NCBI GenBank assembly: GCA_902615855.1 | Contig: CACMQN010000001.1 | Span: 81,592-145,591 of the forward strand | Direction of reading: 5' to 3' | From: an uncultured Candidatus Actinomarina sp. | GTDB lineage: Bacteria > Actinomycetota > Acidimicrobiia > Actinomarinales > Actinomarinaceae | DNA length: 64,000 nt | Program-made: the position numbers and the translations under genes | The notes under the pieces: model-generated | Seen by the model: the letters and a program-made list of their open reading frames with translations, nothing else | What the model was told of the DNA's origin: nothing | Databases searched by the model: none | Shown here: piece after piece, positions 1-64,000 of the stretch | Numbering within the stretch: the first letter of the stretch is position 1 | Layout: each line of letters begins with the position of its first letter

Positions 1-2
1 CA

Positions 3-2144
3 AATGAATCAGTTAGAGAAGGAATTGATTTCTTTCCTTTGACTGTCGATGTCGAAGAGAGAATGTATGCCGCTGGTAAAATTCCTGGTGGATTTTTTAG
101 AAGAGAAGGAAGGCAAACAGAGAAAGCAATTTTAGCTTGTCGATTAATTGATAGACCACTAAGGCCTTCTTTCAAGGATGGCTTTAGATGTGAAACACAA
201 ATTATTGCAACAGTTTTGAGTGTTGATAATGAAAACGAATATGACGTTTTATCTTTAAATGCTGCTTCACTTGGTTTACAACTTGCTGGTATTCCATTGG
301 AATCACCAGTTGGTGCAGTAAGGATGTCTCTAATTAATGATGAATGGGTTGTACAAGCTACAAATACAGAACAAGAAGATTCAATTTTTGACATGGTCAT
401 AGCTGGAAAACTCAATGAAAATAATGAAATTGATATTGTGATGGTTGAAGCTGGTGCTAAGGAAAATACATTTGAAAAAATAGACGAAGGAAGCCTTGCT
501 CCATCTGAAGAAATAGTTGCAGACGGTATAGACATGTCTAAAGAGTATATTTTATCATTAATAAATTCTCAAAAAGAGCTAGTTGCAATGAATGATATCC
601 CAACTGTTGATTGGCCACTAATTGAAGATTACACCGATGAACTAAAGTCAAAAATTGAAACAAGTTGCAAAGACGAACTTAATGAAATTGCCTCAATAAT
701 TGATAGGTCTGAGAGAAGCTCACGTCAAAATGAATTACAAGAAAAAGTTGTTGAAGAATTTTTAGATGAAGAAGAGGATAACTCTAAAGCTATCAAATTA
801 GCCTTTAAATCTATATTTAAAGAATTAGTTAGGGATAGAGTTGTTAGTGGAGGTCCGAGACTTGATGGAAGATCTCCTACAGATATTAGAAATATTTCTT
901 CTGAAATCAATTTATTACCTATGGTTCATGGATCATCATTGTTTCTTAGAGGTGAAACTCAGGTATTGAATGTAACAACATTGGGCATGTCAAGGCTTGA
1001 GCAAATGTTAGACACAATAGATACAGTTACCTCAAAGAGGTATATGCATCATTACAATTTTCCACCATATTCAACAGGTGAGGCCTATATGATGAGGGGA
1101 CCAAAAAGAAGGGAGATAGGTCATGGTGCTTTGGCAGAAAAAGCGATACTACCTGTTATTCCTCCAAAGGCTGACTTTCCCTACACCATAAGAGTTGTGA
1201 GTGAAGCTATTTCATCAAATGGCTCTACTTCTCAAGCTTCTGTATGTGCATCAAGTCTTTCTTTGATGGCAGCCGGTGTGCCAATTAGAGAACACGTTTC
1301 AGGAATAGCAATGGGTTTAATATCTAAAAATAATGAATTTGTAACTTTAACCGATATTTTAGGTGCAGAGGATGCATTAGGTGATATGGACTTTAAAGTT
1401 GCAGGAACCAGAGGAGTGATAACTGCTCTTCAATTAGATATGAAAATTGAAGGTCTACCGTCCGATATTTTAAGAAAAGCTCTTGAGCAAGCAAAAGATG
1501 CTCGACATCATATCTTGGATATCATGGAAGATACTATTTCAGAACCGGCTGATTCTTTATCTGGTAATGCCCCAAGACTGGAATCAATTGAACTACCTAA
1601 AGATAAAATTGGTGAGGTTATTGGGCCAAAAGGAAAAAACATCAAGAAGATTGAAGAGGAAACTGGTGCAAGTGTTGAGATTGATGATGATGGAATACTC
1701 ACACTTGGTTCAACAGAACAAGAATCTCTTGATACAGCGAAAGAGATGGTAATGGCAATTATTGATCCTGAGGAACCAGAATTAAATCAAGAGTATGAAG
1801 GAGAGGTTGTTAGTCTTGCTAAATACGGTGCGTTTATTAACATTCTCCCTGGGAGAGATGGATTAATGCATATATCAAAATTTAACTCTGAAATTAGAGT
1901 CGGCGACCCCGAAAAGGTACTTACTGTAGGAGATAAAATTCAGGTAGTAGTTGACTCCATTGAAAATGGAAAAGTTGGTTTAACACCTGTAAACGATATA
2001 GAAATACCAGAAGATGCTATTGAGAAGAGACAATCTGGTAAGAGAGAAAGAAAACCAAGATCTTCGAAGCCTCGTGAAAACAATGATGGTAATAAGAAAA
2101 GAAAGAGAGTTTCTTTCGAAGACGAATTTGAGAAGGGTATTTAA
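3..2144 (+). CDS. pnp: polyribonucleotide nucleotidyltransferase (PNPase), N-terminus cut by window edge
   Basis: Frame 3 is open from base 3 (..DFFPLTVDVEERMYAAGKIPGGFFRREGR..). Two RNase PH-like cores, then KH (IGEVIGPKGKNIKKIEE) and S1 (GEVVSLAKYGAFINI) modules. The TTG at 39 in the ORF track is internal. Confidence 0.95.
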   Translation, partial: NESVREGIDFFPLTVDVEERMYAAGKIPGGFFRREGRQTEKAILACRLIDRPLRPSFKDGFRCETQIIATVLSVDNENEYDVLSLNAASLGLQLAGIPLESPVGAVRMSLINDEWVVQATNTEQEDSIFDMVIAGKLNENNEIDIVMVEAGAKENTFEKIDEGSLAPSEEIVADGIDMSKEYILSLINSQKELVAMNDIPTVDWPLIEDYTDELKSKIETSCKDELNEIASIIDRSERSSRQNELQEKVVEEFLDEEEDNSKAIKLAFKSIFKELVRDRVVSGGPRLDGRSPTDIRNISSEINLLPMVHGSSLFLRGETQVLNVTTLGMSRLEQMLDTIDTVTSKRYMHHYNFPPYSTGEAYMMRGPKRREIGHGALAEKAILPVIPPKADFPYTIRVVSEAISSNGSTSQASVCASSLSLMAAGVPIREHVSGIAMGLISKNNEFVTLTDILGAEDALGDMDFKVAGTRGVITALQLDMKIEGLPSDILRKALEQAKDARHHILDIMEDTISEPADSLSGNAPRLESIELPKDKIGEVIGPKGKNIKKIEEETGASVEIDDDGILTLGSTEQESLDTAKEMVMAIIDPEEPELNQEYEGEVVSLAKYGAFINILPGRDGLMHISKFNSEIRVGDPEKVLTVGDKIQVVVDSIENGKVGLTPVNDIEIPEDAIEKRQSGKRERKPRSSKPRENNDGNKKRKRVSFEDEFEKGI

Positions 2145-2660
2145 TTACTTACGATTTGAAGTAAGTTTTGTTGGATTTGTTGATTCCGTTGTGATGTAAG
2201 CGTCTGGACTAATAGTTGAGACAATTTTTAGAACTTCTTTAACTTTTTTTCTTGGTGTGACACACCACGAAATAGTTACTTCTCCCTCCATACCTTCTCC
2301 ATTTATTACAGTTACACCATATCCATTACTTCGTAGTTCCTTCGCTAATTTTTTACTATCACTATCTTTTGGAGAAAATATACGGACAACAACATCACCA
2401 ATTGCAATAGATGATTCAATGTACGATCCAACTATAGTCCCTGCAGCAAATCCCAAAGCATAACCCACTGCCAAATAAGGATCGTTCAAATCTTTTATAA
2501 CTTGAGATATAGCAATAATCCAAATACCTGATTCAATAAATCCAAGAATTGCACCAAAAAATGGCTTTCCTTTATTTACATATAGTGTTCTTAAAGTTCC
2601 TAAACTTTGGTCGATAAGACGAAGTATAAAAATATAACCAGCTGCTATAAGTAATTCCAT
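2145..2660 (-). CDS. UPF0316/DUF2179-like small membrane protein
   Basis: 171 aa with an N-terminal multi-pass membrane half and a C-terminal soluble domain. Resembles the UPF0316 family from memory. Its stop codon abuts the pnp stop (2144/2145). Confidence 0.45.
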   Translation of the reverse strand: MELLIAAGYIFILRLIDQSLGTLRTLYVNKGKPFFGAILGFIESGIWIIAISQVIKDLNDPYLAVGYALGFAAGTIVGSYIESSIAIGDVVVRIFSPKDSDSKKLAKELRSNGYGVTVINGEGMEGEVTISWCVTPRKKVKEVLKIVSTISPDAYITTESTNPTKLTSNRK

Positions 2661-2662
2661 AT

Positions 2663-3397
2663 TTAGCTTTTAAGTTTTATAGTCATATCGTCGTAGACAC
2701 TTTTCATCTTTTTATGAGTTTCTTTTACAAGATCTTCTATATTTTCTTTTGTATATTTAGACATGTCTATAGGTTCTAATGTCTTAATGAATGCTTTTCC
2801 ACTAGTCATGAATTTTCGACCTTTAGGCCAAATATCACCAGTACCAGCTATAACTACTGGTAAGATTCTTACATTGTTTTGTTGTGCTATGTGAAATGCA
2901 CCACTTTTAAATTCTTTAAATTCACTTTTATCCACTCTTGTTCCTTGAGGGTAAACCATTAAAGACCAGCCATTCTTAAAAAGATTTCTAGCCTGCTCAT
3001 TAATTGATTCTCTATCATTTGGATTGTCTCTATCAACTTTTATAAAGTTAAATGCTCTAGCTGCTGTTCTGAAGACAGGTAATTTATAAACTTCTTTTTT
3101 AGCCATGAATGCCCATTTAATTTTAAGAAGTTTGAATAATATTAACGAATCAATATTTGATAAGTGGTTCGATATGACAACATAAGATTCATTGTTCTTA
3201 TATTCAACAGCTTTTGTAAATGTAGTTTTTGCTCTTGCTGCCCATAACCAAGGATTTACCCATGATTGTGCAATGTGATATTTTAGAGAACCGTACTTAC
3301 TAAATAGGCCTACTAACCAAATACTATAAGTTACTGGAATTGTATAAAGTACCATAATAAATAAATTGATCCAGCTTAATAATTTATTCTTGAGCAT
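2663..3397 (-). CDS. plsC: 1-acyl-sn-glycerol-3-phosphate acyltransferase family
   Basis: HX4D acyltransferase motif NHLSNID, downstream YPQGTR block, N-terminal TM helix. Confidence 0.8.
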   Translation of the reverse strand: MLKNKLLSWINLFIMVLYTIPVTYSIWLVGLFSKYGSLKYHIAQSWVNPWLWAARAKTTFTKAVEYKNNESYVVISNHLSNIDSLILFKLLKIKWAFMAKKEVYKLPVFRTAARAFNFIKVDRDNPNDRESINEQARNLFKNGWSLMVYPQGTRVDKSEFKEFKSGAFHIAQQNNVRILPVVIAGTGDIWPKGRKFMTSGKAFIKTLEPIDMSKYTKENIEDLVKETHKKMKSVYDDMTIKLKS

Positions 3398-3435
3398 GGG
3401 CTTATATTACAGTGATATCATATTCATAAGTAAAA

Positions 3436-3945
3436 ATGTACGAAAAAAAAATTTTTAGAAGTAACTTAAAAAAAGTTGATTACAAAGAATTTAATCTATC
3501 GAATAAAAATCAAAAATTTATATCAAAATTAATAGAAAGAAAAAAAATATGTACATATATTCCATTGGACTCTGAACTAAATATCAATTTATTCTTAAAT
3601 ACATTTTTAGAAATTCAAACAACTTTTCTTGATGATAATGAGTTGAATGTTTGTCTTTTGAAAGAACCTTTTGTAATCAACAAACTTAAAATTATGGAAC
3701 CACAAAATATAGAGATAGCTAACAGTACTGAAATATTTTTTGTACCAGGATTGGCATTTTCAAAATCTGGAGTACGACTCGGTAGGGGAAAGGGACTATA
3801 TGACAGACTTTTAGCAAGATATCCAAATTCAATAAAGGTAGGAATATGTTCAAGTTTAAATCTTTATGATAAGTTACCCCAAGAATCACACGATATACTA
3901 ATGGATTATGTTCTCACAGAGAACGAAAATTTTAAAATACATTAA
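3436..3945 (+). CDS. 5-formyltetrahydrofolate cyclo-ligase family protein
   Basis: C-terminal VPGLAFSKSGVRLGRGKGLYDRLL matches the family signature (G-x-G-x-G-x-YD-R). Confidence 0.7.
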   Translation: MYEKKIFRSNLKKVDYKEFNLSNKNQKFISKLIERKKICTYIPLDSELNINLFLNTFLEIQTTFLDDNELNVCLLKEPFVINKLKIMEPQNIEIANSTEIFFVPGLAFSKSGVRLGRGKGLYDRLLARYPNSIKVGICSSLNLYDKLPQESHDILMDYVLTENENFKIH

Positions 3946-3956
3946 AATTACAAACT

Positions 3957-4997
3957 ATGGATATAAGCATCAATGTTGGTTATTTTGGACCTCATATTTC
4001 AGAAGAGAAAGATTTAATAAAAAAATTAGACGATATAGGAGTAACTTGTGTCTGGACGGCTGAAGCTTATGGTTTCGATGCAGTAACACCTCTTGCATAT
4101 TTTTCCGCTTTGACTGAGAAGATGAATATTGGTTCAGGGATTATGCAAATTCCTGCAAGAACACCAGCAATGACAGCAATGACAGCTGTAACACTTGATC
4201 AAATGTCTAAAGGAAGATTTAGATTAGGTTTAGGTGTTTCAGGTCCACAGGTTGTGGAAGGTTGGCACGGTGTACCATATGGAAAGCCACTTAAAAAAAC
4301 TAGAGAATATGTAGAACTAGTTCGAAAAATTATTAGCAGGGATGGAAAAGTTGAACATCATGGCGATTATTATGATTTACCTTTAGAAGGTGATGGGACA
4401 ACAGGTTTAGGTAAGCCACTTAAGCTAATTGAGCAACCGTTCAGAAGTGAAATTCCAATATATTTAGCTGCAGTTGGATTGAAAAACGTAGAACTAACAG
4501 CCGAAATTGCGGAAGGATGGTTACCGTTTATGTACTCACCAATTAAGGGTGAGGATATCTATAAAGAATCTCTAAATAATGGATTCAAAAAATCTGGTGA
4601 CTCTGATAAAAAAAATAAATTTGAAATTGTTACAACTGTTTTTGGTCGTGTTTGCGAAGAGGATGAAATTGATCAATATCTATATCCCGCACGAAATATT
4701 TATACGCTATATGTTGGAGGTATGGGCGCAAAATCAAAAAACTTCTATTACAACTTATTTTGTGAATATGGGTATGAAGATATTGCAGATGAACTTCAAA
4801 ATCTTTATTTGAGCGGTAATAAAAAAGAATCTGAAGAACTTTTTCCAAAAGAGTTGTTAAATGAACTAACACTTGTAGGTACCAAAAAAGACATAGAAAA
4901 GAAATTGGAAACCTGGAAAGAAAGTAACATAACTGAGATATCTCTCTCGCTTCCAATTGATTTTGAAACGGTTAAATTTATAAAAGAATTATTGTGA
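3957..4997 (+). CDS. LLM-class (luciferase-like) flavin/F420-dependent oxidoreductase
   Basis: 346 aa with a luciferase-like TIM-barrel pattern (VWTAEAYGFDAVT, RFRLGLGVSGPQVVEGWHG). The cofactor (F420 or FMN) cannot be decided by eye. Its TGA stop overlaps the GTG start of the next gene (GTGA at 4994..4997). Confidence 0.7.
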   Translation: MDISINVGYFGPHISEEKDLIKKLDDIGVTCVWTAEAYGFDAVTPLAYFSALTEKMNIGSGIMQIPARTPAMTAMTAVTLDQMSKGRFRLGLGVSGPQVVEGWHGVPYGKPLKKTREYVELVRKIISRDGKVEHHGDYYDLPLEGDGTTGLGKPLKLIEQPFRSEIPIYLAAVGLKNVELTAEIAEGWLPFMYSPIKGEDIYKESLNNGFKKSGDSDKKNKFEIVTTVFGRVCEEDEIDQYLYPARNIYTLYVGGMGAKSKNFYYNLFCEYGYEDIADELQNLYLSGNKKESEELFPKELLNELTLVGTKKDIEKKLETWKESNITEISLSLPIDFETVKFIKELL

Positions 4998-6337
4998 AAA
5001 TTCTTTTAACATCTTTTTATGATTTAGGTAAACAACCAAAAATTATCGCTGAAATTGTTGATAAGTATAAATCTGAAAATATTGAATTCGATATTGTTGA
5101 CTTTTCAATTGATAATCCTGAAATAAATATAGATCATTATGATGTACTTGGTATATATGCACCAATGCATACTGCAACTGTTTTATCTATTGAATTTTTA
5201 AAGAACAAAACATTGCCAAATAAAGTATTTACATTTGGTCTTTATGGTTCTGTACTTGAAGATTTTAACTCATCAATCAAACACATTAGCAATATTGAAA
5301 ATGGAGAGTTAGATTCATTTTTAGAGGTAAATAAAAATAAATTATTCTCACTAAAAAACAATATACCAAATAGAGACATTCTTCCCGATATATCAAATTA
5401 TGCCCATCTAGTAAACGGATCTTCAAACTTGATAGCTGGATCAGTTGAAACAACCTATGGCTGTAAACACTCTTGCACACATTGTCCAATACCAATCTCA
5501 TTTAACGGTAATTTTAAGACATACAGTTTAGAAAAAATATTACTTGATGTTGAAAACCAAGTTAACTCTGGTGCAATGCACATATCATTTAATGATCCGG
5601 ATTTTTTTAATGGTCCAATCCATGCTTTAAAAATACTTGAAAACCTTAAATCAAAATTTCCTAAAGTGACTTATGATTCAACAATTAAAGTAGAGCACAT
5701 AATTAAGTATGAAAAGTACTTTAAAGAGCTTTCTTCTTTAAATATGATATTTGTTATATCTGCATTTGAAACTACAAACAATGAAGTTTTAAGCATTTTA
5801 GAAAAAAATCATTCAAGTACTGATTTGTCCAACGCGATAGAAATATCACAAACAAATAATATTGATATCCGTCCAACTTGGATGCCTTTTTCTCCATGGA
5901 CAAATCAAAATGATTTAATTGACATAATTAATTTAATCGAAAATTATAAACTTAGAGAAACTGTTGACCCTATTCAATTAACTATCAAATTATTGATTCC
6001 CAAGCATTCACTCATTCTCCAAAGATCAGAAATCAAAAGATATTTAAAGGATTATGATAAAAATTCATTGAGTTACATGTGGGATTATAAAAATGAAGAA
6101 GTAAATAAATTACAAGTATCTCTTTTTAAATATTTACTAGATACTCCTGACTTGGATGAGCACAGTCAATATCTAGGTATGGTGAAAATTATTGAAAATA
6201 TGACACAATCTAATTTGAAATTAGATTCAAATTACAGTTATAAAAATGTACCAAAATTATCAGAAACTTGGTTTTGTTGTGCAGAGCCAAGTCAGATACA
6301 ACTTGATAGAATTAAAACAAATACAGCTTTGATATGA
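4994..6337 (+). CDS. radical SAM protein with C-terminal CCAEP tail
   Basis: CxxxCxxC cluster motif in YGCKHSCTHCPIP. Rossmann-like N-terminal domain. C-terminal SETWFCCAEPSQ (Cys-Cys codons TGT TGT at 6275..6280). Matches my recollection of the curated CUAEP/CCAEP-tail radical SAM (seleno)protein family. Confidence 0.75.
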   Translation: MKILLTSFYDLGKQPKIIAEIVDKYKSENIEFDIVDFSIDNPEINIDHYDVLGIYAPMHTATVLSIEFLKNKTLPNKVFTFGLYGSVLEDFNSSIKHISNIENGELDSFLEVNKNKLFSLKNNIPNRDILPDISNYAHLVNGSSNLIAGSVETTYGCKHSCTHCPIPISFNGNFKTYSLEKILLDVENQVNSGAMHISFNDPDFFNGPIHALKILENLKSKFPKVTYDSTIKVEHIIKYEKYFKELSSLNMIFVISAFETTNNEVLSILEKNHSSTDLSNAIEISQTNNIDIRPTWMPFSPWTNQNDLIDIINLIENYKLRETVDPIQLTIKLLIPKHSLILQRSEIKRYLKDYDKNSLSYMWDYKNEEVNKLQVSLFKYLLDTPDLDEHSQYLGMVKIIENMTQSNLKLDSNYSYKNVPKLSETWFCCAEPSQIQLDRIKTNTALI

Positions 6338-6840
6338 CAGAAGTAACTAATGAAGATATAAACGTATCTACTTGGAAAATTCCAAGCCCACTTGGCATCA
6401 TTGGAAGTCATGCAGAAGGTGAGTTCAATGGTATGACTGCTAGCTGGATTACTCAAGTAAGTATGGAGCCAGCTCTTATTGGAGTTGGCATTGACAATAA
6501 AAGTGTCACTTTTGACTTAATGAATAGGAGTGAATATTTTACATTAAATATGTTTTCACCAGAATATACAAAAGTCTTCGTAAAATTTTCAAAACCTGCT
6601 GAGTACTCAGAAGGCTTTTTAAATAAAGAGCCAATAACTTTAACGAAAAACTCAGTTCCAATATTTGATAATGCAACAGTATGGTTTGAGCTCAAAACTG
6701 ATCAAAAAATTAATTTAGGAACTCACACTTTTTTTATTGGTGAGATAATTGATTGTAAAACACTTAACCCAGATGAAAGGGTTGCTTACATGGGGGACAC
6801 TAGGATGAAATATGGCGGTGTTCCTCGAGGTGGGCATTAG
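6334..6840 (+). CDS. flavin reductase-like FMN-binding (split-barrel) protein
   Basis: GMTASWITQVSMEPALIGVGI pattern typical of the flavin reductase domain. ATGA start/stop overlap with the radical SAM gene. Confidence 0.7.
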   Translation: MTEVTNEDINVSTWKIPSPLGIIGSHAEGEFNGMTASWITQVSMEPALIGVGIDNKSVTFDLMNRSEYFTLNMFSPEYTKVFVKFSKPAEYSEGFLNKEPITLTKNSVPIFDNATVWFELKTDQKINLGTHTFFIGEIIDCKTLNPDERVAYMGDTRMKYGGVPRGGH

Positions 6841-6913
6841 TTCAAATTAATTTAATATCTTAGAATCTATCATTACTAATCCTTGATTTATAATTAAACA
6901 TGAAAGGAATTAT

Positions 6914-7450
6914 TTGAAATTAAAAAAAGGAGATTCAATTAATGAATTAACTCTACCTTCTGTAGATGGTTCGACATTTAATCTTGAAACAATAAAAGGA
7001 AAGAAAGCTATGATATCTTTCTATAGATATTCTTCATGTCCATTTTGTCATTTACGAATAAATGAAATTATTTCTAAAAAAAGTGAATTCGGAGAGAATT
7101 TTGTTCCAATTGCAATATTTGATTGTGACTTTGATGATTTAGTAAAAAATTCAAAAAAACATGATGGTGAAATAACAATTCTCTGTGATGATGATCGTAT
7201 ATATTTTGATAAGTTTGAGGTTCAAAACAGTTTCCTCAGATTTTTAGTTGGTATAACAATTAGAGTAGATCGCTTTTTAAAAGCCATTTTAAAAGGATAT
7301 AACCCAGCTTCTAATATGAGTGGTGCATTTCTAGGATTACCAGCAGATATACTTATTGATGAAAATGGGATTGTTGAAAAGGCATTTTACGGATCTCATA
7401 CAGCTAGTCATATACCTTTGAACGAAGTTGTTCTGTTCTCAAAAAGCTAA
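6914..7450 (+). CDS. thioredoxin-fold AhpC/TSA (redoxin)-like protein
   Basis: FYRYSSCPFC redox motif in a peroxiredoxin-like context. TTG start; the ATG at 6900 runs into a stop after 5 codons. Confidence 0.55.
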   Translation: MKLKKGDSINELTLPSVDGSTFNLETIKGKKAMISFYRYSSCPFCHLRINEIISKKSEFGENFVPIAIFDCDFDDLVKNSKKHDGEITILCDDDRIYFDKFEVQNSFLRFLVGITIRVDRFLKAILKGYNPASNMSGAFLGLPADILIDENGIVEKAFYGSHTASHIPLNEVVLFSKS

Positions 7451-7478
7451 AATATTAATTATTGAACAGTAAAGACGA

Positions 7479-8327
7479 TTAACTTCTACTTTTATATATT
7501 GCGTAAAAACCCACAAGTATAGAACTTATCAAGAAGTAGCTCAAAGCAACAATCGTAATGATATTTAACCCTAGTAATGATGCTACAGCAGCTGCTATTG
7601 GGAAATTTTGTAATGTACCCTCAGCAATGATTCCTTTTCTGTCTTCATCACTAATTTTTGCTATTTTTGATACAAGATTAATTACTACGAATATTGTGAT
7701 CAGATTTAAAACTACAAAAATAAATGATGATTTGAAAATATCCACAAGAACATCATTTAATTCTATTGGTACACCTATAGCAAGAATTAATGTAATAACA
7801 GTAAATAGTTTTTTAATATTTGGTTGGGAGTTAGTTGCTTTCTCCGGGAAATAATATTTTATAATCATCCCAATAATTACTGGAATTAAAACAAGATATA
7901 GTAACTCTATTAATAATTCTGTTGAGTCAATTTCTACTTGTACGCCAACTTTATCATTAAATATAGACGCAACATTTAACCAAAAAGGTATAGTTGCAAA
8001 GGCAATAAGTTGAGTCACGATTGTGAGTGATGTGGTAAGAGCAACATTGCCTTTCATTAATGATGAATACATTGAAGATATATGACCACCCGGTGCACAC
8101 ATTATTACAATTATTCCAATTGCTACTGATTGACTATCAATGAACAAACTTGTAACTATTCCAACAATCGGTAAAAGTGTAACTTGAATTAAAAGCCCTA
8201 CAATTGAGCTTTTAGAATTTGTTATTAAGCTTTTAAAACTTTCAATATCTAAGTCAGTACCAACCCCTATCATAAGGAGTGGAATTAGGTAAGGTACTAA
8301 ATCTAAAAAAAATGAATTAATTTCCAT
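7479..8327 (-). CDS. bile acid:sodium symporter (BASS/SBF) family transporter
   Basis: About 9 TM segments. CAPGGHISSMYSSLMKGNVALTTSLT resembles the BASS signature block. Confidence 0.6.
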   Translation of the reverse strand: MEINSFFLDLVPYLIPLLMIGVGTDLDIESFKSLITNSKSSIVGLLIQVTLLPIVGIVTSLFIDSQSVAIGIIVIMCAPGGHISSMYSSLMKGNVALTTSLTIVTQLIAFATIPFWLNVASIFNDKVGVQVEIDSTELLIELLYLVLIPVIIGMIIKYYFPEKATNSQPNIKKLFTVITLILAIGVPIELNDVLVDIFKSSFIFVVLNLITIFVVINLVSKIAKISDEDRKGIIAEGTLQNFPIAAAVASLLGLNIITIVALSYFLISSILVGFYAIYKSRS

Positions 8328-8351
8328 TTAATTAATATTATTAGAAAAATA

Positions 8352-8462
8352 ATGAAATGTATTAAATGTAAACATAAATGGAAAAGAACAAAACTAACTG
8401 AGTATGTCTCATTTTTATCGCAATGTCCAAAATGTAAAAGTAGAATAATTCTAAGGTATTAA
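8352..8462 (+). CDS. 36-aa double-CxxC zinc-ribbon microprotein (not in ORF track)
   Basis: ATG at 8352. Translation MKCIKCKHKWKRTKLTEYVSFLSQCPKCKSRIILRY has CxxC ... CxxC spaced like a zinc ribbon. The TAA stop (8460..8462) shares one base with the ATG of the methyltransferase (8462). Confidence 0.45.
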   Translation: MKCIKCKHKWKRTKLTEYVSFLSQCPKCKSRIILRY

Positions 8463-9154
8463 TGAAAAAAGCAATTTATTACATTCAATCATCATTTGTT
8501 TTATTTATATTTGCACCGATAGCTCGATTGATTAGTAAATCTTGGTATGAAAAAAAGATTCTTCCAAACACAATTAATAGGGGATGTTCGTCTAAGCCAA
8601 CAATGTATCAAAGAAAAAAAGTTATACCTGGAGCATCTGGTGAAGTTCTTGAAATAGGAATTGGACCAGGTATAAATATACAATTTTATGATCCTACTAA
8701 AGTAACTAAAATTATTGGAGTAGATCCTTCTGCAGAGTTAAATAAGATTGCACAAAAAAATGCCGACAAAGTAAATATTCCAATCGATTTTCTAATCACA
8801 ACAGCTGAGGAAATTCCACTTCCTGATAATTCTATTGATACTGTAATTTCAACATATACTCTCTGTTCTATTCCAAACCCATCACTTTCACTTAAAGAGA
8901 TCTATAGAGTTCTAAAACCTGAAGGTAAATTCTTATTCTGTGAGCACGGTATTGCTCCATCAAAAGGTGTCGCAATGTTCCAAAACGGTATTGATTTTTT
9001 CTGGCCTGCTATTGCTGGAGGATGTCATTTAAATAGAGATATGCCTTCGTTATTGAAGAGTAATGATTTTAATTTACAAGAATTAGATGCAATGTACTTA
9101 CCAGGCACACAACGCTTTTTAGGATATAACTATTGGGGTGTAGCTACAACTTAG
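8462..9154 (+). CDS. class I SAM-dependent methyltransferase (type 11) with N-terminal TM helix
   Basis: Motif I VLEIGIGPGIN, post-I acidic GVDPS, and the downstream YRVLKPEGKFLFCEH block. Confidence 0.75.
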   Translation: MKKAIYYIQSSFVLFIFAPIARLISKSWYEKKILPNTINRGCSSKPTMYQRKKVIPGASGEVLEIGIGPGINIQFYDPTKVTKIIGVDPSAELNKIAQKNADKVNIPIDFLITTAEEIPLPDNSIDTVISTYTLCSIPNPSLSLKEIYRVLKPEGKFLFCEHGIAPSKGVAMFQNGIDFFWPAIAGGCHLNRDMPSLLKSNDFNLQELDAMYLPGTQRFLGYNYWGVATT

Positions 9155-10050
9155 AAATCTTTTATTGAAAGAATCGCTTCAACGCAAGCATTTGGTTGAT
9201 CTTCTTGTAAAAAATGTCCGGCATTTTGAATTGTTACATGAGGCATGTCTTTGCACCCAGGAATTAACTTATAAAATGAATTTTCAACACCAGAAAATAT
9301 TGGGTCCTTATCACTAAATGCGCATAAAAATGGTTTTTTCCATTCTCTTAATATTTTCCAGGCTTCTTTATTTGGTTCCGCACTTGGAGTTCTAGGTGTC
9401 CCTGGAACTAAGTTTGGAAATTGTCTAACTCCTTGTTTGTGATCATCATCTGGAAACGGAGCATTGTATGCAGCAAGGGCATTTTCATCTATTCCTTTTG
9501 TCGTCCCATTTCTTACCTGTCCGCCAACATGAAGGTCTGGTTTTATCTGTAAAAATTCACGAAACACGGCAAACCCTTCGCTTAAAGGAGCTTTGCCAGT
9601 TGGCAGTCCTGTATTTGCAGCAACAATTTTTTCAAATCTATCGCCATACTTTGCCGCTAGTCTTAAACCTATCAAGCCACCCCAGTCTTGACAAAAAAGT
9701 GTAATATTTTTTAAATCAGTATTCTCAATAAATTGTGACATCCAATCTACAAATCCTTCATAGGAATAGTTATATCTCACTGAAAATTTATCAGATTTTC
9801 CAAATCCAGGTAAATCAGGAACAACTACTCGGTATCCATTCTCTTTCAATGGATCGATCATGTTTCTGTATAAATATCCCCAAGTAGGATTCCCATGTAA
9901 AAGAAGAACACATTCATCACTAGTTGAATTTTCATCAACAAAATGAATATCCAATTCTCCAAATTCTGATGTTACAGTTGTGAAATTTTCTTTATATTCC
10001 CAATCACTTAGATTTTCAAATAAAGTTAAATCTGTTTTTAAAACTGACAT
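9151..10050 (-). CDS. haloalkane dehalogenase-like alpha/beta hydrolase
   Basis: LLLHGNPTWGYLYRNMI, nucleophile elbow FCQDWGG, C-terminal NAGHFLQED. Strongly resembles DhlA-type (HLD-I) enzymes as recalled. Substrate is not provable from sequence. Confidence 0.65.
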   Translation of the reverse strand: MSVLKTDLTLFENLSDWEYKENFTTVTSEFGELDIHFVDENSTSDECVLLLHGNPTWGYLYRNMIDPLKENGYRVVVPDLPGFGKSDKFSVRYNYSYEGFVDWMSQFIENTDLKNITLFCQDWGGLIGLRLAAKYGDRFEKIVAANTGLPTGKAPLSEGFAVFREFLQIKPDLHVGGQVRNGTTKGIDENALAAYNAPFPDDDHKQGVRQFPNLVPGTPRTPSAEPNKEAWKILREWKKPFLCAFSDKDPIFSGVENSFYKLIPGCKDMPHVTIQNAGHFLQEDQPNACVEAILSIKDF

Positions 10051-10135
10051 GATTATATTTTAGTGACCATGATTAAAATTTTCTTATTTACTTCAAAGTA
10101 ACTATCAAGCCTAAAAAACTTAAATTAATATAAAT

Positions 10136-10765
10136 ATGATGAGAAAAACTATCAATAAGTCTCTTCCATATATTGTTGGAATAATTATCGGCATCGTAAG
10201 TTTTTTACCATTTACAAGACCAACATCTACAGCCGCATTCCTAACTGGTTTTGGGAAAGATGCTATTAAACAGTGGAATTATTATCTTGATTACGGATTA
10301 GAGTCTCAAAATATTTGGCAAAGGGCTTATGTTTCATTATTAGGATTACTACCTAGCGCTAGTCCCGAAGTTATTTATCTGCAGACAAGTTTTGATGACG
10401 GGGGAGAGTCACTGTCTGGTAATTGCAGCTACACACTATCAGGAGAAGTTCCTGATGCACGTTACTGGAGTTATGCAATTTATGGAAATGATAATTATTA
10501 TCTACAAGATCCTAATAGCTTATTTGATGAACCAACTTTTGATGATTTGTTTGCTCAAGTTACAAATGGAAGCGAGCTTACATCGATAAGTGCTGAAAAT
10601 TACATGATAAAAATAGATAATAATCTAATTAATCAAAATGGAACATTAAGTCATTTTGGAAATGATTTCACCTTAATTTATAGAATTTACGGACCTAACT
10701 TAAATTATTATGAAAATCCAATATCGATTCCTGTCGCAAGCATTATCAATGAAGGTTGTAAATGA
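10136..10765 (+). CDS. DUF1214-like membrane-anchored protein
   Basis: N-terminal TM helix. ARYWSYAIYG and LIYRIYGPN resemble DUF1214 blocks. Confidence 0.4.
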   Translation: MMRKTINKSLPYIVGIIIGIVSFLPFTRPTSTAAFLTGFGKDAIKQWNYYLDYGLESQNIWQRAYVSLLGLLPSASPEVIYLQTSFDDGGESLSGNCSYTLSGEVPDARYWSYAIYGNDNYYLQDPNSLFDEPTFDDLFAQVTNGSELTSISAENYMIKIDNNLINQNGTLSHFGNDFTLIYRIYGPNLNYYENPISIPVASIINEGCK

Positions 10766-11301
10766 AAAGTTGGACTATAAAAATTTCAATAGTTGCTATG
10801 ATCACCCACGTTTTTTTAATTTTTATGGGTCCATATATAGTTATGAATCAATTGGATAGGAATATTGCTGATGCTATCGAAAATCCCTTCGACGGCTGTG
10901 AGGATACTTATGACGGTATAATCGGATATTTAGATCAGGTTTGTATCTCTAAAAGATCCTCAACAAGAATGCCAAATTATGATTTTATGTACACCATGTG
11001 CAGATATGACTTAGCTAATGGGGATTTATTTGTATCTATGCCCGTACCAGAAGATGAACGTTACTGGGTTGTACATGTGCACAATAACAATACAACTGTT
11101 GAGTTTAAAATTAATAATTTACAAATAGAAAATGAAAGGTATGAATTTTTGGTAACAAGCTCAAATAACCAAAATGAAGAAATAAAAACTATAAAAACAA
11201 CAAATAAAGGAACAGTTTTTTGGAGACTATTAGTTAATACAGCAGATGAGATCTCTAAATTAGATGAGTTTAGAAGGACTACAGTTTGTGAATACAGATA
11301 A
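10762..11301 (+). CDS. DUF1254-like membrane-anchored protein
   Basis: N-terminal TM helix. DLFVSMPVPEDERYWVVHVHNNNT resembles the DUF1254 core. ATGA overlap with the upstream gene. Confidence 0.35.
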   Translation: MKSWTIKISIVAMITHVFLIFMGPYIVMNQLDRNIADAIENPFDGCEDTYDGIIGYLDQVCISKRSSTRMPNYDFMYTMCRYDLANGDLFVSMPVPEDERYWVVHVHNNNTTVEFKINNLQIENERYEFLVTSSNNQNEEIKTIKTTNKGTVFWRLLVNTADEISKLDEFRRTTVCEYR

Positions 11302-12526
11302 TAACTACAATCCTATTGATTTATCAAAAAGTTTTTTAACAAAAAAAACATTGCCTAATCAGGTAAGTATTCAAGAGGGTTTCAATGTTGAGTTGTTTGA
11401 AGTTAATAAAAATTTAGCTTTCATAAAAAATTTTGGAAATGTAGCTGCTTTTAAAGATGATACATCTGCATTGTTAATAGATACAGGTATGGGAGTTTCA
11501 TCTGTTCAAGTTGTAAGTAAATTAAAGGAATGGGGAATTGAAAATGTGGAATTTATTATTTATACCCATGGACATGTAGATCACGTTACTGGTACTGATT
11601 ACATCATTAATGCATTTGAGAATAGCAACACAGAAGTTATTGGTCATAAAAATATTGTTAATAGGTTTGATCGCTATAAAAAAACTATTGGATATAACGG
11701 TATTATTAACCAAAGACAGTTTGGATTACCTTCTCCGGTTTTTCCTAATGAATTTACTTATCCTGATACAACATACGATGATAGTTATGAACTTGAATTT
11801 AACAATTCCGTACTGAAGTTGTTTCACGGGAAAGGTGAAACTGATGACGCAACCTATATTTATTCAGAAAAAGACAATGCTCTATTCACAGGTGATTTTT
11901 TTATATGGTCCTTACCGAATGCTGGAAATCCATCCAAATCTCAAAGATATGTGGGTTCGTGGGGAGAAGTGCTTAAAGAAATGTCTAAATTAAATTCGGA
12001 ATATCTTTTTCCTGGTCATGGTCCATTGATCAAAGGAAAAAAAGAAATTACTAAAGTACTTCTTGATACAAGTAATTGTATGTTGTGGATTGAGGACAAT
12101 GTTTTATCATTGATGAATAGTGGACATTCTCTTCGAGAAATTCATTCAAAATTATCACTTCCTCCTGAATTTCAACAGCCATATTTAGTTTCTGTATATG
12201 ATGACTTCAAATTTCTAATTAATTCTGTATGGAGACAATATGGAGGTTGGTACTCAGGAACTCCATCGGAATTAAAACCTCCTGCTCTTGATGAAATAGG
12301 AAAAACCTATCTTGACATGGCTGGAGGAGAAGATAATTTACTTGAATTCTTAAACTCATTAGTTTCTTCAGAAAAATATAAAGAAGCGTCTGTTATTGTT
12401 GACGCCGTATATACAGTAAACAAAGAGTTATTTAGTGAGATTAAAAAAGAGATTTATTTTAATTTATCTGAACAAGAAACTTCATTAATGGCAAAAGGTA
12501 TTTATAAATTTGATCTTGATTCATGA
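11264..12526 (+). CDS. MBL-fold metallohydrolase, alkyl/aryl-sulfatase-like
   Basis: HxHxDH motif (YTHGHVDHVTG) with later His/Asp ligands (FPGHGP). Start is uncertain: ATG 11264 overlaps the upstream gene by 38 nt, and the in-frame GTG at 11288 is an alternative. Confidence 0.65.
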   Translation: MSLEGLQFVNTDNNYNPIDLSKSFLTKKTLPNQVSIQEGFNVELFEVNKNLAFIKNFGNVAAFKDDTSALLIDTGMGVSSVQVVSKLKEWGIENVEFIIYTHGHVDHVTGTDYIINAFENSNTEVIGHKNIVNRFDRYKKTIGYNGIINQRQFGLPSPVFPNEFTYPDTTYDDSYELEFNNSVLKLFHGKGETDDATYIYSEKDNALFTGDFFIWSLPNAGNPSKSQRYVGSWGEVLKEMSKLNSEYLFPGHGPLIKGKKEITKVLLDTSNCMLWIEDNVLSLMNSGHSLREIHSKLSLPPEFQQPYLVSVYDDFKFLINSVWRQYGGWYSGTPSELKPPALDEIGKTYLDMAGGEDNLLEFLNSLVSSEKYKEASVIVDAVYTVNKELFSEIKKEIYFNLSEQETSLMAKGIYKFDLDS

Positions 12527-13042
12527 TTAAAGGTCATGAATTACACTAGTAACAACACCCCAGATTTGTGCTTCACTTTTTCCATTCAACTCTATAGGCT
12601 CATAGTCTTCATTCTCAGGTTGCAAGACAACTGATGATCTTTTTTTAATATATCTTTTTACTGTTAGCTCACCATCAATTATTGCTATTACCACATTTCC
12701 ATTTTCGGCTTTGATGCTTTTATCGACTACCAAAATATCATTTGGGAATATTCCAGCGTTTATCATTGAATTTCCTGATGCCCTTACCAAAAATGTTGAT
12801 GCAGGATGTTTTACTAGATATTGGTTGAGGTCAATCTTGTCTTCTAAGTAGTCATCTGCAGGGGATGGGAAGCCTGCTGCAACTCGGTCTCCGTATAGAG
12901 GAATTTCGTAAAGGCCTTTACTTACTATTTCTGAAATGTATTTAACTTTACTTTCGGGTACGCGAATCGCTTTAGTTGCCTCGCCATACTTGCCTTGACC
13001 TCTAGGCCTTCCTGCTCCTTTTCTTGCTCCACCTTTTGGCAT
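12527..13042 (-). CDS. umuD: UmuD-like S24 self-cleaving peptidase with extended basic N-terminus
   Basis: Aligns by eye to E. coli UmuD (PLYGDRVAAGFPSPADDYLEDKIDLNQYL, ASGNSM Ser, TVKR Lys). It carries about 35 extra N-terminal residues, MPKGGARKGAGRPRGQGK... Confidence 0.8.
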   Translation of the reverse strand: MPKGGARKGAGRPRGQGKYGEATKAIRVPESKVKYISEIVSKGLYEIPLYGDRVAAGFPSPADDYLEDKIDLNQYLVKHPASTFLVRASGNSMINAGIFPNDILVVDKSIKAENGNVVIAIIDGELTVKRYIKKRSSVVLQPENEDYEPIELNGKSEAQIWGVVTSVIHDL

Positions 13043-13065
13043 AAAAATGTCTTTCTTTTATCTTA

Positions 13066-13083
13066 GAATAGTGTACAGTATTC
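13066..13083. promoter_or_regulatory. 18-nt imperfect palindrome GAATAGTGTACAGTATTC in the umuD-like/umuC divergent promoter region
   Basis: 16 of 18 positions are self-complementary. It overlaps a TAGAAT -10-like hexamer (13064..13069). It has no GAAC-N4-GTTC core. Confidence 0.4.
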
Positions 13084-13100
13084 AAAGAAATAAATAAAGA

Positions 13101-14366
13101 ATGAAAAATAAAATTTTTGCTTTAGTCGATTGTAATAACTTTTACGCATCTTGTGAGAGGGTGTTTAATCCAAAACTGGAAGGAAAACCTATCGTTGTTC
13201 TCTCAAACAACGATGGATGTATTGTTGCAAGATCAAATGAGGCAAAAGCGTTAGGCATTCCAATGGGTGCTCCACTATTTAAATATGAACAATTGATAAA
13301 GAGAAACAATGTCCATGTATTTTCATCGAACTATACATTTTATGGAGACATGTCAGCAAGAGTAATGACATCTTTACGATCAATAGTTGGAGACATCGAA
13401 ATCTATTCAATTGATGAAGCTTTTTTAGATATTAGCAAGTTTTATTATTGCGACTTAACGGAGACAGCGAATGAAATACGGAGACTAATAAAGCAGTGGA
13501 CAGGGATACCAATCTCGATTGGCATTGGACCCTCAAAAACCCTGGCAAAAGCTGCAAACAGACAAGCAAAAAAATATGAGGAATCAAATGTCTTTGATAT
13601 ACGTGAAGAGTCAGAGAGAGTACGAGTTCTAAAAGACCTCGAACTAGAAGATATATGGGGTATCTCAACAAGATGGGGTAGAAGACTAAGAAAAATTGGT
13701 ATCAATTCAGCATATGAACTCTCAACAGGAGATCCAAGACAGATACGAAAGACTCTGAGCATTGTAGGAGAGAGAATCTATCATGAGCTAAATGGCATAT
13801 CATGTATGCAAATTGAAGAAGTTAAAAATAAGAAAAACATAATTTCTTCAAAGTCGTTTGGGAAAAAAGTAACAAAAGTATATGAACTTGAAGAAGCTGT
13901 TTCAACATACGTTGCAAGAGCTTGTGAAAAGTTACGAGCTCAGAATTCAAGAGCTGGAGGTATTCACGTATTTTTAAGAACAAGTCCATTTATAGAAGAT
14001 GAAAGAAAATATAGCAATGGAATGAGCTCTTTCTTTACAATTCCAACTAGTAATACTTCAAAAATAATCAAAGAAGCGAAAAGATTAACAAATAAACTTT
14101 TTTTGCCAAATTATGAGTATCAGAAAATAGGCGTAATACTCTTGGATATATCTGATGCCAAATATGAACAGTTTAGCTTCTATGAGCATGAGAATTATGA
14201 GAGATCCGATATTCTCATGGATTCACTAGACCAGTTAAATGATAGATTTGGAAATGGAACTCTATTTATGGGAGCACAGGGAATTCAAAAAAACTGGAAA
14301 ATGCGAGCTGATAGAAAATCAGCTGCTTACACAACCAAATTGATAGACATTCCTAAAGTTGATTAA
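13101..14366 (+). CDS. umuC: Y-family DNA polymerase, UmuC-like (Pol V catalytic subunit)
   Basis: [51 protein letters not shown] and YSIDEAF are near-identical in pattern to the E. coli UmuC N-terminus. Confidence 0.9.
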
Positions 14367-15592
14367 CTTTCGATTGTTTTCCAGAAAGATCTTGTTCTAA
14401 TAAACCAAAAAAGTCCAACGCAAAATCCTAAAGTTGGAAATATCTTAAATAAAGTTAAGACGTCATACTGAGAAGCCAAGTATCCAATAATAAGATTTGA
14501 GTTTGTAAACATTAAAAAATAAAAAGAGTAATCCAAACCTGCAATTCGTCCTCGAATATTATCAGGGGTCAAAATTTGTATACCGTAAGATGAAAAAGCC
14601 CATTGTGCACCTCCACCACAGTGACCTAGGACAAGAAGAAATGTTGTTATATATAAGCTAGGTGAGAAGGTTATTAGAAAGTAGAAAATACCCCAGATCA
14701 TTATGCAGGGACCAATAGTTGAAAGAAGTTTCTGATCTGTTTTACCAAAAAAGTACCTAAACATTACTGGCCCTATAAATGCACCAACGCCGCGAGCACT
14801 CCACATTAAACCTGCTCCAAAATCACCAGTGTTGTATATGTCTAATGAAAGTATTGTAAACAATGAAAGTAAGCCAGCAGCTGAGATACCAAACATTCCC
14901 TTTGTTACAGTTAAATAGAATATTTTTTTATCTGATAAAACAAAATTCAGTCCATCTCGAAATTTAACTCTATTGCTATTGTCAACATTTCCTGAATTTT
15001 CATTTAAGTTTGTATTAATTAGAAATACAAGGAATGCTGAAAACATAAAAGACAGAAAGTTTATGGTGAACAATTGATTTCTTGATAAAAATTCAGATAA
15101 AAATCCTCCAAGTCCAGCTCCAAGTCCAGCAGCAATTCCCCAAGTTGAGAAATTTAGTACATTTGCTTCAGGTAAATTTTCTCTTGATACTACATTTGGC
15201 AAGGCAGCGTCTGAAGCAGGCATATAAGCACAATTTACAACGCCTAAAAAGGAAAAAGAAATAAGGATAAATAATACATTGTCCGTAGATACAGAATACA
15301 TAATCAATAAGACAGCACATCCGGATAGAAATTCCGAAACAGCAATTACAACTTTTCTGTCGAATTTGTCAGCTAGATATCCTCCAAAACTACCAAGTAT
15401 GACATAGGGAGCACTTTGTACTACAAGAACAATTGAAGTTATCAGCGGACTATTGGTTAGTTCATAAATAATGCTTAAAAGTGGAACTGTTAAAAACCAG
15501 TCACCCATATAAGTTATAAACTTCGCATAGAAAAGTTTTTGAAAATCTTTATTTTTAGTTAATAAAAAAGTGTATTTCTCAAAGTTATCCAT
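14363..15592 (-). CDS. MFS transporter
   Basis: About 12 TM segments and a [11 protein letters not shown] loop motif between TM2 and TM3. Confidence 0.75.
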
Positions 15593-15622
15593 GACTCATT
15601 TACTGTAACTGCTCACTGATTT

Positions 15623-16375
15623 ATGAGTGTTATAATAAATTTTATGAAAACTGTACTTATCACAGGTGGGACCAGGGGTATTGGTTTGGCAATCGCTGAA
15701 AAATATTTAAGTGATGGAGAGTCTAATGTTGTTGTTACAGGAAGAAAACCTGACACCTTAGAAGAGCTTCAAAATTCTGTAAATAACGATAACTTTCATA
15801 CAGTTATGGCAAAAGCTGATGATGAAGAAGCAGCTGATCACACTTGCAAAGAAATAAATGAAAAATTTGGATCTCTTGATATTTTGATCAACAATGCAGG
15901 AACAAATCCTGCTGGTGGAAACTTAATGGATGTTGATATGGGAGCTCTTGAAAAAACATGGGCAGTAAATCAAAAAGGTCCATTACTTTGGGCAAGAGCA
16001 GCATACAAAAATGAATTAAGTACAGCTATTATGAACATCTGTTCTGTAGCAGGATATTTTCCGTCTGATCTAATGGGGGCATATAATATTTCTAAAGCTG
16101 CTTTAATTTATATGACAAAGCAGCTTGCTTATGAATTAGCACCTGATATTAGAGTAAATGGTGTTGCTCCAGCAATTGTTAGAACAAGGCTCTCACAACT
16201 TTTATGGGAAAATGAAGAATATTCAAAAAATCTACATTTGCTTCAAAAACTTGGAGAACCAGAAGATATTGCAGAAGCGGTATACTTCCTATGCTCAGAA
16301 GAAGCTGGCTGGATAACTGGGGAAATACTAACTGTTGATGGTGGGTTTAGTATTAACGGAAATTCTTTATCTTAG
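15623..16375 (+). CDS. SDR family oxidoreductase
   Basis: TGGTRGIGLAIA cofactor motif, NNAG, YNISKAAL catalytic motif. The start may be the second ATG at 15644 (MKTVLITGG). Confidence 0.85.
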   Translation: MSVIINFMKTVLITGGTRGIGLAIAEKYLSDGESNVVVTGRKPDTLEELQNSVNNDNFHTVMAKADDEEAADHTCKEINEKFGSLDILINNAGTNPAGGNLMDVDMGALEKTWAVNQKGPLLWARAAYKNELSTAIMNICSVAGYFPSDLMGAYNISKAALIYMTKQLAYELAPDIRVNGVAPAIVRTRLSQLLWENEEYSKNLHLLQKLGEPEDIAEAVYFLCSEEAGWITGEILTVDGGFSINGNSLS

Positions 16376-16815
16376 TCATTCCAAACATTCAAACATAATT
16401 CTTCGTCAAAGTATCTATTTATATAATTTTTTCCTATAAATGTAGGTTGCTTTATGATGGCTTCTATCAGCCAAATTTTTGTACCATTAACTAAATGTCC
16501 TCCAAATGCCTTCCCATCTTTATCAGATACAGATATATGAATATGAACCAATGGTTTATTTTCAAATAATGTGATGTTTCCAAGACCGCTCAGTACCTCA
16601 AAACCACCATCAAAAAAGTGCTCTTCGTATTCTTTAGTTTCTTGGTTAAAGTAAACAACATTTAAATTTTGAACAGCACCTATAAATGAAATTTCAGCAG
16701 TCTTTATTTTATTGTTGATTGCATATTCAGTTAATGATTCGAGTAAATAGGTATCCTTATCAAATTTTACATAGTGAACTTTTTGTCTATTTACTTTATA
16801 TTTACGGGTGTACAT
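16372..16815 (-). CDS. PPC (DUF296) domain protein
   Basis: LVHIHISVSDKDGKAFGGHL resembles the PPC/DUF296 core. Lies 14 nt downstream of the SbtA-like gene on the same strand. Confidence 0.5.
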   Translation of the reverse strand: MYTRKYKVNRQKVHYVKFDKDTYLLESLTEYAINNKIKTAEISFIGAVQNLNVVYFNQETKEYEEHFFDGGFEVLSGLGNITLFENKPLVHIHISVSDKDGKAFGGHLVNGTKIWLIEAIIKQPTFIGKNYINRYFDEELCLNVWND

Positions 16816-16829
16816 TTATTACAGCTTAA

Positions 16830-17768
16830 CTAACCTATAAAATATTTTGCAAGCTCGTGATAGACGGGTATGCCAATGATTATGTTAAAAGGAAAAGTCA
16901 CACCTAAGCTCAAACCTAGATAAATTGCTGGATTTGCATCTGGAATTGCATCTTTAACTACTGCTGGAACAGCAATATAGCTTGCACTGGCCGTCAAAAC
17001 CATAAGTAATGTTGCATTTCCAATTGAAAGTGCAAAATAGTTTGATGCAAATAATGCTAAAAGAGATCCTATAAGGGGAGTGATTAATGCAAAAAGTATT
17101 AAAGTTTTACCTTTACCCTTTAACTCTTTAAGTCTTTTGGCTACACGAGTTCCCATCACAAACAAAAATAAATATAAAACATATTCAAACAAAGTATCAG
17201 TGAAGAATTCAACATTATCTGAAATTGTGCCTTGGATACTAAATCCAATTATCAGTGAGGATATTAACAATACATTTGGCACTTCTAAAAATGCTGTTTT
17301 TATTATTTCAAAATTATTTTGTCCAACGTTACGCTTTCTTGTAATTAGAAAAAGTGCCATAAAAATTGCAGGGAATTCCATTACAACGAGAACAGCAGAC
17401 ATATAGTCATCAAATGATTGAGAGTTACTTGATAAATAGGATATTGCAGTAACAAAAGTAATTGCACTTACAGAACCGTATGTGCCAGAAAGAGCAGCTG
17501 CATCATCAATATTTAAATTATTTCTTAAATATAAATAAGAAAGTATTGGAATAAGCAATGCAAAAAATATTCCAAGGGATATAGCGTTAACAACTTCGCT
17601 AGTGAATCCGTTTTGTTGCAAACTGATACCACCTTTTAGACCCAATGAAAGAAGCAAGTAATATCCTAAATATTTTGATAAAGCTGTTGGCAATGTATCG
17701 TTAAATATTCGTCCAATGATGATGCCAGAAATAAATAAAATAATTGCTGGATTAAGTATGGCTTCCAT
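16830..17768 (-). CDS. SbtA-like sodium-dependent bicarbonate transporter family permease
   Basis: Blocks AAALSGTYGSVSAITFVTA and ASASYIAVPAVVKDAIPDANPAIYLGLSLGVTFPFNI parallel the cyanobacterial SbtA blocks recalled from memory. Confidence 0.6.
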   Translation of the reverse strand: MEAILNPAIILFISGIIIGRIFNDTLPTALSKYLGYYLLLSLGLKGGISLQQNGFTSEVVNAISLGIFFALLIPILSYLYLRNNLNIDDAAALSGTYGSVSAITFVTAISYLSSNSQSFDDYMSAVLVVMEFPAIFMALFLITRKRNVGQNNFEIIKTAFLEVPNVLLISSLIIGFSIQGTISDNVEFFTDTLFEYVLYLFLFVMGTRVAKRLKELKGKGKTLILFALITPLIGSLLALFASNYFALSIGNATLLMVLTASASYIAVPAVVKDAIPDANPAIYLGLSLGVTFPFNIIIGIPVYHELAKYFIG

Positions 17769-17820
17769 TCAAATAGAAATGATAGTAAGCAAATCAATAT
17801 TTAAGAGTTTTATTAAAAAT

Positions 17821-18585
17821 TTATTTTAATTGATCAATAACTTCTTTTGCCGTATCAATATCAACTGGATTTTCAACATTTCCATCTTTTTTCAAACTTG
17901 TTCCAATAATCAAAATATCTGCAATGTTTTCATATTGATTAATGTTTGTATGATCAACTCCTGAACCAATAGCTAATTTTCCAGCAGGAACTATCCCTCT
18001 AACCTTTGTAAGGTCATCCATATTTATTTGATGACCAGTTCCATCACCCGTTACAATAACAACATCTGCACCAGCTCTGTTTATTAATTCTTCTGCATGA
18101 TTTTCTATTTTCGAACCTTCTGGTGGTACTGCGTGTTTAACAAACACATCAGCATATATTTCAATATCATTATTTAGATTCTTTTTAAAATTAGCGATTT
18201 CATGTGCTTCACCTTCAATTATTCCTTGGTCGGTAAACATCATTACATTATTTAAAACATTAATCCTTACAAAATCTGAACTCGTAGCTTCTGCAATTGA
18301 TAGAGCTGCTATTCCATCATTTCTTAAAACATTTATACCAACTTTTAAATCTGAATTTATTTCTAAATTTTGTACAACAGAAGTAAAACTTGCAAGAGTT
18401 CTTTTTGAAATATCATTTTTTTCAAATGGTACATCACCAAAATTTTCAATAATAATTCCATCAACTCCAGCAGAATATAAATTTTCTACATCTCTTTGTG
18501 CAAGCTTGGTGATCTCATCTAATCCTAAGGAATTTGACGGTGAACCCGGCAAAGCTTTTAAATGAACTACGCCATAGATGATCAT
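17821..18585 (-). CDS. BtpA/SgcQ family TIM-barrel protein
   Basis: N-terminal GVVHLKALPGSPS and IIENFGDVPF are typical BtpA family blocks. Confidence 0.65.
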   Translation of the reverse strand: MIIYGVVHLKALPGSPSNSLGLDEITKLAQRDVENLYSAGVDGIIIENFGDVPFEKNDISKRTLASFTSVVQNLEINSDLKVGINVLRNDGIAALSIAEATSSDFVRINVLNNVMMFTDQGIIEGEAHEIANFKKNLNNDIEIYADVFVKHAVPPEGSKIENHAEELINRAGADVVIVTGDGTGHQINMDDLTKVRGIVPAGKLAIGSGVDHTNINQYENIADILIIGTSLKKDGNVENPVDIDTAKEVIDQLK

Positions 18586-18588
18586 AAA

Positions 18589-19326
18589 TTAAATTTTTGC
18601 GTGCTGTAGTTTTAGATATTTTTTTGCGAAATCGCCCTCAACTGAAAGAGTTGGTTTGAATCCCTTATTTGTTCTACCAGTGACAATCCTACACCAGTCA
18701 CTTGCATTTCCTTTAATACTATTTTCAGACTTCTCATTACCAAATTGCCATGCTCTGTACTCAGGTCCAATTAATTCAACTCTCAAATCTTTAAACTTGA
18801 TTTTATTCTGTTTACTTGTATGTTCAGCATTTAGCCATCCAAATAATGCAACATGTTCAATTCTTACTGTATCTTCATAATCTTTTTTCATACTGTCATA
18901 GATATCCAAGCCATGAGCCCAAGTTTCAGCTAATTTTGTAGATGAAAATGTAAGATAATCAATTTCGTTACTCCACCATTTTATTTTTTTTCCAGGAGAT
19001 CCTTTGGCTAAATTTTCTACAACCTTTGCTCTTGAGAGTCTCCACCACTCAATAACATCTTGTGGTCTCATCTCATTACCTTTTTTTATACATTCTTTTT
19101 CAAATTTATCTAATCCTTTTGGTCCTCTGTATTTATTGAAATCAGTACCTTTCTTTTTCATTGCATTAAGCGCTAGATCTTCCAGTCCTGCTAAATAACT
19201 TACATGATTTGTTATGTTCCAATTCTTAAAGGTTGTTTTGGTATCCCAATTTCTTACAGGAATACTTTGTAAGTATTGATCTAGAAGTTGCTGTTCAGCT
19301 ACAAGACTGCTTAATAAATCTTTCAC
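18589..19326 (-). CDS. DinB/maleylpyruvate-isomerase-N-like (TIGR03084-type) protein
   Basis: N-terminal helical bundle pattern (NWNITNHVSYL). Weak call from memory. Confidence 0.35.
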   Translation of the reverse strand: MKDLLSSLVAEQQLLDQYLQSIPVRNWDTKTTFKNWNITNHVSYLAGLEDLALNAMKKKGTDFNKYRGPKGLDKFEKECIKKGNEMRPQDVIEWWRLSRAKVVENLAKGSPGKKIKWWSNEIDYLTFSSTKLAETWAHGLDIYDSMKKDYEDTVRIEHVALFGWLNAEHTSKQNKIKFKDLRVELIGPEYRAWQFGNEKSENSIKGNASDWCRIVTGRTNKGFKPTLSVEGDFAKKYLKLQHAKI

Positions 19327-19417
19327 AATTTAATTTTAATTGTGAAACTCTCTTACTCCAATAGGAACATCAAATAAAATACTTTATTTATGATTTAAAT
19401 CTACGTATTATCTATAT

Positions 19418-19627
19418 ATGAAGAAAATCATAAAATTAGTAATATCAACAATTTTAATAAAAGTATTTTATGACGTTTTTAATGAAAACAAGTTTGTTAA
19501 AGAACAGATTGATAAATTAAAAGAAGAAGTTACAAATTTAGAAATGTCTGATATCGATCAGAAAATTAAAGATTTTCAAAATAAAATCGACGGTTTTAAA
19601 AATAAAAATCAAGACTCTCCGGAGTAA
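19418..19627 (+). CDS. small membrane-anchored coiled-coil protein (YtxH-like?)
   Basis: 69 aa with an N-terminal hydrophobic helix and a Lys/Glu-rich heptad-like tail. Confidence 0.4.
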   Translation: MKKIIKLVISTILIKVFYDVFNENKFVKEQIDKLKEEVTNLEMSDIDQKIKDFQNKIDGFKNKNQDSPE

Positions 19628-19630
19628 AAT

Positions 19631-20080
19631 ATCTGGAAATTACTAGGTAAAACATTCTCATATTGGCCAACTTGGCTCGTCAAGTTAATAACAACTGCCC
19701 ATTCAAATATTATGAAATTCAATCATACATTTATTGGCAGAAAGCTAATAGGGGAGAATATTTTACTTCTAGAAACAGTTGGACGTAAATCAAATAAATT
19801 AAGAAAAACACCTTTGACTTATGTTGTAATTGATGAAGGATATCTTGTTGCAGCCTCATATGGAGGGAGAGACAAAACTCCTGATTGGTTTTTCAACATA
19901 AATACAGACAAAGTAAAAATACTCGTAAATAAGGAATACAAAGATGCAAAGCCTTTAATTGTTGATGAACTTGAAAAGGAAGAGTATTGGAAACTATTAA
20001 CTGATTTCTATCCTACTTTTAATCTTTACAGGTCAAAAACAGAGAGAGATATTCCTTTAGTAAAACTTGTTACAAATTAG
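19631..20080 (+). CDS. deazaflavin (F420H2)-dependent nitroreductase family (Ddn/DUF385-like), probable AUC start
   Basis: LLLETVGRKSNKLRKTPLTYVV..AASYGGRDKTPDWFFN is the family core. The frame is open back to 19628 and encodes a plausible N-terminal helix (WKLLGKTFSYWPTWLVKLITTAHSNI). That stretch has no ATG/GTG/TTG; ATC at 19631 lies 6 nt after GGAG (19621..19624). The ORF-track ATG at 19712 would give a truncated 122-aa protein. Confidence 0.6.
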   Translation: MWKLLGKTFSYWPTWLVKLITTAHSNIMKFNHTFIGRKLIGENILLLETVGRKSNKLRKTPLTYVVIDEGYLVAASYGGRDKTPDWFFNINTDKVKILVNKEYKDAKPLIVDELEKEEYWKLLTDFYPTFNLYRSKTERDIPLVKLVTN

Positions 20081-21059
20081 GTTTTATATTTGGGCCGTTT
20101 CTTACCACGGTATTCCATAGTGTTGAATAATGATCAAGGTCTTCAGGATTTACATGAGGAAGTACCATATTTTTCCATGTTTCATGCAAAGGATCTGAAG
20201 CATTTTTGTACAAATCTAATCCAACGGGAATTCTTTCTACAACTGTTCTAAGACTCATTGGCGTTTCAATATTGATGCTTATGTCATCAGATAAAAATGA
20301 GTTATTAATTTCAATAGCCAATTTGATTATTAGATCTGTGAATTCATTTTGTAATTTTGGATATCGTTTTTTAAATATTGATTCAAGCTGTTCTTTGTTA
20401 GGAAAAGGTTTATCCCAAATAACCCATCGATCAGCGAATGCTTTGTTTAGAGTTTGTGTTCCCGCATAATCTCTTAAGCTCGTTGGATTCATTGTTCCAA
20501 AAATATATGAGTCATTTCTTAATTCAATAACTTCTCCATTAGGAAGCTCTAGTTTTTTGTGTCTATCTAATAGTGAATGTAAAGCAAATAAAACTTCTGG
20601 TCCAGCTGCATTTAATTCTGATAGATTAATAATGGAAGGTCCTCTTAGTGCTCTGGTTAATTCGCCATCCTGCCATTTGGAATCTGTTCCACCAACTCCA
20701 TCTCCATATAATTGAACTGAACCAAGTAAAGTCACGTCTCTAACTTCACCTGATAAAGGAATCCGATAGTATGGATAATTTAATTTTGCAGCTAATTGCT
20801 CTATATCGTGATCCTTACCTGTTCCCATATGTCCTTTAAGTGCAATATGAATCGGGATTTCATTTTTAAACGTATCTTCTTTGCTCTTAATAATTTGAGC
20901 TAATTTATATTGAATTCCAAAGTCTACATAATTTTTATCTAACTCAGGTATGCGTTCGGCTCTTGATTCATAATCAGGAATTGATTTTGATAGCTTACAT
21001 TCATTTAGCTTTATATCACCCTTACCAGTTGGGTTTTTAAATATTTGTTCAGCCATCAA
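20070..21059 (-). CDS. CobS-like (MoxR-clade) AAA+ ATPase with atypical Walker motifs
   Basis: KGHMGTGKDHDIEQLAAKLNYPYYRI parallels the CobS motif GYHGTGKSTHIEQVAARLNWP (recalled). Sensor-1 FGTMNP and ADRW are present. Walker A is GK-D (D83) and Walker B is IINLSE (S147). Confidence 0.7.
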   Translation of the reverse strand: MMAEQIFKNPTGKGDIKLNECKLSKSIPDYESRAERIPELDKNYVDFGIQYKLAQIIKSKEDTFKNEIPIHIALKGHMGTGKDHDIEQLAAKLNYPYYRIPLSGEVRDVTLLGSVQLYGDGVGGTDSKWQDGELTRALRGPSIINLSELNAAGPEVLFALHSLLDRHKKLELPNGEVIELRNDSYIFGTMNPTSLRDYAGTQTLNKAFADRWVIWDKPFPNKEQLESIFKKRYPKLQNEFTDLIIKLAIEINNSFLSDDISINIETPMSLRTVVERIPVGLDLYKNASDPLHETWKNMVLPHVNPEDLDHYSTLWNTVVRNGPNIKPNL

Positions 21060-23008
21060 GCAACTCCTGTAGATTCTTCAATATTCTTTATAAGTATATC
21101 CTTTGTGATGTTTACTATTGAATGAATTAACTCTTCAGGTTCATTTATTTGGGTTTTATTTATATATTCTTTCCAAGTGCCTCTTTCTCCAATACCTATC
21201 CCAATTACATCAATCCCAACTTTGGAAGCATAATTGATAGAACTTTTTAAATCCTCAAGCGATCCTCTTGTCATACCGTCTGACAGTACGGCTAAAAGTT
21301 TTGTTTTAGAACCTTTTTCTAGAAGTCTTTTTGTAGAAAACATTATATTTCTTTCATCAACATTGGTTCCTCTTTCAAACATGCTTGCAGGAGGGTGATC
21401 GAAATTAGATTCTATTTTGTCTAATGACTCCCTTAAGTTTCTTGAAAATTCAATTAAACCTATAAACTTTTCATAATTTTCTTTCCATGAATCATCAAAC
21501 TTTTTAATAAAATAATGATTTGTTGTATTGAAGTAATATTCAGCATTCGATCCATAATTTGTATTTAGCATCGAGGAAACAGCCATCTTTCTTTTTAAAT
21601 ATAATTCTTCATTCTCTAATTCATCTGCCGCAAAGCTCCTATTAAAAATTGCAACTTCAAAATCAATATCTAATTCATGGCAGATTTGTGCAAGATAACT
21701 TGCTCCAATTAATGCTGCTGGGAGAGACCAGGGATAGAAATCACCTTTATCTTTTTCAAGCATTGAACCACTTCCATCAATTAGTAAAGATACTGCATAA
21801 GATTTGTTTGAAAGCCGTTGTTTTTGTTCAAACATTCTTTCATACCTACCTGATGCAAGCATTAGAGGAACATGTGGTGATAAATCGCCCTGATCATAAC
21901 CGCTGATTCTGAGCCTTTTTTTATTATGTATAAAGTAAGGCTTTATTTTGTTTGTAACTTTGAATACGGGCAGATCCCATTCTTCCAACAAGGAGTTATA
22001 AGTATTTAATCCATTTGTATATAAATTTTTAAATGATTTTGGTAAATTAGTACTCAGTAATTTTGATACTTTACCATTTGGAAGATAAACGGTTGAGGAT
22101 GTTCCAACTTTTGAAACATGATCATCCATAAAGTTAAGCTTTTCATCCTCTGAATCTGCACCCTTTTTACCTAAGAATTTTTCTAAGGTATTACCTGATG
22201 TAATATTTGTACTAGAAGGAATTAAGACTTTGTTTAAATCGTCAATTACGGAGTCTTCAAAGTTTTCTATTGATTCTCTACGTTCTCCCAATGTTTGGTT
22301 ATCAACATCTGGTAATAGATTGTATCTTCTACAAATATCTGTAATTTCTATCGTTATATCGATAGTGTCTTCTATTAAGTTTTTATCATATGAAAAATTA
22401 TCTAATACTCTTAAAGTCTCTTTTAATGGTTCTTTAATATTTTTTGGATACTTTTCTATATCTAATTCAACATATCCTGTGATGTTATGAAAAAGCAATG
22501 TTAAAAATTTATTGAAAGGCTTTAAATTTTTTATGTTGATACTAGATTCTTTATAAATATCCTCGAGGATTGACTTAAGACCGTTAAAGTTTTTTACAAA
22601 TTGAAACTCATCATAGGAATGCACAAGTATTTCAAAAATATATTTCCCAAATGGACCCGCGAGAACTTCCAGAACTTCATCAATGTTAGTTAACCCTTCA
22701 GTGTCATCTTTATATTTTGTGAGATCTTCATCAACATTGAAATTATATTCTTCCATAGAATGGATAGCCTCATGGACTACAGTTCCAATTATCAATTCCT
22801 TAAATTCAAGTTCTGAATCTGAAACTGCATTAACCAAAATAGATGGATTTATGTTGATCTCGTTTTTGTTTTTACTTTTGGTTTTACCAAGATTAATAAC
22901 AATATTTGCATTATTGGTTTCGGATTGTATTAGTCGTGTAATTGCTGGACTAATTTTTTGAAATATTTCAATAATTTGAGTTTCTAAAGTTTTTTTCTTA
23001 AATTCCAT
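21056..23008 (-). CDS. CobT-like vWA-domain protein with N-terminal HExxH motif
   Basis: C-terminal vWA domain with an intact MIDAS (LLIDGSGSM ... LSDGM). N-terminal VVHEAIHS (H79-E-x-x-H83). 4-nt overlap with the downstream AAA+ gene. Confidence 0.6.
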   Translation of the reverse strand: MEFKKKTLETQIIEIFQKISPAITRLIQSETNNANIVINLGKTKSKNKNEININPSILVNAVSDSELEFKELIIGTVVHEAIHSMEEYNFNVDEDLTKYKDDTEGLTNIDEVLEVLAGPFGKYIFEILVHSYDEFQFVKNFNGLKSILEDIYKESSINIKNLKPFNKFLTLLFHNITGYVELDIEKYPKNIKEPLKETLRVLDNFSYDKNLIEDTIDITIEITDICRRYNLLPDVDNQTLGERRESIENFEDSVIDDLNKVLIPSSTNITSGNTLEKFLGKKGADSEDEKLNFMDDHVSKVGTSSTVYLPNGKVSKLLSTNLPKSFKNLYTNGLNTYNSLLEEWDLPVFKVTNKIKPYFIHNKKRLRISGYDQGDLSPHVPLMLASGRYERMFEQKQRLSNKSYAVSLLIDGSGSMLEKDKGDFYPWSLPAALIGASYLAQICHELDIDFEVAIFNRSFAADELENEELYLKRKMAVSSMLNTNYGSNAEYYFNTTNHYFIKKFDDSWKENYEKFIGLIEFSRNLRESLDKIESNFDHPPASMFERGTNVDERNIMFSTKRLLEKGSKTKLLAVLSDGMTRGSLEDLKSSINYASKVGIDVIGIGIGERGTWKEYINKTQINEPEELIHSIVNITKDILIKNIEESTGVA

Positions 23009-23049
23009 TTTTTATCATTATCATTAAAGACTGATAATACAAGTATAAG

Positions 23050-23802
23050 GTGAATATTAAGTTGAATGAAATTGCAAACAAGACTGTAATCGTTTCCGGT
23101 GGTAAAGGAAGCATGGGTGTTATGGTCTCAAATTTTATTAATGATCTAGATGATTTTGAAATAATTGGGATAATTGATCCTGGAGAAAATGACTCTACAT
23201 TTAAAAACTATTTAATTTCAGATGACTTTGTATGTGATTATATTTTTGAATTTGCTCCAGCATCTGTTGTTAATGAAAATATTAAGATACTTGCAAATAA
23301 CGATGCCAAATTAATAATTGGATCATCAGGTGTGAATGATGAATCAATTAAACTATTAAAAAATTCTAATAAAGGAGTTGCACTTATTCCTAATTTTTCA
23401 GCGGGCGCAGCTTTCCAAAAAGTTTTTTCTCAGCAGTTATCAAATACATTTAAGAATGTACATATCGTAGAAAAACATCATTCAAATAAGGAAGATGCAC
23501 CATCTGGGACTTCGAAAGATGTTGCTTCAAGTTTAGAAAAGATGAACTCAGAAGATATAGAAGGGGAGTATTTTGCAACAACAGAGGAAAATTCAATCAA
23601 TATCTACTCATTAAGATCGGATGATTATTTAGCTGAACAAGAAGTCGTATTTTCTAATACTTTTGAAGAATTTATTCTTGATCATAAAGTTAATGATAGA
23701 AGAGCATACTTAACAGGAATCGAGATAGTATTACGTGAAATGGAAAATGTAAATTCTTACGTTTATGGACTTGAAACTCTTATGAAAGAAGCAATGGACT
23801 GA
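23050..23802 (+). CDS. dapB: 4-hydroxy-tetrahydrodipicolinate reductase
   Basis: EKHHSNKEDAPSGTS signature and an N-terminal Rossmann motif. GTG start. Confidence 0.9.
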   Translation: MNIKLNEIANKTVIVSGGKGSMGVMVSNFINDLDDFEIIGIIDPGENDSTFKNYLISDDFVCDYIFEFAPASVVNENIKILANNDAKLIIGSSGVNDESIKLLKNSNKGVALIPNFSAGAAFQKVFSQQLSNTFKNVHIVEKHHSNKEDAPSGTSKDVASSLEKMNSEDIEGEYFATTEENSINIYSLRSDDYLAEQEVVFSNTFEEFILDHKVNDRRAYLTGIEIVLREMENVNSYVYGLETLMKEAMD

Positions 23803-23804
23803 TC

Positions 23805-24686
23805 ATGACTGAGTTTGGTAGTTTATTAACAGCTTCAATTACTCCTTTTGATTCACAAGGTGTATTAAATACTGACACTCTTTGGAGACTGTGTAGAAAA
23901 TTGGTGCATGACAAATCAGAAGGAATTGTGCTTACTGGAACAACAGGAGAATCACCAAACCTTTCAATTAAAGATAGAGAGATTATTTACTCTACTGCTA
24001 TTGATTCTGTCAGTGATAAAGCAAAGATTATTGCTGGTACTGGTACATATTCAACTTCTGAATCAATTGAGATTACTAAAATGGCAGATTCTCTTGGTGT
24101 AGACGGAATAATGATTGTTACTCCGTATTATTCAAAACCTTCTCAACATGGAATTTTGCGTCATTTTGAAGAAATATCAAAAATAACAGATCTTCCAATA
24201 ATGGCCTACAACATTCCAGGTCGTACAAGTACATTAATTGAACTTGAAACTCTTCAGACTCTTGTTGATGATATCGGTGTTCACTCTATTAAAGATGCAG
24301 TTGGTGATTTTGAATTTTCTAAAAAGCAACTTGAATTGTTAAAAGATAAAGCAGCTATTTATTCAGGTAATGATAATCAAACTTTCGATTTTATAATTAA
24401 TGGTGGAATAGGTGTAGTTTCCGTTGCTTCACACGTTGTTGGCGATGAAATTTCTGCAATGATAAGCTTTGCTAAAAATAAAGATTTTGCAAAAGCTGAA
24501 AAGATTAACAATCAGCTATCTAATTTTTTTGAAGCAATATTTGAAGAGCCAAGTCCGGGACCAATAAAAAAAATATTATCTGAAAGTTGGGAAGAAGTTG
24601 GCGAGCCTTTACTTCCAATAACTACAATTTCAGATGAATTAGCCCATAAAATTAGGGGTTTTTATAAAAAAATAAAGGAAAATTAG
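23805..24686 (+). CDS. dapA: 4-hydroxy-tetrahydrodipicolinate synthase
   Basis: GTTGESP, YNIPGRT and IKDA (Schiff-base Lys) blocks. Confidence 0.9.
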   Translation: MTEFGSLLTASITPFDSQGVLNTDTLWRLCRKLVHDKSEGIVLTGTTGESPNLSIKDREIIYSTAIDSVSDKAKIIAGTGTYSTSESIEITKMADSLGVDGIMIVTPYYSKPSQHGILRHFEEISKITDLPIMAYNIPGRTSTLIELETLQTLVDDIGVHSIKDAVGDFEFSKKQLELLKDKAAIYSGNDNQTFDFIINGGIGVVSVASHVVGDEISAMISFAKNKDFAKAEKINNQLSNFFEAIFEEPSPGPIKKILSESWEEVGEPLLPITTISDELAHKIRGFYKKIKEN

Positions 24687-24714
24687 GCTTTTTTTACTAT
24701 ATTTTGTGGTATAA

Positions 24715-27090
24715 TTGATCGTGGCTGTTAAGACATCCACTCGCAAAAGGGTTGATGGGCGTAAGCGGGTGTCTAAACCGAAAAATTTAATAAAAGTACC
24801 TAATATTCTAAAGGGTATAAACAAAACTTCTAGTTCAATAATAAGTTCTTTTTTCAAATCTTATCAAGCAGTTTCTCTATTTATGGCTGGATTAGCTATT
24901 CTTGTGGGATTATCTTCATTTGGTAAAGCTGGTCCGATAGGAGAATTTGTAAACAATTTAATTACATGGTCATTTGGCTACGGAGTTTATTTATTTCCTC
25001 TCCTTTTGATTTATGGAGCAGCAATTCTTATAAGGGATAAAGATTACATCAATACACAAAAAGTTTTCATAGGGACAATATGGGTACAAATATTTACATC
25101 TGCATTATTTCATTTCTATATTCACTCTGAACCACTATCTATAAGTGTCGGTAGCGCTGTACTTCAAAAATCAGGTGGATTCATTTCTGCATTTATTGTC
25201 TATCCATTAAATAATCTGTTGGCAGCAGAGATGACACATGTTGTACTTCTATTTGGATTAATAATTTCTGTTTTATATATGACGGATATAGAACTTAAAG
25301 ATCTTATTAGTGGAGTTCAAGCAATATTTGTATACTCATATAGGTTTATTTTTGCATTTTATAAAGCTAGAAGTGAAGCATCCAAAATAAATTTTGATTA
25401 TATTACTACTGAAACTAGCACCACGGCAGAAAATGATGAATCCAATAATGTAATTACATTAAAGAAGGAAAAAGTTAAAAAAGAAGTTAAATCAAAAAAA
25501 TCAATATCAAAAGAACCATCATTACCACAATTGAAAAAGCAAAATAGGAAGTCATCGAGTTACGTACTTCCACCATTGAAATTATTAAAAATGGGTACTG
25601 ATGTTTCTACTTCAAAAAAACTTTTACAACAAACTGCTACAGATTTACAAAATCTCTTAAAAGAGCATGGTGTTGAAGCTGAGTTAACAAAAATTGTACC
25701 TGGTCCAACTGTCACAAGATATGAAATTGAGTTATCACCTGGTGTTAAAGTGTCTAAAGTTACATCACTTTCACACGACATTGCTTATGCTTTAGCTACG
25801 CCAGATGTAAGACTTTTAGCTCCAATTCCTGGTAGAAGTGCGATTGGTATTGAAATTCCAAATAGGCAAAGAAGACTTGTTTCATTGGGAGATGTTCTAA
25901 CTTCACCAGAGGCAAAAAAATTAGATCATCCTTTAAACGTTGGACTGGGATTAGACATTTCAGGTCAAGCCAGACTAATCAACTTATCTGAACTACCTCA
26001 CGTTTTGATAGCAGGTCAAACTGGTGCTGGTAAATCCTCATGTATTAATTCAATTGTTACATCTCTTCTAATGAGGACCAATCCAGATGAAGTAAAAATG
26101 GTAATGGTTGATCCAAAAAGAGTTGAGTTAGGGCAGTACAACAATGTACCTCATTTACTTACAAAAGTAATTACAAACCCAAAGAAAGCTGTTGATGCAT
26201 TAACTTGGGCTGTTTCTGAGATGGATAGAAGATATGATTTATTAGCAGACGGGCAAGTACGTGATATTAATGGTTATCATGAAAAATTTGATGCTGGATT
26301 ATTAGATACAGAAAAATTTGATAGATTTCCATACATAGTTGTGTGTATTGATGAGTTGAATGATTTGATGATGGTTGCTGGACGGGAGGTAGAGTCAGCT
26401 ATTGTAAGACTTGCTCAAATGGCTAGAGCAATTGGTATACACTTAGTTGTTGCAACTCAAAGACCTTCAGTAGATGTAATTACTGGTGTAATGAAAGCAA
26501 ACATTCCTTCAAGACTTGCATTTTCTGTTGCTTCAACAACAGATTCACGAGTCATCCTTGATCAGTCTGGAGCTGAAAAATTAATTGGACTTGGAGACAT
26601 GCTAATTGTTACGGCTTCAAATCCTAGACTAGAAAGAATCCAAGGTGCTTGGGTAACTGAGGGTGAGATTAAGGACGTAGTCTCATGGGTTAAGTCACAA
26701 AAAGAGGCTGAATATAATCCTGCTGTTATTGAAGAACAAAAATCTTCGACTGTTCAAAGTGAAGAAGATTTAGGTGAAGATGAAGAGTTAATAAAAACTG
26801 CAACTGATCTTGTTGTTAGATCACAATTAGGATCTACTTCAATGTTACAAAGAAAACTGAGAGTAGGATTTGCAAGAGCAGGTCGATTAATGGATATTCT
26901 TGAATCTCAAGGGATTGTAGGTCCATCAGAAGGGTCTAAAGCTAGAGAGGTTTTAATTACAGTAGAAGAATATGAAACAAGTAAACTTTCTTCAATTGAC
27001 GATGCTAGTGAAAATTCTGATGATATTGATATGCCTGAAATTGCAAATGATGAAATTGAGACGACTGACGATAATTGGTACGAAGAGTAA
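24715..27090 (+). CDS. ftsK: DNA translocase FtsK
   Basis: N-terminal TM segments, linker, motor domain with Walker A GQTGAGKS and VVCIDELNDL, and a C-terminal gamma winged-helix (LQRKLRVGFARAGRLMDILE). The start is TTG 24715 or GTG 24721. Confidence 0.95.
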   Translation: MIVAVKTSTRKRVDGRKRVSKPKNLIKVPNILKGINKTSSSIISSFFKSYQAVSLFMAGLAILVGLSSFGKAGPIGEFVNNLITWSFGYGVYLFPLLLIYGAAILIRDKDYINTQKVFIGTIWVQIFTSALFHFYIHSEPLSISVGSAVLQKSGGFISAFIVYPLNNLLAAEMTHVVLLFGLIISVLYMTDIELKDLISGVQAIFVYSYRFIFAFYKARSEASKINFDYITTETSTTAENDESNNVITLKKEKVKKEVKSKKSISKEPSLPQLKKQNRKSSSYVLPPLKLLKMGTDVSTSKKLLQQTATDLQNLLKEHGVEAELTKIVPGPTVTRYEIELSPGVKVSKVTSLSHDIAYALATPDVRLLAPIPGRSAIGIEIPNRQRRLVSLGDVLTSPEAKKLDHPLNVGLGLDISGQARLINLSELPHVLIAGQTGAGKSSCINSIVTSLLMRTNPDEVKMVMVDPKRVELGQYNNVPHLLTKVITNPKKAVDALTWAVSEMDRRYDLLADGQVRDINGYHEKFDAGLLDTEKFDRFPYIVVCIDELNDLMMVAGREVESAIVRLAQMARAIGIHLVVATQRPSVDVITGVMKANIPSRLAFSVASTTDSRVILDQSGAEKLIGLGDMLIVTASNPRLERIQGAWVTEGEIKDVVSWVKSQKEAEYNPAVIEEQKSSTVQSEEDLGEDEELIKTATDLVVRSQLGSTSMLQRKLRVGFARAGRLMDILESQGIVGPSEGSKAREVLITVEEYETSKLSSIDDASENSDDIDMPEIANDEIETTDDNWYEE

Positions 27091-27915
27091 TTAACTTTTT
27101 ACAACTTTTCCTTTAATAATTCTATTTCTTATTGCTGCTGAAATTGTATCTGCAGTAAGAACTAAAATAATTGTACATATTAGAACAGTTCCCGCTCTCG
27201 GAAAATCTCTAAACCTTAATTGATTTATAAGCTCTTGACCAACACCACCGGCGCCTACAACACCTAATACTGCAGAAGCTCTGAGGTTTATTTCAAATCT
27301 ATAAAGCCAGTAGGAAGTTATTGTTGGCATTACTTGAGGAATTACACCAAATGAAAGCTCATTTAATTTAGACCCTCCTGATGATTTTATAGCTTCTAAA
27401 GGTCCTTCATCTATTCCCTCAATAACTTCTGAAGATAGTTTTCCCAATGTGCCAATTGAATGTATTCCTACTGCTAATGTTCCAGTGAATGGACCAAGAC
27501 CAGTGATTGGTAAGAAAACAAACGCTAAAATCAATTCAGGAAAAGCCCTTATCGCATTCAATATTTGTTTAGTTGCTCTACTTACAATTCCAACAGCAAC
27601 ATTTTGTGCAGCTAAAAAAGATACTGGAAAACTAAATATTGCACCAATTACTGTTCCAGCCCATGCTATAAATAAGGATTCAAATACTTTAGGAATTATT
27701 CTATCAAATGCTTCTTGACTTAGATCAAGAGGAAACATAGCTCCAACTAATATACCAATTTGCCTTGGAGCATCGAGTATTCTTTCTAGAGTTATTTCAA
27801 GTCCAGCTGCTGACCATAATGACCCAATTATGATTAATGTGGTCAATGAATATTTTAATATTCGTTGACTTATTGGCTGTTGTGGAATCTTCATATAATT
27901 TTTCTTCTTATCCAT
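27091..27915 (-). CDS. phnE: phosphonate ABC transporter permease
   Basis: PhnE-type blocks (EAIKSSGGSKLNELSFGVIPQVMP, VLGVVGAGGVG). Its stop abuts the ftsK stop. Confidence 0.8.
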   Translation of the reverse strand: MDKKKNYMKIPQQPISQRILKYSLTTLIIIGSLWSAAGLEITLERILDAPRQIGILVGAMFPLDLSQEAFDRIIPKVFESLFIAWAGTVIGAIFSFPVSFLAAQNVAVGIVSRATKQILNAIRAFPELILAFVFLPITGLGPFTGTLAVGIHSIGTLGKLSSEVIEGIDEGPLEAIKSSGGSKLNELSFGVIPQVMPTITSYWLYRFEINLRASAVLGVVGAGGVGQELINQLRFRDFPRAGTVLICTIILVLTADTISAAIRNRIIKGKVVKS

Positions 27916-28679
27916 ACGCTGAATTGTTCAATAAGTATGACAACTACAAGAATTATTACAATAATTGGAGATATTCTATCAAACCTTAGAAATATTCTCT
28001 GTGTTTCAATAATTCTACCAACCCCACCTGCACCAACTAAGCCAAGAATTACACTAGCTCTTATGCATAACTCAAAAATGTAAAGAAAATAAGCAGTATA
28101 ATTTGGCAACACTTGTGGTAATGCAGATGTAAAAACTGATTGATTATGTGATGACCCCGTTGCTTTTGCAGCTTCCATAGGTCCAGGATCTATACTGTCA
28201 ATTGTCTCAGACAGAAGTTTACCCATTATTGCAAGTGAAAACATAATTAATGCGAGTACACCAGCAAATGGACCTATCCCCACAGCAACTGTGAATAACA
28301 TAGCCCAAAACAAATCCGGGATTGTTCTTATAAGATTTAAAAATGATTTATATAAAAAATAAGAGTATTTGTTTAAATTTGTAGCTCTTGATGCGTAAAA
28401 AGCTAATGGCAAAGCAACCGCACATCCAACGATACTTGCAAGGATTGCTATCTGTACAGTTTCAAGTAATGCATCTGCCGTGTTTTCCCAAGCCCATTGC
28501 CATTTTGGATTGAATAATGGATCTGTAACAATTGCTCGATTAGCTAGATTTTCTTTAAAGTCTTGAAGGTTGAAACCTATTCTTCTAAAAGAAAAAATCG
28601 TAAATAGCATTGCTGCAGGTATACCAATAGTTACAAGGTACGTTGGTGCCGGTTTTTTTGGTATATTAATCATCACCAA
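27891..28679 (-). CDS. phnE: phosphonate ABC transporter permease (second copy)
   Basis: Paralogous PhnE blocks (EAAKATGSSHNQSVFTSALPQVLP, ILGLVGAGGVG). Confidence 0.8.
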   Translation of the reverse strand: MVMINIPKKPAPTYLVTIGIPAAMLFTIFSFRRIGFNLQDFKENLANRAIVTDPLFNPKWQWAWENTADALLETVQIAILASIVGCAVALPLAFYASRATNLNKYSYFLYKSFLNLIRTIPDLFWAMLFTVAVGIGPFAGVLALIMFSLAIMGKLLSETIDSIDPGPMEAAKATGSSHNQSVFTSALPQVLPNYTAYFLYIFELCIRASVILGLVGAGGVGRIIETQRIFLRFDRISPIIVIILVVVILIEQFSVWIRRKII

Positions 28680-29433
28680 TTAGATCAGAAGATTTAATTG
28701 ATCTTCCATATATATTTTCAAAATCTTCATCGGAAACATCGTTTACATTTCCATCAAATACAAGTTTTCCATCTCTAAGTCCAATAAGTCTATCTCCAAA
28801 TTCCTTTGCTAAATCAAGAAAATGCAAATTAACAATCGTTGTTATTCCAAGCTCAGTATTTATTTTCTTTAAATAACTCATTACAACTCTTGATGTGATT
28901 GGATCTAGGGAAGCAACAGGCTCATCAGCCAACATGACTTTTGGTTTTTGAGATAAAGCTCTGGCAATACCTACTCTTTGTTGTTGACCACCAGATAAGT
29001 TTGAAGCTCTAACATATGCTTTTTCTAATATCTCAACCTGATTTAAAGCTTCAAATGCCATTTGCTTTTGTTCTTTAGGCCAAAGTCCTAGTATTGATCT
29101 AATTGTTGAAATGTTGCTCAATCTGCCAGTAAGAACATTTTTCAAAACGGTTGACCTATTAACAAGATTAAATGTTTGAAAAATCATTCCAATCTGTGAT
29201 CTAATTTGTTTTAATTCTCTTTTTTTTGCACTTGTAACATTTTTATTTTCCAAATAGACAGAACCAGTAGAAGGTTTCACAAGATTATTTACTGTTCTTA
29301 GAAGGGTAGATTTACCTGCACCGGAAAGACCTACAATAATAATAAAATCCCCATCTTTGATTTCTAGGTTTAAATTTTTAAGTGCCTCAACGCCTCCTGG
29401 ATAGGTGACACTTACATTTTCAAATTTAATCAT
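28666..29433 (-). CDS. phnC: phosphonate ABC transporter ATP-binding protein
   Basis: Walker A GLSGAGKST, signature LSGGQQQR, Walker B VMLADEP. Context with phnD and phnE. Confidence 0.85.
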   Translation of the reverse strand: MIKFENVSVTYPGGVEALKNLNLEIKDGDFIIIVGLSGAGKSTLLRTVNNLVKPSTGSVYLENKNVTSAKKRELKQIRSQIGMIFQTFNLVNRSTVLKNVLTGRLSNISTIRSILGLWPKEQKQMAFEALNQVEILEKAYVRASNLSGGQQQRVGIARALSQKPKVMLADEPVASLDPITSRVVMSYLKKINTELGITTIVNLHFLDLAKEFGDRLIGLRDGKLVFDGNVNDVSDEDFENIYGRSIKSSDLIGDD

Positions 29434-29445
29434 AATAAGAATTTT

Positions 29446-29471
29446 AACCGGGCTGAAAAATCAACCCGGTT
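29446..29471 (-). other. intercistronic stem-loop between phnD and phnC
   Basis: AACCGGG-12 nt-CCCGGTT forms a 7-bp GC-rich stem. No U-tract follows on the coding (minus) strand, so it is more likely an mRNA-stability or partial-attenuation element than a full terminator. Confidence 0.4.
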
Positions 29472-29481
29472 AAAAAATCGT

Positions 29482-30615
29482 TTATTCGTCGTAAAGTCCG
29501 AATTCTTCGGCTGCTTGTTTTACAACATCAAATTCTGAGTTATCTGCAGGTACGACATCTGTCCAACCATAAATTTCATCCATAACTGCGGCTCCTTCAT
29601 CAGTAGCCATGTAGTCAGATAATATCTGATATATTTTTGATTTTATATCTTCTGGTAAGTCAGATCTTACAGCAACAACATCATTAGGAATCTCAGCAGA
29701 AATTCCTATAGCAATAACTTTTTCACCAACATCTGGGTTAGTTTTTCTTAAAGTTCTTCTTGCATCATCATAGGTAACGCCAAATTTAGCGTCGCCATTG
29801 TACAATCCGGAAATAACTCCGTCATGAGATCCTGCAAAAACTTGCGTGATATCAGATTTGTAATCAATACCCATATTTTTCAACTGTAATGAAGGATATA
29901 GATATCCTGATGTTGAACCCTCTTCAACAAATAATACCTTTTCACCCCTTAATACATTTAAATCAGCCTCGCATGCATATCCTGGGCTGACTGTTACATC
30001 AACTCCATCAATATTTCTAACCTCTGGAATTTTTCCGTCATCACCAAAGGTCCAACCAACTTGTAATGCTTTAACATCTGGAGATTCTGTTTCAGAACCT
30101 AAAATGAGTGTTGGAACACCGTCAATATTTTCAAATGCTCCTATTACAGGTGGTGAATCACAAACACTTGCATCTGTTGTCCAGAAATTTGCGTGGTATG
30201 AACCAGAACCATATCTTACAACTTTTGCAATTGCCTCAATTCTTGTTGGGAAAACATTTAGTGCATTAACATAGCCCAAAGTATTAAATGCTCCAATGTC
30301 AGCTTGGCCAGATCCCATTGCAACTAATAAACCAGAAAAGTCACTAGTTACAAATCCTTCAACCTCAATACCAAGTCCATCAGTTAAAACTTTCATTAAT
30401 GGTTTGATATTGTCTTGAAGATCAGCTTGTTCTGCACTTGGAATGAAGCCGAATGTAATTTTATCTAAAACTTCAGCTGTAGTTACTGCTGGAGAATCTA
30501 GAGTTTCTACCTCTTCTTCAACAACTGCAGATTCTTCTACTGTCTCCTCTTCAGCACCACCGCAAGCAGCTAGTACAAGTGAGAGACAAAGAAGTATAAG
30601 AAATGTTTTTTTCAC
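29482..30615 (-). CDS. phnD: phosphonate/phosphite ABC transporter substrate-binding lipoprotein
   Basis: Lipobox LVLAACGG, an acidic linker, then the PhnD-type periplasmic binding fold (FGFIPSAE, GSTSGYLYP). GGAGGA RBS upstream. Confidence 0.8.
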   Translation of the reverse strand: MKKTFLILLCLSLVLAACGGAEEETVEESAVVEEEVETLDSPAVTTAEVLDKITFGFIPSAEQADLQDNIKPLMKVLTDGLGIEVEGFVTSDFSGLLVAMGSGQADIGAFNTLGYVNALNVFPTRIEAIAKVVRYGSGSYHANFWTTDASVCDSPPVIGAFENIDGVPTLILGSETESPDVKALQVGWTFGDDGKIPEVRNIDGVDVTVSPGYACEADLNVLRGEKVLFVEEGSTSGYLYPSLQLKNMGIDYKSDITQVFAGSHDGVISGLYNGDAKFGVTYDDARRTLRKTNPDVGEKVIAIGISAEIPNDVVAVRSDLPEDIKSKIYQILSDYMATDEGAAVMDEIYGWTDVVPADNSEFDVVKQAAEEFGLYDE

Positions 30616-30695
30616 ATTTTCCTCCGCTAGATTACACTCTCATCATACAATTTATGTCAGAAACTGCTTGAGTATTAAGTTAAAATTTTGTAAAT

Positions 30696-31157
30696 TTATA
30701 AATCGTTTGGTACGTATCCATATTCTCGCGAAAGAATATTTCCATCTGTATCAATAATTAAAGATATTGGTTGACCAATAATTTTTAAATTATCTCTCAT
30801 ATCAGATGTAGAAAACCCTATTGTGATTTCACCTTTTAAATTTTCTGATACCCAAGTCATAGTGGTGTCTACATCACTATGGGCCAATGCGATTACATCA
30901 TAGTTTTGACTAATTGCTGCTAGATTAGCTTCCAAGAGAGGCAACTCCTCTCTGCAAATTCCTCAATAATCAGCCCAGAAAACAATAAGTGTTTTCTTAT
31001 TAGTAAGATCTTCATTAACTAAATTTCCATTTTCGTCTTCGTATACAAGTTCTTGAATTGATGATGCTGATGCACCTTGAGTTGGTTCATCTGAAGTACT
31101 ATCCGATCCTGATGAACAAAAAGATAGTAGAAGCAAAAGTATAATTGTTTTTTTCAT
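30696..31157 (-). CDS. TlpA/redoxin-like thiol:disulfide oxidoreductase lipoprotein, candidate selenoprotein (UxxC) with in-frame TGA
   Basis: ORFs 30963..31157 and 30696..30944 share a frame and are joined by a single TGA (complement of 30963..30965). The junction reads LIVFWADY-U-GICREELP, the FWAxWCxxC..E.P redoxin motif. N-terminal signal peptide plus Cys (LLLLSFCSSGS). Confidence 0.6.
30935..30953 (-). promoter_or_regulatory. SECIS-like hairpin downstream of the in-frame UGA
   Basis: The mRNA reads UGA GGAAUUUGC AGAGAGG-AGUUG-CCUCUCU. The stem is a perfect 7 bp, the 5-nt apical loop contains GU, and the loop starts 16 nt after the UGA. Confidence 0.5.
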
Positions 31158-31204
31158 ACATTTATCCTAGTTATATTTAAATTAAACATTGCTAACCTAA
31201 AAAT

Positions 31205-32413
31205 ATGAAAATTGGTTTTTTAACAATTGGTACAGAAATATTGCTAGGGGATACAGTCAATACAAACCTAACGAACCTTGGCAAACGTTTATATGAAAAT
31301 GGATTTAAATTAGATAAAAATATTACTATTTCAGATCAAGTAGATGAAATTAATAATGCACTTAATTTTTTACTCAATGATTGTGATGTAGTTATCACTT
31401 CAGGAGGTCTTGGTCCTACCGAAGATGATATAACAAAGGAAACAATTTCTGAATCTTTATCATTGGAACTTGTTCTCGATGATGAACATTTAGAGTGGAT
31501 GAAAGAACGCTGGAAAGCTCGAGGGTTAATTATGCCTGAAACAAATATAAAGCAAGCTTATATTCCAGATGGTAGTGAAAAGCTAAACAACACTCAAGGA
31601 ACCGCACCTGGTATAAAAATTAATCATGACAATAAATTTATATTTATCTTTCCAGGTCCGCCAAGAGAGTTTATACCTCTTGTTGAGGATGAGTTGATCC
31701 CTTTTCTAAGTAAAAATTATGAAAAAGAAAATACGGATTATCAATTTGTTATGTTTTTTAATCAGGCAGAATCATCATTAGCTGCTGAAATAAATAAATT
31801 TAAACCAGAAGGTTTAGATATTGCTTATCTTGCAAGTAAAGGGATCATTAAATTACGATTTGATAAAAACTCTGTAACAAATGATCAATCTGATATGTTT
31901 CTGCAAAAAATAGGTGAAACATTTGAAGATGATATTTTGTCTTACAAAAATATAACAGTTGAAAAAGTACTTGGAAATTTAATTAGTGACTCAAACCTTC
32001 AAATCTCTTTTGTTGAAAGTATCACTGGGGGTTTGATTTCCTCATTGCTTGTTAAAAATCCAGGGATTAGTAAATACTTTATTGGTTCCGATATTGTTTA
32101 TACAAATGAATCAAAACATTTATTATTGAACGATGAAAATATTAATTTTGATGATTGGGAAGAATTAACATACAATCTTACAGAATCATCTTTAAATAAA
32201 TACAAATCTAGTGTAGCCCTTACAATTTTAGGGGAGGCAGGACCTATTTCATCTAGTCAATACCCTGTGGGAACAATCTTTATTTGTATTTCAAACGGAG
32301 AGAAAACAGTTATTTCGGACCATAAAATGAATGGAAATAGAGCCGAAATCTTAGAAAGAGCAGCAAATAAAGCTCAATGGGAATTGATTAAATTCATAAA
32401 AAACTTGTATTAG
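31205..32413 (+). CDS. cinA: CinA family protein (MoCF-binding domain plus nicotinamide-nucleotide amidohydrolase PncC domain)
   Basis: N-terminal IGTEILLGDTVNTN..TSGGLGPTEDDITKE and a C-terminal ESITGG block. Confidence 0.85.
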   Translation: MKIGFLTIGTEILLGDTVNTNLTNLGKRLYENGFKLDKNITISDQVDEINNALNFLLNDCDVVITSGGLGPTEDDITKETISESLSLELVLDDEHLEWMKERWKARGLIMPETNIKQAYIPDGSEKLNNTQGTAPGIKINHDNKFIFIFPGPPREFIPLVEDELIPFLSKNYEKENTDYQFVMFFNQAESSLAAEINKFKPEGLDIAYLASKGIIKLRFDKNSVTNDQSDMFLQKIGETFEDDILSYKNITVEKVLGNLISDSNLQISFVESITGGLISSLLVKNPGISKYFIGSDIVYTNESKHLLLNDENINFDDWEELTYNLTESSLNKYKSSVALTILGEAGPISSSQYPVGTIFICISNGEKTVISDHKMNGNRAEILERAANKAQWELIKFIKNLY

Positions 32414-32426
32414 AACAAATGTTCTA
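32411..32426. promoter_or_regulatory. LexA (Cheo-type) SOS box upstream of recA
   Basis: TAGAAC-AAAT-GTTCTA has perfect 6-nt inverted arms with the GAAC-N4-GTTC core. It overlaps the cinA stop codon and lies 62 nt upstream of the recA ATG. Confidence 0.75.
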
Positions 32427-32487
32427 GTAAAATTGTCTTATTAAGATGTTTTAATATAAATTAATTATTGTTAATTAAGGAGAAAAA

Positions 32488-33558
32488 ATGGATAAAGACA
32501 GGGCAAAAAAACTAGATACAGTTTTTGATCAAATAGAAAAACAATTCGGTGAAGGATCATTAATGAAACTTGGTGCCGATAACATCAAAAAAATACCAGC
32601 TATTTCTACAGGAGCACTTTCAATTGATTTAGCTTTAGGTATTGGTGGAGTTCCAAAAGGTAGAGTCATAGAAATTTATGGACCAGAAGCTTCAGGTAAA
32701 ACTACATTATCCCTTCATGTTGCAGCTGAAGCACAAAAAGCTGGGGGTGTAGCAGCATTTATTGATGCTGAACATGCTCTTGATCCCGTATATGCCAGAG
32801 CATTAGGCGTTGATGTTGATGAACTTCTTGTTTCTCAACCAGATACCGGCGAACAAGCGCTTGAAATTGCAGACATGTTAATTCAATCTGGAGGTGTAGA
32901 TCTAGTAGTTATTGACTCTGTTGCAGCATTAGTTCCAAAAGCTGAGATTGAAGGAGAAATGGGTGATACTCATGTTGGTCTTCAGGCACGATTGATGTCA
33001 CAAGCCTTGCGTAAATTAACTGGTTCAATCAATAAATCAGGTACAACTGTGATCTTTATTAACCAAATCCGTGAAAAAATTGGCGTTATGTGGGGATCTC
33101 CTGAAACAACCAGTGGTGGTAGAGCTCTTAAATTCTATTCATCTGTAAGGATTGATGTTAGAAGAATTGAAACATTAAAGGTTGGACCAGAACAAATAGG
33201 AAACCGTGTAAGAGCCAAGATCGTAAAAAATAAAGTTGCTCCACCTTTTAAGGAAGCAGAGTTTGATATTATGTTTGGTCAAGGTATATCCAGAGAAGGA
33301 AGCCTTTTAGATGTTGCAGTAGAGCACGGTATTGCTAGAAAAGCAGGAGCTTGGTTTACATATGATGAAGTTCAACTTGGTCAAGGTAAAGAGAATTCTA
33401 AGCGTTTTCTAAGAGAGAATCCCGACCTTGCTTTACAGCTAGAGACAGATGTTTATAAAGCTGTTGGTCTTATTGAATCAGATGAAATTGAAGTTGTTGA
33501 AGATGAATCAACTGAAAATGAAGATGAATCTGCAGAAGAGACTAAAAACAAAAAATAA
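32488..33558 (+). CDS. recA: recombinase RecA
   Basis: [10 protein letters not shown] Walker [11 protein letters not shown], the L1/L2 regions and an acidic C-tail. AAGGAG RBS upstream. Confidence 0.98.
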
Positions 33559-33594
33559 CTTAATTTTCTTAATAATTTTTTTATAATTTGTTAT

Positions 33595-34968
33595 GTGAAA
33601 ACTTCTATACATATAGAAAATAAAATTAGACCAAAAGCATCTAGAAATGGTCTTAAATATCATATAAAAACTTTTGGTTGTCAGATGAATGAGCATGACT
33701 CAGAAAAAATAGCAGGAATATTTAACAATGATGGTATGACAAAATCTGATGATATAGATAATGCGGATGTACTTTTTGTTAATACTTGCACTATCAGAGA
33801 AAATGCAGATGATAAATTATATGGAACATTAGGACATTTAAAAAAATGGAAATCACTTTCACCAAATAGACGATTACTAGTTGGCGGTTGCGCAGCTCAA
33901 AAAGATAAAGAATTAGTTCGAGAGAGAGCACCTTGGGTAGACGTTGTTATTGGAACCCACAATACAACTGAAATAATTAATTTACTTAACCAGGCAGAAG
34001 ACTGGGGTCCGATTACAGAGATTATTGAAGAAACAACAGATATTGAAACTGAAATCGCCGCTGTACGTGAGTCAAGTGTAAGTGCCTTTGTTACAATTCA
34101 AATTGGCTGTAACAATAGTTGTACATTTTGTATCGTACCTTCTGTAAGAGGTATAGAGATAAGTCGAAGACCCTCAGATATTATCAATGAAATTAAAAGT
34201 CTTGCTTTTGATGGAGTTAAAGAAATAACGTTACTTGGTCAAAATGTAAATTCTTACGGTAGAGATTTAATGATCAATAATAGGAGAAAACCATATTTCA
34301 CTGAACTTCTTTACAAAATTCACGATATTGATGGTATTGAACGAATTAGATTTACATCACCTCATCCCAAAGATTTTAAAATAGAAACATTAAAAGCCGT
34401 TGCTGACTTACCAAAAGTAGCGAATCAGATTCATATTCCACTCCAAAGTGGGAGTAATAAAATATTATCTTCAATGCATAGAGGTTATAACCAAAAGAGA
34501 TTCCTTGAAAAGGTAGATTTAATTAAATCATTAATCCCTAACGTATCGATATCGTCTGATATTATTGTTGGCTTTCCTGGTGAAAACGAGGACGACTTTC
34601 TTAAAACAATGGATGTAGTTAATTATGCTGAATTTGACCTGATCTATATGTTTAAATTTTCACCTAGACCTGGAACAGTTGCGTCCGATTATGTGGACCA
34701 ATTTGTTAAAAAAGACGTTATAGATGATAGATTTATGAGATTAAAAGTTAGACAAACTGAAATCAGCGAAAAAAGGTATAAGAGATTCGTAAATACGGAT
34801 CAAACGATTCTTGTAGAGAAAGTCTCAAAAAAAGATAATAATATTCTGACAGGACGTATAGAAGGAGGTCACATAGTTCATCTTGAATCTAGCAGTGAAA
34901 ATATTGGCAAACTTTTAAATGTGAAAATATATGATTCAACACCTTTTTTCTTGAAAGCCACTTTGTAA
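33595..34968 (+). CDS. miaB: tRNA (N6-isopentenyl-A37) methylthiotransferase
   Basis: UPF0004 domain FGCQMNEHDSE, radical SAM motif GCNNSCTFCIVP, and a C-terminal TRAM domain. GTG start. Confidence 0.9.
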   Translation: MKTSIHIENKIRPKASRNGLKYHIKTFGCQMNEHDSEKIAGIFNNDGMTKSDDIDNADVLFVNTCTIRENADDKLYGTLGHLKKWKSLSPNRRLLVGGCAAQKDKELVRERAPWVDVVIGTHNTTEIINLLNQAEDWGPITEIIEETTDIETEIAAVRESSVSAFVTIQIGCNNSCTFCIVPSVRGIEISRRPSDIINEIKSLAFDGVKEITLLGQNVNSYGRDLMINNRRKPYFTELLYKIHDIDGIERIRFTSPHPKDFKIETLKAVADLPKVANQIHIPLQSGSNKILSSMHRGYNQKRFLEKVDLIKSLIPNVSISSDIIVGFPGENEDDFLKTMDVVNYAEFDLIYMFKFSPRPGTVASDYVDQFVKKDVIDDRFMRLKVRQTEISEKRYKRFVNTDQTILVEKVSKKDNNILTGRIEGGHIVHLESSSENIGKLLNVKIYDSTPFFLKATL

Positions 34969-34970
34969 TC

Positions 34971-35798
34971 TTGCTTTATTTTCTTACGGGTATTACTGCA
35001 TCAGGAAAATCAAGACTTGCTCACGAAATTGCTATTGAAAGAAGCTTTGATATAATTTCCCTTGATTCAATGGCAGTTTATAAGGGTTTGGATATTCTTA
35101 CTGCTAAACCAAGTGATGTGATGAGATCACAGGTTTTATATTACGGTCTTGATATAGCTGAACCTGATCAAAATTTTTCTGTAGTAGATTATCTCAACTA
35201 CTTAATCGAGATGGAAATTCCAGAAAAATCCTTTGAAAAAGATTATCTTGTTGTTGGTGGTACCGGTTTATATTTTCGTTCACTAATTAATAGTTTTGAG
35301 TTTAGACCCACTGATCCAGCTATACGATCCGAATTAGAACAATTAAATGTTGATCAATTGCTAAAGTTTCATGAAATGTATGAAATTAAAACACCTGATG
35401 TTGAAATTAATAAAAGAAGACTTATACGCAATATTGAGGATTCAATTTTAGAAGATGTAAAGTATGTATTCCCACCAATAAATATTCCAGAAAATATTGT
35501 TGGTATATTTTGGAATCATCCAAATTATAAAAACAGAATTAGTAAACGAACTGATGAAATGATACAACAGGGTGTCATAGATGAGATGAATGCTATTTCT
35601 AATCCTTCAAAGACTGTTCTTCAAGCTATAGGGATGAATTTAAGTAGTGACCTTGCTGAAAATATTAATTTAAAAACGAACAGGTTAGCTAAAAAACAAC
35701 TTACATGGTTTAAACAAGAAGATAGAATAAAAATTGTTGACACCGACGATGAAAAAATTATTCGTAAAGAAATGGAAATGATTATAGATGGTGAATGA
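34971..35798 (+). CDS. miaA: tRNA dimethylallyltransferase
   Basis: P-loop TGITASGKS, SLDSMAVYKGLDILTAKP, GGTGLYFRSL. TTG start. Confidence 0.85.
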   Translation: MLYFLTGITASGKSRLAHEIAIERSFDIISLDSMAVYKGLDILTAKPSDVMRSQVLYYGLDIAEPDQNFSVVDYLNYLIEMEIPEKSFEKDYLVVGGTGLYFRSLINSFEFRPTDPAIRSELEQLNVDQLLKFHEMYEIKTPDVEINKRRLIRNIEDSILEDVKYVFPPINIPENIVGIFWNHPNYKNRISKRTDEMIQQGVIDEMNAISNPSKTVLQAIGMNLSSDLAENINLKTNRLAKKQLTWFKQEDRIKIVDTDDEKIIRKEMEMIIDGE

Positions 35799-36519
35799 AT
35801 CTTATATGTCAGGAACAGGCAATGATTTTATATGTACTGAATATGATCGAGACTTGTCAGATATAGAAATTATTTCAATTGTTAGTGACTCACTTTTTCC
35901 TATCGATGGAGTGATATTGGTAGAGGGTATAGATGATTCAACTGTGAAAATGCATTATTTTAATAATGACGGAACTCCTGCTGAACTATGTGTAAATGGT
36001 GTACGTTGTACAGCAAAGTTTGCAGTAGACAATAACTTAGTAAATACTAAAAATTTAATTGTCAGAGCTCCAGTTGGTGATATAAAAGCATTTGTTGAAA
36101 ATAATTATGTAAAAATTGAAGCACCTTTTCCTACGACTGGTGGAAGTATCGAAATTGATAGTTACATATGTACGACTAGTGAAGTTGGAAATCCTCATCT
36201 TATGGTTGAAGTCGATGATGTAGAGAGATTTGATCTCGATAAATTTTCAGTAAATGCCAGAAAACTAGATGTATTTTCTAATGGTATAAATATTGAAATC
36301 TTTTCGGTTGTTGAACGCAAATTTATTTACGCAAGAGTAAACGAAAGGGGGGTTGGAGAGACAGACGCATGTGGTTCTGGAGCTTTAGCTTTGTTTACTT
36401 ATTTAAGAGAAATTAATAAAGTTGATGATAATGCAGTTGTTTTATATCCTGGTGGAGAGCTTGAACTATCTTATGAAAATGAAAAGTTGTATTTAAAAGG
36501 TGAAGTTACATATCTCTAA
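35788..36519 (+). CDS. dapF: diaminopimelate epimerase
   Basis: MSGTGNDFI, catalytic Cys contexts NGVRC and ETDACGSGA, GNPH. Confidence 0.85.
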   Translation: MVNESYMSGTGNDFICTEYDRDLSDIEIISIVSDSLFPIDGVILVEGIDDSTVKMHYFNNDGTPAELCVNGVRCTAKFAVDNNLVNTKNLIVRAPVGDIKAFVENNYVKIEAPFPTTGGSIEIDSYICTTSEVGNPHLMVEVDDVERFDLDKFSVNARKLDVFSNGINIEIFSVVERKFIYARVNERGVGETDACGSGALALFTYLREINKVDDNAVVLYPGGELELSYENEKLYLKGEVTYL

Positions 36520-37093
36520 TTAACGAAACAACTTTTCCTATAGGTTGTATATTTTCATTCACGAGAATTTTTTCATAGTTTTTATTTGCAGGTACTAGAT
36601 ATTGTTTACCCTGAATATTTTTGAGAAATTTAATAGTACCTTCTGAATTATTTATAAGAAATGCACCTATATCTCCATTTTTAATTGGTTCATTTTTATT
36701 AATAATAACTAAATCCTTTTCATGAATTCCCTCATCGATCATCGAATCTCCCGATACTGATAATGCAAATAGATTAGATTTTTCATTAGTATCTGGATAA
36801 TTCACAGTTCCTATAACGTTTTCTTCAGCCATAAGTAAAGATCCTGCAGCAATTTCTCCTAGTATCGGAATTTTCTTATTCGAAAGTTGGTTGTTTACAG
36901 TTAAAGCACGAGATTTTTTATAGTTTTTTTGGAGTAATCCTGATTGAATTAGTTTTTCAAGGTGATATTGAACTGTGCTTGTTGATTTAAGACTCACACC
37001 TTCGCAAATTTCTCTTACTGAAGGTGCAAATCCATTTTTTTCGATAAATATATTTATATAATTTAAAATATTTTTTTGTTTTTCAGACACCAC
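36506..37093 (-). CDS. lexA: SOS repressor LexA
   Basis: N-terminal winged-helix (GFAPSVREI..STSTVQYHLEKL), Ala-Gly cleavage site (GEIAAGS), VSGDSM Ser and IKFLK Lys. GTG start. Confidence 0.9.
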   Translation of the reverse strand: MVSEKQKNILNYINIFIEKNGFAPSVREICEGVSLKSTSTVQYHLEKLIQSGLLQKNYKKSRALTVNNQLSNKKIPILGEIAAGSLLMAEENVIGTVNYPDTNEKSNLFALSVSGDSMIDEGIHEKDLVIINKNEPIKNGDIGAFLINNSEGTIKFLKNIQGKQYLVPANKNYEKILVNENIQPIGKVVSLIRDM

Positions 37094-37103
37094 TACGCCA
37101 TAT

Positions 37104-37119
37104 TAGCACATATGTTCGA
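37104..37119. promoter_or_regulatory. LexA box (one-mismatch Cheo box) upstream of lexA
   Basis: TAGCAC-ATAT-GTTCGA compared with consensus TCGAAC-N4-GTTCGA. It lies 10 nt upstream of the lexA GTG, in the lexA/LysM divergent region. Confidence 0.6.
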
Positions 37120-37157
37120 ATAAAAAAAGTGTCATACGTTGTTTTTAATATATTCTT

Positions 37158-37415
37158 ATGAAAGAAAAGTTTATATTATTTACATTTTTGACAATATTTT
37201 CATTAATAACTACACCAATCATCAAAAATAAATCACTATTTACCCCAGCAAATAATGGACTTACAACTTATCAGGTACAGAAAGGTGACTCCCTTTGGGA
37301 TATAGCTTTAAAGTATGATTCAAATGATATCGAAAATTTCTTATTTGAGGCCAAAAAATTAAACAATCTTGAGAATTCCGCTATTTTTGAAGATCAAATA
37401 TTAATAATTCCGTAA
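37158..37415 (+). CDS. small secreted/membrane LysM-domain protein
   Basis: TM or signal segment, then LysM (YQVQKGDSLWDIALKY). The position between lexA and nrdR is conserved in actinobacteria (recalled). Confidence 0.7.
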   Translation: MKEKFILFTFLTIFSLITTPIIKNKSLFTPANNGLTTYQVQKGDSLWDIALKYDSNDIENFLFEAKKLNNLENSAIFEDQILIIP

Positions 37416-37458
37416 ATTATTTGTTAGAAATTCATAAGATTTCTATAATACACAATAT

Positions 37459-37899
37459 ATGGTATGTCCTTTTTGCAATACAGAAGATACTGCGGTTGTA
37501 GATTCTAGAAAAAATGTCGAGGGTGACTCAATTAGAAGACGTAGAGAGTGTTCTGCATGCAATACAAGGTTTACAACATACGAAAAATCTGAAATCGAGC
37601 TTATAGTTAAAAAAAGAAATGGTAATTTAGAAGAATTTCAATACGAAAAATTATTTAGTGGTGTAGAAAATGCTTTTGGGGGCCAAGAATTAAGTGAAAA
37701 AAAATTAAAGAACCTTGTTGAGTCAATTTATCTTGAATTAAAAAAACATGGTAAGAGTATTGAAAGTAAAATTATTGGTGAAACTGTTCTTTCACATTTA
37801 AAAAATATTAATGAAGTCGCTTATCTTCGATTTGCCTCTGTTTATAAAGAATTTTCTGCTGTCTCGGACTTTGAAAAAGAAGCAGCAGAACTAAATTGA
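37459..37899 (+). CDS. nrdR: transcriptional repressor NrdR
   Basis: N-terminal zinc ribbon CPFC...CSAC and an ATP-cone domain. Confidence 0.9.
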   Translation: MVCPFCNTEDTAVVDSRKNVEGDSIRRRRECSACNTRFTTYEKSEIELIVKKRNGNLEEFQYEKLFSGVENAFGGQELSEKKLKNLVESIYLELKKHGKSIESKIIGETVLSHLKNINEVAYLRFASVYKEFSAVSDFEKEAAELN

Positions 37900-37902
37900 T
37901 TA

Positions 37903-38967
37903 TCAAGGTAATTTTCCTACATTTTCAACAATTTCTAAATAATTAGAACGTAATCTTAATAACGAGTTGTTAAAAAATACTGTCTCTGTTTCTTTGTTTA
38001 ATTTAATTGCACTAATAAGAGTCTCTGCAACGGAAATTTCATTGTTTCTTAATGAAGCAACTAATCTTCCATGCAATTCTTGAGCCGTAATTAAGGCTGA
38101 CTCCAATATTTTTTTATGTTCATTCAATTCATCTATTTCTGGCAAACTTTCTGCGTTGAGTGTACTTTTTGCTCCTATCTGTGATAACACGCTAGTTAAA
38201 TCGTCTACGTCTATAGATTGATTAATAGTTAATGTATCTTCATAAATTAATATATCAGAATGCATAATACGGTAAGTAAATAGTAGATCTAGATTTTGAA
38301 TAACTTGATAAAGAGAATTTAAAGAAATTTCAATCTCATTTGTACCCTCTATATCTCTTCCAGACAAATATGATTCATATTCTATAAGTGATGATTCTAT
38401 TGTTTGTAAATTAGCACTTGCATTAGAGATATCATATCTTGAATAGAATGGATCTGTAGCAATAATTATCAAATCAGGAATTTGATCAATAAAACTATTT
38501 GCATCTTTAGTAACATTTATTATGATATTTTCATTTTGAATTGATGCATTTCTATTGTTAATAAAAAATACAGTAACAAAACTAATAATAAAAAAAGTTG
38601 CAATTACAAATATTAATGGGCTCAACCATTGTCTTCTTTTTTCAATATCTGTCCAAATTTTTTTAATTTGAGAAGTGACTTTTAAAGGAGTAAATATTTC
38701 TGTATTTGCCTCAGGCTTGAATTCTTCTATCTTCTCATCTGTTACATTGTTTGTTATTTCATAAGTTAATTGTTGACTAAATCTTTCCGAATCATTTTCT
38801 TCGTTAATATCCTCTATCGCACTTGAAGCTTGAAGATTATCCATTTCTTTGATTATGTCTGGAGTCTGAATGATTGTTGTGTCAGTTTCAAAACCTAATA
38901 CATCAAGAATTTTTATTTTATTTGATGTTTTTGCTTTCTTTATAAAAAGATAATCTCTAATATTCAT
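37903..38967 (-). CDS. hypothetical single-pass membrane protein
   Basis: One TM helix (WLSPLIFVIATFFIISFVTVFFI) and no recognised motifs. I prefer the internal ATG at 38967 because the longer ORF (to 39096) overlaps dut by 113 nt. Confidence 0.35.
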   Translation of the reverse strand: MNIRDYLFIKKAKTSNKIKILDVLGFETDTTIIQTPDIIKEMDNLQASSAIEDINEENDSERFSQQLTYEITNNVTDEKIEEFKPEANTEIFTPLKVTSQIKKIWTDIEKRRQWLSPLIFVIATFFIISFVTVFFINNRNASIQNENIIINVTKDANSFIDQIPDLIIIATDPFYSRYDISNASANLQTIESSLIEYESYLSGRDIEGTNEIEISLNSLYQVIQNLDLLFTYRIMHSDILIYEDTLTINQSIDVDDLTSVLSQIGAKSTLNAESLPEIDELNEHKKILESALITAQELHGRLVASLRNNEISVAETLISAIKLNKETETVFFNNSLLRLRSNYLEIVENVGKLP

Positions 38968-38983
38968 CAATGAAAGGTTACCA

Positions 38984-39421
38984 TTGAAAAAAAATATTGA
39001 GATAGAAATACAACTTATAAGCTCAAATGCAAAAGTCCCTTCAAAAAAGCATGTATCAGACATTGGATACGATCTAAGTGCGTCTAACAATGTCACACTT
39101 GAATCTAATGAAGTTACTCTTGTTAGTACCGGTATCGCAATAAATCTTCCAGATCAATGTGCGGGATTTGTTTTACCAAGATCAGGCCTCTCAACTAAAC
39201 ATAAAATTACATTAATTAATAGTCCTGGATTAATTGACCCAGGATACACTGGTGAATTACTAGTACCTCTAATAAATCATGATGACAAAAATTATGATAT
39301 AAAATCTGGTGATAGAATTGCTCAACTTGTACTAATAAATACAAATAGTGCTGATTTTAAAATTGTAGATTATCTTCCGGAGACCAATAGATCATCTGGT
39401 GGTTTTGGTTCCACTGATTAA
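38984..39421 (+). CDS. dut: dUTP diphosphatase
   Basis: SDIGYDL, PRSGLS, GLIDPGYTGE and C-terminal SSGGFGSTD motifs. TTG start. Confidence 0.85.
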   Translation: MKKNIEIEIQLISSNAKVPSKKHVSDIGYDLSASNNVTLESNEVTLVSTGIAINLPDQCAGFVLPRSGLSTKHKITLINSPGLIDPGYTGELLVPLINHDDKNYDIKSGDRIAQLVLINTNSADFKIVDYLPETNRSSGGFGSTD

Positions 39422-39464
39422 TTTCTTTTTAAATAACTCAAATATAAACTATCATTAATTTATT

Positions 39465-39537
39465 GCGGAAGTAGCTCAGCTGGTAGAGCGTAACCTTGCC
39501 AAGGTTAAGGCCGCGGGTTCGAACCCCGTCTTCCGCT
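39465..39537 (+). tRNA. tRNA-Gly (GCC)
   Basis: Hand-folded cloverleaf: acceptor GCGGAAG/CTTCCGC, anticodon arm TAACC-TTGCCAA-GGTTA, T-loop TTCGAAC. No encoded CCA. Confidence 0.9.
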
Positions 39538-39541
39538 CACT

Positions 39542-39612
39542 GGCGACGTGGCGGAGTGGCTACGCAGAGGTCTGCAAAACCTTGTACACCGGTTCGATTC
39601 CGGTCGTCGCCT
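39542..39612 (+). tRNA. tRNA-Cys (GCA)
   Basis: Acceptor GGCGACG/CGTCGCC, anticodon arm GAGGT-CTGCAAA-ACCTT, T-arm ACCGG-TTCGATT-CCGGT. Lies 4 nt after tRNA-Gly. Confidence 0.9.
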
Positions 39613-39621
39613 CTAATAATT

Positions 39622-40299
39622 ATGATTGCTATTACTGGTGCTGGAGAATATTTAGACACTATTCGTCCCTACGATAAAGTGTTATTAGATAAGTTAGAGA
39701 AAGAACCATATGTTTTGTCATTTCCCACTGCAGCAGGGCTCGAAAGTGAAGAGAGAATTCAATATTGGCTTGATCTAGCAGATAAACATTTTGATAAACT
39801 AGGTGTCAAACATAAGTCAATCAAGGCTCTTAATGTAAATGATTACAACAAACCTGAAACAATAACAGAGATTGAGAATGCAAATTTTATTTATTTTTCA
39901 GGTGGAAACCCAAACCATCTTTATCAAACATTGAGTAATTCAATAGCATGGGAAAAGATATTAGCTGTCCACAGTAATGGAGGTATACTTGCTGGCTGTA
40001 GTGCAGGAGCAATGATTATGGGTGAAAAGATGAATAAGGGTAAAGGTTTTGGTTTTTTTAAGAATTCTATGGTTTTACCCCATTGGAATGAGGTTTTGTA
40101 TAAAGCAATACTCACTTCTTCTAAACAGATTCATAAATCAAAATATAAAATACTTGGTTTAGAAATGAACACATATCTCGTATTGAATAATGATAAATTA
40201 GAGATTATAGGTGACCAACAAGTTCATATTATGCATAAGAAAGAAGAACAAACATTTGATAATGGTGACATAATAGAATTATCAGTATTGGATTTATAA
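39622..40299 (+). CDS. peptidase S51 (dipeptidase E/cyanophycinase-like) family protein
   Basis: FSGGNPNHLYQTL and the nucleophile context AGCSAGAMIMG. True start is ATG 39622; the upstream part of ORF 39496 is just translated tRNA sequence. Confidence 0.6.
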   Translation: MIAITGAGEYLDTIRPYDKVLLDKLEKEPYVLSFPTAAGLESEERIQYWLDLADKHFDKLGVKHKSIKALNVNDYNKPETITEIENANFIYFSGGNPNHLYQTLSNSIAWEKILAVHSNGGILAGCSAGAMIMGEKMNKGKGFGFFKNSMVLPHWNEVLYKAILTSSKQIHKSKYKILGLEMNTYLVLNNDKLEIIGDQQVHIMHKKEEQTFDNGDIIELSVLDL

Positions 40300-40944
40300 A
40301 TGTGTGGAAGGTATTACTTATCACTTGATCTTGGTGATTTATCTTTTGTAGATAATCTCAGTGGATATGATTTTAAAGACAACTTTAATATTTCACCACA
40401 GGCAAATGTTCCAGTTGTAATTGATAATAATTTAGTTAATTGTACTTGGGGTTATTATCCACAGTGGCTTAAAGATCAAAGTAATTCAAAGCCACTTTTT
40501 AATACAAGATTTGAGTCGTTACTTGAGAAAAAAACATTTATATCGGCATTTAATAAGAGTAGATGCATAGTACCAATATCTGGATGGTATGAATGGAAAG
40601 TAATTGATGATGCAAAACAGCCTTTTTTCTTTAAGCATAATGATAACCAAAATATGTTTGCCGCTGGTCTGTACTGGAAGAGATCAGATGGAACTACAGA
40701 GTTTACGATCATAACAACTTCTGCGCCGATAGAAATTAATGAAGTTCATGACCGTTCACCCTTAATCCTTGATGATATATCTATGGGTATTTGGTTATCA
40801 GATGAAAATTCAGAATATATTCATGAGAATATTTCACATGATTTTGGTGAAATCATTGAACATTATCAAGTGACAAAGTCAGTAAATAATCCAAAGAACA
40901 ATAATGCATTGCTTATTGAAGAATTTAATGAGGTACCATTTTAA
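40300..40944 (+). CDS. SOS response-associated peptidase (SRAP/YedK-HMCES family, abasic-site crosslinking)
   Basis: Invariant N-terminal MCGRY (Cys2), plus NISPQ, PISGWYEW and HDRSPLIL blocks. Confidence 0.85.
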   Translation: MCGRYYLSLDLGDLSFVDNLSGYDFKDNFNISPQANVPVVIDNNLVNCTWGYYPQWLKDQSNSKPLFNTRFESLLEKKTFISAFNKSRCIVPISGWYEWKVIDDAKQPFFFKHNDNQNMFAAGLYWKRSDGTTEFTIITTSAPIEINEVHDRSPLILDDISMGIWLSDENSEYIHENISHDFGEIIEHYQVTKSVNNPKNNNALLIEEFNEVPF

Positions 40945-41147
40945 TGAATAGTCAGTCTCCAATTTATTCAATCAAGTTTACGATTTCTTGGATAATTGTT
41001 TATGGTGCTATTGTTTTTATTCTTTTTCAAATTATTAATTTTTTTATTGCTCTCTATATTGGCCTTTGGATTTTAAATTTAATTATTGAGTTAACAGAGA
41101 GATTGTTTCTTCGATTTGGAAAAAGAATCGTTACTGTAGAGAAATAA
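40944..41147 (+). CDS. small two-TM hypothetical protein
   Basis: 67 aa, hydrophobic. TAATG coupling to the upstream gene. Confidence 0.3.
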   Translation: MNSQSPIYSIKFTISWIIVYGAIVFILFQIINFFIALYIGLWILNLIIELTERLFLRFGKRIVTVEK

Positions 41148-41188
41148 TCATTCTACAAATATGATTTATACTGCTATATTTTTTATAC

Positions 41189-41262
41189 GGGAGATTAGCT
41201 CAGTTCGGCAGAGCACTTGCTCGACACGCAAGGGGTCACAAGTTCAAATCTTGTATCTCCCA
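41189..41262 (+). tRNA. tRNA-Val (GAC) with unusual C at position 33
   Basis: Acceptor GGGAGAT/ATCTCCC, D-arm GCTC-AGTTCGGCA-GAGC, anticodon arm CTTGC-TCGACAC-GCAAG, T-arm ACAAG-TTCAAAT-CTTGT. Confidence 0.8.
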
Positions 41263-41267
41263 CAAAT

Positions 41268-42389
41268 ATGAAAACATCTTTATTGATATTATTTTCTTTG
41301 TTTATTTCATTTTGTTCTGTAGGTTCAGATGAAAGCACAACAACAAACCCAAATGATTCAACATCAGAACCTTCTGAAATTAGTAACAACCAGACAGTTA
41401 ATAATATTGATGGAGATATCAATTATTTTATCGCTTCTACTGTTTCTAATGAACATGAGGAAATGTTAAAAGAATGGGTCAAAATAGCTGAACAACTATA
41501 TTTTTCAAGATCTAGTGCAATTGTTGACAATCTTTATCCAATTTACATTGTTCAATTAGATCGAGATAATGCTCAATCAGCTTTCGAGTTAGAGGAATTT
41601 TATTGTCAATTTCTAGAAGATGAACATAAAAAACCATTTAGATGGGATGGCTATGACGCTAGTAGATGTGCTGATAATGAATGGTCCCAAGAGGAATATG
41701 AAAGAGATGGATTTTTTGTACAACCAAATGGTGATGTTGCTGGTTCAGCCATAATGAGTATTAGACAACGAGATGGATATTCTTTATTTTTAAGCCGAAC
41801 ACATGACTTACCAGAGCATGCCTCATCTATGGGCTTTGTTACTCTACACGAAATGTTTCACATATTTCAAAATTCACACATAACTTCTACAGATGATTAC
41901 GACGAACAAAGAATTATTAATGGAAGAAAATCAGGTGATAATCCAGATCATGACGTACCTTGGTGGCATGAAGGTGTTACGGTGTATTTCAGTTACATAG
42001 ATTATGCTCGCGAAACAAACGATCTATCGTGGTTTAAAGATGAAATGGAATGTACGTTGTTTTGTGAGAAAGATAGGTATGGGAATAAAAGTAGGTTAAC
42101 AATTTATAAGGAATCCGGAATAAAATTAAATAATATAAGATATGATGAAAATCCTGAACCAATAGATTCACAAATTGGTTATGAAGTAGGTGCATGGTTC
42201 GTTGCATATCTTGTTGAACAACATGGTGAAGAAAAAGTTCTCAACATTTATTCTCTGCTTGATGAGTACGGATTTGAAGAAGCATTCATAATGCAATTTG
42301 GAAATGACTACAGATCATACCTTGAGGAATTTGATAAATTTTTAGATTTACCTAAAGAAAATATTTTAAATATTTTGCAGAACAGTTAA
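41268..42389 (+). CDS. secreted lipoprotein with HExxH zinc-metallopeptidase-like motif
   Basis: Signal peptide plus Cys (LFISFCSVGSD), a Thr/Asn-rich linker, and VTLHEMFHIF. True start is ATG 41268, immediately after the tRNA. Confidence 0.5.
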   Translation: MKTSLLILFSLFISFCSVGSDESTTTNPNDSTSEPSEISNNQTVNNIDGDINYFIASTVSNEHEEMLKEWVKIAEQLYFSRSSAIVDNLYPIYIVQLDRDNAQSAFELEEFYCQFLEDEHKKPFRWDGYDASRCADNEWSQEEYERDGFFVQPNGDVAGSAIMSIRQRDGYSLFLSRTHDLPEHASSMGFVTLHEMFHIFQNSHITSTDDYDEQRIINGRKSGDNPDHDVPWWHEGVTVYFSYIDYARETNDLSWFKDEMECTLFCEKDRYGNKSRLTIYKESGIKLNNIRYDENPEPIDSQIGYEVGAWFVAYLVEQHGEEKVLNIYSLLDEYGFEEAFIMQFGNDYRSYLEEFDKFLDLPKENILNILQNS

Positions 42390-42742
42390 TCAGCGTATTT
42401 ATCTGCACCCATAAAATGAATTGAGACATAATCCTCGTCTCCAACAACCCAGCTATCGTGTGGGGTATTTGACACATAAAATATATCTCCAGGACCAATT
42501 ATTTTTGGCTCTTCATTTTCAAATGCTACTGTAGCATTTCCACTAATAACCATTCCTAAATGTTCTGTCTCGCAAAACTCTGTTCCAGAAAGAGGGGAGA
42601 CATCATCTGACCATTTCCACCCTTTATGATAAGTTGCCTTACCAATTGTCATATGTGGAAGATTTACTACTTCATATTTTCCTTTATCAAACTCTCTGAT
42701 CTCATCAGGGTTTTCAAATCTTTTTATAATGTAATCATCCAT
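42386..42742 (-). CDS. cupin domain protein
   Basis: The small beta-barrel pattern (GDIFYVSNTPHDSWVVG) is typical of cupin_2. The start is taken as the internal ATG at 42742 to avoid overlapping the divergent gene. Confidence 0.55.
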   Translation of the reverse strand: MDDYIIKRFENPDEIREFDKGKYEVVNLPHMTIGKATYHKGWKWSDDVSPLSGTEFCETEHLGMVISGNATVAFENEEPKIIGPGDIFYVSNTPHDSWVVGDEDYVSIHFMGADKYAD

Positions 42743-42761
42743 CTGCTTATAATAATTCAAT

Positions 42762-43634
42762 ATGAATAAACAGACACGAAATATCATAAACGTTTCATTA
42801 ACTCTGGTCGCAATATATCTTTACAGTTTTACTGCAAGCAATATCGAAACAGAAATTCTTGGATTTAATGCTTTTAAATTTCTGATAAGCATTGCAGTGT
42901 TAATTCAGTTTTTAATCTTTTTACCTTCATTTATATTTAAAACAGAAAAATTTTATGATCTTACAGGTAGTCTTACGTACATATCAGTGTCGAGTATTGC
43001 TTACTTTTCACTCGATAACCCCACGACAACTGATACGATTCTTTTTCTTTATGTTGTTATTTGGGCTGGAAGACTTGGATTATTCCTTTTTAGAAGAATT
43101 AATAAAGTTGGTAAAGATGTACGATTTGATAAAGCTAAAAAGAAATTCTTTTGGTTCTTGCAGTACTGGATGGGACAAGCTGCATGGGTTGTATTCACTG
43201 CAGGTGCATCTGTCTTGGCCATTCTTTCACCAGTAGAAACAGAGTTAGACATTATTGCATATATTGGAATATTTCTATGGTGGTCAGGGTTCTTAATTGA
43301 AGTTATTGCTGATTATCAAAAAAGAAAATTTAGAGAAACATCAGATCCAAAAACCGAGTTCATATCAAGTGGCCTTTGGGCAAAATCTCGCCATCCAAAC
43401 TATTTTGGTGAAATAACGCTTTGGATTGGTATGGCTGTATTATCGCTTAGTTCGTTATCTGGAATTGAATATGTTACAGCAATAGTTTCTCCAGTCTTTG
43501 TTTACTTACTCTTAAGAAAAGCAGAGGGAGTTCCTATGCTAGAGCGAATAGCTGATGAACGTTATGGTCATTTACCTGAATATCAAGAATACAAAGAGAA
43601 CACTCCTGTTCTTATGATGAAATTATTTAAATAA
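42762..43634 (+). CDS. DUF1295 / steroid 5-alpha-reductase-like membrane protein
   Basis: SSGLWAKSRHPNYFGEITLWIG is the family hallmark. Confidence 0.7.
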   Translation: MNKQTRNIINVSLTLVAIYLYSFTASNIETEILGFNAFKFLISIAVLIQFLIFLPSFIFKTEKFYDLTGSLTYISVSSIAYFSLDNPTTTDTILFLYVVIWAGRLGLFLFRRINKVGKDVRFDKAKKKFFWFLQYWMGQAAWVVFTAGASVLAILSPVETELDIIAYIGIFLWWSGFLIEVIADYQKRKFRETSDPKTEFISSGLWAKSRHPNYFGEITLWIGMAVLSLSSLSGIEYVTAIVSPVFVYLLLRKAEGVPMLERIADERYGHLPEYQEYKENTPVLMMKLFK

Positions 43635-43690
43635 CTTGAGTAAATTTTTTAATTTTCAAGTAAGGAAAATAATATAAATACATAAAAGAT

Positions 43691-44896
43691 ATGAATTTAA
43701 ATATTGTTGAGACTGAATATCAATCTTCTGTTCCCATTAAAGGAGTCTGTCATGAAGATTTCCAAAATGTAGCTGAAAAATTTGCTATAAATTTTGATAA
43801 ATATTCTGAAATAGGTTCATCATTATGTGTAATAGCTGATGGGGAAGTTACTGTAGATTTATTTGCAGGTCATACAACACTTCAGAAGAGTAAAGAGTGG
43901 AAGGAAAACACATTAGCTGTTGCGTTTTCATGCACAAAAGCTGCTGTTGCTTTATGTGCTCATATTTTAATTGATAAAGGACTTCTTAATGCCCAAGAAA
44001 AAGTTACAAAGTATTGGCCTGAATATGGCAAGAATGGAAAAGAAAACACAACAGTAGAGATGATCCTAAATCATTCAGCAGGATTACCAGCACTAAAAAC
44101 GAGGGTAAAAGATGATGGCTTTTTAGATTGGGACTACGTAGTTAATTTATTGGAAAATGAAAAACCATTCTGGACACCAGGAGAGCAAACAGGCTATCAC
44201 ATGATGACAACAGGATGGTTAATAGGTGAGATAATTAGAAGAATTTCTGGTAAATCTCTCGGAAAATATTTCAAAGATGAAATCAGCGATCCACTTAATC
44301 TTGAGTATTGGATTGGTTTACCTGACAGTGAGGACCATAGAGTTGCTAAAGTCACTCCATTTACATCCAGTTCGTCAGATAAACCAAGTGCATTTGCTGA
44401 TGCATTTAGAAATGATTTATCTTCTATGCAGAGATTATCACTTACAAATACCGGTGGCTACGATTACAACTCTCCAGACACTTATAGATCCGAATTAGGG
44501 GGAGTTGGTGGTATAACTAATGCACGTTCGTTAGCTAAAATGATGACACCACTAGCACAAAACAATGAAAAAATTATTTCTAAAGAAGGGGTTAAGCGTT
44601 TAAGTCAATCAAATATTAGATCAGATATAGATAGCATGCTTTTACTTCCAACAAACTTTTCTGAAGGATTCATGTTAAATATGGACAATAGAGGGAAATT
44701 TGAAGGTGAGGGTGGATCTTTTTTGATTGGTAACAATGCGTTTGGTCATGTTGGCTTTGGTGGAAGCAGTGCAACATTTGCTGATCCTGATTGTAAATTA
44801 GCTTTTGGTTACGTTGTAAACAAATTAGGTGGAGAATATTTAATTAATGATAGGGGACAAAGCCTAATTGATGAAGCATATAAATCATTAATCTAA
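43691..44896 (+). CDS. serine hydrolase, beta-lactamase (class C/esterase) family
   Basis: SxxK motif (FSCTKA), a YHMMT Tyr region and a C-terminal HVGFGGS (KTG-like) block. Confidence 0.75.
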   Translation: MNLNIVETEYQSSVPIKGVCHEDFQNVAEKFAINFDKYSEIGSSLCVIADGEVTVDLFAGHTTLQKSKEWKENTLAVAFSCTKAAVALCAHILIDKGLLNAQEKVTKYWPEYGKNGKENTTVEMILNHSAGLPALKTRVKDDGFLDWDYVVNLLENEKPFWTPGEQTGYHMMTTGWLIGEIIRRISGKSLGKYFKDEISDPLNLEYWIGLPDSEDHRVAKVTPFTSSSSDKPSAFADAFRNDLSSMQRLSLTNTGGYDYNSPDTYRSELGGVGGITNARSLAKMMTPLAQNNEKIISKEGVKRLSQSNIRSDIDSMLLLPTNFSEGFMLNMDNRGKFEGEGGSFLIGNNAFGHVGFGGSSATFADPDCKLAFGYVVNKLGGEYLINDRGQSLIDEAYKSLI

Positions 44897-44929
44897 TTTT
44901 TATTTATCTACATCACTAGATTTGAAGCT

Positions 44930-46078
44930 TTAAATGAATCTATATGTTAATTTTCTCCATATCCACTCTAAGGGTCCATAGTTAAACCTATCTAAAATTG
45001 GCTTTGACCAAGCAATCTGGATTATCCAAACTATAAAAACAAATATCATTAGTTGAGATCTTGAAAAAGTATCTAATCCAAATGAACCTAGGATAAAAAC
45101 TCCAAAGATAGTTTGAACTATGTAATTTGTAAATGCCATCCTGCCGCATGCTTGCAATCTATTAGTTATAGAATCTCTTAGTTTCAAATTTAATATTGTT
45201 AAAACTCCTGTATACCCAAGAACCATAGGTATTACTGACAATGTATTAAAAATAATGCTTATAAAAGCAACAGATGGGTCATAGTTCGTACTAATAAGTA
45301 AATAGACACTATAGATTGATAAGGGTAAACCGATTGACAAACCATAAACAGAAATTTTTTTATAAAATGAAATATTTTTGTTACCTTGAATAATATTTAA
45401 TTTATAAAGTAAAATACCAAACAGCATTAAGGTTATTGCTCTGAAAAACGCGCCTATAAACCACCACATACCAATAAGATTGCCTGGAGCATTTGAATCT
45501 GGAAACCAAATACTTCCAAATGATAATTCACCACCTTCGCTGGCTAAAAGAACCCATTCTTCCTGAGATATCAAGTTTCCATTCGTATCGTATAACGATG
45601 AGAAATAGTTAGTTATAAGAAGAAATGCAATCATCAAGAATACAATTGGTAATAGTATCAATATAGGTTTTTTAAGATCAGGAAACAAAATTATCAAGAA
45701 AGCACAAATCGCATATGGTGCCAATACGTCACCTATCCAAAGTGACAAGTGAAGTAAACCAAAACAAAATAATAGAAAGTTTCTCCAGATAGCAAGAGTT
45801 TTTGGTTTAGAGGTTTTCTTCTTTGCGTTCTCTAAAAAAATCATTATGCCTACTCCAAAAAGCATCGAAAATAATCCCATCATTTTATATTCAAAAAAGA
45901 CTGATGAAATTATCAAAACTGCCCAATCAAGACTGTTGTCAATTCCAAATGTTGATGGATTTGTTGTAGCAGTAAGGGGAAGTCCAAATGCTATTACGTT
46001 TATTATGAGTATTCCCAGTAAAGCAAAACCTCTAATAAAGTCTAAATTTGTAATTCTCGATTTAATCAACTTATTCAC
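44930..46078 (-). CDS. DUF418 (YeiB-like) membrane protein
   Basis: N-terminal RITNLDFIRGFALLGILIIN and C-terminal GPLEWIWRKLTY blocks. Confidence 0.6.
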   Translation of the reverse strand: MNKLIKSRITNLDFIRGFALLGILIINVIAFGLPLTATTNPSTFGIDNSLDWAVLIISSVFFEYKMMGLFSMLFGVGIMIFLENAKKKTSKPKTLAIWRNFLLFCFGLLHLSLWIGDVLAPYAICAFLIILFPDLKKPILILLPIVFLMIAFLLITNYFSSLYDTNGNLISQEEWVLLASEGGELSFGSIWFPDSNAPGNLIGMWWFIGAFFRAITLMLFGILLYKLNIIQGNKNISFYKKISVYGLSIGLPLSIYSVYLLISTNYDPSVAFISIIFNTLSVIPMVLGYTGVLTILNLKLRDSITNRLQACGRMAFTNYIVQTIFGVFILGSFGLDTFSRSQLMIFVFIVWIIQIAWSKPILDRFNYGPLEWIWRKLTYRFI

Positions 46079-46169
46079 TTTGTATTAATTATTTAAATTA
46101 TACAAATCATTAGATTGGAATTTATTTTAAATTGTGTATTATTTAATTAGGTAATAAGCCTGTTACCTC

Positions 46170-46201
46170 AAAAAAGAGTTCAGGAAACTGGACTCTTTTT
46201 T
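46170..46201 (-). terminator. bidirectional rho-independent terminator
   Basis: AAAAAA-GAGTTCAG-GAAA-CTGGACTC-TTTTTT: an 8-bp stem with one G-U pair and a GNRA-like loop. It lies 20 nt downstream of the stop of the minus-strand gene 46221..46595. Confidence 0.7.
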
Positions 46202-46220
46202 ATATAAGGTAACTATTTAT

Positions 46221-46595
46221 TTAGCTAAGTCCGCCTTTGTATCTCTTGGATATTGGATTCATGGGTGCAAGACTTTCCATCAACTCTTCTGATACATCAC
46301 CAAGAACTGTCATTTTATCAATATTTGCTATCTCTCGAAATTTTAAATTAACCGGTGTTCCCATTACTTTTCCAGCTAACCCTTGAAAATTATCTGATTT
46401 TTCAAAAACCTCAACTAAAGTTCCTGTGTTTGAATCTTCATCAAGAAACCATTCAAACTTAATCAATCCTTCAGGATTTACACTATCAATAAACTGGCAT
46501 TGTTCATTTAATATGAAATCCATAAACATATCTCTGTCATCAAATGACACATCAATAATTACTGTTATATTTCCACTGTTATTATGTAATTGCAT
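46221..46595 (-). CDS. hypothetical protein (possibly ABM/ferredoxin-like fold)
   Basis: 124 aa with no diagnostic motif. The coding call rests on ORF length and the terminator. Confidence 0.3.
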   Translation of the reverse strand: MQLHNNSGNITVIIDVSFDDRDMFMDFILNEQCQFIDSVNPEGLIKFEWFLDEDSNTGTLVEVFEKSDNFQGLAGKVMGTPVNLKFREIANIDKMTVLGDVSEELMESLAPMNPISKRYKGGLS

Positions 46596-46611
46596 TTTTC
46601 TCCTTTTTTAT

Positions 46612-48141
46612 CTATTCAATTATAGAACTTGCTGTATCAACTCTAATGTCGTGTAAAGCTTTCCAACTTTCTTTAGTATTAACAATTGCTGATATAGGGC
46701 CATAGCTATTTTGTAATTTTGTAAGTTGATTCACTTTATGGCCTTTGTTAATCAATACATTAATAATTTTTTTATCTAGCCCAGGTTCAATATTTATTTC
46801 AGATACTGATTCTTTTCCGAATTCATCAATATTCCATCTAGGTGAAATCATTGCATTTTCTAAATTTTCATTTTTAAGTATTTTTAAAATAAAATGACTT
46901 AATAGTTGTGGTTGATACCTACCGCCTCTTGTGCCTATGACCATATCGAGATTTCCATCTACACTCCACATAGTTGGAGATAATGTATGAAGTGGTTTTC
47001 TTCCTGGCTTTAATGAGTTTGGATGATTTTGAATCAGATTAAAACCTGCCCCTCTATTGTGTAAAAAAAATCCTAAATCATTAACCCCAATAGTGCTTCC
47101 TATCCCATGAAAATTAGATTGAATTAGTGACACTGCATTCCCGTCATTGTCTTTAGTGCACATGTACGCCGTTCCACCACCTAGTTCTTCAGGTTGAGCA
47201 AATATAGAAGTCATATCTTTATTTACGAGTTTTGACAGTGCTCTTAGATATTCAAGATTAAGTCCATTAAATTGGTCTATAGTTTCACCATAATCAAACG
47301 TCAGATCATCTCTTTCAGATGCAATTGCTCTATATGACTCAATAAGTGTATGAAGGTCAATATTATCTGATCCATCATCTAGAAGCTCATAAATTTTTAA
47401 TGTTCCAAGTGTTAGATAACTTTGAGTATGAGGGGGTGTAACCCAGCCTGTTTTGCCGTACACATCTATTGATAAAGGTTTAATCCACTTTGATTCAAAA
47501 GATCTCAAATCGTCTTCTGTAATTACATGATTAAGCGTTTCTGAAATTTTCTTTGCAACTGATCCTGTATAAAAATATTCGGGACCATCGATACTTAAAC
47601 GTTTTAAAGTTTCACCAAGTAAGTTTCTTTTAATAATTTCTCCTATTTCTGGTGTTTTACCGTTAGGAAATAACTCCGTGCCTGACTCTTGTTTAATTAA
47701 TTTATCTTTATGTAATGAAAGAGAATGATGTAGTTCTGATGAAACTTCAAAACCTTTATTACATATCTCAATCGCATATTTAAAAATGTTATCAATACTT
47801 AATTTTCCAAATTGCTTATGCATGTCAAACCAGCCTTTAACAGCTCCTGGAACAGTTACCGACATTGGATGATCTAAAGGAATACTTTCTTGAGAATACA
47901 ATTGTGACATATCTACATTCGATCCTGCATATCCTGATGAATCTAAACAATAAGGAGTGTTATCACCACTAATCCAAATTAGTGAAAATAAATCACCACC
48001 TATTCCACAAGTTTCAGGTGCTACAACACCTTGGACAATATTGGTACCTATTGCTGCATCAACTGCGTTCCCACCTTTATTGAGAATATCTATTCCTGCA
48101 TTTGTTGAAAGATAATGTGGTGAAACTACAATATTAGCCAT
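46612..48141 (-). CDS. ggt: gamma-glutamyltransferase family protein
   Basis: GGNAVDAAI, GIGGDLF, and an autoprocessing Thr context (GGGTAYMC). No obvious signal peptide. Confidence 0.85.
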   Translation of the reverse strand: MANIVVSPHYLSTNAGIDILNKGGNAVDAAIGTNIVQGVVAPETCGIGGDLFSLIWISGDNTPYCLDSSGYAGSNVDMSQLYSQESIPLDHPMSVTVPGAVKGWFDMHKQFGKLSIDNIFKYAIEICNKGFEVSSELHHSLSLHKDKLIKQESGTELFPNGKTPEIGEIIKRNLLGETLKRLSIDGPEYFYTGSVAKKISETLNHVITEDDLRSFESKWIKPLSIDVYGKTGWVTPPHTQSYLTLGTLKIYELLDDGSDNIDLHTLIESYRAIASERDDLTFDYGETIDQFNGLNLEYLRALSKLVNKDMTSIFAQPEELGGGTAYMCTKDNDGNAVSLIQSNFHGIGSTIGVNDLGFFLHNRGAGFNLIQNHPNSLKPGRKPLHTLSPTMWSVDGNLDMVIGTRGGRYQPQLLSHFILKILKNENLENAMISPRWNIDEFGKESVSEINIEPGLDKKIINVLINKGHKVNQLTKLQNSYGPISAIVNTKESWKALHDIRVDTASSIIE

Positions 48142-48274
48142 TAGTTAAAGTATCTATAAAATGCTAAAACAATGAATGAACTCCAAATTATTTTCTCAAA
48201 ACGTTTTGTAATCCAAATTTTGCCGTATGATCTGTGAAATCCAACAAATAAAAAAAATTTTCTAATAATTGTGT

Positions 48275-49105
48275 TTATTCCTTTTTTAACTCATTAATTA
48301 ACTTATCTAATTCACCATCATTCATAGATATAGTGTGTTTAGGATTTGGATAGTTATTATTTTGAACATCAGTTTTAAAGCCATTGATTGCTTTACTTCT
48401 TTCTTTGTTTAGTTTATTTAAAATTTTATTACCATCACCCCATGATTTTGCATGTCTAGGCATTTTTATATTTTTTGTTTCACCTACAATGTCTTCAAAG
48501 AATAAAAATATAACATCACCACCAGCACCTGCTCCAAGAGAATTCAATACAAGATCGGTATGTTTACTAATTTCAATCAAAGCATCTTCTGCTACACATT
48601 CAACTTCAGCCCCAAATGCACCTGCATTCTCAAGATCCCTTAAATCTTTAAGTATTTCTAGTGCTTCATTTACTGTTTTACCAACAGTTCTTATTCCTCC
48701 AAATTTTGTAGCATTGGAAGGAACCATTCCTACATGTCCTTGTACATGCATGCCTTCATTAGCTAACATCTCAACTATTTCTGGACTACGTGGAGTTAAC
48801 ACTGAATCAGCACCTTTCATTGCTACTTCAATAGCACCTCTTAAAATATCATCTTTTGTTATGAATCTACCTGCAAATAAAGCTGCAGTAATAAATGTAT
48901 TTGGCGCACCTCTTCTTACATCTTCATATGAATCACTTCCAGTGATTATCATATCAATATTCTGATCAGATAAGATTTCTGCTTCATCTCTATTTTGTGC
49001 AGTTACTTGTGTCATTTTTACACCATTTCCTTTATTTTCAATGATGTCTCCAACAGTTATATTTCTCTGAACTTGCTCATGACCGTAGGTGTAAATTCTT
49101 TTCAT
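48275..49105 (-). CDS. divergent PanB-like (3-methyl-2-oxobutanoate hydroxymethyltransferase family) protein
   Basis: RRGAPNTFI, GHVGMVPSNATKFGG and AGAFGAEVECV parallel the PanB blocks RRGAPN, GHLGLTPQS..GG and AGA..LVLECV (recalled). The N-terminal GDS region looks shortened. Confidence 0.5.
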   Translation of the reverse strand: MKRIYTYGHEQVQRNITVGDIIENKGNGVKMTQVTAQNRDEAEILSDQNIDMIITGSDSYEDVRRGAPNTFITAALFAGRFITKDDILRGAIEVAMKGADSVLTPRSPEIVEMLANEGMHVQGHVGMVPSNATKFGGIRTVGKTVNEALEILKDLRDLENAGAFGAEVECVAEDALIEISKHTDLVLNSLGAGAGGDVIFLFFEDIVGETKNIKMPRHAKSWGDGNKILNKLNKERSKAINGFKTDVQNNNYPNPKHTISMNDGELDKLINELKKE

Positions 49106-49224
49106 AGGTTCATTGTAGATTCATGGTATCTTGTGGTTCAAATTTTAAACTCAATTCATAGTAAACACATGTTTATGAAGACATTCTTTGAATCACGTAG
49201 AGGTTATAAGAAGAATATGTTAAA

Positions 49225-49971
49225 TTAGCTAGTTAAAATTCTTATAGATAACATAATTGAGACAACAACAAGAATTGGTCTAATTAATTTATCACCAACC
49301 TTTATTGCAGACTTTGAACCTAGATATGCACCACATATTCCTCCTACTGCCATAATCAATCCGAGTTCCCACATTACGAAGCCTTGAACTGCAAATATAA
49401 TAAATGCCGCAAAGTTAGAGGCAAAGTTTAATAATTTTGATGTTGCTGTTGATTCAAGAAGAGATTGATTTTTGAACACGAGAAATAACATTACAAAAAA
49501 TGAACCTGTCCCTGGTCCAAAAAAACCATCATAAAAACCAATTAAAAAAATTAGTGGTGTTAATAAAACTATATAATTGCTTAAGTCTGTCTTAACTTGT
49601 CTATTGATGATAAAAAATAAGGCAACTGTTATTAATAGGATTGGGATCAAAGTTCTTAATATTTCATCCGAAAGTCTACTAACCATTAAAGTTCCAACTG
49701 ATGATCCAATAAAAGACAATATAAAATATTTATTTCTATGTATATCTGTCAAATACCCGTTAGCGTAGTAATTTCTTGATGATGTAAATGTACTAAATGA
49801 GGATTGAAATTTATTTGTACCCAACACTGTTAAAGGATTTATGCCTACTAACAACATCGATGGAGTAGTTAAAAGACCACCTCCACCAGCAATAGAGTCA
49901 ATAAATGAAGCTAGTATAGAAATTCCAAAAAGAAATAAATATACTGTTTCAATGTTACTTGTAATGTCCAT
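49225..49971 (-). CDS. TauE/SafE (DUF81) family anion exporter
   Basis: About 7-8 TM segments and an N-terminal AGGGGLLTTP block. Confidence 0.7.
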   Translation of the reverse strand: MDITSNIETVYLFLFGISILASFIDSIAGGGGLLTTPSMLLVGINPLTVLGTNKFQSSFSTFTSSRNYYANGYLTDIHRNKYFILSFIGSSVGTLMVSRLSDEILRTLIPILLITVALFFIINRQVKTDLSNYIVLLTPLIFLIGFYDGFFGPGTGSFFVMLFLVFKNQSLLESTATSKLLNFASNFAAFIIFAVQGFVMWELGLIMAVGGICGAYLGSKSAIKVGDKLIRPILVVVSIMLSIRILTS

Positions 49972-50027
49972 AAAAAAATTTAGAAATTTTTACTTGTTTA
50001 TTTGATAATAGAACTAGATTTCTAATA

Positions 50028-50288
50028 ATGTTCGAATTAGTTGCAACAAGATTATTTCAAGGTTTTCTATCTGGTATAGGGCTTGCTACATTATTTTATT
50101 TATATCCAATAATGAAACATATTCTAAATGATAAATATAGAAAGACATTTGAAATTTCTGAATATGGAAAAGAGCTTTTTAAGATTGAAACAATTAAATA
50201 TTTAAGAAAAGGTCTTATCTATGGTTTTATATACGGTGCACTTGTGGGAACTATAATTGGGCCTTTTGGTGCTGTTCTTGGCGTTTAG
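50028..50288 (+). CDS. small hypothetical membrane protein
   Basis: 86 aa with two hydrophobic segments. Its TAG stop shares one base with the next GTG start. Confidence 0.3.
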   Translation: MFELVATRLFQGFLSGIGLATLFYLYPIMKHILNDKYRKTFEISEYGKELFKIETIKYLRKGLIYGFIYGALVGTIIGPFGAVLGV

Positions 50289-50806
50289 TGGCTTATAAGA
50301 AACCAAAAAATACAAATCTTTTTATTTTTCTAATCGCAATCTTATTAATTGTTATCAACATACCTGATGGCTCAAGATCTACTGATTTAGGTAATTATAA
50401 TTTAAACGATTCTGGTTCAACAAAATTGAACTTAAATATTTATGATGTACAAAAAATAGAGATTCACATTATTGATATTTATGAATCTGGTGATAAATTT
50501 TGTAAGTTTGATGAGATATATATTTATGGCTCATTAAAAAGTTCCGGAAAATTTGTAAGAATTCGTGTAAGTGAAGTAACTGTAACAAAAGGTCTTAAAA
50601 TATTAAACAAAGCAGAAAGTGAACATTATTCGAAACAATTTTACCAAGAACCTATAGAAATTATATCAACAACTTTTCGTTGTAATAATGAAAGTATTTT
50701 TATTCAATTTGAGGAAAATTTAAATATTGATTATTTTCAATTTGTTCAGAATCAAGATAATTCTTACAAAGCATTTAGAACCCTCAATATCAAAGCATCA
50801 TCTTGA
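50288..50806 (+). CDS. hypothetical membrane-anchored protein
   Basis: 172 aa with an N-terminal TM helix and no recognised motif. Confidence 0.3.
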   Translation: MAYKKPKNTNLFIFLIAILLIVINIPDGSRSTDLGNYNLNDSGSTKLNLNIYDVQKIEIHIIDIYESGDKFCKFDEIYIYGSLKSSGKFVRIRVSEVTVTKGLKILNKAESEHYSKQFYQEPIEIISTTFRCNNESIFIQFEENLNIDYFQFVQNQDNSYKAFRTLNIKASS

Positions 50807-50828
50807 TAAAAATAGTTATTATTTAGTT

Positions 50829-52292
50829 ATGAAATATTTTTTATCAATAGACCAAGGTACGACAAGTACAAGGTCAATTTTGTTTAATAGTAATGGTACC
50901 GTTGCCAACTCACATCAAATAGATATTACTCAGTATTTTCCAGATAATAATTCAGTAGAACACGATCCTAAAGAAATAATAGATTCAGTAACTAGTTGTA
51001 CTAAAAATGTTGTTAAAGATATTAATAATAATGAAATTGTGAGTATCGGAATTACAAACCAAAGAGAAACAACTCTTGCATGGAGCAAATCTACAGGTAA
51101 GCCATTTTACAACGCCATAGTATGGCAAGATACCAGAACACAAAATATTTGTGATGAATTGAACGCAGATAAAGACCTATCAGATCTATTTATGAAAACA
51201 GGATTACCAGTTTCAACATATTTTTCTTTATCTAAGATTTTATGGCTCATACGCAATGTTCCTGATATTAAAAAGTCTTTAGAAGAGGATGTTTGTTTTG
51301 GAACGATTGATAGTTGGCTGATTTATAATTTAACCGGAAATTTCTATACAGATGTAACGAACGCATCCAGAACTCTTTTATATGACTTATATGATATGGA
51401 ATGGTGCAGTGATCTACTAGAAAAATTAGATATACCTATCAACTCTTTACCACAGGTAAAACCATCTTTCTCAAACTTTGGAGAGATGAAGGAGATAATA
51501 CCTGGTGTTCCTGTTACTGCCATTTTAGGAGATCAACAAGCTGCATTATTTGGACAAAACTGTATTAACAAAGGTGATGTTAAAAATACATATGGTACCG
51601 GTTGTTTTGCACTAACAAACACAGGCAAAGAAACTGTTAAATCAAACAATGGATTATTAACAACTATTGCTTACCAAAAAGAAGGAGAAGATCCAATGTT
51701 TGCATTGGAAGGGTCAGTTCCAATTGCTGGTGCCGCAGTCCAATGGTTAAGAGATAATCTAAATATTATCGATAAAAGTGAAGATATTGAATCATTAGCG
51801 ATGCTTGAGAAAGATAATGGTGATGTATATTTTGTACCAGCTTTCTCTGGATTATTTTCTCCTCATTGGGACGAAACAGCAAGAGGTTCTTTATTTGGGT
51901 TAACAAGATTTTCAAATAAGTCACACATGGCAAGAGCTGTTATTGAATCTGTTGCTTTCCAAACATACGAGTTGCTTGAATGTATGGAAAAAGATCTTGA
52001 TACTGATTTTGAAAGTCTCAAAGTAGATGGGGGAATGGTTGCAAACAATCTATTAATGCAATTTCAATCAGACATATTGGATAAATCTATTCATTCACAG
52101 GAAATTAATGAAATAACTGCTCTTGGAGTTGGCGTGGCTAGTTATCTTTATGTCATGGATTTGCCACTTTCATCAATGGGAAATTATATTACGTCATCAA
52201 AGACTTGGAATCCGAATATGAGTAATGAGACAAGAAATAACTCTCTTAAATCTTGGTATAAAGCAATTGAAAAAGCTAAAAATTGGTTATAA
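50829..52292 (+). CDS. glpK: glycerol kinase
   Basis: N-terminal SIDQGTTSTRS, GITNQRETT, WQDTRT and GDQQAALFGQ. The start is ATG 50829; the extension back to 50727 in the ORF track overlaps the upstream gene and is not GlpK-like. Confidence 0.95.
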   Translation: MKYFLSIDQGTTSTRSILFNSNGTVANSHQIDITQYFPDNNSVEHDPKEIIDSVTSCTKNVVKDINNNEIVSIGITNQRETTLAWSKSTGKPFYNAIVWQDTRTQNICDELNADKDLSDLFMKTGLPVSTYFSLSKILWLIRNVPDIKKSLEEDVCFGTIDSWLIYNLTGNFYTDVTNASRTLLYDLYDMEWCSDLLEKLDIPINSLPQVKPSFSNFGEMKEIIPGVPVTAILGDQQAALFGQNCINKGDVKNTYGTGCFALTNTGKETVKSNNGLLTTIAYQKEGEDPMFALEGSVPIAGAAVQWLRDNLNIIDKSEDIESLAMLEKDNGDVYFVPAFSGLFSPHWDETARGSLFGLTRFSNKSHMARAVIESVAFQTYELLECMEKDLDTDFESLKVDGGMVANNLLMQFQSDILDKSIHSQEINEITALGVGVASYLYVMDLPLSSMGNYITSSKTWNPNMSNETRNNSLKSWYKAIEKAKNWL

Positions 52293-52648
52293 AGTTTATC
52301 ACGCTTGGTTATGTCGGGTTTTTCGTAGTTGCTGGAATAAACCATTTTATAAATCCAATTTTTTACGACAAAATTGTACCTGATTTTATTCCATTCCCAC
52401 GTTTTGTTCATTTAGCAACAGGTGTAATCGAAATAATTCTTCCATTGTTCTTTTTTACAAGATTCAGAAAAGAGGCAGCTATTTTGATGATAGTTTTTCT
52501 TGTTGTTATTTATATCGGTAATTTAAATGTATGGATAAATGATCTACCTTATGGAAATCGCTATTTTTCAAATTATCAACATTTCTTAAGAATGCTTTTG
52601 CAGCTTTTCTATATTGGAATAGCCTATATTATCTATTTATATGAATGA
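52283..52648 (+). CDS. DoxX-like small membrane protein
   Basis: 121 aa with 4 TM segments. Weak family call. Confidence 0.35.
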   Translation: MVIKFITLGYVGFFVVAGINHFINPIFYDKIVPDFIPFPRFVHLATGVIEIILPLFFFTRFRKEAAILMIVFLVVIYIGNLNVWINDLPYGNRYFSNYQHFLRMLLQLFYIGIAYIIYLYE

Positions 52649-53912
52649 ACTAAAATTTCCAGACAAATTTCTCTTTGGTACAGCTGTGGCATCATATCAG
52701 GTCGAAGGGGGAATTTACAATAATGATTGGACTATTTGGGAAAATAAATCTAACACTGTTTGTGTAGAACCATGTAATGAAGCATGTAAACATTATGAAA
52801 TGATAAACCAAGATATCGAGCTTCTTAAAGAACTTGGTATAAAAGCTTTTAGATTCTCAATAGAATGGAGCAGGATCGAGCCTACAGAAGGAAATTATGA
52901 TATTGACGCAATTAATCATTATGTAGATAAAGCAAAAAAATTAATTGCAAACAACATTACTCCTATAATTACTTTTCATCATTTCACCACTCCTGAATGG
53001 CTATACAAGAAGGATTCTTGGCTCAACCCAAATGCTGATAATTATTTTGATAATTATGTTGAGAAATTAATGGAGTACTTACCAAATGAAATTGAATATT
53101 TTAATACAATAAATGAGCCAGGAATATTTGCCTTCTTTGGATATTTTTCAACTAATAAATTCCCTCCAGGTATAGCTAATGAAACAAAATTCATAAAAGC
53201 ATCAGAAAATATTATGTCTGCTCACAAAAAGGCATTAAAGACAATAAAAAAATATAATCAAAATGCAAAAGTTGGGATGACTCATGCTTTACAAGAATGG
53301 GAAGATGATGATAATAATAAGTTAAAGAAATATTTGAAGCATCATCTTGAAGATAAATTTTTAGATGCTTCAATAGATGACGACTTTATAGGATTACAAA
53401 CATATACAATCGTAAGATATCCAAAAAATATTTTTTTAAAGATTTTTAATTCTTTACTTTTAAATATTGGATTTATAAGAAAATTTATATTACCTCGTAT
53501 TATTCAAATTTTTGCAGGAAGAAAGGGTGCAATAACGAGTGAAACCCGTACAACAAAGATGGGGTATGAATATAGACCAGAAGCAGTGCTATATAACTTA
53601 AAAAGATTAAATAATATTTTTCCTGATAAAGAAATTTTTATTACTGAAAATGGCATAGCAACAGACAATGACGATGAGAGAATCGAGTTTGTAACTACTG
53701 TATTACAGGATGTCCACCGATTTCAATCTGAACATAATAATGTAATTGGTTATCTGTATTGGTCATTGTTAGATAATTTCGAATGGGACCTTGGTTATCA
53801 AATGAACTTTGGTTTAGTAGAGGTTGATAAGGAAACATATGAACGAATACCTCATAAATCAGCATCTTGGTTTGGCAATATTTCATCTTCAAACGTTTTA
53901 TCTATTAATTAA
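52641..53912 (+). CDS. glycoside hydrolase family 1 (beta-glucosidase-like)
   Basis: FLFGTAVASYQVEGG, acid/base TINEPG, nucleophile ITENG, and WSLLDNFEW. Confidence 0.9.
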   Translation: MNELKFPDKFLFGTAVASYQVEGGIYNNDWTIWENKSNTVCVEPCNEACKHYEMINQDIELLKELGIKAFRFSIEWSRIEPTEGNYDIDAINHYVDKAKKLIANNITPIITFHHFTTPEWLYKKDSWLNPNADNYFDNYVEKLMEYLPNEIEYFNTINEPGIFAFFGYFSTNKFPPGIANETKFIKASENIMSAHKKALKTIKKYNQNAKVGMTHALQEWEDDDNNKLKKYLKHHLEDKFLDASIDDDFIGLQTYTIVRYPKNIFLKIFNSLLLNIGFIRKFILPRIIQIFAGRKGAITSETRTTKMGYEYRPEAVLYNLKRLNNIFPDKEIFITENGIATDNDDERIEFVTTVLQDVHRFQSEHNNVIGYLYWSLLDNFEWDLGYQMNFGLVEVDKETYERIPHKSASWFGNISSSNVLSIN

Positions 53913-53933
53913 TTATCTTTTAAACTATAAATC

Positions 53934-54647
53934 ATGGTCTATATCATTGCAGGAGCTACAGGAGTCGTAGGTAGTGCTATTTCAAAAGAATTAGCCAAAG
54001 AGAACGAAGTACATTTAATTGGAAGAGATGAAGAAAAACTTTCTTCATTAAGTAAAGAAATCGGTGCTCAGTATTCACTTATTGACTTAACTAACACCAT
54101 AGAACAGCGTGAATTTTCTAAAATAATTCCTGACGATAAAGAAATCAAAGGTCTTGTAAATTGCATAGGTTCAATTTTGATAAAACCTTTACACGGAACT
54201 AAGACTGAAGAGTTTGAAGAAGTTCTTAGAGTAAACCTTTTTTCAAGTTACTATCTCTTAAGCTCTTTTGCTAGGCGTATGAAGAATGGATCTGCTATTT
54301 TTTTCTCATCTGTTGCAGGCACTAAAGGACTTTCTAATCACGAAGCTATTGCAGCGGCTAAAGCTGGATTAGAAGGTATGGCAAGATCAGCTGCGGCTTC
54401 CTATGCAAAAGATAATCTTCGAGTAAATGTAATTGCACCAGGACTTATGGATACCAATATGAGTCAACGATTACTAGCAACAGAACAAGCTAGAGAATTA
54501 TCAAAATCAATGTATCCAATACAAAAAATTGGAGATTTTAATGATATACTTCCTGTTGTAAAATGGTTGTTATCAGAAGACTCAAAATGGGTCACTGGTC
54601 AAACTATACATGTTGATGGGGGTCTATCAACGGTTAAACCGAGATAG
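53934..54647 (+). CDS. SDR family oxidoreductase
   Basis: GATGVVGSAI and a catalytic-region block ending in AAKAGLEGMARSAA. Confidence 0.75.
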   Translation: MVYIIAGATGVVGSAISKELAKENEVHLIGRDEEKLSSLSKEIGAQYSLIDLTNTIEQREFSKIIPDDKEIKGLVNCIGSILIKPLHGTKTEEFEEVLRVNLFSSYYLLSSFARRMKNGSAIFFSSVAGTKGLSNHEAIAAAKAGLEGMARSAAASYAKDNLRVNVIAPGLMDTNMSQRLLATEQARELSKSMYPIQKIGDFNDILPVVKWLLSEDSKWVTGQTIHVDGGLSTVKPR

Positions 54648-54653
54648 GAGAAT

Positions 54654-55016
54654 ATGTCAGATATAAAATATTTAGAAACTCATGAGTGGTATCTCATGAA
54701 AGATGATGAAATTACAGTTGGTATATCCGATTTTGCTCAAAACGAGTTAGGGGATATTGTTTATGTAACATTGCCTGAAGTTGGTCAAGAGTTTGAAAAA
54801 GGTGCAGCAGTAGTTGAAGTTGAAGCAACTAAAACTGTTGCAGATGCATATGCACCGATGGATTGTACAATTACAGCTGTAAACTCACAACTCGAAACAG
54901 AGCCTGAAACCATCAATAATGATCCATGCGGTGATGGGTGGATGTTTAAAGCAAAAGTAAGTACTGTTGATGATTCAGGAATGTCTTATCAAGAGTATGA
55001 AACTTTTGTATCTTAA
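54654..55016 (+). CDS. gcvH: glycine cleavage system H protein
   Basis: Lipoyl-Lys motif VEATKTVADAYAP. AGGAG RBS upstream. Confidence 0.9.
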   Translation: MSDIKYLETHEWYLMKDDEITVGISDFAQNELGDIVYVTLPEVGQEFEKGAAVVEVEATKTVADAYAPMDCTITAVNSQLETEPETINNDPCGDGWMFKAKVSTVDDSGMSYQEYETFVS

Positions 55017-56035
55017 TGGATAAAAAAACTACTCAATTACATAAATACCATCTATCTCAAGAGGCTAAATTTATTGATTTTGGTGATTGGTCAATGCCTT
55101 TTTCTTATGAAGGTACCTTAAAAGAACATGATATTGTTAGAACATCATCAGGTTTTTTTGACGTATCTCACATGGGTCGTTTAGAGATCCAATATTCTGA
55201 AATTAAAAAAATATCAAAATTAATTTGTTCTGAAATTATCGATATTCCGTCCAATAAGGCACTTTATTCTATCTTTACAAACGCAGATGGTAATGCTCTT
55301 GATGATGTTATTTTTTGGAAATTTGATGATAAGATCATACTGATTCCAAACGCATCTAATTTAGAAAAGATTAAATCTCACTTAGTTGCACATAATGTTG
55401 AATTTATTGATAGATCACCAGACACTGTTCTTATAGCGGTACAAGGACCAGATACTATTGAATTAATACAAGATAGATTTGAGATTCCAGATAAGTTTTC
55501 AACAAATTTTACAGAAAGCTTTCTTTATGCTCGAACAGGTTATACGGGAGAAGATGGAGTCGAAATTATGGCAAATAATGAGGACGCAGAATCATTATTA
55601 ACTTTTTTAACAGAAAAAGGTGTAAAACCTTGTGGATTAGGATCTAGAGATACACTCAGGCTAGAGGCTTCACTTCCATTATATGGTTTTGAATTGACAG
55701 AAGATATAACACCTGTTGAAGCATCTCTAAATTGGACAATTACTAATAAAAATGAGTATTTAGGTTCAAATAGAATAAATGATCAATTGTCGGGTGAAAG
55801 CCATAAAGTTTTAAAGAAATTTACAATAAACTCAAGAAAGATAGCAAGAACAGAAACTGTTGGTATTGCTGGAGATACTAAGGGTTTAGTTACTTCTGGT
55901 AACTTTTCCCCAGTATTAAATAAGAGTATTGGCTTTATATTATTTGAAAATATGCCCTCTCACGATTTAATAGAGTTTGATATTCGTGGTAATTTAGTAG
56001 AAGGCAATATAGTTAATAAAAGGTTTTTAAGTTAA
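55016..56035 (+). CDS. gcvT: glycine cleavage system aminomethyltransferase T
   Basis: FDVSHMG, ARTGYTGEDGVEI and GLGSRDTLRLEA blocks. Confidence 0.9.
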   Translation: MDKKTTQLHKYHLSQEAKFIDFGDWSMPFSYEGTLKEHDIVRTSSGFFDVSHMGRLEIQYSEIKKISKLICSEIIDIPSNKALYSIFTNADGNALDDVIFWKFDDKIILIPNASNLEKIKSHLVAHNVEFIDRSPDTVLIAVQGPDTIELIQDRFEIPDKFSTNFTESFLYARTGYTGEDGVEIMANNEDAESLLTFLTEKGVKPCGLGSRDTLRLEASLPLYGFELTEDITPVEASLNWTITNKNEYLGSNRINDQLSGESHKVLKKFTINSRKIARTETVGIAGDTKGLVTSGNFSPVLNKSIGFILFENMPSHDLIEFDIRGNLVEGNIVNKRFLS

Positions 56036-57342
56036 TGTATGTACCACATTCTGAATTAGATTTAAAAAAGATGTTCGATGAATTAAAAATAAATTCATTA
56101 GATGACTTATTTACTCATATACCTGACGCATTACTGCTAGAAAATGGTCTTGATTTGCCTGAATCATTATCAGAACTTGAATCCATTGATTATTTTGATG
56201 ACATTGCTGCTCGTAATAAATCAGATTTAGTTTGCTTTGCTGGTGGAGGTCATTACGACGTCTATCTTCCTCAAACTGTCAAATCTCTAACTATGAGACC
56301 TGAATTTATGACATCATATACTCCATATCAAGCAGAAATATCTCAAGGGATTCTTCAAGTTTTATTTGAATTTCAATCTTTAGTATGTGATTTAACAGAT
56401 ATGGAATTAGCTAATGCTTCTTTGTATGATGGTGCAACTTCTATAGCTGAAGCGATCTCAGTTGCAATTAACAAAACAAAACGTGATGGAGTTGTTATAT
56501 CATCGGGTATAAATCCAAACAGTAAAGAAGTTATCAATACATTAATTGATAGAAATAAATTCAATTTAGATTATGTAGATCTAGATAACTTTTTATTTCC
56601 AACAAATTTTGAATTTGATGAATCTCAGGCTGCATTTGTAGTTTCATACCCACATTACGAAGGTTCATGTCAGGATTTAACTGAACTTGTTGAGCGTGCA
56701 AAAGAAAAAGGTCTTGTAACTATTTGTTATGTTGACCCATCAATGTTGGGAGTACTTACTACACCCGGACAAATGGGTTTTGACATTATTGTAGCGGAGG
56801 GACAATCACTAGGATCCCCGTTATCTTTTGGTGGTCCAACAGTTGGTTGGTTTGCTACTAAGAAAGAGTTTGCTCGATTAGTTCCAGGAAGATTAATAGG
56901 TGAATCTAGAGATAAAGATGGAAATAAATCTTATGTTATGACTTTAAGAGCTAGGGAACAAGACATCCGAAGAGAAAAAGCTTCATCTAATATATGTACC
57001 AATCAAACTCTTAATGCAATTGGCTCAGCAATTCATCTTTCGTGGCTTGGGCCAGAGGGTATCTTTGAAATGGGATACCATGCTATTCAAAAAGCTAACT
57101 ATATGAGAAAACAGCTCATAAAAAATGGTTATGTAATTCCTAACGATGATTCAAGTTTGAGAGAGTTCCTGCTTGAAGTAAAGTCTGACGCAGCAGAAGT
57201 ACTTCAAAAAATGGGTGATAAGGGTTTCCTTGCAGGAATTTTATATGATGAAAAGCACATACTTGTTGCTGTAACAGAAAAACGCAAAAAAATCGAGATC
57301 GATAATTATATAGAATCACTGATGGAGGTTGATAATGGTTAG
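56035..57342 (+). CDS. gcvPA: glycine dehydrogenase (decarboxylating) subunit 1
   Basis: TSYTPYQAEISQG, ASLYDGATS and SNICTNQ blocks. Confidence 0.9.
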   Translation: MYVPHSELDLKKMFDELKINSLDDLFTHIPDALLLENGLDLPESLSELESIDYFDDIAARNKSDLVCFAGGGHYDVYLPQTVKSLTMRPEFMTSYTPYQAEISQGILQVLFEFQSLVCDLTDMELANASLYDGATSIAEAISVAINKTKRDGVVISSGINPNSKEVINTLIDRNKFNLDYVDLDNFLFPTNFEFDESQAAFVVSYPHYEGSCQDLTELVERAKEKGLVTICYVDPSMLGVLTTPGQMGFDIIVAEGQSLGSPLSFGGPTVGWFATKKEFARLVPGRLIGESRDKDGNKSYVMTLRAREQDIRREKASSNICTNQTLNAIGSAIHLSWLGPEGIFEMGYHAIQKANYMRKQLIKNGYVIPNDDSSLREFLLEVKSDAAEVLQKMGDKGFLAGILYDEKHILVAVTEKRKKIEIDNYIESLMEVDNG

Positions 57343-58840
57343 TGGAGGAAACGCAAGTTCATTACCGTTAGTTGGTGGTAAGCCTGAACCTACTATAAAG
57401 GAATTATCAAGTCCTGGACGCCGTGCATCAAAATTTCCAAAGTTAGATGTACCTGAAGTAAAAATCAACCATGAGTCTCTTAAAAAAGAAAAAGCTAGAC
57501 TTCCTGAAGTATCTGAGCATGATTTGGTTATGCATTATTCAAGGCTAGCTCATAGAAACTTTGCTGTAGATCTCGGTTTCTATCCACTTGGATCTTGCAC
57601 AATGAAATATAATCCAAGGTTTGCAGATTCTATTGCCTCTGATTCGAGATTTGCAAATATGCATCCCTCAATGCCTGAAGAATTTACCCAGGGCTGTTTA
57701 AAGGTTTATTACGAAATTGGAAACTATCTGTGTGAAATTACTGGTATGGATGATGCTAGTTTTCAACCACCTGCTGGTGCTTCTGGTGAACTAACAGGGT
57801 TATTAATAATCAAAAAATATTTAGAAGTAAACAATATGAATCATAAATCAGAAATTATTGTTCCCGATTCTGCACATGGGACTAATCCAGCATCAGCAAG
57901 AATGGCTGGATTTACAGTAGTAGAAGTTGAAACGGATTCACGTGGAATGGTAAATATTGATAAATTAAAAGAGATTGTTAATGATAACACTGCCGGTTTA
58001 ATGCTTACAAACCCTAATACTGGTGGACTATTTGAAGAAGAAATCCTTACAATTTCTCAAATAATTCATAATGCTGGAGGACTTTTATATTATGATGGTG
58101 CGAACCTTAATGCAATAGTTGGGTCTTCGAGACCCGGGGACATGGGCTTTGATATAGTTCACTCAAATTTACATAAGACATTTGCCACACCTCACGGAGG
58201 TGGTGGACCTGGTTCAGGACCCGTAGCAGTAAAAAGTTTTTTAAGAGAATATTTACCAGGACCAATAGCAGAGAATAAAGATCGTAAATATAACTGGTAT
58301 CACCCAGAAAATAGTATCGGTAGAATGCACGGATATCATGGAAACTTTTTAGTTACTTTGAGAGCATTAGTCTATATGAAATTACTTGGTAAAGAAGGTT
58401 TAGATAAACTTGGTGCTTATGCGGTTTTAAATGCTCGATACTTAAGTTCAAAGGTTTCAAAAATTATTCCACTTGCATATGATGAACCATGTATGCATGA
58501 GTTTGTAGCTTCTGTAAGAGATCTAAAAAAATCACATAAGATTAAAGCTTATGATGTTGGAAAAGCTCTACTTGATAAAGGCTTTCATTCACCAACAATT
58601 TATTTTCCTTTGATAGTTGAAGAAGCTTTGATGTTCGAGCCAACAGAAACTCAATCAAAAGAAACATTAGACGATCTAGCAGAGAATCTAAAATTAATAG
58701 TTGATGATTTACAAAAAGAAGATGTTGTACTTGAAGATTTTCCTAAAAACCTCCCAGTGGGAAGACCAAATGAGCTTATTCCTGCAAAGTATCTGACTGT
58801 AAATTGGGGAGATTTTGAACTTCTTGAAATAACTGAATAG
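57329..58840 (+). CDS. gcvPB: glycine dehydrogenase (decarboxylating) subunit 2
   Basis: GSCTMKYNP, PDSAHGTNPAS and the PLP-Lys context SNLHKTF. Confidence 0.9.
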   Translation: MIMVSGGNASSLPLVGGKPEPTIKELSSPGRRASKFPKLDVPEVKINHESLKKEKARLPEVSEHDLVMHYSRLAHRNFAVDLGFYPLGSCTMKYNPRFADSIASDSRFANMHPSMPEEFTQGCLKVYYEIGNYLCEITGMDDASFQPPAGASGELTGLLIIKKYLEVNNMNHKSEIIVPDSAHGTNPASARMAGFTVVEVETDSRGMVNIDKLKEIVNDNTAGLMLTNPNTGGLFEEEILTISQIIHNAGGLLYYDGANLNAIVGSSRPGDMGFDIVHSNLHKTFATPHGGGGPGSGPVAVKSFLREYLPGPIAENKDRKYNWYHPENSIGRMHGYHGNFLVTLRALVYMKLLGKEGLDKLGAYAVLNARYLSSKVSKIIPLAYDEPCMHEFVASVRDLKKSHKIKAYDVGKALLDKGFHSPTIYFPLIVEEALMFEPTETQSKETLDDLAENLKLIVDDLQKEDVVLEDFPKNLPVGRPNELIPAKYLTVNWGDFELLEITE

Positions 58841-58849
58841 TATGTAGAC

Positions 58850-60496
58850 ATGTCTACAACAAAACTGGAAATAGATAGAAATATATCAACCTTAAGGACT
58901 AATTCAAAAGAATTTTATAATCTATCTAATATTCAATTAACTTCAATGCTTGAAGAGCTTATTTCTAATATCAATGAAGTAGCATATTATTGGGCGACAA
59001 TATGTTCTGATAACAAAGGTACTACTAAAACTCCTGCAGAAGGCGAAGAATGGATGGCAGGACCTTTTGCATCGGTCTTAGCAACTCAATATTATATAGA
59101 TACTCTTTTAAACAATGATGATCTACTTTTTAAAAATTACAATGAAAAAGAAAATAGTTATAAAGTATTTCCAAATAATCTAATTGAGAGGTTCATTTTT
59201 CCTTTTGTAGATGCAAAAGTGTATTTCAATAAGTCAATGAATTTTAATGACATAAATGAATATCGAGGCTTTTCAAGCAGGTATGGAGGTAAGCCCTCAA
59301 TTACTTTAGTTTTGGGAGCAGGAAATTATTCTTCAATTCCATTTTTAGATACTATTTATCAACTTATTACAAAAAGATCAGTTGTTTTATTGAAATTAAA
59401 TCCTGTAAATGAATACCTTAAACCAGTATTTGATAAAGTATTTCAAAATTTTATTTCTCGAGGATTCCTTATTATAACAACAGGTAATACAGAAGAATCG
59501 AAATATATGGTAAATCATCCGGGAGTTGGTCACATACACTTGACTGGATCTGATGAAACTTACGAGGATATTGTTTATGGAAGAAAATTAAGTGATAGTG
59601 AAAAAAAATTGAAATCACTACCTAAAGTAAACAATAAACCCATTACCTCTGAACTAGGTAATGTTACACCTTTTATTATTCATCCAGGAAAATGGTCTAC
59701 TTCAGATATTAAATATCAAGCTAGAAAAATTGTTACTGCAAAACTGAATAACAACGGATTTAATTGCATATCAGCCCAAGTTATAGTTTTACCAGATGGA
59801 TGGGGACAAACAGAAACTTTAATTAAGTACATAAAATTCTATATGAAAAAAACGAAGAATAGAGATGCTTATTATCCCGAAAGTTATGAAAGATTAAATA
59901 AACTCGAAAAAGATAAAAATTATGAACGCGTAAATGATGAACATTGCGCAACACCACATTTAACTAGAGAAATTAAAGCATATAATAAGTATGAGTTAGA
60001 TGAAGTCTGGTCTTCTGCAATTTATTTTAAAAAATTAGAATATACTTCACCAGAAAATTATGCCCAAAAATCAATTAATTATTGTAATAATGAACTTTGG
60101 GGAAACTTAGGCATTTCTATCATTATGAAAAATAGTAATAAAAAGTTCAACAAGCATATTTTAGAAAAATACATATCTGATTTAAATTATGGAACAATAG
60201 CTATTAATGAATGGGCTGCTATGGGCTACATAATTCCTCAATTACCTTGGGGTGGTTTTCCAGGAAATAAAGACAATGATATTCAAAGTGGACAGTCTAT
60301 TGTCCATAATTCTTTACTATTTGAGTCACCATTAAAAGGGGTGGTAAATACGAAGTTTAGAATATCTAAACTTATTGATCCTCCATGGTTTATTACAAAT
60401 AAAAAAACTAGAAGGTTATTTAAAAATCTTACCTATTATCAAATCAATAATTCAAATACAAATTTATTAAAATTAATTTTTGCTGCACTAATATAA
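58850..60496 (+). CDS. aldehyde dehydrogenase superfamily protein (divergent)
   Basis: SELGNVTP (equivalent to the ELGG Glu motif) and NNGFNCISAQ (catalytic Cys context). Confidence 0.55.
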   Translation: MSTTKLEIDRNISTLRTNSKEFYNLSNIQLTSMLEELISNINEVAYYWATICSDNKGTTKTPAEGEEWMAGPFASVLATQYYIDTLLNNDDLLFKNYNEKENSYKVFPNNLIERFIFPFVDAKVYFNKSMNFNDINEYRGFSSRYGGKPSITLVLGAGNYSSIPFLDTIYQLITKRSVVLLKLNPVNEYLKPVFDKVFQNFISRGFLIITTGNTEESKYMVNHPGVGHIHLTGSDETYEDIVYGRKLSDSEKKLKSLPKVNNKPITSELGNVTPFIIHPGKWSTSDIKYQARKIVTAKLNNNGFNCISAQVIVLPDGWGQTETLIKYIKFYMKKTKNRDAYYPESYERLNKLEKDKNYERVNDEHCATPHLTREIKAYNKYELDEVWSSAIYFKKLEYTSPENYAQKSINYCNNELWGNLGISIIMKNSNKKFNKHILEKYISDLNYGTIAINEWAAMGYIIPQLPWGGFPGNKDNDIQSGQSIVHNSLLFESPLKGVVNTKFRISKLIDPPWFITNKKTRRLFKNLTYYQINNSNTNLLKLIFAALI

Positions 60497-60500
60497 TTAT

Positions 60501-61625
60501 ATGAAAAAGTTCAGTTATGCCATTCTTGCTATAACTATACTTTTTTGCAGTAACGATCCAGAAACCTCAGTAAATACGATTGAAAATGATATAACAACAA
60601 CAACTCAAGAAACTGCAATCAATGACTCTTCGAAACAAATTTCACCAGATGAAACATCTGTTGATGAAGATATTATTGAAAAATATGTATATGACTCAGA
60701 AAAAATGTCACCATTTACTGGTCTTGAAATTTCCTCTGAACTTTGGCTTAAGCGACCTCGTCGTGTTCTAGCTTTTAAAATTGATAATAACTTAAATGCA
60801 AGACCTCAATCAGGTTTACAAGAAGCTGATACTGTCATGGAAATACTTGTTGAAGGAGGGATGACACGATTTTTAGCATTTTTTATGGATAACCAAAGTT
60901 CATATGTTGGACCAATTCGTTCAGCACGACCAACTGATCCAACGTTAGTAAGACCATATGGTGGAATACTTGTCGTATCTGGAGCAACTGCTGGCCTTAT
61001 ACCTGAAATTAGAGAACTAGGTGTACCGGTACTTGAAGAAAGACCATCTCCAACTATGTTTAGGATAGAAGATCGCAATAAACCGCATAATCTTTATGCA
61101 GATACTGAACTTGTAAGAGAGTATGTTGACGAAAAAGGTTTTTATTTCAATCAGTCAGTTCAGCCACTATATGAATTCGGCAATGATCAAACAGCTTGGC
61201 TCACCGGTGCAAACAGAATTACTATTAAGTACAGTGATTTTACTACTGTGATATGGAAAAAAGATCAAGATAAGTATTCAAGATTTATAGTTGATGGTTA
61301 TGATTCTTCCAATGAAGCTGTTGCTCATAATTTTTTAACTAGAGATGGTTATTCTGAAATTTTACAAGTTCCTACAGTAGTTTTAATCCAAGGCGCTTTA
61401 TATAACGACGAATCAACAACACTCCCAAGTGTTTTGACTGTTGGAATCGGTCCATTAACTATTTTTCATGATGGTAAATTTGTAGAGGGAACATGGAGAC
61501 GTAATGATATTGCTGACCCTTTTGTTTTTTTTGATAAAGATCAAAACAAAATTGAAGTTCCACCTAGTAAACAATGGATACATATATTACCTTCAACTGC
61601 AGAAATTACGTGGAGTGATAAATAG
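60501..61625 (+). CDS. DUF3048 (YerB-like) lipoprotein
   Basis: Signal peptide plus Cys (ITILFCSNDP). ARPQSGLQEADTVMEILVEGGMTRFLAFF and GPIRSARPTD are the DUF3048 hallmark blocks. Confidence 0.65.
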   Translation: MKKFSYAILAITILFCSNDPETSVNTIENDITTTTQETAINDSSKQISPDETSVDEDIIEKYVYDSEKMSPFTGLEISSELWLKRPRRVLAFKIDNNLNARPQSGLQEADTVMEILVEGGMTRFLAFFMDNQSSYVGPIRSARPTDPTLVRPYGGILVVSGATAGLIPEIRELGVPVLEERPSPTMFRIEDRNKPHNLYADTELVREYVDEKGFYFNQSVQPLYEFGNDQTAWLTGANRITIKYSDFTTVIWKKDQDKYSRFIVDGYDSSNEAVAHNFLTRDGYSEILQVPTVVLIQGALYNDESTTLPSVLTVGIGPLTIFHDGKFVEGTWRRNDIADPFVFFDKDQNKIEVPPSKQWIHILPSTAEITWSDK

Positions 61626-63466
61626 TAATTAAAAAACTTGTATTTTTATTCATTTTTATTGTATCTTGCAGTTCAGGACAAGATATTGAAAGTGTTGATA
61701 TATTAAGTGTTGAAACTACTTTATCTGATAATTCAACAACAACTTCAACAATTAAGTCAACTACTACAACTACATTAATAACAGATAATACATCAACTAC
61801 AACGACTACAATCCCAATTTCAATCGACACTATTGAAGATGCTCAAAATGCCCTTAAAAATCTTAATTTATATCTTGGAGAAATTGATGGAATTATTGGT
61901 TCAATGACCAAAAAAGCAATAAGAGAATTTCAAAAACTTTCTGGATTAACAATTGATGGTTTACTTGGTCCACAAACAAAAGCTGCATTAGCTTTAGGAG
62001 AGGAATCATACATCGATATAGGCGAAGGTGATGTTAGTGATGTTAATGAAATTGTTTATTCTAAAGAAGTTGAAGATGCGCAAATTAAGTTAAAAGATTT
62101 GAATTTATATACAGGATTAATTGATGGTTTATATGGAGTTGGAACCAAAAATGCTGTAAAAGAATTTCAGAGATTAGCTAATTTATCAATAGATGGTGTC
62201 TTAGGACCGATGACATTATCAGCTTTGGAAAAAGGTGAAGACGCTTATGTTACAAATAAAAAAGATCAAGATATTGAATCTACAAATAATCAAACGCCAG
62301 CCTCAAATAGTAATTCTAATTTAGCAGTAGATCTTCGAAACTATAATCCAAATGCTACATGCATAGCTGGGTATGTAAATGATAATCAAATTTGGGTACC
62401 AGATCCTTGTTTCTACCCTGTATTTGTATTTAGGTATGGGCAGACTGTACAAGTTAATTCACAAGCAGAATTAGACGCATATTTAAACCAAAATTGGTCA
62501 TTAGAACAAGAAAAAGTTTATGAAAATCTTGGTAGAGTGCCTACTCAGAATTATGTAGATGGTGTAAATTCTCCAGTTAACGGTTTGATTATGTCTGGAA
62601 GCGTAAATAATAGAATTGTAATTGGAGTTAAAAACGATAACAATGTAAGAGCGAGGCCTCAATCTGGTCCACAAAATGCTGATGCTGTTGTTGAAGTATT
62701 GGTTGAAGGTGGAATGACTAGATTTATAAATATATTTTATCAAAGCGATACATCTTATCATGGTCCTATTAGATCAGCTCGACCAACTGATCCAACAGTA
62801 TTGAGACCATTAGATGGTGTTCTTGTCGCAAGTGGTGCTACTGGAGGTTTAATACCAGAAATTGAGAATATGGGTGTACCTGTTATAACTGATAGACGAC
62901 CTGACTATTTTCGAATCGCTTCAAGAAAGGCACCTCACAATTTATATGCTGATACTTCATTACTGAAAGCAACAGCCATCAATAGAGGATATCAAAAGTC
63001 AATTAATCCTCAGCCACTGTTTCCATGGGGTGATCCAAATTTTTCTAATTGGATCAATAATAGTTATCTAACGCTTTCATTTTCAGGATATACTTCAACA
63101 ACATGGACGTGGAACGGTAGTAATTATACGAGAACTTATTTTGATGCATATAAAAATCAAAATCGTGATAATCCACATAATTGGATTGATTCTAATGGAA
63201 ACACAGGTCAAATTACCACCGATACCGTTATAGCACTTTTCTGTGAACCATATATTCATCCATTACAATTACCGTCAGTAAAAACTGTTGGTGATGGAAG
63301 AGCTTTGATTCTACATGAAGGAAAGCTATTAGATGCATGGTGGAAAAGAGGTTCTAATCAAGATCCATTTCATATTGTAGATAGCAACAACAATATATTG
63401 TATGTACCAAAGGGTAAAGTTTGGATTTCTTTAGTTCCAAATACAAAATCACCTTCTTTTGGTTAA
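61622..63466 (+). CDS. DUF3048 lipoprotein paralog with Thr-rich linker and three PG_binding_1-like repeats; probable AUA/AUU start
   Basis: The frame is open from 61622 and encodes (I)VIKKLVFLFIFIVSCSSGQ (signal peptide plus lipobox), a TTT-rich linker, then three repeats of the type LxxLxLYxGxIDGxxGxxTxxAxxEFQ. The first ATG (61904) falls inside repeat 1. The C-terminal half carries the DUF3048 blocks (ARPQSGPQNADAVVEVLVEGGMTRF, GPIRSARPTD). Confidence 0.6.
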   Translation: MVIKKLVFLFIFIVSCSSGQDIESVDILSVETTLSDNSTTTSTIKSTTTTTLITDNTSTTTTTIPISIDTIEDAQNALKNLNLYLGEIDGIIGSMTKKAIREFQKLSGLTIDGLLGPQTKAALALGEESYIDIGEGDVSDVNEIVYSKEVEDAQIKLKDLNLYTGLIDGLYGVGTKNAVKEFQRLANLSIDGVLGPMTLSALEKGEDAYVTNKKDQDIESTNNQTPASNSNSNLAVDLRNYNPNATCIAGYVNDNQIWVPDPCFYPVFVFRYGQTVQVNSQAELDAYLNQNWSLEQEKVYENLGRVPTQNYVDGVNSPVNGLIMSGSVNNRIVIGVKNDNNVRARPQSGPQNADAVVEVLVEGGMTRFINIFYQSDTSYHGPIRSARPTDPTVLRPLDGVLVASGATGGLIPEIENMGVPVITDRRPDYFRIASRKAPHNLYADTSLLKATAINRGYQKSINPQPLFPWGDPNFSNWINNSYLTLSFSGYTSTTWTWNGSNYTRTYFDAYKNQNRDNPHNWIDSNGNTGQITTDTVIALFCEPYIHPLQLPSVKTVGDGRALILHEGKLLDAWWKRGSNQDPFHIVDSNNNILYVPKGKVWISLVPNTKSPSFG

Positions 63467-63541
63467 ATAACTTTACTTTTCATATTTTTTCATGGTAATC
63501 TAAGAGTGCGTTTCAATTAAGTGTGATACGCAGCCCTGTTG

Positions 63542-63573
63542 GGAAGCCTCCTTTTTTGGGGGCTTCCGTTTTT
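63542..63573 (+). terminator. strong GC-rich rho-independent terminator
   Basis: GGAAGCCTCC-TTTTTT-GGGGGCTTCC (10-bp stem with one G-U pair) followed by GTTTTT. It ends one base before the stop of the convergent gene. Confidence 0.8.
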
Positions 63574-64000
63574 CTACAGCTTTTCTGCCAATATATCTAA
63601 AGTATCACCCCAAACAATATCAGGAATATAAGCAATTAAGTATTCACATTCAACTGATGAAAATTCTTCAAGGGTATCGAAAACTTTCTCCTTAAGTCCT
63701 ACTAAAGGTTTGTTAGTATACATTTCTTTTGGTATTCCTGTTACATTTACAATCTTGTTTAACTTAAAATCTAAATCTTTTTGATTTTCAGCAATTAATA
63801 CGTTTGAATGTAGTGTTTTTTTTATTTCTGAATAATTACGTTTTTGTTCTTCACAATGGTTTTTTAATATTTTTGATTTATGTACAAAACCATCTATATC
63901 GACATCCCAATTACCGTAATCTCCATATTTTGCTAATAATTTCAATGTAACTTTTTCACCACCACCACAAACCCAAAGAGGTGGATAAGGTTTTTGTAAT
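63574..64000 (-). CDS. LLM-class flavin/F420-dependent oxidoreductase, N-terminus beyond window
   Basis: The frame stays open to the window edge (..KPYPPLWVCGGGEKVTLKLLAKYGDYGNW..), the typical LLM C-terminal half. The TTG start in the ORF track is internal. Confidence 0.6.
   Translation of the reverse strand, partial: LQKPYPPLWVCGGGEKVTLKLLAKYGDYGNWDVDIDGFVHKSKILKNHCEEQKRNYSEIKKTLHSNVLIAENQKDLDFKLNKIVNVTGIPKEMYTNKPLVGLKEKVFDTLEEFSSVECEYLIAYIPDIVWGDTLDILAEKL

What the first reader, a model, noticed from the sequence alone, without database searches (positions are those of the whole stretch)
3957..7450. Translationally coupled LLM oxidoreductase, CCAEP-tail radical SAM and flavin reductase operon, with a CPFC redoxin downstream
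Three genes are fused by start/stop overlaps: GTGA at 4994..4997 and ATGA at 6334..6337. This implies obligate co-expression and probably fixed stoichiometry. The middle protein has a CxxxCxxC radical SAM cluster (CKHSCTHC), a Rossmann-like N-domain and a C-terminal WFCCAEPSQ tail. I recall a curated family named CUAEP/CCAEP-tail radical SAM (seleno)protein, whose function is, to my knowledge, unknown. Its pairing with a luciferase-like (F420/FMN) oxidoreductase and an FMN split-barrel reductase suggests a self-contained redox module: an electron supply plus a radical enzyme acting on an unknown small molecule or cofactor. A thioredoxin-fold CPFC protein follows after a 73-nt gap. The window also holds a second LLM enzyme and a Ddn-type enzyme, so deazaflavin chemistry may be prominent here. 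This copy has Cys-Cys rather than Sec-Cys, even though a candidate selenoprotein sits elsewhere in the window.
Basis: partly seen in the sequence, partly recalled or inferred. Interest (0 to 1): 0.65.

Follow-up and report, generated by a model that had tools for sequence, protein, structure and literature searches.

The report
Optional ArsL-like radical SAM gene
The three overlapping genes are real, but comparison with other genomes shows the unusual radical SAM enzyme is an optional gene sitting between two separately conserved flavin-type enzymes in a marine actinobacterium, not part of a fixed three-enzyme machine; its chemistry is still unknown and probably resembles the arsenic-carbon bond-forming enzyme ArsL.

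Summary
ORFs 3957-4997 (F420-class LLM), 4994-6337 (radical SAM) and 6334-6840 (flavin reductase) overlap by GTGA and ATGA. A CPFC redoxin follows after 73 nt. The host is Candidatus Actinomarina.

The middle protein carries the full CUAEP/CCAEP-tail signature (SETWFCCAEPSxxQ) and all 30 invariant family residues. It scores below NCBIfam's cut-off (373 vs 500 bits). ArsL is the closest characterised relative (hhalign E 1e-81).

The "self-contained redox module" reading fails its own refutation test:
- None of 80 homologous loci from other species has an adjacent LLM or flavin reductase. In 42 of them the neighbour is an ATP-grasp L-amino-acid ligase.
- LLM orthologues outside Actinomarinales stand alone.
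- Within Actinomarinales the locus occurs as LLM-rSAM-reductase, as LLM-rSAM without the reductase, and as LLM-reductase without the rSAM.
- Gene overlaps are ordinary in this window, which is 94% coding.

Best reading: this is a divergent Cys-Cys member of an uncharacterised sister family of ArsL. It probably alkylates a thiophilic atom held by C428-C429. Its position here is a lineage-specific juxtaposition. I rate it a new member of a known kind, of moderate interest.

The parts
3436..3945 (+). 5-formyltetrahydrofolate cyclo-ligase (MTHFS). It ends 11 nt before the LLM and is syntenic in nearly all Actinomarinales loci seen. It is probably the first gene of the same transcription unit.
   Evidence: TIGR02727 scores 91.2 bits against a cut-off of 84.9, and PF01812 also hits. 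The gene is conserved upstream in L001-3, L086-87, L092-94 and L096-99.
3957..4997 (+). F420-class luciferase-like (LLM) oxidoreductase. It is the constant gene of the locus.
   Evidence: TIGR03559 scores 416.4 bits against a cut-off of 335, and PF00296 scores 211 bits. The nearest solved structures are F420-dependent Mer enzymes (E 1.6e-15). Orthologues at about 52% identity stand alone in other Actinomycetota.
4994..4997 (+). GTGA overlap between the LLM stop codon and the radical SAM start codon.
   Evidence: Read directly from the sequence. The same 4-nt overlap is kept in L001-3, L084-87 and L096-99.
4994..6337 (+). CCAEP-tail radical SAM protein (447 aa). It has a Rossmann-like N-domain (residues 1-110), a radical SAM core and a C-terminal helical domain plus tail.
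   Evidence: NF040546 scores 372.7 bits (cut-off 500) and NF040542 (ArsL) scores 200.8 bits. All 30 invariant columns of the family alignment A2 are present. The AF2 model has pLDDT 94.1. The top Foldseek match is AprD4, TM 0.68.
5462..5485 (+). CxxxCxxC [4Fe-4S]/SAM cluster motif (C157, C161, C164) in the family context GCxHxCxHCP.
6269..6289 (+). Family-defining tail W426-F-C428-C429-A-E-P. The second Cys is the position occupied by selenocysteine (TGA) in 25 of 80 homologues.
   Evidence: Tail residues have pLDDT of about 88-90 in the model.
6334..6337 (+). ATGA overlap between the radical SAM stop codon and the flavin reductase start codon.
   Evidence: Read from the sequence. It is kept in L001-3, L086-87 and L096-99. 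In L092-94 the reductase start overlaps the LLM stop directly (TAATG).
6334..6840 (+). PF01613 split-barrel flavin reductase.
   Evidence: PF01613 scores 102 bits. Matches to named reductases (HpaC, StyB, RutF) are weak and below their cut-offs. It is absent after the rSAM in L084/85. It is present without the rSAM in L092-95, at 62% identity.
6914..7450 (+). AhpC/TSA-fold redoxin with CPFC at 7037-7048. It is the first gene of a variable island, not a constant partner of the rSAM.
   Evidence: PF00578 scores 48.9 bits. NF040769 (SelL-related) scores 49.8 bits against a cut-off of 120. It is absent in L001-3 and L084/85 and present in L095, which has no rSAM.
7479..9154 (.). Rest of the variable island: a BASS/SBF transporter (7479-8327, minus strand) and a class I methyltransferase (8462-9154, plus strand).
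   Evidence: PF01758 scores 96.6 bits and PF08241 scores 79.7 bits. Neither is specifically ACR3 or ArsM. The island's content differs between lineages.

Best explanation
Gene 4994-6337 encodes a divergent, Cys-Cys member of the CUAEP/CCAEP-tail radical SAM family, the sister family of the arsinothricin enzyme ArsL.

Shown:
- It has the [4Fe-4S]/SAM motif, a Rossmann-like N-domain of the type that does not bind cobalamin in AprD4 and ArsL homologues, and the invariant C-terminal ExWFC(C/U)AEP tail.
- In Actinomarinales it is an optional gene lying between an LLM and a flavin reductase. Each of those two genes occurs without it, and it occurs without the reductase.
- In other phyla its recurrent neighbour is an ATP-grasp L-amino-acid ligase.

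Inferred:
- Like ArsL, the enzyme uses the vicinal Cys428-Cys429 pair (Cys-Sec in about 30% of relatives) to hold a thiophilic atom near the cluster. That atom could be a metalloid, selenium or sulfur.
- It then transfers a carbon fragment of SAM onto that atom, most likely the 3-amino-3-carboxypropyl group.
- The product would be a non-proteinogenic amino acid, which the ligase condenses into a peptide in other lineages.
- The 4-nt overlaps with LLM and reductase reflect co-transcription in a very compact genome. They do not indicate a dedicated electron-supply module.
For: Family identity: tail and cluster motifs; all 30 invariant columns present; the CUAEP model outscores the ArsL model by 172 bits.

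Kinship to ArsL: the ArsL model scores 200.8 bits. hhalign between the CUAEP and ArsL profiles gives probability 100%, E 1.3e-81, over 390 columns. A true ArsL scores 345 bits on the CUAEP model.

ArsL chemistry and tail function: ArsL performs ACP transfer, and its tail cysteines bind As(III) (bioRxiv 10.1101/2024.02.01.577332; bioRxiv 10.64898/2026.04.29.721666).

Fold: the best match is AprD4. AprD4 and ArsL homologues do not bind cobalamin (PMC12931638).

Amino-acid product hint: an ATP-grasp_4 + LAL_C2 ligase lies within 150 nt on the same strand in 42 of 80 species loci. It occurs in both gene orders and across Actinomycetota, Chloroflexota, Acidobacteriota, Pseudomonadota and Planctomycetota.

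Not a module: 0 of 80 loci have an adjacent LLM or reductase. LLM orthologues stand alone. The locus occurs as LLM-reductase without rSAM and as LLM-rSAM without reductase. Overlaps are common in the window.
Against: - No biochemical data exist for any member of this family. Haft (2022) calls it uncharacterised.
- The tail has two Cys, not ArsL's three, and the profile alignment stops before both tails. Equivalence of the two tails is therefore positional only.
- There are no ars, sel or ligase genes in the window.
- The trio is the commonest Actinomarinales configuration and keeps its exact overlaps at 60-76% protein identity. A functional link with the LLM is therefore not excluded.
- Only the 80 most similar of at least 586 homologous loci were examined.
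Confidence: 0.45

Rival explanations
1. LLM, radical SAM enzyme and flavin reductase form one dedicated pathway in Actinomarina. The reductase and/or F420H2-LLM deliver electrons or a reduced cofactor to the radical enzyme, or they process its substrate or product. The overlaps fix the stoichiometry.
For: The trio keeps identical 4-nt overlaps in four Actinomarinales lineages at 61-76% rSAM identity, including the most frequently sampled one. The order makes F420 (PMC7771536). The radical SAM cluster needs a low-potential reductant.
Against: The three genes vary independently. The locus occurs as LLM-reductase without rSAM and as LLM-rSAM without reductase. No other phylum pairs the family with an LLM or a reductase. 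LLM orthologues stand alone elsewhere. The order is highly syntenic and compact, so conserved adjacency and overlaps are weak evidence.
Confidence: 0.2
2. The enzyme does canonical radical SAM chemistry. 5'-dA radical abstracts hydrogen from an unknown small molecule. The C-terminal Cys-Cys/Cys-Sec acts as a mobile redox-active pair (an H-atom or electron donor, like the Gly-Cys-Sec-Gly tail of thioredoxin reductase). A thiol-disulfide protein such as the CPFC redoxin re-reduces it.
For: A vicinal Cys-Sec pair in a C-terminal tail is a known redox device (established knowledge of mammalian thioredoxin reductase). Sec replaces Cys in 25 of 80 homologues. A CxxC redoxin follows the operon in several lineages. 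The nearest solved fold, AprD4, is a canonical 5'-dA enzyme.
Against: By sequence the closest characterised relative is ArsL, not AprD4: 12% identity to AprD4 against a profile E of 1e-81 to ArsL. The redoxin is absent from some rSAM-bearing loci and present in one that lacks the rSAM. The ligase partner is easier to explain if the product is an amino acid.
Confidence: 0.2
3. The enzyme is a cobalamin-dependent (class B-like) radical SAM methyltransferase. It methylates a metal or metalloid held by the Cys-Cys/Cys-Sec tail, by analogy with PhpK or HgcA.
For: The architecture is an N-terminal Rossmann-like domain plus a radical SAM core, and OxsB, MgmA, TsrM and TokK are among the structural matches. 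An invariant PMHTA motif lies in the N-domain. Haft links CU motifs to heavy-metal handling.
Against: HMM matches to B12-radical SAM families are 26 bits or less, against cut-offs of 250-650. The best structural match and the closest sequence relative (AprD4, ArsL) are the cobalamin-free exceptions.
Confidence: 0.05

Closest known systems
CUAEP/CCAEP-tail radical SAM (seleno)protein, NCBIfam NF040546 (function uncharacterised)
   Same: It has the same three-part architecture, the GCxHxCxHCP cluster motif and every invariant residue. The tail ExWFC(C/U)AEP(S/T)xxQ aligns to the end of the model (positions 466-467 of 468).
   Different: It scores 372.7 bits against the 500-bit cut-off, and the N-domain matches the model only weakly. 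It forms a tight, AT-rich Actinomarinales clade that is 60% or more identical internally but only about 37% identical to the next relatives. It lacks the ATP-grasp ligase neighbour seen in 42 of 80 other loci.
ArsL, arsinothricin biosynthesis radical SAM enzyme (RCCLKC-tail family, NF040542)
   Same: The two are homologous over about 390 residues, covering the N-domain, core and C-terminal domain (hhalign E 1e-81). Both end in a short C-terminal tail with a vicinal Cys pair. Both belong to the cobalamin-free, Rossmann-domain group.
   Different: The tail has two Cys rather than three, has a different sequence, and follows an extra helical insert of about 50 residues. The protein scores 200.8 bits against the 450-bit cut-off. 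There is no arsM or arsQ context. The substrate and the mode of SAM cleavage are unknown.
AprD4, radical SAM 1,2-diol dehydratase (PDB 6fd2)
   Same: It is the best structural match to the model (TM 0.68). It combines a cobalamin-free Rossmann-like domain with a radical SAM core.
   Different: Sequence identity is only 12%. AprD4 has no Cys-Cys/Cys-Sec tail. Its context is aminoglycoside biosynthesis.
Two-component flavin-dependent LLM monooxygenase plus PF01613 reductase systems (e.g. SsuD/SsuE-type logic)
   Same: An LLM and a PF01613 flavin reductase are adjacent and translationally coupled in Actinomarinales, including in loci without the rSAM.
   Different: The LLM scores as an F420-class enzyme (TIGR03559 above cut-off; nearest structures are Mer), not as an FMN-dependent monooxygenase. 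Its orthologues outside the order have no adjacent reductase.

Membership tests
CUAEP/CCAEP-tail radical SAM (NF040546) | Whole-protein HMM score at or above the curated cut-off (500 bits) | tested here: not met
   The score is 372.7 bits. Other tail-bearing relatives also fall short: P0121 417.7, L004 491.3, P0164 340.6. Typical members score 565-646.
CUAEP/CCAEP-tail radical SAM (NF040546) | C-terminal tail ExW[FY]C[CU][AS]EP | tested here: met
   S-E-T-W-F-C-C-A-E-P-S at residues 423-433. The motif is present in 79 of 80 homologous loci.
CUAEP/CCAEP-tail radical SAM (NF040546) | CxxxCxxC cluster motif and the family's invariant residues | tested here: met
   C157/C161/C164 and all 30 invariant columns of the 29-sequence alignment A2 are present.
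CUAEP/CCAEP-tail radical SAM (NF040546) | Better match to this family than to its nearest sister family | tested here: met
   372.7 bits (CUAEP) against 200.8 bits (ArsL). A true ArsL shows the reverse, 345 against 656.
ArsL / RCCLKC-tail radical SAM (NF040542) | HMM score at or above 450 bits | tested here: not met
   200.8 bits.
ArsL / RCCLKC-tail radical SAM (NF040542) | Three-cysteine RCCLKC tail that binds As(III) | tested here: not met
   The tail is WFCCAEP with two Cys, and there is no third conserved Cys outside the cluster motif.
ArsL / RCCLKC-tail radical SAM (NF040542) | Genomic association with arsM/arsQ or an ars operon | tested here: not met
   The nearby methyltransferase is generic (ArsM models score 55 bits or less, against cut-offs of 240-575). 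The transporter is BASS-type.
ArsL / RCCLKC-tail radical SAM (NF040542) | Cleaves SAM to methylthioadenosine plus an ACP radical or organometallic intermediate | not testable with these tools
   This needs anaerobic enzymology.
LLM class F420-dependent oxidoreductase, Rv3520c subfamily (TIGR03559) | HMM score at or above 335 bits | tested here: met
   416.4 bits. The nearest solved structures are F420-dependent Mer enzymes.
LLM class F420-dependent oxidoreductase, Rv3520c subfamily (TIGR03559) | Uses F420, and the host makes it | not testable with these tools
   Literature only: Actinomarinales encode F420 biosynthesis (PMC7771536). Cofactor use by this protein is untested.
Two-component FMN-dependent LLM monooxygenase system | The LLM belongs to an FMN-dependent monooxygenase subfamily | tested here: not met
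   FMN-type models (SsuD, RutA, SfnG, luciferase) score 23 bits or less.
Cobalamin-dependent (class B) radical SAM | Match to B12-binding radical SAM family models | tested here: not met
   The best such scores are 26 bits or less, against cut-offs of 250-650. Pfam reports only PF04055. Structurally it is closest to cobalamin-free AprD4.
SelL-related redox protein (NF040769), for the CPFC protein | HMM score at or above 120 bits | tested here: not met
   49.8 bits. It is a generic AhpC/TSA-fold redoxin (PF00578, 48.9 bits against a cut-off of 26).

The most novel reading that the evidence does not exclude
The CUAEP/CCAEP-tail enzymes are a second class of ArsL-type, non-canonical radical SAM enzymes. 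They would form a carbon-heteroatom bond (to Se, S, As or another soft atom held by the Cys-Cys/Cys-Sec tail) by 3-amino-3-carboxypropyl transfer. Together with the adjacent ATP-grasp ligase they would make an unknown family of peptide antimetabolites. In Actinomarina, one of the most abundant surface-ocean actinobacteria, the enzyme would be re-wired to F420/flavin enzymes to make or detoxify an organo-metalloid amino acid.
Probability: 0.2. Interest if true: 0.75.

Novelty: new member of a known kind. Interest (0 to 1): 0.4.

Why it matters
The family is curated but has no known function. It is the nearest relative of the only radical SAM enzyme known to build a C-As bond by ACP transfer, and about 30% of its members use selenocysteine at the key position.

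This work adds three things:
- The abundant marine Actinomarina carries a divergent Cys-Cys branch.
- The family's recurrent partner across five phyla is an L-amino-acid ligase, which gives a testable hypothesis that the product is an amino acid.
- The LLM/flavin-reductase pairing is a local accident of a compact genome, so experiments should not start from a three-protein redox module.

Tried and rejected
- A known cofactor maturase or other characterised family: rejected. No NCBIfam or Pfam model other than the CUAEP and ArsL models gives more than about 26 bits, apart from the generic Radical_SAM Pfam domain.
- An arsenic operon reading of the downstream island (redoxin, SBF transporter, methyltransferase): rejected. 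The transporter is BASS-type, the methyltransferase is generic, and the island varies independently of the rSAM.
- Riboswitch or other RNA control: none. Rfam finds only three tRNAs far away. The promoter and terminator scans were uninformative in this AT-rich DNA.
- Ligase or DUF169 elsewhere in the window: none by tblastn.
- Measuring the tail-to-cluster distance: not possible, because the coordinates of model m6f12063949f7 are not exposed.
- PDB sequence search for an ArsL or CUAEP structure: none. Only short cluster-motif matches were found.
- Second LLM in the window: not found.
- Literature: no paper besides Haft (2022) mentions CUAEP or CCAEP. The Actinomarinales genome paper does not mention radical SAM, arsenic or selenium.


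Full report
**1. What is in the sequence**

- 3957-4997, 346 aa.
- 4994-6337, 447 aa, GTG start.
- 6334-6840, 168 aa.
- 6914-7450, 178 aa, TTG start, after a 73-nt gap.

The GTGA and ATGA start/stop overlaps are present. HMM scans identify the proteins as follows:
- The first is an F420-class luciferase-like oxidoreductase (TIGR03559, 416 bits, cut-off 335).
- The second is a radical SAM protein. Its best model is the recalled CUAEP/CCAEP-tail family (NF040546, 372.7 bits, cut-off 500). The second-best is ArsL (NF040542, 200.8 bits).
- The third is a PF01613 flavin reductase.
- The fourth is an AhpC/TSA-fold redoxin with CPFC.

A 5-formyl-THF cyclo-ligase gene ends 11 nt upstream of the LLM. 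Close homologues are named Candidatus Actinomarina. That order is reported to synthesise F420 (PMC7771536).

**2. Is the middle protein a member of the family?**

A search of 1.8 billion cluster representatives found 592 relatives at E ≤ 1e-10. The Actinomarina proteins form one tight cluster, and the next relatives are only about 37% identical.

Most full-length relatives end in (S/T)ExW(F/Y)CCAEP(T/S)xxQ, or they stop at ...W(F/Y)C, which is the signature of an unread selenocysteine codon. In a 29-sequence alignment the window protein keeps all 30 invariant positions. These include C157/C161/C164, several histidines, E424, W426 and C428.

Several other tail-bearing relatives also score below the 500-bit cut-off, and a genuine ArsL scores 345 bits on the same model. 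So the score alone does not decide membership. The tail, and the 172-bit margin over the ArsL model, do. I file it as a divergent member.

**3. Relationship to ArsL and fold**

Profile-profile comparison of the family with four ArsL sequences gives probability 100% and E 1.3e-81 over 390 columns. This covers the N-domain, the core and the C-terminal domain, but it stops before both tails.

ArsL cleaves SAM non-canonically. It transfers the 3-amino-3-carboxypropyl group to arsenite, which is held by its three tail cysteines.

An AlphaFold2 model from the alignment is confident throughout, tail included (pLDDT 94.1, pTM 0.92). It shows a five-stranded Rossmann-like N-domain.

Foldseek places the model nearest AprD4 (TM 0.68), then OxsB, MgmA, TsrM and MiaB. 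A 2026 review states that AprD4 and ArsL homologues have Rossmann-like domains that do not bind cobalamin.

**4. Neighbourhoods in other phyla**

A scan of one genome per GTDB species returned the 80 most similar of at least 586 homologous loci, each with 10-kb flanks.
- tblastn with the window's LLM, reductase, redoxin, transporter and methyltransferase found no adjacent LLM or reductase in any locus.
- De novo clustering of flanking ORFs found one dominant neighbour, a protein of about 420 aa.
- It lies within 150 nt on the same strand in 42 of 80 loci.
- It is upstream in Actinomycetota, Chloroflexota, Planctomycetota and Blastocatellia. It is downstream in Pseudomonadota and other Acidobacteriota.
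- It is an ATP-grasp L-amino-acid ligase (PF13535, PF18603 LAL_C2, PF18130), with weak matches to DdaF and BacD.

DUF169 proteins accompany the gene in 13 loci. One Acidimicrobiia clade instead has an ABC ATPase and two ABC-2 permeases downstream. The tail's second position is TGA in 25 loci and Cys in 54 (57 including the three Actinomarina loci counted).

A rough NJ tree puts the Actinomarina clade next to ligase-linked Acidimicrobiales sequences. No ligase or DUF169 gene is in the window.

**5. Neighbourhoods within Actinomarinales**

The region is syntenic across the order (PNPase ... MTHFS-LLM ... S24 peptidase-ImuB), but the genes in the finding vary:

| Loci | Identity to window | Gene order |
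|---|---|---|
| Window; L086/87; L096-99 | L086/87: rSAM 76%; L096-99: LLM 68% | LLM-rSAM-reductase-redoxin |
| L001-3 | rSAM 61% | LLM-rSAM-reductase, no redoxin |
| L084/85 | rSAM 60%, LLM 72% | LLM-rSAM, then the S24 peptidase directly; no reductase |
| L092-94 | LLM 66% | MTHFS-LLM-reductase; no rSAM |
| L095 | LLM 59% | LLM-reductase-redoxin; no rSAM |

L092-94 come from contigs of up to 193 kb. There the LLM stop overlaps the reductase start (TAATG), and the reductase is 62% identical to the window's.

Outside the order, LLM orthologues of about 52% identity stand alone, with no rSAM, reductase or MTHFS beside them.

**6. Are the overlaps special?**

No. With longest-ORF starts, 14 of 38 same-strand neighbour pairs in the window overlap and 24 are 15 nt apart or less. 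Coding density is about 94%. The overlaps argue for co-transcription, as in most of this genome. They do not argue for a dedicated complex.

**7. Interpretation**

The identity of the radical SAM protein is secure, and its function is genuinely unknown.

The most economical mechanism is borrowed from its closest characterised relative. A tail Cys-Cys (Cys-Sec) pair would present a soft atom to a SAM-derived carbon fragment. The recurrent amino-acid ligase partner independently suggests that the product is an amino acid, which fits ACP transfer. This is inference, and I give it roughly 0.35-0.45.

The three-enzyme redox module is disfavoured, because each gene occurs without the others and the pairing is confined to one compact, syntenic order. 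It is not excluded, since the trio is the commonest local arrangement.

A redox-active tail in a canonical 5'-dA enzyme is a serious rival. A cobalamin-dependent methyl transfer is a minor one.

**8. Verdict**

- Observation: confirmed.
- Interpretation: partly supported. The family assignment holds; the module does not.
- Novelty: a new, divergent member of a known but uncharacterised family.
- Interest: moderate (0.4). It comes mainly from the ArsL kinship, the selenocysteine variants, the newly noted ligase partnership, and the abundance of the host in the surface ocean.

Noticed in passing
window 6914-9154: There is a variable island after the flavin reductase. It holds a CPFC redoxin, a BASS/SBF transporter (minus strand) and a class I methyltransferase. 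Its content differs between Actinomarinales lineages. L086/87 insert an arylsulfotransferase (PF05935), L096-99 lack the transporter, and L001-3 lack the whole island.
   Followed up: partly
window 9151-10050 (-): A haloalkane dehalogenase family protein (NF002043, 381 bits, cut-off 265) lies here. It is convergent with the methyltransferase and overlaps it by 4 nt. The gene is conserved in several Actinomarinales loci.
   Followed up: no
window 3436-4997: The 5-formyl-THF cyclo-ligase gene ends 11 nt before an LLM whose nearest solved relatives are F420-dependent methylene-H4MPT reductases (Mer). The pair is adjacent in every Actinomarinales locus that extends far enough upstream, but not in other Actinomycetota. 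This hints at a one-carbon/folate role for the LLM.
   Followed up: partly
window 10136-12526: A DUF1214/DUF1254 gene pair overlaps by 4 nt. It is followed by an MBL-fold protein with an alkyl-sulfatase dimerisation domain (PF14863).
   Followed up: no
window 12527-14366; 32488-33558; 36506-37093; 37459-37899: An SOS-type set is present: an S24 peptidase divergent from an ImuB-like Y-family polymerase (IMS + DUF4113), plus RecA, LexA and NrdR further along.
   Followed up: no
No second PF00296 LLM was found among the 46 ORFs scanned.
   Followed up: partly
window 37903-39096 (-), 41217-42389 (+): Two ORFs of about 390 aa have no Pfam match at E ≤ 1e-5. The 5' ends of ORFs 39496.. and 41217.. 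overlap tRNA genes (39465-39613, 41189-41263), so the true starts are probably further downstream.
   Followed up: no
L004 10001-13516 and 12 similar Acidimicrobiia loci: In one Acidimicrobiia clade the CCAEP-tail radical SAM gene has no ligase. An ABC ATPase follows 36 nt downstream, then two ABC-2 (SagH-like) permeases. This may be an export system for the product.
   Followed up: partly
L031, L039, L042, L050, L056, L079 and others: DUF169 (PF02596) proteins lie beside the radical SAM gene in 13 of 80 loci, including the ligase-less Poribacteria and Dormibacteraeota loci. They are a second recurrent partner of unknown function.
   Followed up: no
L030 11355-12203: A Cys-rich 282-aa ORF overlaps the 3' end of the radical SAM gene in the closest non-Actinomarina relative. 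A NifU-like gene lies just upstream of the ligase.
   Followed up: no
NCBIfam models NF040546 / NF040542: The two models cross-hit strongly. A true ArsL scores 345 bits on the CUAEP model, and CUAEP members score 200-309 bits on the ArsL model. Several proteins with a perfect CCAEP tail fall below the 500-bit cut-off, so automatic annotation leaves them as plain 'radical SAM protein'.
   Followed up: yes

What the first reader, a model, noticed from the sequence alone, without database searches (positions are those of the whole stretch)
12527..14366. Divergent umuD-like / umuC pair with an AT-hook-like N-terminal extension on UmuD and a non-LexA palindrome in the shared promoter
UmuC is unmistakable. 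The S24 partner aligns to UmuD, with a putative cleavage site at A56-G57, the Ser in ASGNSM and the Lys in TVKR. It also carries about 35 extra N-terminal residues rich in Gly/Arg/Lys, with a GRP core (KGGARKGAGRPRGQGK) that resembles an AT-hook-type DNA-binding motif. The two genes are divergent (58-nt spacer) instead of forming the classical umuDC operon. The spacer has no GAAC-N4-GTTC LexA box like those at recA and lexA in this window. It has an 18-nt palindrome, GAATAGTGTACAGTATTC (13066..13083), overlapping a TAGAAT -10-like hexamer. Acinetobacter UmuDAb is an established precedent: an enlarged UmuD that acts as a self-cleaving repressor. This protein could similarly be an autonomous damage-responsive regulator of its own Pol V module, running in parallel to LexA. 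Actinobacteria generally use ImuA'-ImuB-DnaE2 for SOS mutagenesis, so a umuDC module here also suggests horizontal acquisition.
Basis: partly seen in the sequence, partly recalled or inferred. Interest (0 to 1): 0.6.

Follow-up and report, generated by a model that had tools for sequence, protein, structure and literature searches.

The report
UmuDAb-type self-repressing UmuD in Actinomarina
This tiny-genome marine actinobacterium keeps its only error-prone DNA polymerase (UmuC) next to a UmuD subunit with the same short N-terminal DNA-binding head as the Acinetobacter repressor UmuDAb, and a matching operator lies between the two genes, so the pair most likely switches itself on after DNA damage without LexA; the design is known but far more widespread than the literature says.

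Summary
The window is from Candidatus Actinomarina (1.07 Mb, 32% GC). umuD (12527..13042, minus strand, 171 aa) and umuC (13101..14366, plus strand) are divergent, 58 nt apart.

- **N-terminal extension:** it is real and under purifying selection. Its motif GGxRxGAGR[P/K]..ExTKxIRVPxS plus one helix occurs in 1,771 protein clusters from at least seven phyla.
- **Relation to UmuDAb:** it is the same N-terminal domain as in Acinetobacter baumannii UmuDAb (42% identity over the full length, E 9e-47). UmuDAb E24, whose mutation derepresses, aligns with the near-invariant E21 here.
- **Palindrome:** extended to 22 bp (13064..13085) it reads TTGA-N5-GTAC-N5-TCTA. It resembles the published UmuDAb operator TTGA-N4-GTWAC-N4-TCAA.
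- **Palindrome conservation:** a similar site precedes 67 of 79 homologous genes (background 0.012 per 200 nt). It is identical in 12 Actinomarina spacers and unique in this genome.
- **LexA:** the spacer has no LexA box. recA carries GAAC-N4-GTTC and lexA a one-mismatch copy.

Best reading: a RecA-dependent, LexA-independent, self-cleaving autorepressor that also supplies UmuD'. Binding and cleavage are untested. "AT-hook" fits only loosely. Ancient horizontal acquisition is supported.

This is a known kind in a new lineage. The scan reached the same conclusion earlier on other genomes, including other Actinomarina.

The parts
12527..13042 (-). umuD-ext: a 171-aa UmuDAb-type UmuD, consisting of an N-terminal DNA-binding head and an S24 self-cleaving domain
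   Evidence: ORF. Pfam S24 and NCBIfam UmuD hits. 42% identical to A. baumannii UmuDAb over the full length, E 9e-47.
12908..13042 (-). N-terminal domain, residues 1-45. It has a Gly/Arg arm (GGARKGAGRPRG), an extended segment (E21-x-T23-K-x-I-R27-V-P29-E-S31) and a helix at 30-42.
   Evidence: G4 G5 R7 A10 G11 R12 R27 P29 are invariant in 58 homologues. A profile of this part alone finds 1,771 clusters at E<=0.001. In the AF2 model residues 1-29 are coil and 30-42 helix. Against other Actinomarina, 13-20 of the 45 codons differ synonymously and 5-12 nonsynonymously.
12872..12877 (-). Codons of the predicted self-cleavage bond A56-G57
   Evidence: Aligns with UmuD C24-G25 and UmuDAb A83-G84. 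Invariant.
12767..12769 (-). Codon of the catalytic Ser92
   Evidence: Aligns with UmuD S60. Invariant.
12656..12658 (-). Codon of the catalytic Lys129
   Evidence: Aligns with UmuD K97. Invariant.
13043..13100 (.). 58-nt divergent umuD/umuC control region
13064..13085 (.). Predicted operator. In the umuD orientation it reads TTGAATACTGTACACTATTCTA: arms TTGA/TCTA and a GTAC core at 13073..13076.
   Evidence: The 24-nt block containing it is identical in all 12 Actinomarina spacers. It is the only site with up to 1 mismatch in the own genome. Related sites lie upstream of 67/79 homologues. It resembles the UmuDAb operator.
13036..13064 (+). Promoter-like match for umuC (TTGGCA-17-TATCTT). Its -10 abuts the operator. 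This is a consensus match only.
13101..14366 (+). umuC, the only Y-family polymerase found in this genome
32488..33558 (+). recA, the presumed co-protease for cleavage. A LexA box, GAACAAATGTTC, lies at 32413..32424.
36506..37093 (-). Canonical lexA (LexA_DNA_bind + S24) with a one-mismatch box, GAACATATGTGC, at 37106..37117. This is a separate circuit.

Best explanation
The 171-aa protein is a member of the UmuDAb family: a UmuD whose N-terminal ~45 residues form a small DNA-binding head.

Proposed mechanism (all steps inferred):
1. As an intact dimer, held together by the S24 domains, it binds the 22-bp operator at 13064..13085 in the 58-nt spacer. This represses both divergent genes, umuD and umuC.
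2. After DNA damage, RecA filaments stimulate self-cleavage at A56-G57 by the Ser92/Lys129 dyad.
3. Cleavage detaches the heads from the dimer, so repression is lost.
4. The same cut produces UmuD' (residues 57-171), which assembles with UmuC into Pol V.

The circuit depends on RecA but not on LexA. LexA exists in this genome and uses GAAC-N4-GTTC boxes elsewhere.

Shown here: gene structure, homology to UmuDAb in both domains, conservation of head and operator, their co-occurrence across phyla, uniqueness of the operator in the genome, and absence of a LexA box.

Inferred, not shown: DNA binding, repression, cleavage and Pol V assembly.
For: 1. **Homology to UmuDAb.** A. baumannii UmuDAb (L086:1453-2064, 203 aa) aligns over its whole length with the window protein (42% identity, E 9e-47). 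The alignment includes HGGARENAGRKAQFNEPTKVIRVPESQVNFI against KGGARKGAGRPRGQGKYGEATKAIRVPESKVKYI. Translating the published A. baylyi mutagenic primers gives the same stretch, with consistent residue numbers.
2. **Published function of that domain.** In Acinetobacter, deleting the N-terminal domain, E24K, or K40P/R41P each derepress (PMC4807011). E24 aligns with E21, which is conserved in at least 90% of 58 homologues.
3. **Operator.** Purified UmuDAb binds TTGA(N4)GTWAC(N4)TCAA, and the GTWAC core matters most (PMC11332147). The window site has the same arms and core type.
4. **Co-inheritance of gene and site.** An operator-like site lies within 200 nt upstream of 67 of 79 extended umuD genes, from Actinomycetota, Chloroflexota, Alpha- and Gammaproteobacteria, Cyanobacteriota, Planctomycetota, Verrucomicrobiota and KSB1. 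Background is 0.012 per 200 nt. An unbiased 6-mer count in non-Actinomarina loci ranks TGTACA first, at 12-fold enrichment.
5. **No third shared gene.** Only umuD (75 loci) and umuC (64 loci) are shared across the loci. No other conserved gene could encode an alternative regulator.
6. **Constraint on the site.** The 24-nt operator block is identical in 12 Actinomarina spacers whose UmuD proteins are 70-79% identical. About 40% of codons in those genes carry synonymous changes.
7. **A local site.** The site is unique in the own genome.
8. **Trans-acting sites elsewhere.** Where umuC is detached from umuD (L036) it has its own operator. In A. baumannii the UmuDs that lack this head also carry the operator upstream. 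Published work says UmuDAb represses those umuDC operons, so head and repressor role go together.
9. **Dual role has precedent.** Full-length UmuDAb (UmuD1389) is cleaved and gives mutagenically active Pol V (PMC13062779).
Against: - No experiment exists for this protein or for any non-Acinetobacter member.
- The operator geometry differs from the Acinetobacter one. Spacing is N5 rather than N4, the core is 4 bp (GTAC) rather than 5 bp, and one arm is TCTA rather than TCAA.
- UmuDAb has a roughly 30-residue linker and a co-repressor, DdrR. Both are missing here, so short forms might bind more weakly or not at all.
- The AF2 model shows only one helix in the head, with moderate confidence (pLDDT 51-84). 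It gives no recognisable DNA-binding fold.
- No convincing sigma-70-type promoter for umuD was found inside the spacer, so how the site blocks umuD transcription is unclear.
Confidence: 0.75

Rival explanations
1. The palindrome is bound by a different, host-encoded regulator. The N-terminal head of UmuD does something else, for example non-specific DNA or nucleoid tethering, or an interaction with RecA filaments or the beta clamp.
For: Binding was not tested. The head is short, Gly/Arg-rich and mostly coil in the AF2 model, which would suit non-specific contacts. No Pfam DNA-binding family matches it.
Against: Head and palindrome co-occur across at least seven phyla, and the loci share no third gene. 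The homologous head of UmuDAb is required for repression, and UmuDAb binds the homologous operator in vitro. The site is unique in the genome, as expected for a dedicated local regulator.
Confidence: 0.1
2. The conserved block is mainly a promoter (-35/-10 elements of two back-to-back promoters) that is conserved for transcription initiation. umuDC would be constitutive or controlled only post-translationally by UmuD cleavage.
For: The block overlaps TAGAAT and a promoter-like match. In Acinetobacter the TTGAAA arms double as -35 boxes. In several Gammaproteobacteria the core TGTTACAAT looks like an extended -10.
Against: The conserved features are dyad-symmetric arms plus a palindromic GTAC/GTWAC core, across lineages with very different promoter usage. 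Promoter elements alone do not explain the symmetry, or the same site in front of detached umuC genes. The two roles are not exclusive, since operators commonly overlap promoters.
Confidence: 0.08
3. The umuDC pair is under the host LexA through a non-canonical site.
For: LexA and RecA are encoded 20-24 kb away. umuDC is LexA-controlled in many bacteria.
Against: No GAAC-N4-GTTC-like site with up to 2 mismatches lies in or near the spacer, while recA and lexA have such boxes. The same palindrome precedes homologues in phyla whose LexA motifs differ from one another. It also occurs in Acinetobacter, which lacks LexA.
Confidence: 0.03
4. The palindrome acts as an RNA hairpin in the 5' leaders (attenuator or stability element) rather than as a DNA operator.
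For: A 16/18 inverted repeat can fold. It would lie in one or both leaders.
Against: Specific bases (TTGA, GTAC, TCAA) are conserved rather than pairing. The variable inner positions are not complementary (C/C in Actinomarina, G/A elsewhere) and show no compensatory change. The centre alternates between GTAC and GTWAC, which suits a dimeric protein site.
Confidence: 0.03

Closest known systems
UmuDAb of Acinetobacter baumannii / A. baylyi (A1S_1389 / ACIAD2729)
   Same: - It has the same two-domain design: a homologous N-terminal head (GGxRxxAGR..ExTKxIRVPESxVxxI) on a UmuD-type S24 domain with an Ala-Gly site and a Ser/Lys dyad.
- Identity is 42% over the full length.
- The operator has TTGA/TCAA arms and a GT(W)AC core inside a divergent promoter region.
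- In Acinetobacter the protein also yields an active UmuD'.
   Different: - It is 171 aa rather than 203 aa. The roughly 30-residue linker between head and cleavage region is absent, and the loop between AGR and ExT is 3 residues longer here.
- The operator is 22 bp (N5, GTAC core, one TCTA arm) rather than 21 bp (N4, GTWAC).
- The divergent partner is umuC itself, not ddrR.
- No DdrR homologue was found.
- The host has a canonical LexA, whereas Acinetobacter has none.
- It is the genome's only UmuD.
E. coli UmuD (Pol V accessory subunit)
   Same: - The S24 domain, the cleavage region (xPLF/Y..V.(C/A)GFPSPA) and the catalytic residues match (phmmer E 6.7e-34).
- It is paired with UmuC.
   Different: - E. 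coli UmuD has only 24 residues before the cleavage site, and no DNA-binding role is known for it.
- umuDC there is one operon under a LexA box. Here the genes are divergent and there is no LexA box.
LexA
   Same: - It follows the same logic: a dimeric S24 repressor inactivated by RecA-stimulated self-cleavage between a DNA-binding head and a dimerisation domain.
   Different: - The head here has no LexA_DNA_bind winged helix. Pfam finds only S24, and the AF2 model shows a single helix.
- It appears to control one local site rather than a regulon.
HdiR (Streptococcaceae) and the non-canonical LexA-like repressors of Bacteroidetes
   Same: - These are non-LexA S24 repressors that control mainly error-prone polymerases (PMC8565304).
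   Different: - Those are related to phage cI-type repressors with HTH heads. This protein is a UmuD with an unrelated head.

Membership tests
UmuDAb-type self-cleaving UmuD repressors | C-terminal S24 domain of UmuD type (closer to UmuD than to LexA) | tested here: met
   NF007621 (UmuD) scores 165.6 bits against a cut-off of 110. LexA TIGR00498 scores 109.1, below its 110.95 cut-off. The best PDB match is UmuD, 6.7e-34.
UmuDAb-type self-cleaving UmuD repressors | Ala-Gly cleavage bond with a Ser/Lys catalytic dyad | tested here: met
   A56-G57, S92 and K129 are aligned and invariant.
UmuDAb-type self-cleaving UmuD repressors | N-terminal domain homologous to that of UmuDAb | tested here: met
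   Direct alignment with A. baumannii UmuDAb and with the A. baylyi stretch decoded from published primers. The functionally tested E24 aligns with E21.
UmuDAb-type self-cleaving UmuD repressors | Operator TTGA(N4)GTWAC(N4)TCAA in its own promoter region | tested here: inconclusive
   The arms and palindromic core are of the same type, but the site reads TTGA-N5-GTAC-N5-TCTA, one bp longer overall. The literal Acinetobacter pattern is not matched. Family-wide the site varies between 21, 22 and 23 bp.
UmuDAb-type self-cleaving UmuD repressors | Specific DNA binding, repression, and RecA-stimulated self-cleavage | not testable with these tools
   Needs EMSA, reporter and cleavage assays.
UmuDAb-type self-cleaving UmuD repressors | DdrR co-repressor (an Acinetobacter accessory, not a property of the protein family) | tested here: not met
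   The A. baumannii DdrR ORF finds nothing in the own genome at E<=1. The genome is only 82.8% complete and DdrR is small, so absence is probable rather than proven.
Classical LexA-controlled umuDC operon (Pol V) | UmuC Y-family polymerase with IMS, IMS_C and DUF4113 | tested here: met
   NF002955 scores 416 bits against a cut-off of 431.
Classical LexA-controlled umuDC operon (Pol V) | umuD and umuC co-transcribed from one promoter with a LexA box | tested here: not met
   The genes are divergent. There is no LexA-type box with up to 2 mismatches.
Canonical AT-hook | R-G-R-P core flanked by basic residues | tested here: not met
   The core is A10-G11-R12-P13. The Pro is Lys in many members including UmuDAb. 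Pfam AT_hook gives no hit. Only a loose resemblance remains.
LexA | LexA_DNA_bind winged-helix N-terminal domain | tested here: not met
   Pfam finds only S24 in this protein. The true LexA of the window has that domain.

The most novel reading that the evidence does not exclude
The roughly 40-residue head (Gly/Arg arm, extended ExTKxIRVP segment, single helix) is an uncatalogued DNA-binding module, not the LexA-like winged helix modelled for UmuDAb. Together with its TTGA..GT(W)AC..TCAA operator and umuC it forms a self-contained mutagenesis cassette that moves horizontally. The cassette brings its own damage switch and works in hosts with or without LexA, across at least seven phyla. In Actinomarina one bidirectional operator and one protein would serve as repressor, damage sensor and polymerase subunit for the genome's only translesion polymerase.
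Probability: 0.45. Interest if true: 0.6.

Novelty: new member of a known kind. Interest (0 to 1): 0.5.

Why it matters
The UmuDAb literature treats this repressor as an oddity of Acinetobacter, a genus without LexA ('unique to A. baumannii', 'Moraxellaceae').

Here the same head-plus-operator design is a core gene of a streamlined marine actinobacterial order that does have LexA. It also occurs in 1,771 protein clusters from many phyla, including plasmids of Legionella, Synechococcus and Acinetobacter.

Three consequences follow:
- Control of error-prone polymerases by a self-cleaving UmuD would be a general, portable solution rather than a lineage-specific patch.
- The minimal DNA-binding unit would be much smaller than the modelled winged helix.
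- Short natural variants like this one would be simple subjects for structural and biochemical work on how UmuDAb recognises its unusual operator.

Tried and rejected
- **A mistaken LexA box.** I first read a recurring in-frame 'CYNIQM' upstream of gammaproteobacterial homologues as a CTGT-N8-ACAG LexA box (after). The raw DNA showed it is the same palindrome, TTGAATAATGTTACAATATTCAA, so I dropped that idea.
- **Acinetobacter counter-example.** I worried that the other enlarged A. baumannii UmuDs (164 aa), which do not self-repress, might carry the same head. They do not. Their N-termini are unrelated, and they carry the operator for control in trans.
- **Promoter mapping.** The consensus scan gave only a weak umuC promoter-like match and nothing for umuD in the spacer. 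This is inconclusive.
- **Other copies of the operator.** Exact and degenerate scans of the own genome found only chance-level 2-mismatch sites.
- **Head-operator covariation.** I looked by eye for a link between head sequence (GRP or GRK, loop length) and operator length (21, 22 or 23 bp). No simple rule emerged.
- **Donor lineage.** The UmuC tree nests Actinomarina among marine Alphaproteobacteria and one Dehalococcoidia MAG. Support is only 82-90 SH-aLRT and the tree is unrooted, so no donor is named.
- **Literature.** No paper describes UmuDAb-type proteins outside Acinetobacter/Moraxellaceae in the library searched.
Full report
**What is there**

The window belongs to a Candidatus Actinomarina genome: 1.07 Mb in 20 contigs, 32% GC, 82.8% complete.
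- At 12527..13042 on the minus strand lies a 171-aa ORF with a Peptidase_S24 domain (E 3.1e-33). It passes the NCBIfam UmuD model at 165.6 bits against a cut-off of 110.
- At 13101..14366 on the plus strand lies a 421-aa UmuC with IMS, IMS_C and DUF4113.
- The two start codons are 58 nt apart.
- The cleavage bond A56-G57, Ser92 and Lys129 align with UmuD C24-G25, S60 and K97.
At up to 3 mismatches it is expected 0.08 times by chance in the window.
- recA (32488..33558) has an exact GAACAAATGTTC 64 nt upstream of its start. lexA (36506..37093, with LexA_DNA_bind + S24) has GAACATATGTGC 13 nt upstream of its start.
- The umuD/umuC spacer has nothing like these boxes, even with two mismatches allowed.

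**The N-terminal extension is real and widely conserved**

Homologues of exactly this length and at 58-62% identity come from Gammaproteobacteria, Dehalococcoidia and other MAGs. In them the first 31 residues are among the best conserved of the whole protein.

In 58 diverse sequences, G4 G5 R7 A10 G11 R12 R27 P29 are invariant. G9, E21, T23 and S31 are conserved in at least 90%.

Between Actinomarina genomes, 13-20 of the 45 N-terminal codons differ synonymously and 5-12 nonsynonymously, much as in the rest of the gene. The stretch is therefore translated and under purifying selection.

A profile of the 42 N-terminal residues alone finds 1,771 clusters (50% identity) at E<=0.001 and 391 at E<=1e-10 among 1.84 billion representatives. 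The match is nearly always at the N-terminus. Of 63 such proteins of at least 100 aa, 50 carry Peptidase_S24, and no Pfam family covers the head itself.

**It is the UmuDAb head**

I recalled that the Acinetobacter operator looks similar, and tested the idea in two independent ways.
1. The mutagenic primers published for A. baylyi umuDAb (PMC4807011, Table 2) translate to residues 17-46, GRKAKYQEPTKVIRVPESQVAFIKRWLLDN. The numbering agrees with the primer names.
2. A tblastn with that stretch found A. baumannii chromosomes filed as plasmids in PLSDB. The 203-aa UmuDAb there begins MPKKKEFEHGGARENAGRKAQFNEPTKVIRVPESQVNFIKNWLL.

BLASTP against the window protein gives 42% identity over the full length (E 9e-47), with the heads aligned. 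UmuDAb has about 30 extra linker residues after the head helix.

In Acinetobacter, deleting the N-terminal domain, E24K, and K40P/R41P all derepress. E24 corresponds to the near-invariant E21 here.

The operon-encoded A. baumannii UmuDs of 164 aa have a different N-terminus. They carry the operator upstream, and published work says UmuDAb represses those umuDC operons. In the one studied system, possession of the head therefore coincides with the repressor role.

**The palindrome is the family's operator**

The published UmuDAb site is TTGA(N4)GTWAC(N4)TCAA, and its core is the most important part (PMC11332147). I read it directly upstream of A. baumannii umuDAb as TTGAAAATGTAACTTTTTCAA.

Extended to 22 bp (13064..13085), the window site reads TTGAATACTGTACACTATTCTA in the umuD orientation. 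It has the same arms and a palindromic GTAC core, with one more base between arm and core.

Printing the 150 nt upstream of all 79 related genes showed the same element in almost every lineage.
- A pattern scan finds it, with up to 3 mismatches, within 200 nt upstream in 67 of 79 loci. Background elsewhere in the loci is 0.012 per 200 nt.
- That scan is partly circular, so I also ranked all 6-mers without any model. TGTACA, ATGTAC, CGTACA and GTAACA/GTTACA are the most enriched words upstream of the non-Actinomarina genes, up to 12-fold.
- Sites come as 22-bp (GTAC) and 23-bp (GTWAC) versions, and as 21-bp versions in Acinetobacter.

In 12 Actinomarina spacers the 24-nt block TTTGAATACTGTACACTATTCTAA is identical. 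The adjacent proteins are only 70-79% identical.

The site is unique in the own genome. Across the 75 loci, only umuD and umuC are shared gene families, so no other linked regulator exists.

The conserved features are particular bases, not pairing. The inner variable positions are non-complementary and show no compensation, which argues against an RNA hairpin.

**Gene order and origin**

The divergent arrangement is found in all Actinomarina loci. Almost everywhere else umuD is followed by umuC on the same strand. Where umuC is detached (L036), it has its own operator.

The gene is present in 58 of 64 Actinomarinales genomes, and in 12 of 12 that are at least 90% complete. It was not found in 153 genomes of 40 other Acidimicrobiia families sampled.

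In a UmuC tree the Actinomarina sequences form one clade (100 SH-aLRT). That clade is nested among marine Alphaproteobacteria and a Dehalococcoidia MAG, with modest support (82-90) and no root. This fits a single old horizontal acquisition followed by vertical descent. The donor cannot be named.

The own genome shows only this one Y-family polymerase and one PolIII alpha subunit. No ImuB or DnaE2 was found, with the caveat of 82.8% completeness.

**Structure**

With a 58-sequence alignment, AlphaFold2 gives a confident S24 core. For the head it gives coil for residues 1-29 and one helix at 30-42 (pLDDT 51-84).

That is too small for the LexA-like winged helix proposed for UmuDAb. Since most family members lack the UmuDAb linker, the conserved binding unit is probably arm + extended segment + one helix.

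The 'AT-hook' resemblance is weak. The core is AGRP, and the Pro is Lys in many members including UmuDAb.

**Mechanism proposed**

The mechanism is inferred by homology.
1. The intact dimer sits on the single operator between the two genes and represses both.
2. RecA filaments trigger cleavage at A56-G57.
3. The heads fall off the dimer, and the cut product is UmuD' for Pol V.

Full-length UmuDAb has been shown to be processed into a mutagenically active Pol V subunit (PMC13062779), so the dual role has precedent. Here it would be obligatory, because this is the only UmuD in the genome.

LexA runs a separate circuit, which includes at least recA and lexA.

**Limits**

- Nothing here shows binding, repression or cleavage.
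- Promoter positions are uncertain.
- No DdrR homologue was found.
- Transcript data could not be consulted.
- The literature library holds no description of this family outside Acinetobacter.
- Earlier agents of this scan reached the same reading on other genomes, including other Actinomarina. I checked the key claims myself and treat their notes only as agreement, not as evidence.

Noticed in passing
L078:976-1083 and 1096-2883 (Pseudanabaena MAG): Two operator-like sites (TTGATTATTGTACGTAAATCAA and TTGATAAGTGTACTCTAATCAA) precede a glyoxalase/bleomycin-resistance-like gene. That gene is followed by umuC and the extended umuD. This may be a small damage regulon beyond Pol V.
   Followed up: partly
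L034:3686-3707 and 3715-4257 (Pseudanabaena minima chromosome); also L033:3705: A second good operator copy lies just downstream of the extended umuD and in front of a 180-aa ORF with no Pfam match. No umuC is present in this locus.
   Followed up: partly
L036:2139-2160 (Legionellaceae MAG): umuC is detached and on the opposite strand. It has its own operator-like site (TTGATTTGTGAGCAGATATCAA) immediately upstream.
   Followed up: partly
P0141, P0203, P0122 (metagenomic proteins): The N-terminal head motif occasionally occurs with a non-S24 C-terminus or in the middle of a protein. Of 63 head-bearing proteins of at least 100 aa, 13 lack a Peptidase_S24 hit. These could be a portable module, or fragments and misassemblies.
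   Followed up: partly
Plasmids of Legionella (e.g. NC_006366.1), Synechococcus elongatus (e.g. NZ_CP033063.1) and Acinetobacter (L093, CP059478.1): Extended UmuD genes of this family are plasmid-borne in cultivated bacteria. The Acinetobacter plasmid copy (190 aa) has the head and an operator, TTAATTATGTTACATAATCAA, in front of a umuDC operon.
   Followed up: partly
G000 whole genome: Only one Y-family polymerase (this UmuC) and one PolIII alpha subunit were found. There is no DinB, ImuB or DnaE2 in the 82.8%-complete assembly.
   Followed up: partly
window 13189..13216: An 11-bp inverted repeat (CTATCGTTGTT..AACAACGATGG) lies inside the umuC coding region, over the conserved [10 protein letters not shown] motif. 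The terminator scan flagged it on both strands. It is probably a by-product of the coding sequence.
   Followed up: no
L003:296-799 (G000 contig C10): The third weak S24 hit in the genome is a membrane-anchored signal-peptidase-I-like protein (GDNRxxSxDS). It is unrelated to the SOS system.
   Followed up: partly
PLSDB records NZ_CP104448.1, NZ_CP064203.1, NZ_CP077849.1: These 3.7-4.1 Mb Acinetobacter baumannii records are filed as plasmids but are evidently chromosomes. This is how UmuDAb could be fetched.
   Followed up: no

Follow-up and report, generated by a model that had tools for sequence, protein, structure and literature searches.

A CobS/CobT-like AAA+ and VWA gene pair in Candidatus Actinomarina with exchanged Walker serine and aspartate residues

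Two adjacent genes of Candidatus Actinomarina encode an AAA+ ATPase and a VWA protein that, by analogy to CobS/CobT and NorQ/NorD, are probably a motor and its adaptor, recruited away from the insertion of cobalt into B12. In the ATPase the serine of Walker A and the aspartate of Walker B have traded places, an inversion that would be compensated within the same ATP site.

The window (the whole stretch of DNA analysed, 64,000 nucleotides) derives from a Candidatus Actinomarina single-cell genome. Both genes lie on its minus strand: the CobT-like VWA adaptor gene at 21056..23008 (650 aa) and the CobS-like ATPase gene, recognized by its AAA_5 match, at 20070..21059 (329 aa from a TTG, or 328 aa from an ATG at 21056). 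The stop/start junction reads GCT TGA TGG. Since ATPase orthologues are mostly 328 aa long and a GGAG sits 8 nt upstream of the ATG, the ATG at 21056 is a more likely start than the TTG at 21059. Both ORFs are as described in an earlier note on this DNA, except that its 4-nt overlap applies only to the TTG start; with the ATG the genes share 1 nt (TGATG). The two genes are translationally coupled. The pair was found in every related Acidimicrobiia genome fetched, and in 79/79 loci the genes overlap and run from VWA to ATPase. As the earlier note had pointed out, this order is the reverse of cobS-cobT: canonical loci in which both genes were identified (L081, L082, L084-L086) run from cobS to cobT, and three phage loci likewise run from ATPase to VWA.

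The VWA partner is laid out like CobT, running from an N-domain through a disordered linker and a pre-VWA segment to a VWA domain that bears a MIDAS. All of its features lie on the minus strand. The N-terminal alpha/beta domain (residues 1-262; 22223..23008) is CobT_N-like by structural matches and carries a zincin-like motif. Its AF2 model is confident (pLDDT 88.9, pTM 0.85; mean pLDDT 83 for the 650-aa protein), and in structure the domain comes closest to the N-terminal portions of phage CobT-like/VWFA proteins (TMq reaching 0.64, the value for the CobT-like protein of Gordonia phage GMA7). The acidic linker that follows (residues 263-303; 22100..22222) is modelled with low confidence, with pLDDT <50 at residues 266-286, and corresponds to the disordered linker of ~90 residues in CobT (bioRxiv 10.64898/2026.07.21.739949). 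The pre-VWA segment (residues 356-398; 21815..21943) is poorly modelled (block pLDDT ~49-65) and rich in invariant columns (P357, F359, N362, R365, S369, G370, D372, G374, D375, S377, P378, G387, Y389, R391 and E394). It aligns by hhalign with the CobT region immediately N-terminal to the MIDAS, and by analogy to CobT and NorD we infer that it is a shaft that inserts into a pore. The VWA domain (residues 399-650; 21059..21814) has the VWA domain of NorD (9qh6_G, 3.7e-7) as its best match among solved structures by Foldseek, which also recovered Rea1/MDN1 MIDAS domains. Its DxSxS motif (D411, S413, S415; 21764..21778) and D577 (21278..21280), which aligns with the aspartate of the CobT SDG motif, are invariant in 79/79 loci, bearing out the suggestion that the MIDAS is intact.

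At the family level, the VWA protein aligns with canonical CobT over 540 columns (hhalign, 99.3% probability, E 2.5e-19), and among PDB sequences the family profile matches CobT 9uka_G best. The N-domain alone matches the canonical CobT N-domain weakly (E 5.5e-4, probability 30%). CobT_C scores 19.3 bits, below the gathering threshold of 21, and was not matched in the distant orthologue L059. The Pfam CobT N-domain (PF06213) gave no match to the partner at E <= 1, compared with 286.9 bits for Sphingomonas CobT and 42.3 bits for the CobT of phage T5S1. Taken as sequence comparisons, these results show the VWA partner to be a remote CobT homologue.

The N-domain also contains an HEAIH motif (residues 79-83, with H79, E80 and H83; 22760..22774, minus strand) and, downstream, E134 (22607..22609), a putative third metal ligand; together they form the gluzincin pattern of HExxH plus a downstream glutamate. 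All four residues are invariant in 79/79 loci, where they make up 4 of only 15 invariant columns among the 262 of the N-domain (~6%), and HEAIH is kept in 120/120 distant orthologues. The earlier note had set this motif apart from CobT. That distinction applies to canonical CobT, which has A-x-A-L-R at the aligned position, but the motif does belong within the wider CobT family: HEAIH aligns with an HExxH in phage CobT-like proteins, including one above the Pfam CobT threshold, and the E134 column holds E or D in both phage and canonical CobT. As judged from this alignment, canonical CobT has lost the HExxH motif.

Invariance of HExxH and a downstream Glu where so few N-domain columns are fixed would be expected of an ATP-regulated protease, with the HExxH domain as an active zinc peptidase whose access to a substrate is gated by the AAA+ ring and VWA domain. 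A resemblance of the true CobT N-domain to M48C peptidase domains has been reported (bioRxiv 10.64898/2026.07.21.739949), and in many Acidimicrobiia the divergent neighbour of the pair encodes an M16 peptidase. However, Foldseek searches of the N-domain against a PDB set without the CobT_N crystal structure returned no significant match to a solved structure, peptidases included (best E 0.47), no Pfam peptidase family matched the VWA partner, and the DUF2201-type metallopeptidase domain raised in the earlier note was not detected (PF13203/PF09967, none at E <= 1). The M16 gene, moreover, forms with dapB a gene order that is general among actinobacteria and does not adjoin the pair in Actinomarina, and a conserved metal site might just as well hold a metal that is to be delivered. 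We consider a protease possible but unlikely.

Turning to the ATPase, Walker A reads GHMGTGKD (residues 76-83; 20811..20834, minus strand), with D83 (20811..20813) in place of Ser/Thr, and Walker B reads IINLSE (residues 143-148; 20616..20633), with S147 (20619..20621) in place of Asp and the catalytic E148 kept. Translation of the ORF confirmed these positions. HMMER alignment to midasin AAA domains places GTGKD opposite GxGK[ST] and NLSELN opposite hhLDELN. BLASTP alignment to an annotated Sphingomonas CobS places GTGKDHDIEQLAAKLNYP opposite GTGKSSHIEQVAARLNWP, and INLSELN opposite VFDEYD. GTGKS and FDEYD occur together in 6/6 canonical CobS sequences, where the window ATPase has GTGKD and LSE. 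These alignments and the six FDEYD-bearing sequences establish that Walker B was rightly assigned to IINLSE, and the ATPase has no alternative DE that could serve in its stead.

Across 80 genome loci, which range from Actinomarina to other Acidimicrobiia with identity down to about 57-58%, K82, D83, S147 and E148 are invariant, as are N191 (20487..20489), R211 (20427..20429) and R271 (20247..20249). By alignment the last three are equivalent to CobS N186, R210 and R271 (in the CobS MSPRT motif), which are sensor 1, the Arg finger and sensor 2 of that protein (bioRxiv 10.64898/2026.07.21.739949). Synonymous turnover has taken place beneath this invariance: both GAT and GAC are used for D83, and each of the four TCN codons for S147. 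Among metagenomic orthologues (n=120), 119 carry GKD and one GKE, making the residue after the lysine acidic in 120/120, and the Walker B Ser-Glu is kept in every one. Among 559 G..G.GK. motifs in the 150 top-ranking representatives drawn from other clusters, ten had Asp at this position, and nine of those belong to the family of the window ATPase. The alignments confirm that the exchange first suggested from the window alone is real and conserved clade-wide.

Could an ATPase altered in this way still work? The Ser/Thr of Walker A and the Asp of Walker B have been described as the two strictly conserved residues, and in other P-loop NTPases replacing either abolishes activity (PMC9599734). Given these effects of single replacements, a site in which both are replaced might do no more than bind ATP, or might turn it over at a very low rate, and the ATPase might be a pseudo-enzyme, a nucleotide-binding or empty ring acting as scaffold or switch for a VWA/HExxH partner that is the real catalyst. 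Yet the catalytic Glu, both sensors and the Arg finger are invariant in 80/80 loci, which would be needless in a non-hydrolysing protein; the two changes are reciprocal, leaving one hydroxyl and one carboxylate in the site; the ATPase is more conserved than its VWA partner (58% vs 28% identity); and the related loci have no second ATPase gene coupled to the pair as a source of activity. Sigma-54 activators, which are AAA+ ATPases with GxxGxGKE at Walker A (PMC8871633), indicate that an acidic residue directly after the lysine is compatible with an AAA+ site, although they keep the Walker B Asp-Glu and differ in clade and function. We consider the pseudo-enzyme reading unlikely as well, slightly more so than that of a protease.

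The ATPase matches AAA_5 at 1.8e-16 (Pfam), and its best single-domain relative is CobS (8.3e-18 to 9ujv; 29% identity to Sphingomonas CobS), in line with the parallel originally drawn to CobS. Its score against the TIGR01650 CobS equivalog is 66.7 bits vs a cutoff of 558.55, which by this sequence measure places it outside the CobS equivalog family. An AAA_5 ATPase gene next to a VWA-MIDAS gene puts the pair in the broad MoxR/AAA_5-VWA class. The earlier proposal of a MoxR/vWA-type module holds to that extent; more closely, hhalign and AAA_5 place the two proteins as a CobS/CobT-like AAA+/VWA pair that is no recognizable cobaltochelatase.

Cobalamin genes are likewise missing around the pair, as the earlier note had stated. 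No ORF of the window is long enough for CobN, the longest being 791 aa; no cobalamin riboswitch is present in the window; and Pfam identified no cobalamin gene among 29 ORFs of >=120 aa flanking the pair, at 9.1-37.1 kb. The pair occupies a conserved housekeeping synteny, flanked on one side by the M16 peptidase gene or dapB and on the opposite side by DinB-like and BtpA genes. A housekeeping setting holds for each of the 79 related loci that have upstream sequence; they come from Actinomarina (including contigs of ~1 Mb) and other Acidimicrobiia. A LOG-like gene neighbours the pair in other Acidimicrobiia and is absent from Actinomarina. No candidate client emerges from the gene neighbourhood.

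This context bears on whether the pair is a highly diverged but genuine aerobic cobaltochelatase CobST that relies on a CobN gene located elsewhere in the genome. Among characterized single-domain relatives, CobS and CobT stand nearest to the two proteins, and one source labels an ATPase orthologue 'cobaltochelatase CobS'. Against this stand the ATPase score far below the equivalog cutoff, the low identity to CobS, the undetected Pfam CobT N-domain, the reversed gene order, the lack of a CobN-length ORF or cobalamin riboswitch in the window and of B12 genes at 9.1-37.1 kb, the housekeeping position in every related locus, and the occurrence in phages of CobST-like pairs with no CobN annotated nearby, all of which make a genuine CobST very improbable. 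Least probable of all, and disfavoured, is an anti-phage or conflict system of the MoxR/VWA type: AAA+/VWA pairs are known from such systems and related pairs occur in actinophages, but neither protein matched any family of the PADLOC defence models, the pair keeps its place among housekeeping genes in every related locus fetched, and the phage relatives are only ~25-27% identical.

The reading we favour, a motor and adaptor recruited away from B12 cobalt insertion, takes its mechanism from two characterized systems. CobS/CobT (Brucella melitensis CobSTN, PDB 9ujv/9uka series) is the closest single-domain sequence relative of both proteins, with similarly adjacent genes and products of 328 + 637 aa vs 329 + 650 aa here, and its CobT shaft inserts into the CobS ring (bioRxiv 10.64898/2026.07.21.739949). 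NorQ/NorD, a MoxR-class AAA+ plus VWA chaperone for metal insertion into nitric oxide reductase (PMC13036017, PMC9976466), offers a mechanistic template in which a NorD finger inserts into the NorQ pore (PMC13036017) and ATP-driven remodelling permits metal insertion. NorQ matches the window ATPase at 5e-11 but is a smaller protein whose Walker motifs are canonical; no HExxH N-domain is reported for NorD; and the NorQD genes sit together with those of their client, whereas the window pair has no evident client gene.

By homology to both systems, the ATPase would assemble into a hexameric AAA+ ring on which the partner's N-domain docks, with the conserved pre-VWA segment threaded into the central pore. 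The partner's MIDAS may grip an acidic residue of a client protein, so that ATP hydrolysis, by twisting or pulling the adaptor, would remodel the client, probably a metalloprotein or protein complex. With hydroxyl and carboxylate exchanged between the two Walker motifs, D83 is predicted to coordinate Mg2+ directly and S147 to fill the second-shell hydrogen-bond position, and ATP would still be hydrolysed. HExxH and the conserved Glu of the adaptor N-domain may still bind a metal ion, as a peptidase or metal-holding site, a site that the window adaptor would have kept and true CobT has lost.

A more far-reaching form of the motor-adaptor reading, which we hold only tentatively, is that of an Acidimicrobiia-wide motor whose ATP-site arrangement has been fixed throughout its history and which uses a still functional zincin site on its CobT-like adaptor to mature or process a housekeeping client. 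Were it true, the pair would offer a test, supplied by nature, of proton-relay models for NTP hydrolysis and would show the ancestry of CobT's pseudo-peptidase domain.

Further relatives share parts of this architecture. Phages such as Gordonia phage Linetti (gp90/gp89) and Zobellviridae phage T5S1 (ORF16/18), represented by PHROG 249 and 1576, pair an AAA_5 ATPase with a CobT-like VWA protein that keeps both an N-terminal HExxH and a MIDAS, but their ATPases have a canonical GKT and an N-terminal extension, reaching ~520-530 aa. Midasin/Rea1, in which six AAA_5 domains are fused to a MIDAS domain, scores highest in sequence against the window ATPase when its domains are summed (31-35% identity per domain), although its best single domain scores 41 bits vs 68 bits for CobS, and its MIDAS domain ranks among the top structural matches of the window VWA domain; unlike the pair, it is a eukaryotic single-chain giant without an HExxH domain that acts on pre-60S ribosomes.

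Two minus-strand ORFs make up the pair: a 650-aa VWA protein (21056..23008) and, 3' of it, a 329-aa ATPase (20070..21059), as called by the ORF finder. In public records the first is a "hypothetical protein" without a precomputed Pfam domain and the second an "AAA family ATPase"; the ATPase gene is 100% identical to QCMT01000001.1, from the OCS155 cluster / Candidatus Actinomarina single-cell genome AG-422-J23. By sequence comparison the two proteins are homologues of CobS/CobT, with the same architecture. The ATPase is an AAA_5 protein (Pfam, 1.8e-16) that matches PHROG 249 "porphyrin biosynthesis", a phage CobS-like family, at 1e-28, and scores 66.7 bits against the NCBIfam CobS equivalog (cutoff 558.55). 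Among PDB sequences midasin has the highest total, which sums several AAA domains with a best single stretch of 41 bits; as a single-domain relative CobS ranks first (9ujv, 67.7 bits), ahead of NorQ and CbbQ. By BLASTP the protein is 29% identical to an annotated Sphingomonas CobS (E 7e-25). These NCBIfam, PDB-sequence and BLASTP matches bear out the resemblance to CobS drawn in an earlier note on this DNA. No MoxR-specific model in Pfam or NCBIfam matched the pair.

The most unusual feature of the ATPase lies in its Walker motifs, where the same note had suspected that Ser and Asp had exchanged positions. In the PDB-sequence and BLASTP alignments GTGKD falls on GxGK[S/T] and NLSELN on the hhhhDE of midasin and CobS, and all six canonical CobS sequences compared carry G.HGTGKS and FDEYD. 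The Walker B assignment is therefore correct, with D83 at the Ser/Thr site and S147 at the Asp site (residues counted, as before, from the TTG start); these alignments confirm the exchange, which is no chance event. The remaining catalytic residues of CobS, namely the Walker A Lys, Walker B E142, sensor 1 N186, R-finger R210 and sensor 2 R271 (bioRxiv 10.64898/2026.07.21.739949), have counterparts in K82, E148, N191, R211 and R271, as judged by alignment with coordinates verified by translation.

A survey of the GKD/SE combination across the clade, which the earlier note had suggested, found it retained. A scan limited to a single genome for each species gave 344 related stretches. The best 80 were fetched; identity is 77-100% in the Actinomarina lineages among them and about 58% in the other Acidimicrobiia. 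K82, D83, S147, E148, N191, R211 and R271 are invariant in 80/80 loci, where 139 of the 329 ATPase columns are invariant overall. The codon for D83 is GAT or GAC and that for S147 is TCA, TCC, TCT or TCG, and this synonymous variation shows that the residues are held by selection rather than merely lying in unchanged DNA. In 120 further metagenomic orthologues the residue after the Walker A Lys is always acidic (GKD in 119, GKE in one) and Walker B Ser-Glu is universal. The single exception, P0010, has GTGKEQD in place of GTGKDHD and keeps NLSELN, so that this position (K+1) tolerates Glu. A HMMER search of 1.8 billion cluster representatives returned among its best 150, besides family fragments, one other full-length cluster (58% identity) and then midasins, indicating a compact family; no close outgroup was seen among those 150. 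Of the 559 G..G.GK. motifs in the same 150 representatives, 537 end in Thr or Ser and 10 in Asp, nine of the latter from the ATPase's own family. All named members are Acidimicrobiia or unclassified Actinomycetota.

What does this exchange mean for catalysis? In P-loop NTPases the Walker A Ser/Thr and Walker B Asp are described as a hydrogen-bonded pair and as the only two strictly conserved proton-transferring residues; the main text of that work lists NMP kinases, where K+1 is Gly, and Glu in Walker B as exceptions (PMC9599734). Sigma-54 activators carry GESGTGKE (PMC8871633) and thus share with the ATPase an acidic residue after the Walker A Lys, but their Walker B is canonical. Here the exchange is reciprocal, and the Mg2+ site retains one hydroxyl and one carboxylate. 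Loss of both canonical residues could mark a dead site; because hydroxyl and carboxylate are both retained and the other catalytic residues are strictly kept, we favour instead a compensated, active site in which D83 would be a direct Mg ligand. Neither a reciprocal Ser/Asp exchange nor GTGKD as a Walker A motif was described in the literature searched, coverage of which was incomplete. An exchanged pair held invariant with the other catalytic residues intact amounts to a ready-made reciprocal-swap experiment on P-loop NTPases.

The VWA partner is the more divergent of the two proteins. Between Actinomarina (window 20070-23008) and other Acidimicrobiia (loci L054-L080), identity is about 58% for the ATPase and about 28% for the partner. 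Against Pfam the partner gave a sub-threshold CobT_C match (19.3 bits vs 21), a weak VWA match and nothing else; against PHROGs it matched phrog_1576 and two phage CobT families. The best PDB sequence match of a 62-member family profile is CobT (9uka_G), over the second half of the VWA domain plus a weak N-domain match, and a profile-profile comparison of the 79-locus partner alignment with five canonical CobT gave 99.3% probability (E 2.5e-19) over 540 columns. In an AlphaFold2 model of the full-length protein (mean pLDDT 83), residues 1-262 form a helical N-domain that includes a small sheet. An acidic linker of low confidence (about 263-303) leads on to a hairpin and helix, a poorly modelled yet strongly conserved segment (356-398) and a VWA fold (399-650). 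Segment 356-398 corresponds in position to the CobT shaft, which inserts into the CobS ring (bioRxiv 10.64898/2026.07.21.739949). With Foldseek the VWA domain alone of the full-length model matched the PDB, including the NorD VWA in the NorQ complex (3.7e-7) and Rea1/MDN1 MIDAS domains. The MIDAS, which the earlier note had called intact, is so throughout the fetched loci: D411, S413, S415 and D577 are all invariant.

The same note had drawn attention to an HEAIH motif at partner residues 79-83 as one not associated with canonical CobT. The motif is real and conserved: HExxH occurs in 79/79 loci and likewise in every one of 120 distant orthologues, and H79, E80, H83 and E134 are four of the 15 invariant columns among the 262 of the N-domain. 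It proved, however, to belong to the CobT-like lineage rather than to be an extra. Modelled alone (pLDDT 88.9, pTM 0.85), the N-domain had no significant PDB match by Foldseek (best E 0.47) in a library reaching to April 2026 that lacks CobT structures, and no DUF2201 or peptidase model in Pfam or NCBIfam matched the pair. The structure of the CobST motor has been seen only recently, and the CobSTN preprint reports a likeness between the N-domain of CobT and an M48C peptidase domain (bioRxiv 10.64898/2026.07.21.739949). Against predicted viral structures, the top twelve matches were all phage proteins; two are unnamed and the named ones are CobT/cobalamin-like or VWA/VWFA-domain proteins, the best being a Gordonia phage GMA7 CobT-like protein (TMq 0.64). 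Three phage CobT-like proteins that we fetched, from Gordonia phage Linetti (L087:4813-6738), Rhodococcus phage Perlina (L088:4817-6796) and Zobellviridae phage T5S1 (L089:5129-6946), all carry an N-terminal HExxH (HEIGH, HEIAH and HEAGH) and keep the MIDAS, and the one from T5S1 also passes Pfam's model of the CobT N-domain. Their partner ATPases, by contrast with ours, show GKT, the canonical form, and are extended by about 200 aa at the N-terminus.

Aligned jointly, canonical CobT shows A-x-A-L-R where the proteins from Acidimicrobiia and phages have HExxH, and the E134 column holds Glu or Asp in every group. Together with the phage motifs, this alignment leads to the conclusion that HExxH is ancestral in the CobT-like N-domain, was lost by CobN-coupled CobT and was kept in the pair's family. 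At E129, a partner residue that the other Acidimicrobiia, phages and canonical CobT conserve, Actinomarina has Val or Ile. That orphan relatives in Acidimicrobiia and phages still have HExxH suggests that CobT arose by degeneration from an adaptor that bound metal or acted as a peptidase, and the family offers a view of what the CobT pseudo-peptidase domain descended from.

The two genes are translationally coupled with either of two candidate ATPase starts. Their junction reads ...GGA GTT GCT TGA TGG CT... in a window of about 31% G+C. The ORF finder's TTG at 21059 gives the 4-nt overlap reported earlier; ATG at 21056, one codon on, gives 328 aa and a stop and start sharing one base (TGATG). 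The ATG is more likely, since 328 aa is the length of most orthologues and this start has GGAG 8 nt before it (window 21054-21059). The VWA-then-ATPase order, noted previously as reversed relative to cobS-cobT, holds in 79/79 loci and is indeed the reverse of that in canonical and phage loci with both genes identified. Canonical cobS-cobT in Sphingomonas and Cereibacter replicons (L081:1947-6721 and L082:2273-6958) adjoin bolA-family and J-domain genes, not B12 genes, and in Cereibacter two small hypothetical genes separate cobS from cobT.

The surroundings of the pair are housekeeping synteny. In Actinomarina the pair is divergent from dapB-dapA-ftsK, with a DinB/MDMPI-like gene and a BtpA-family gene further downstream on its own strand. 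Between the ATPase and DinB/MDMPI-like genes lies a small plus-strand F420H2-dependent quinone reductase-family gene (19712-20080), convergent with the ATPase gene, the 3' ends overlapping by 11 nt. In other Acidimicrobiia the divergent neighbour is an M16 peptidase gene, and a LOG/Lysine_decarbox-like (SLOG) gene lies 3' of the ATPase, followed by the same DinB-like and BtpA genes. Most non-Actinomarina Acidimicrobiia have this SLOG gene there, and Actinomarina does not; the gene could act as a functional partner, or its placement could be mere synteny. A 360-aa version lies directly 3' on the same strand at L054:7005-8087 and in 21 other non-Actinomarina loci. Neighbourhood clustering of 31 loci gave synteny only and no convincing client gene. 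The earlier note's remark that no cobN or other cobalamin gene lies nearby stands: no ORF in the window exceeds 791 aa, and none of 29 annotated ORFs of at least 120 aa flanking the pair (9.1 to 37.1 kb) is a cobalamin gene. On tests of membership, the pair falls outside cobaltochelatase itself.

Among other origins considered, recent transfer from mobile elements was rejected, phage and plasmid relatives being only 25-30% identical (tblastn), and a defence-system reading was dropped as neither protein matches a PADLOC model. The sequences point to an orphan CobST-like motor in every fetched related Acidimicrobiia locus, its Walker Ser/Asp pair inverted and its zincin-like motif retained; apart from the correction on HExxH, the earlier reading is largely right. 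Literature searches on orphan CobST and Actinomarinales B12 gave nothing relevant to this family. As to function, which we infer throughout, the pair most likely works like CobST and NorQD (PMC13036017; bioRxiv 10.64898/2026.07.21.739949): a hexameric ATPase ring would hold the adaptor through its N-domain and a pore-inserted segment, the adaptor MIDAS would engage a client, and ATP hydrolysis would remodel it. The pair is present in 79/79 related loci with upstream sequence, and near-complete contigs of Candidatus Actinomarina measure only about 1 Mb; the client probably represents a maturation step that is important and has so far escaped recognition. The pair offers both a clean experiment of nature on P-loop catalysis and an insight into where the CobT pseudo-peptidase domain came from.

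Elsewhere in the window, Rfam matched tRNAs alone (three genes, at 39465-39612 and 41189-41262). Promoter and terminator counts were within shuffle expectation, with promoter-like sites fewer than the shuffle mean, making that scan uninformative. A divergent umuD-like (Peptidase_S24) and Y-family polymerase (IMS) pair accompanies recA and a separate lexA (12527-14366, 32488-33558, 36506-37093). Adjoining DUF1214 and DUF1254 genes (10136-11301) precede a metallo-beta-lactamase/alkyl-sulfatase-like gene (11264-12526), and on the minus strand (16372-17768) a PCC-domain gene comes after one of the SbtA-like Na+-dependent bicarbonate transporter family, an odd pairing in a streamlined heterotroph.
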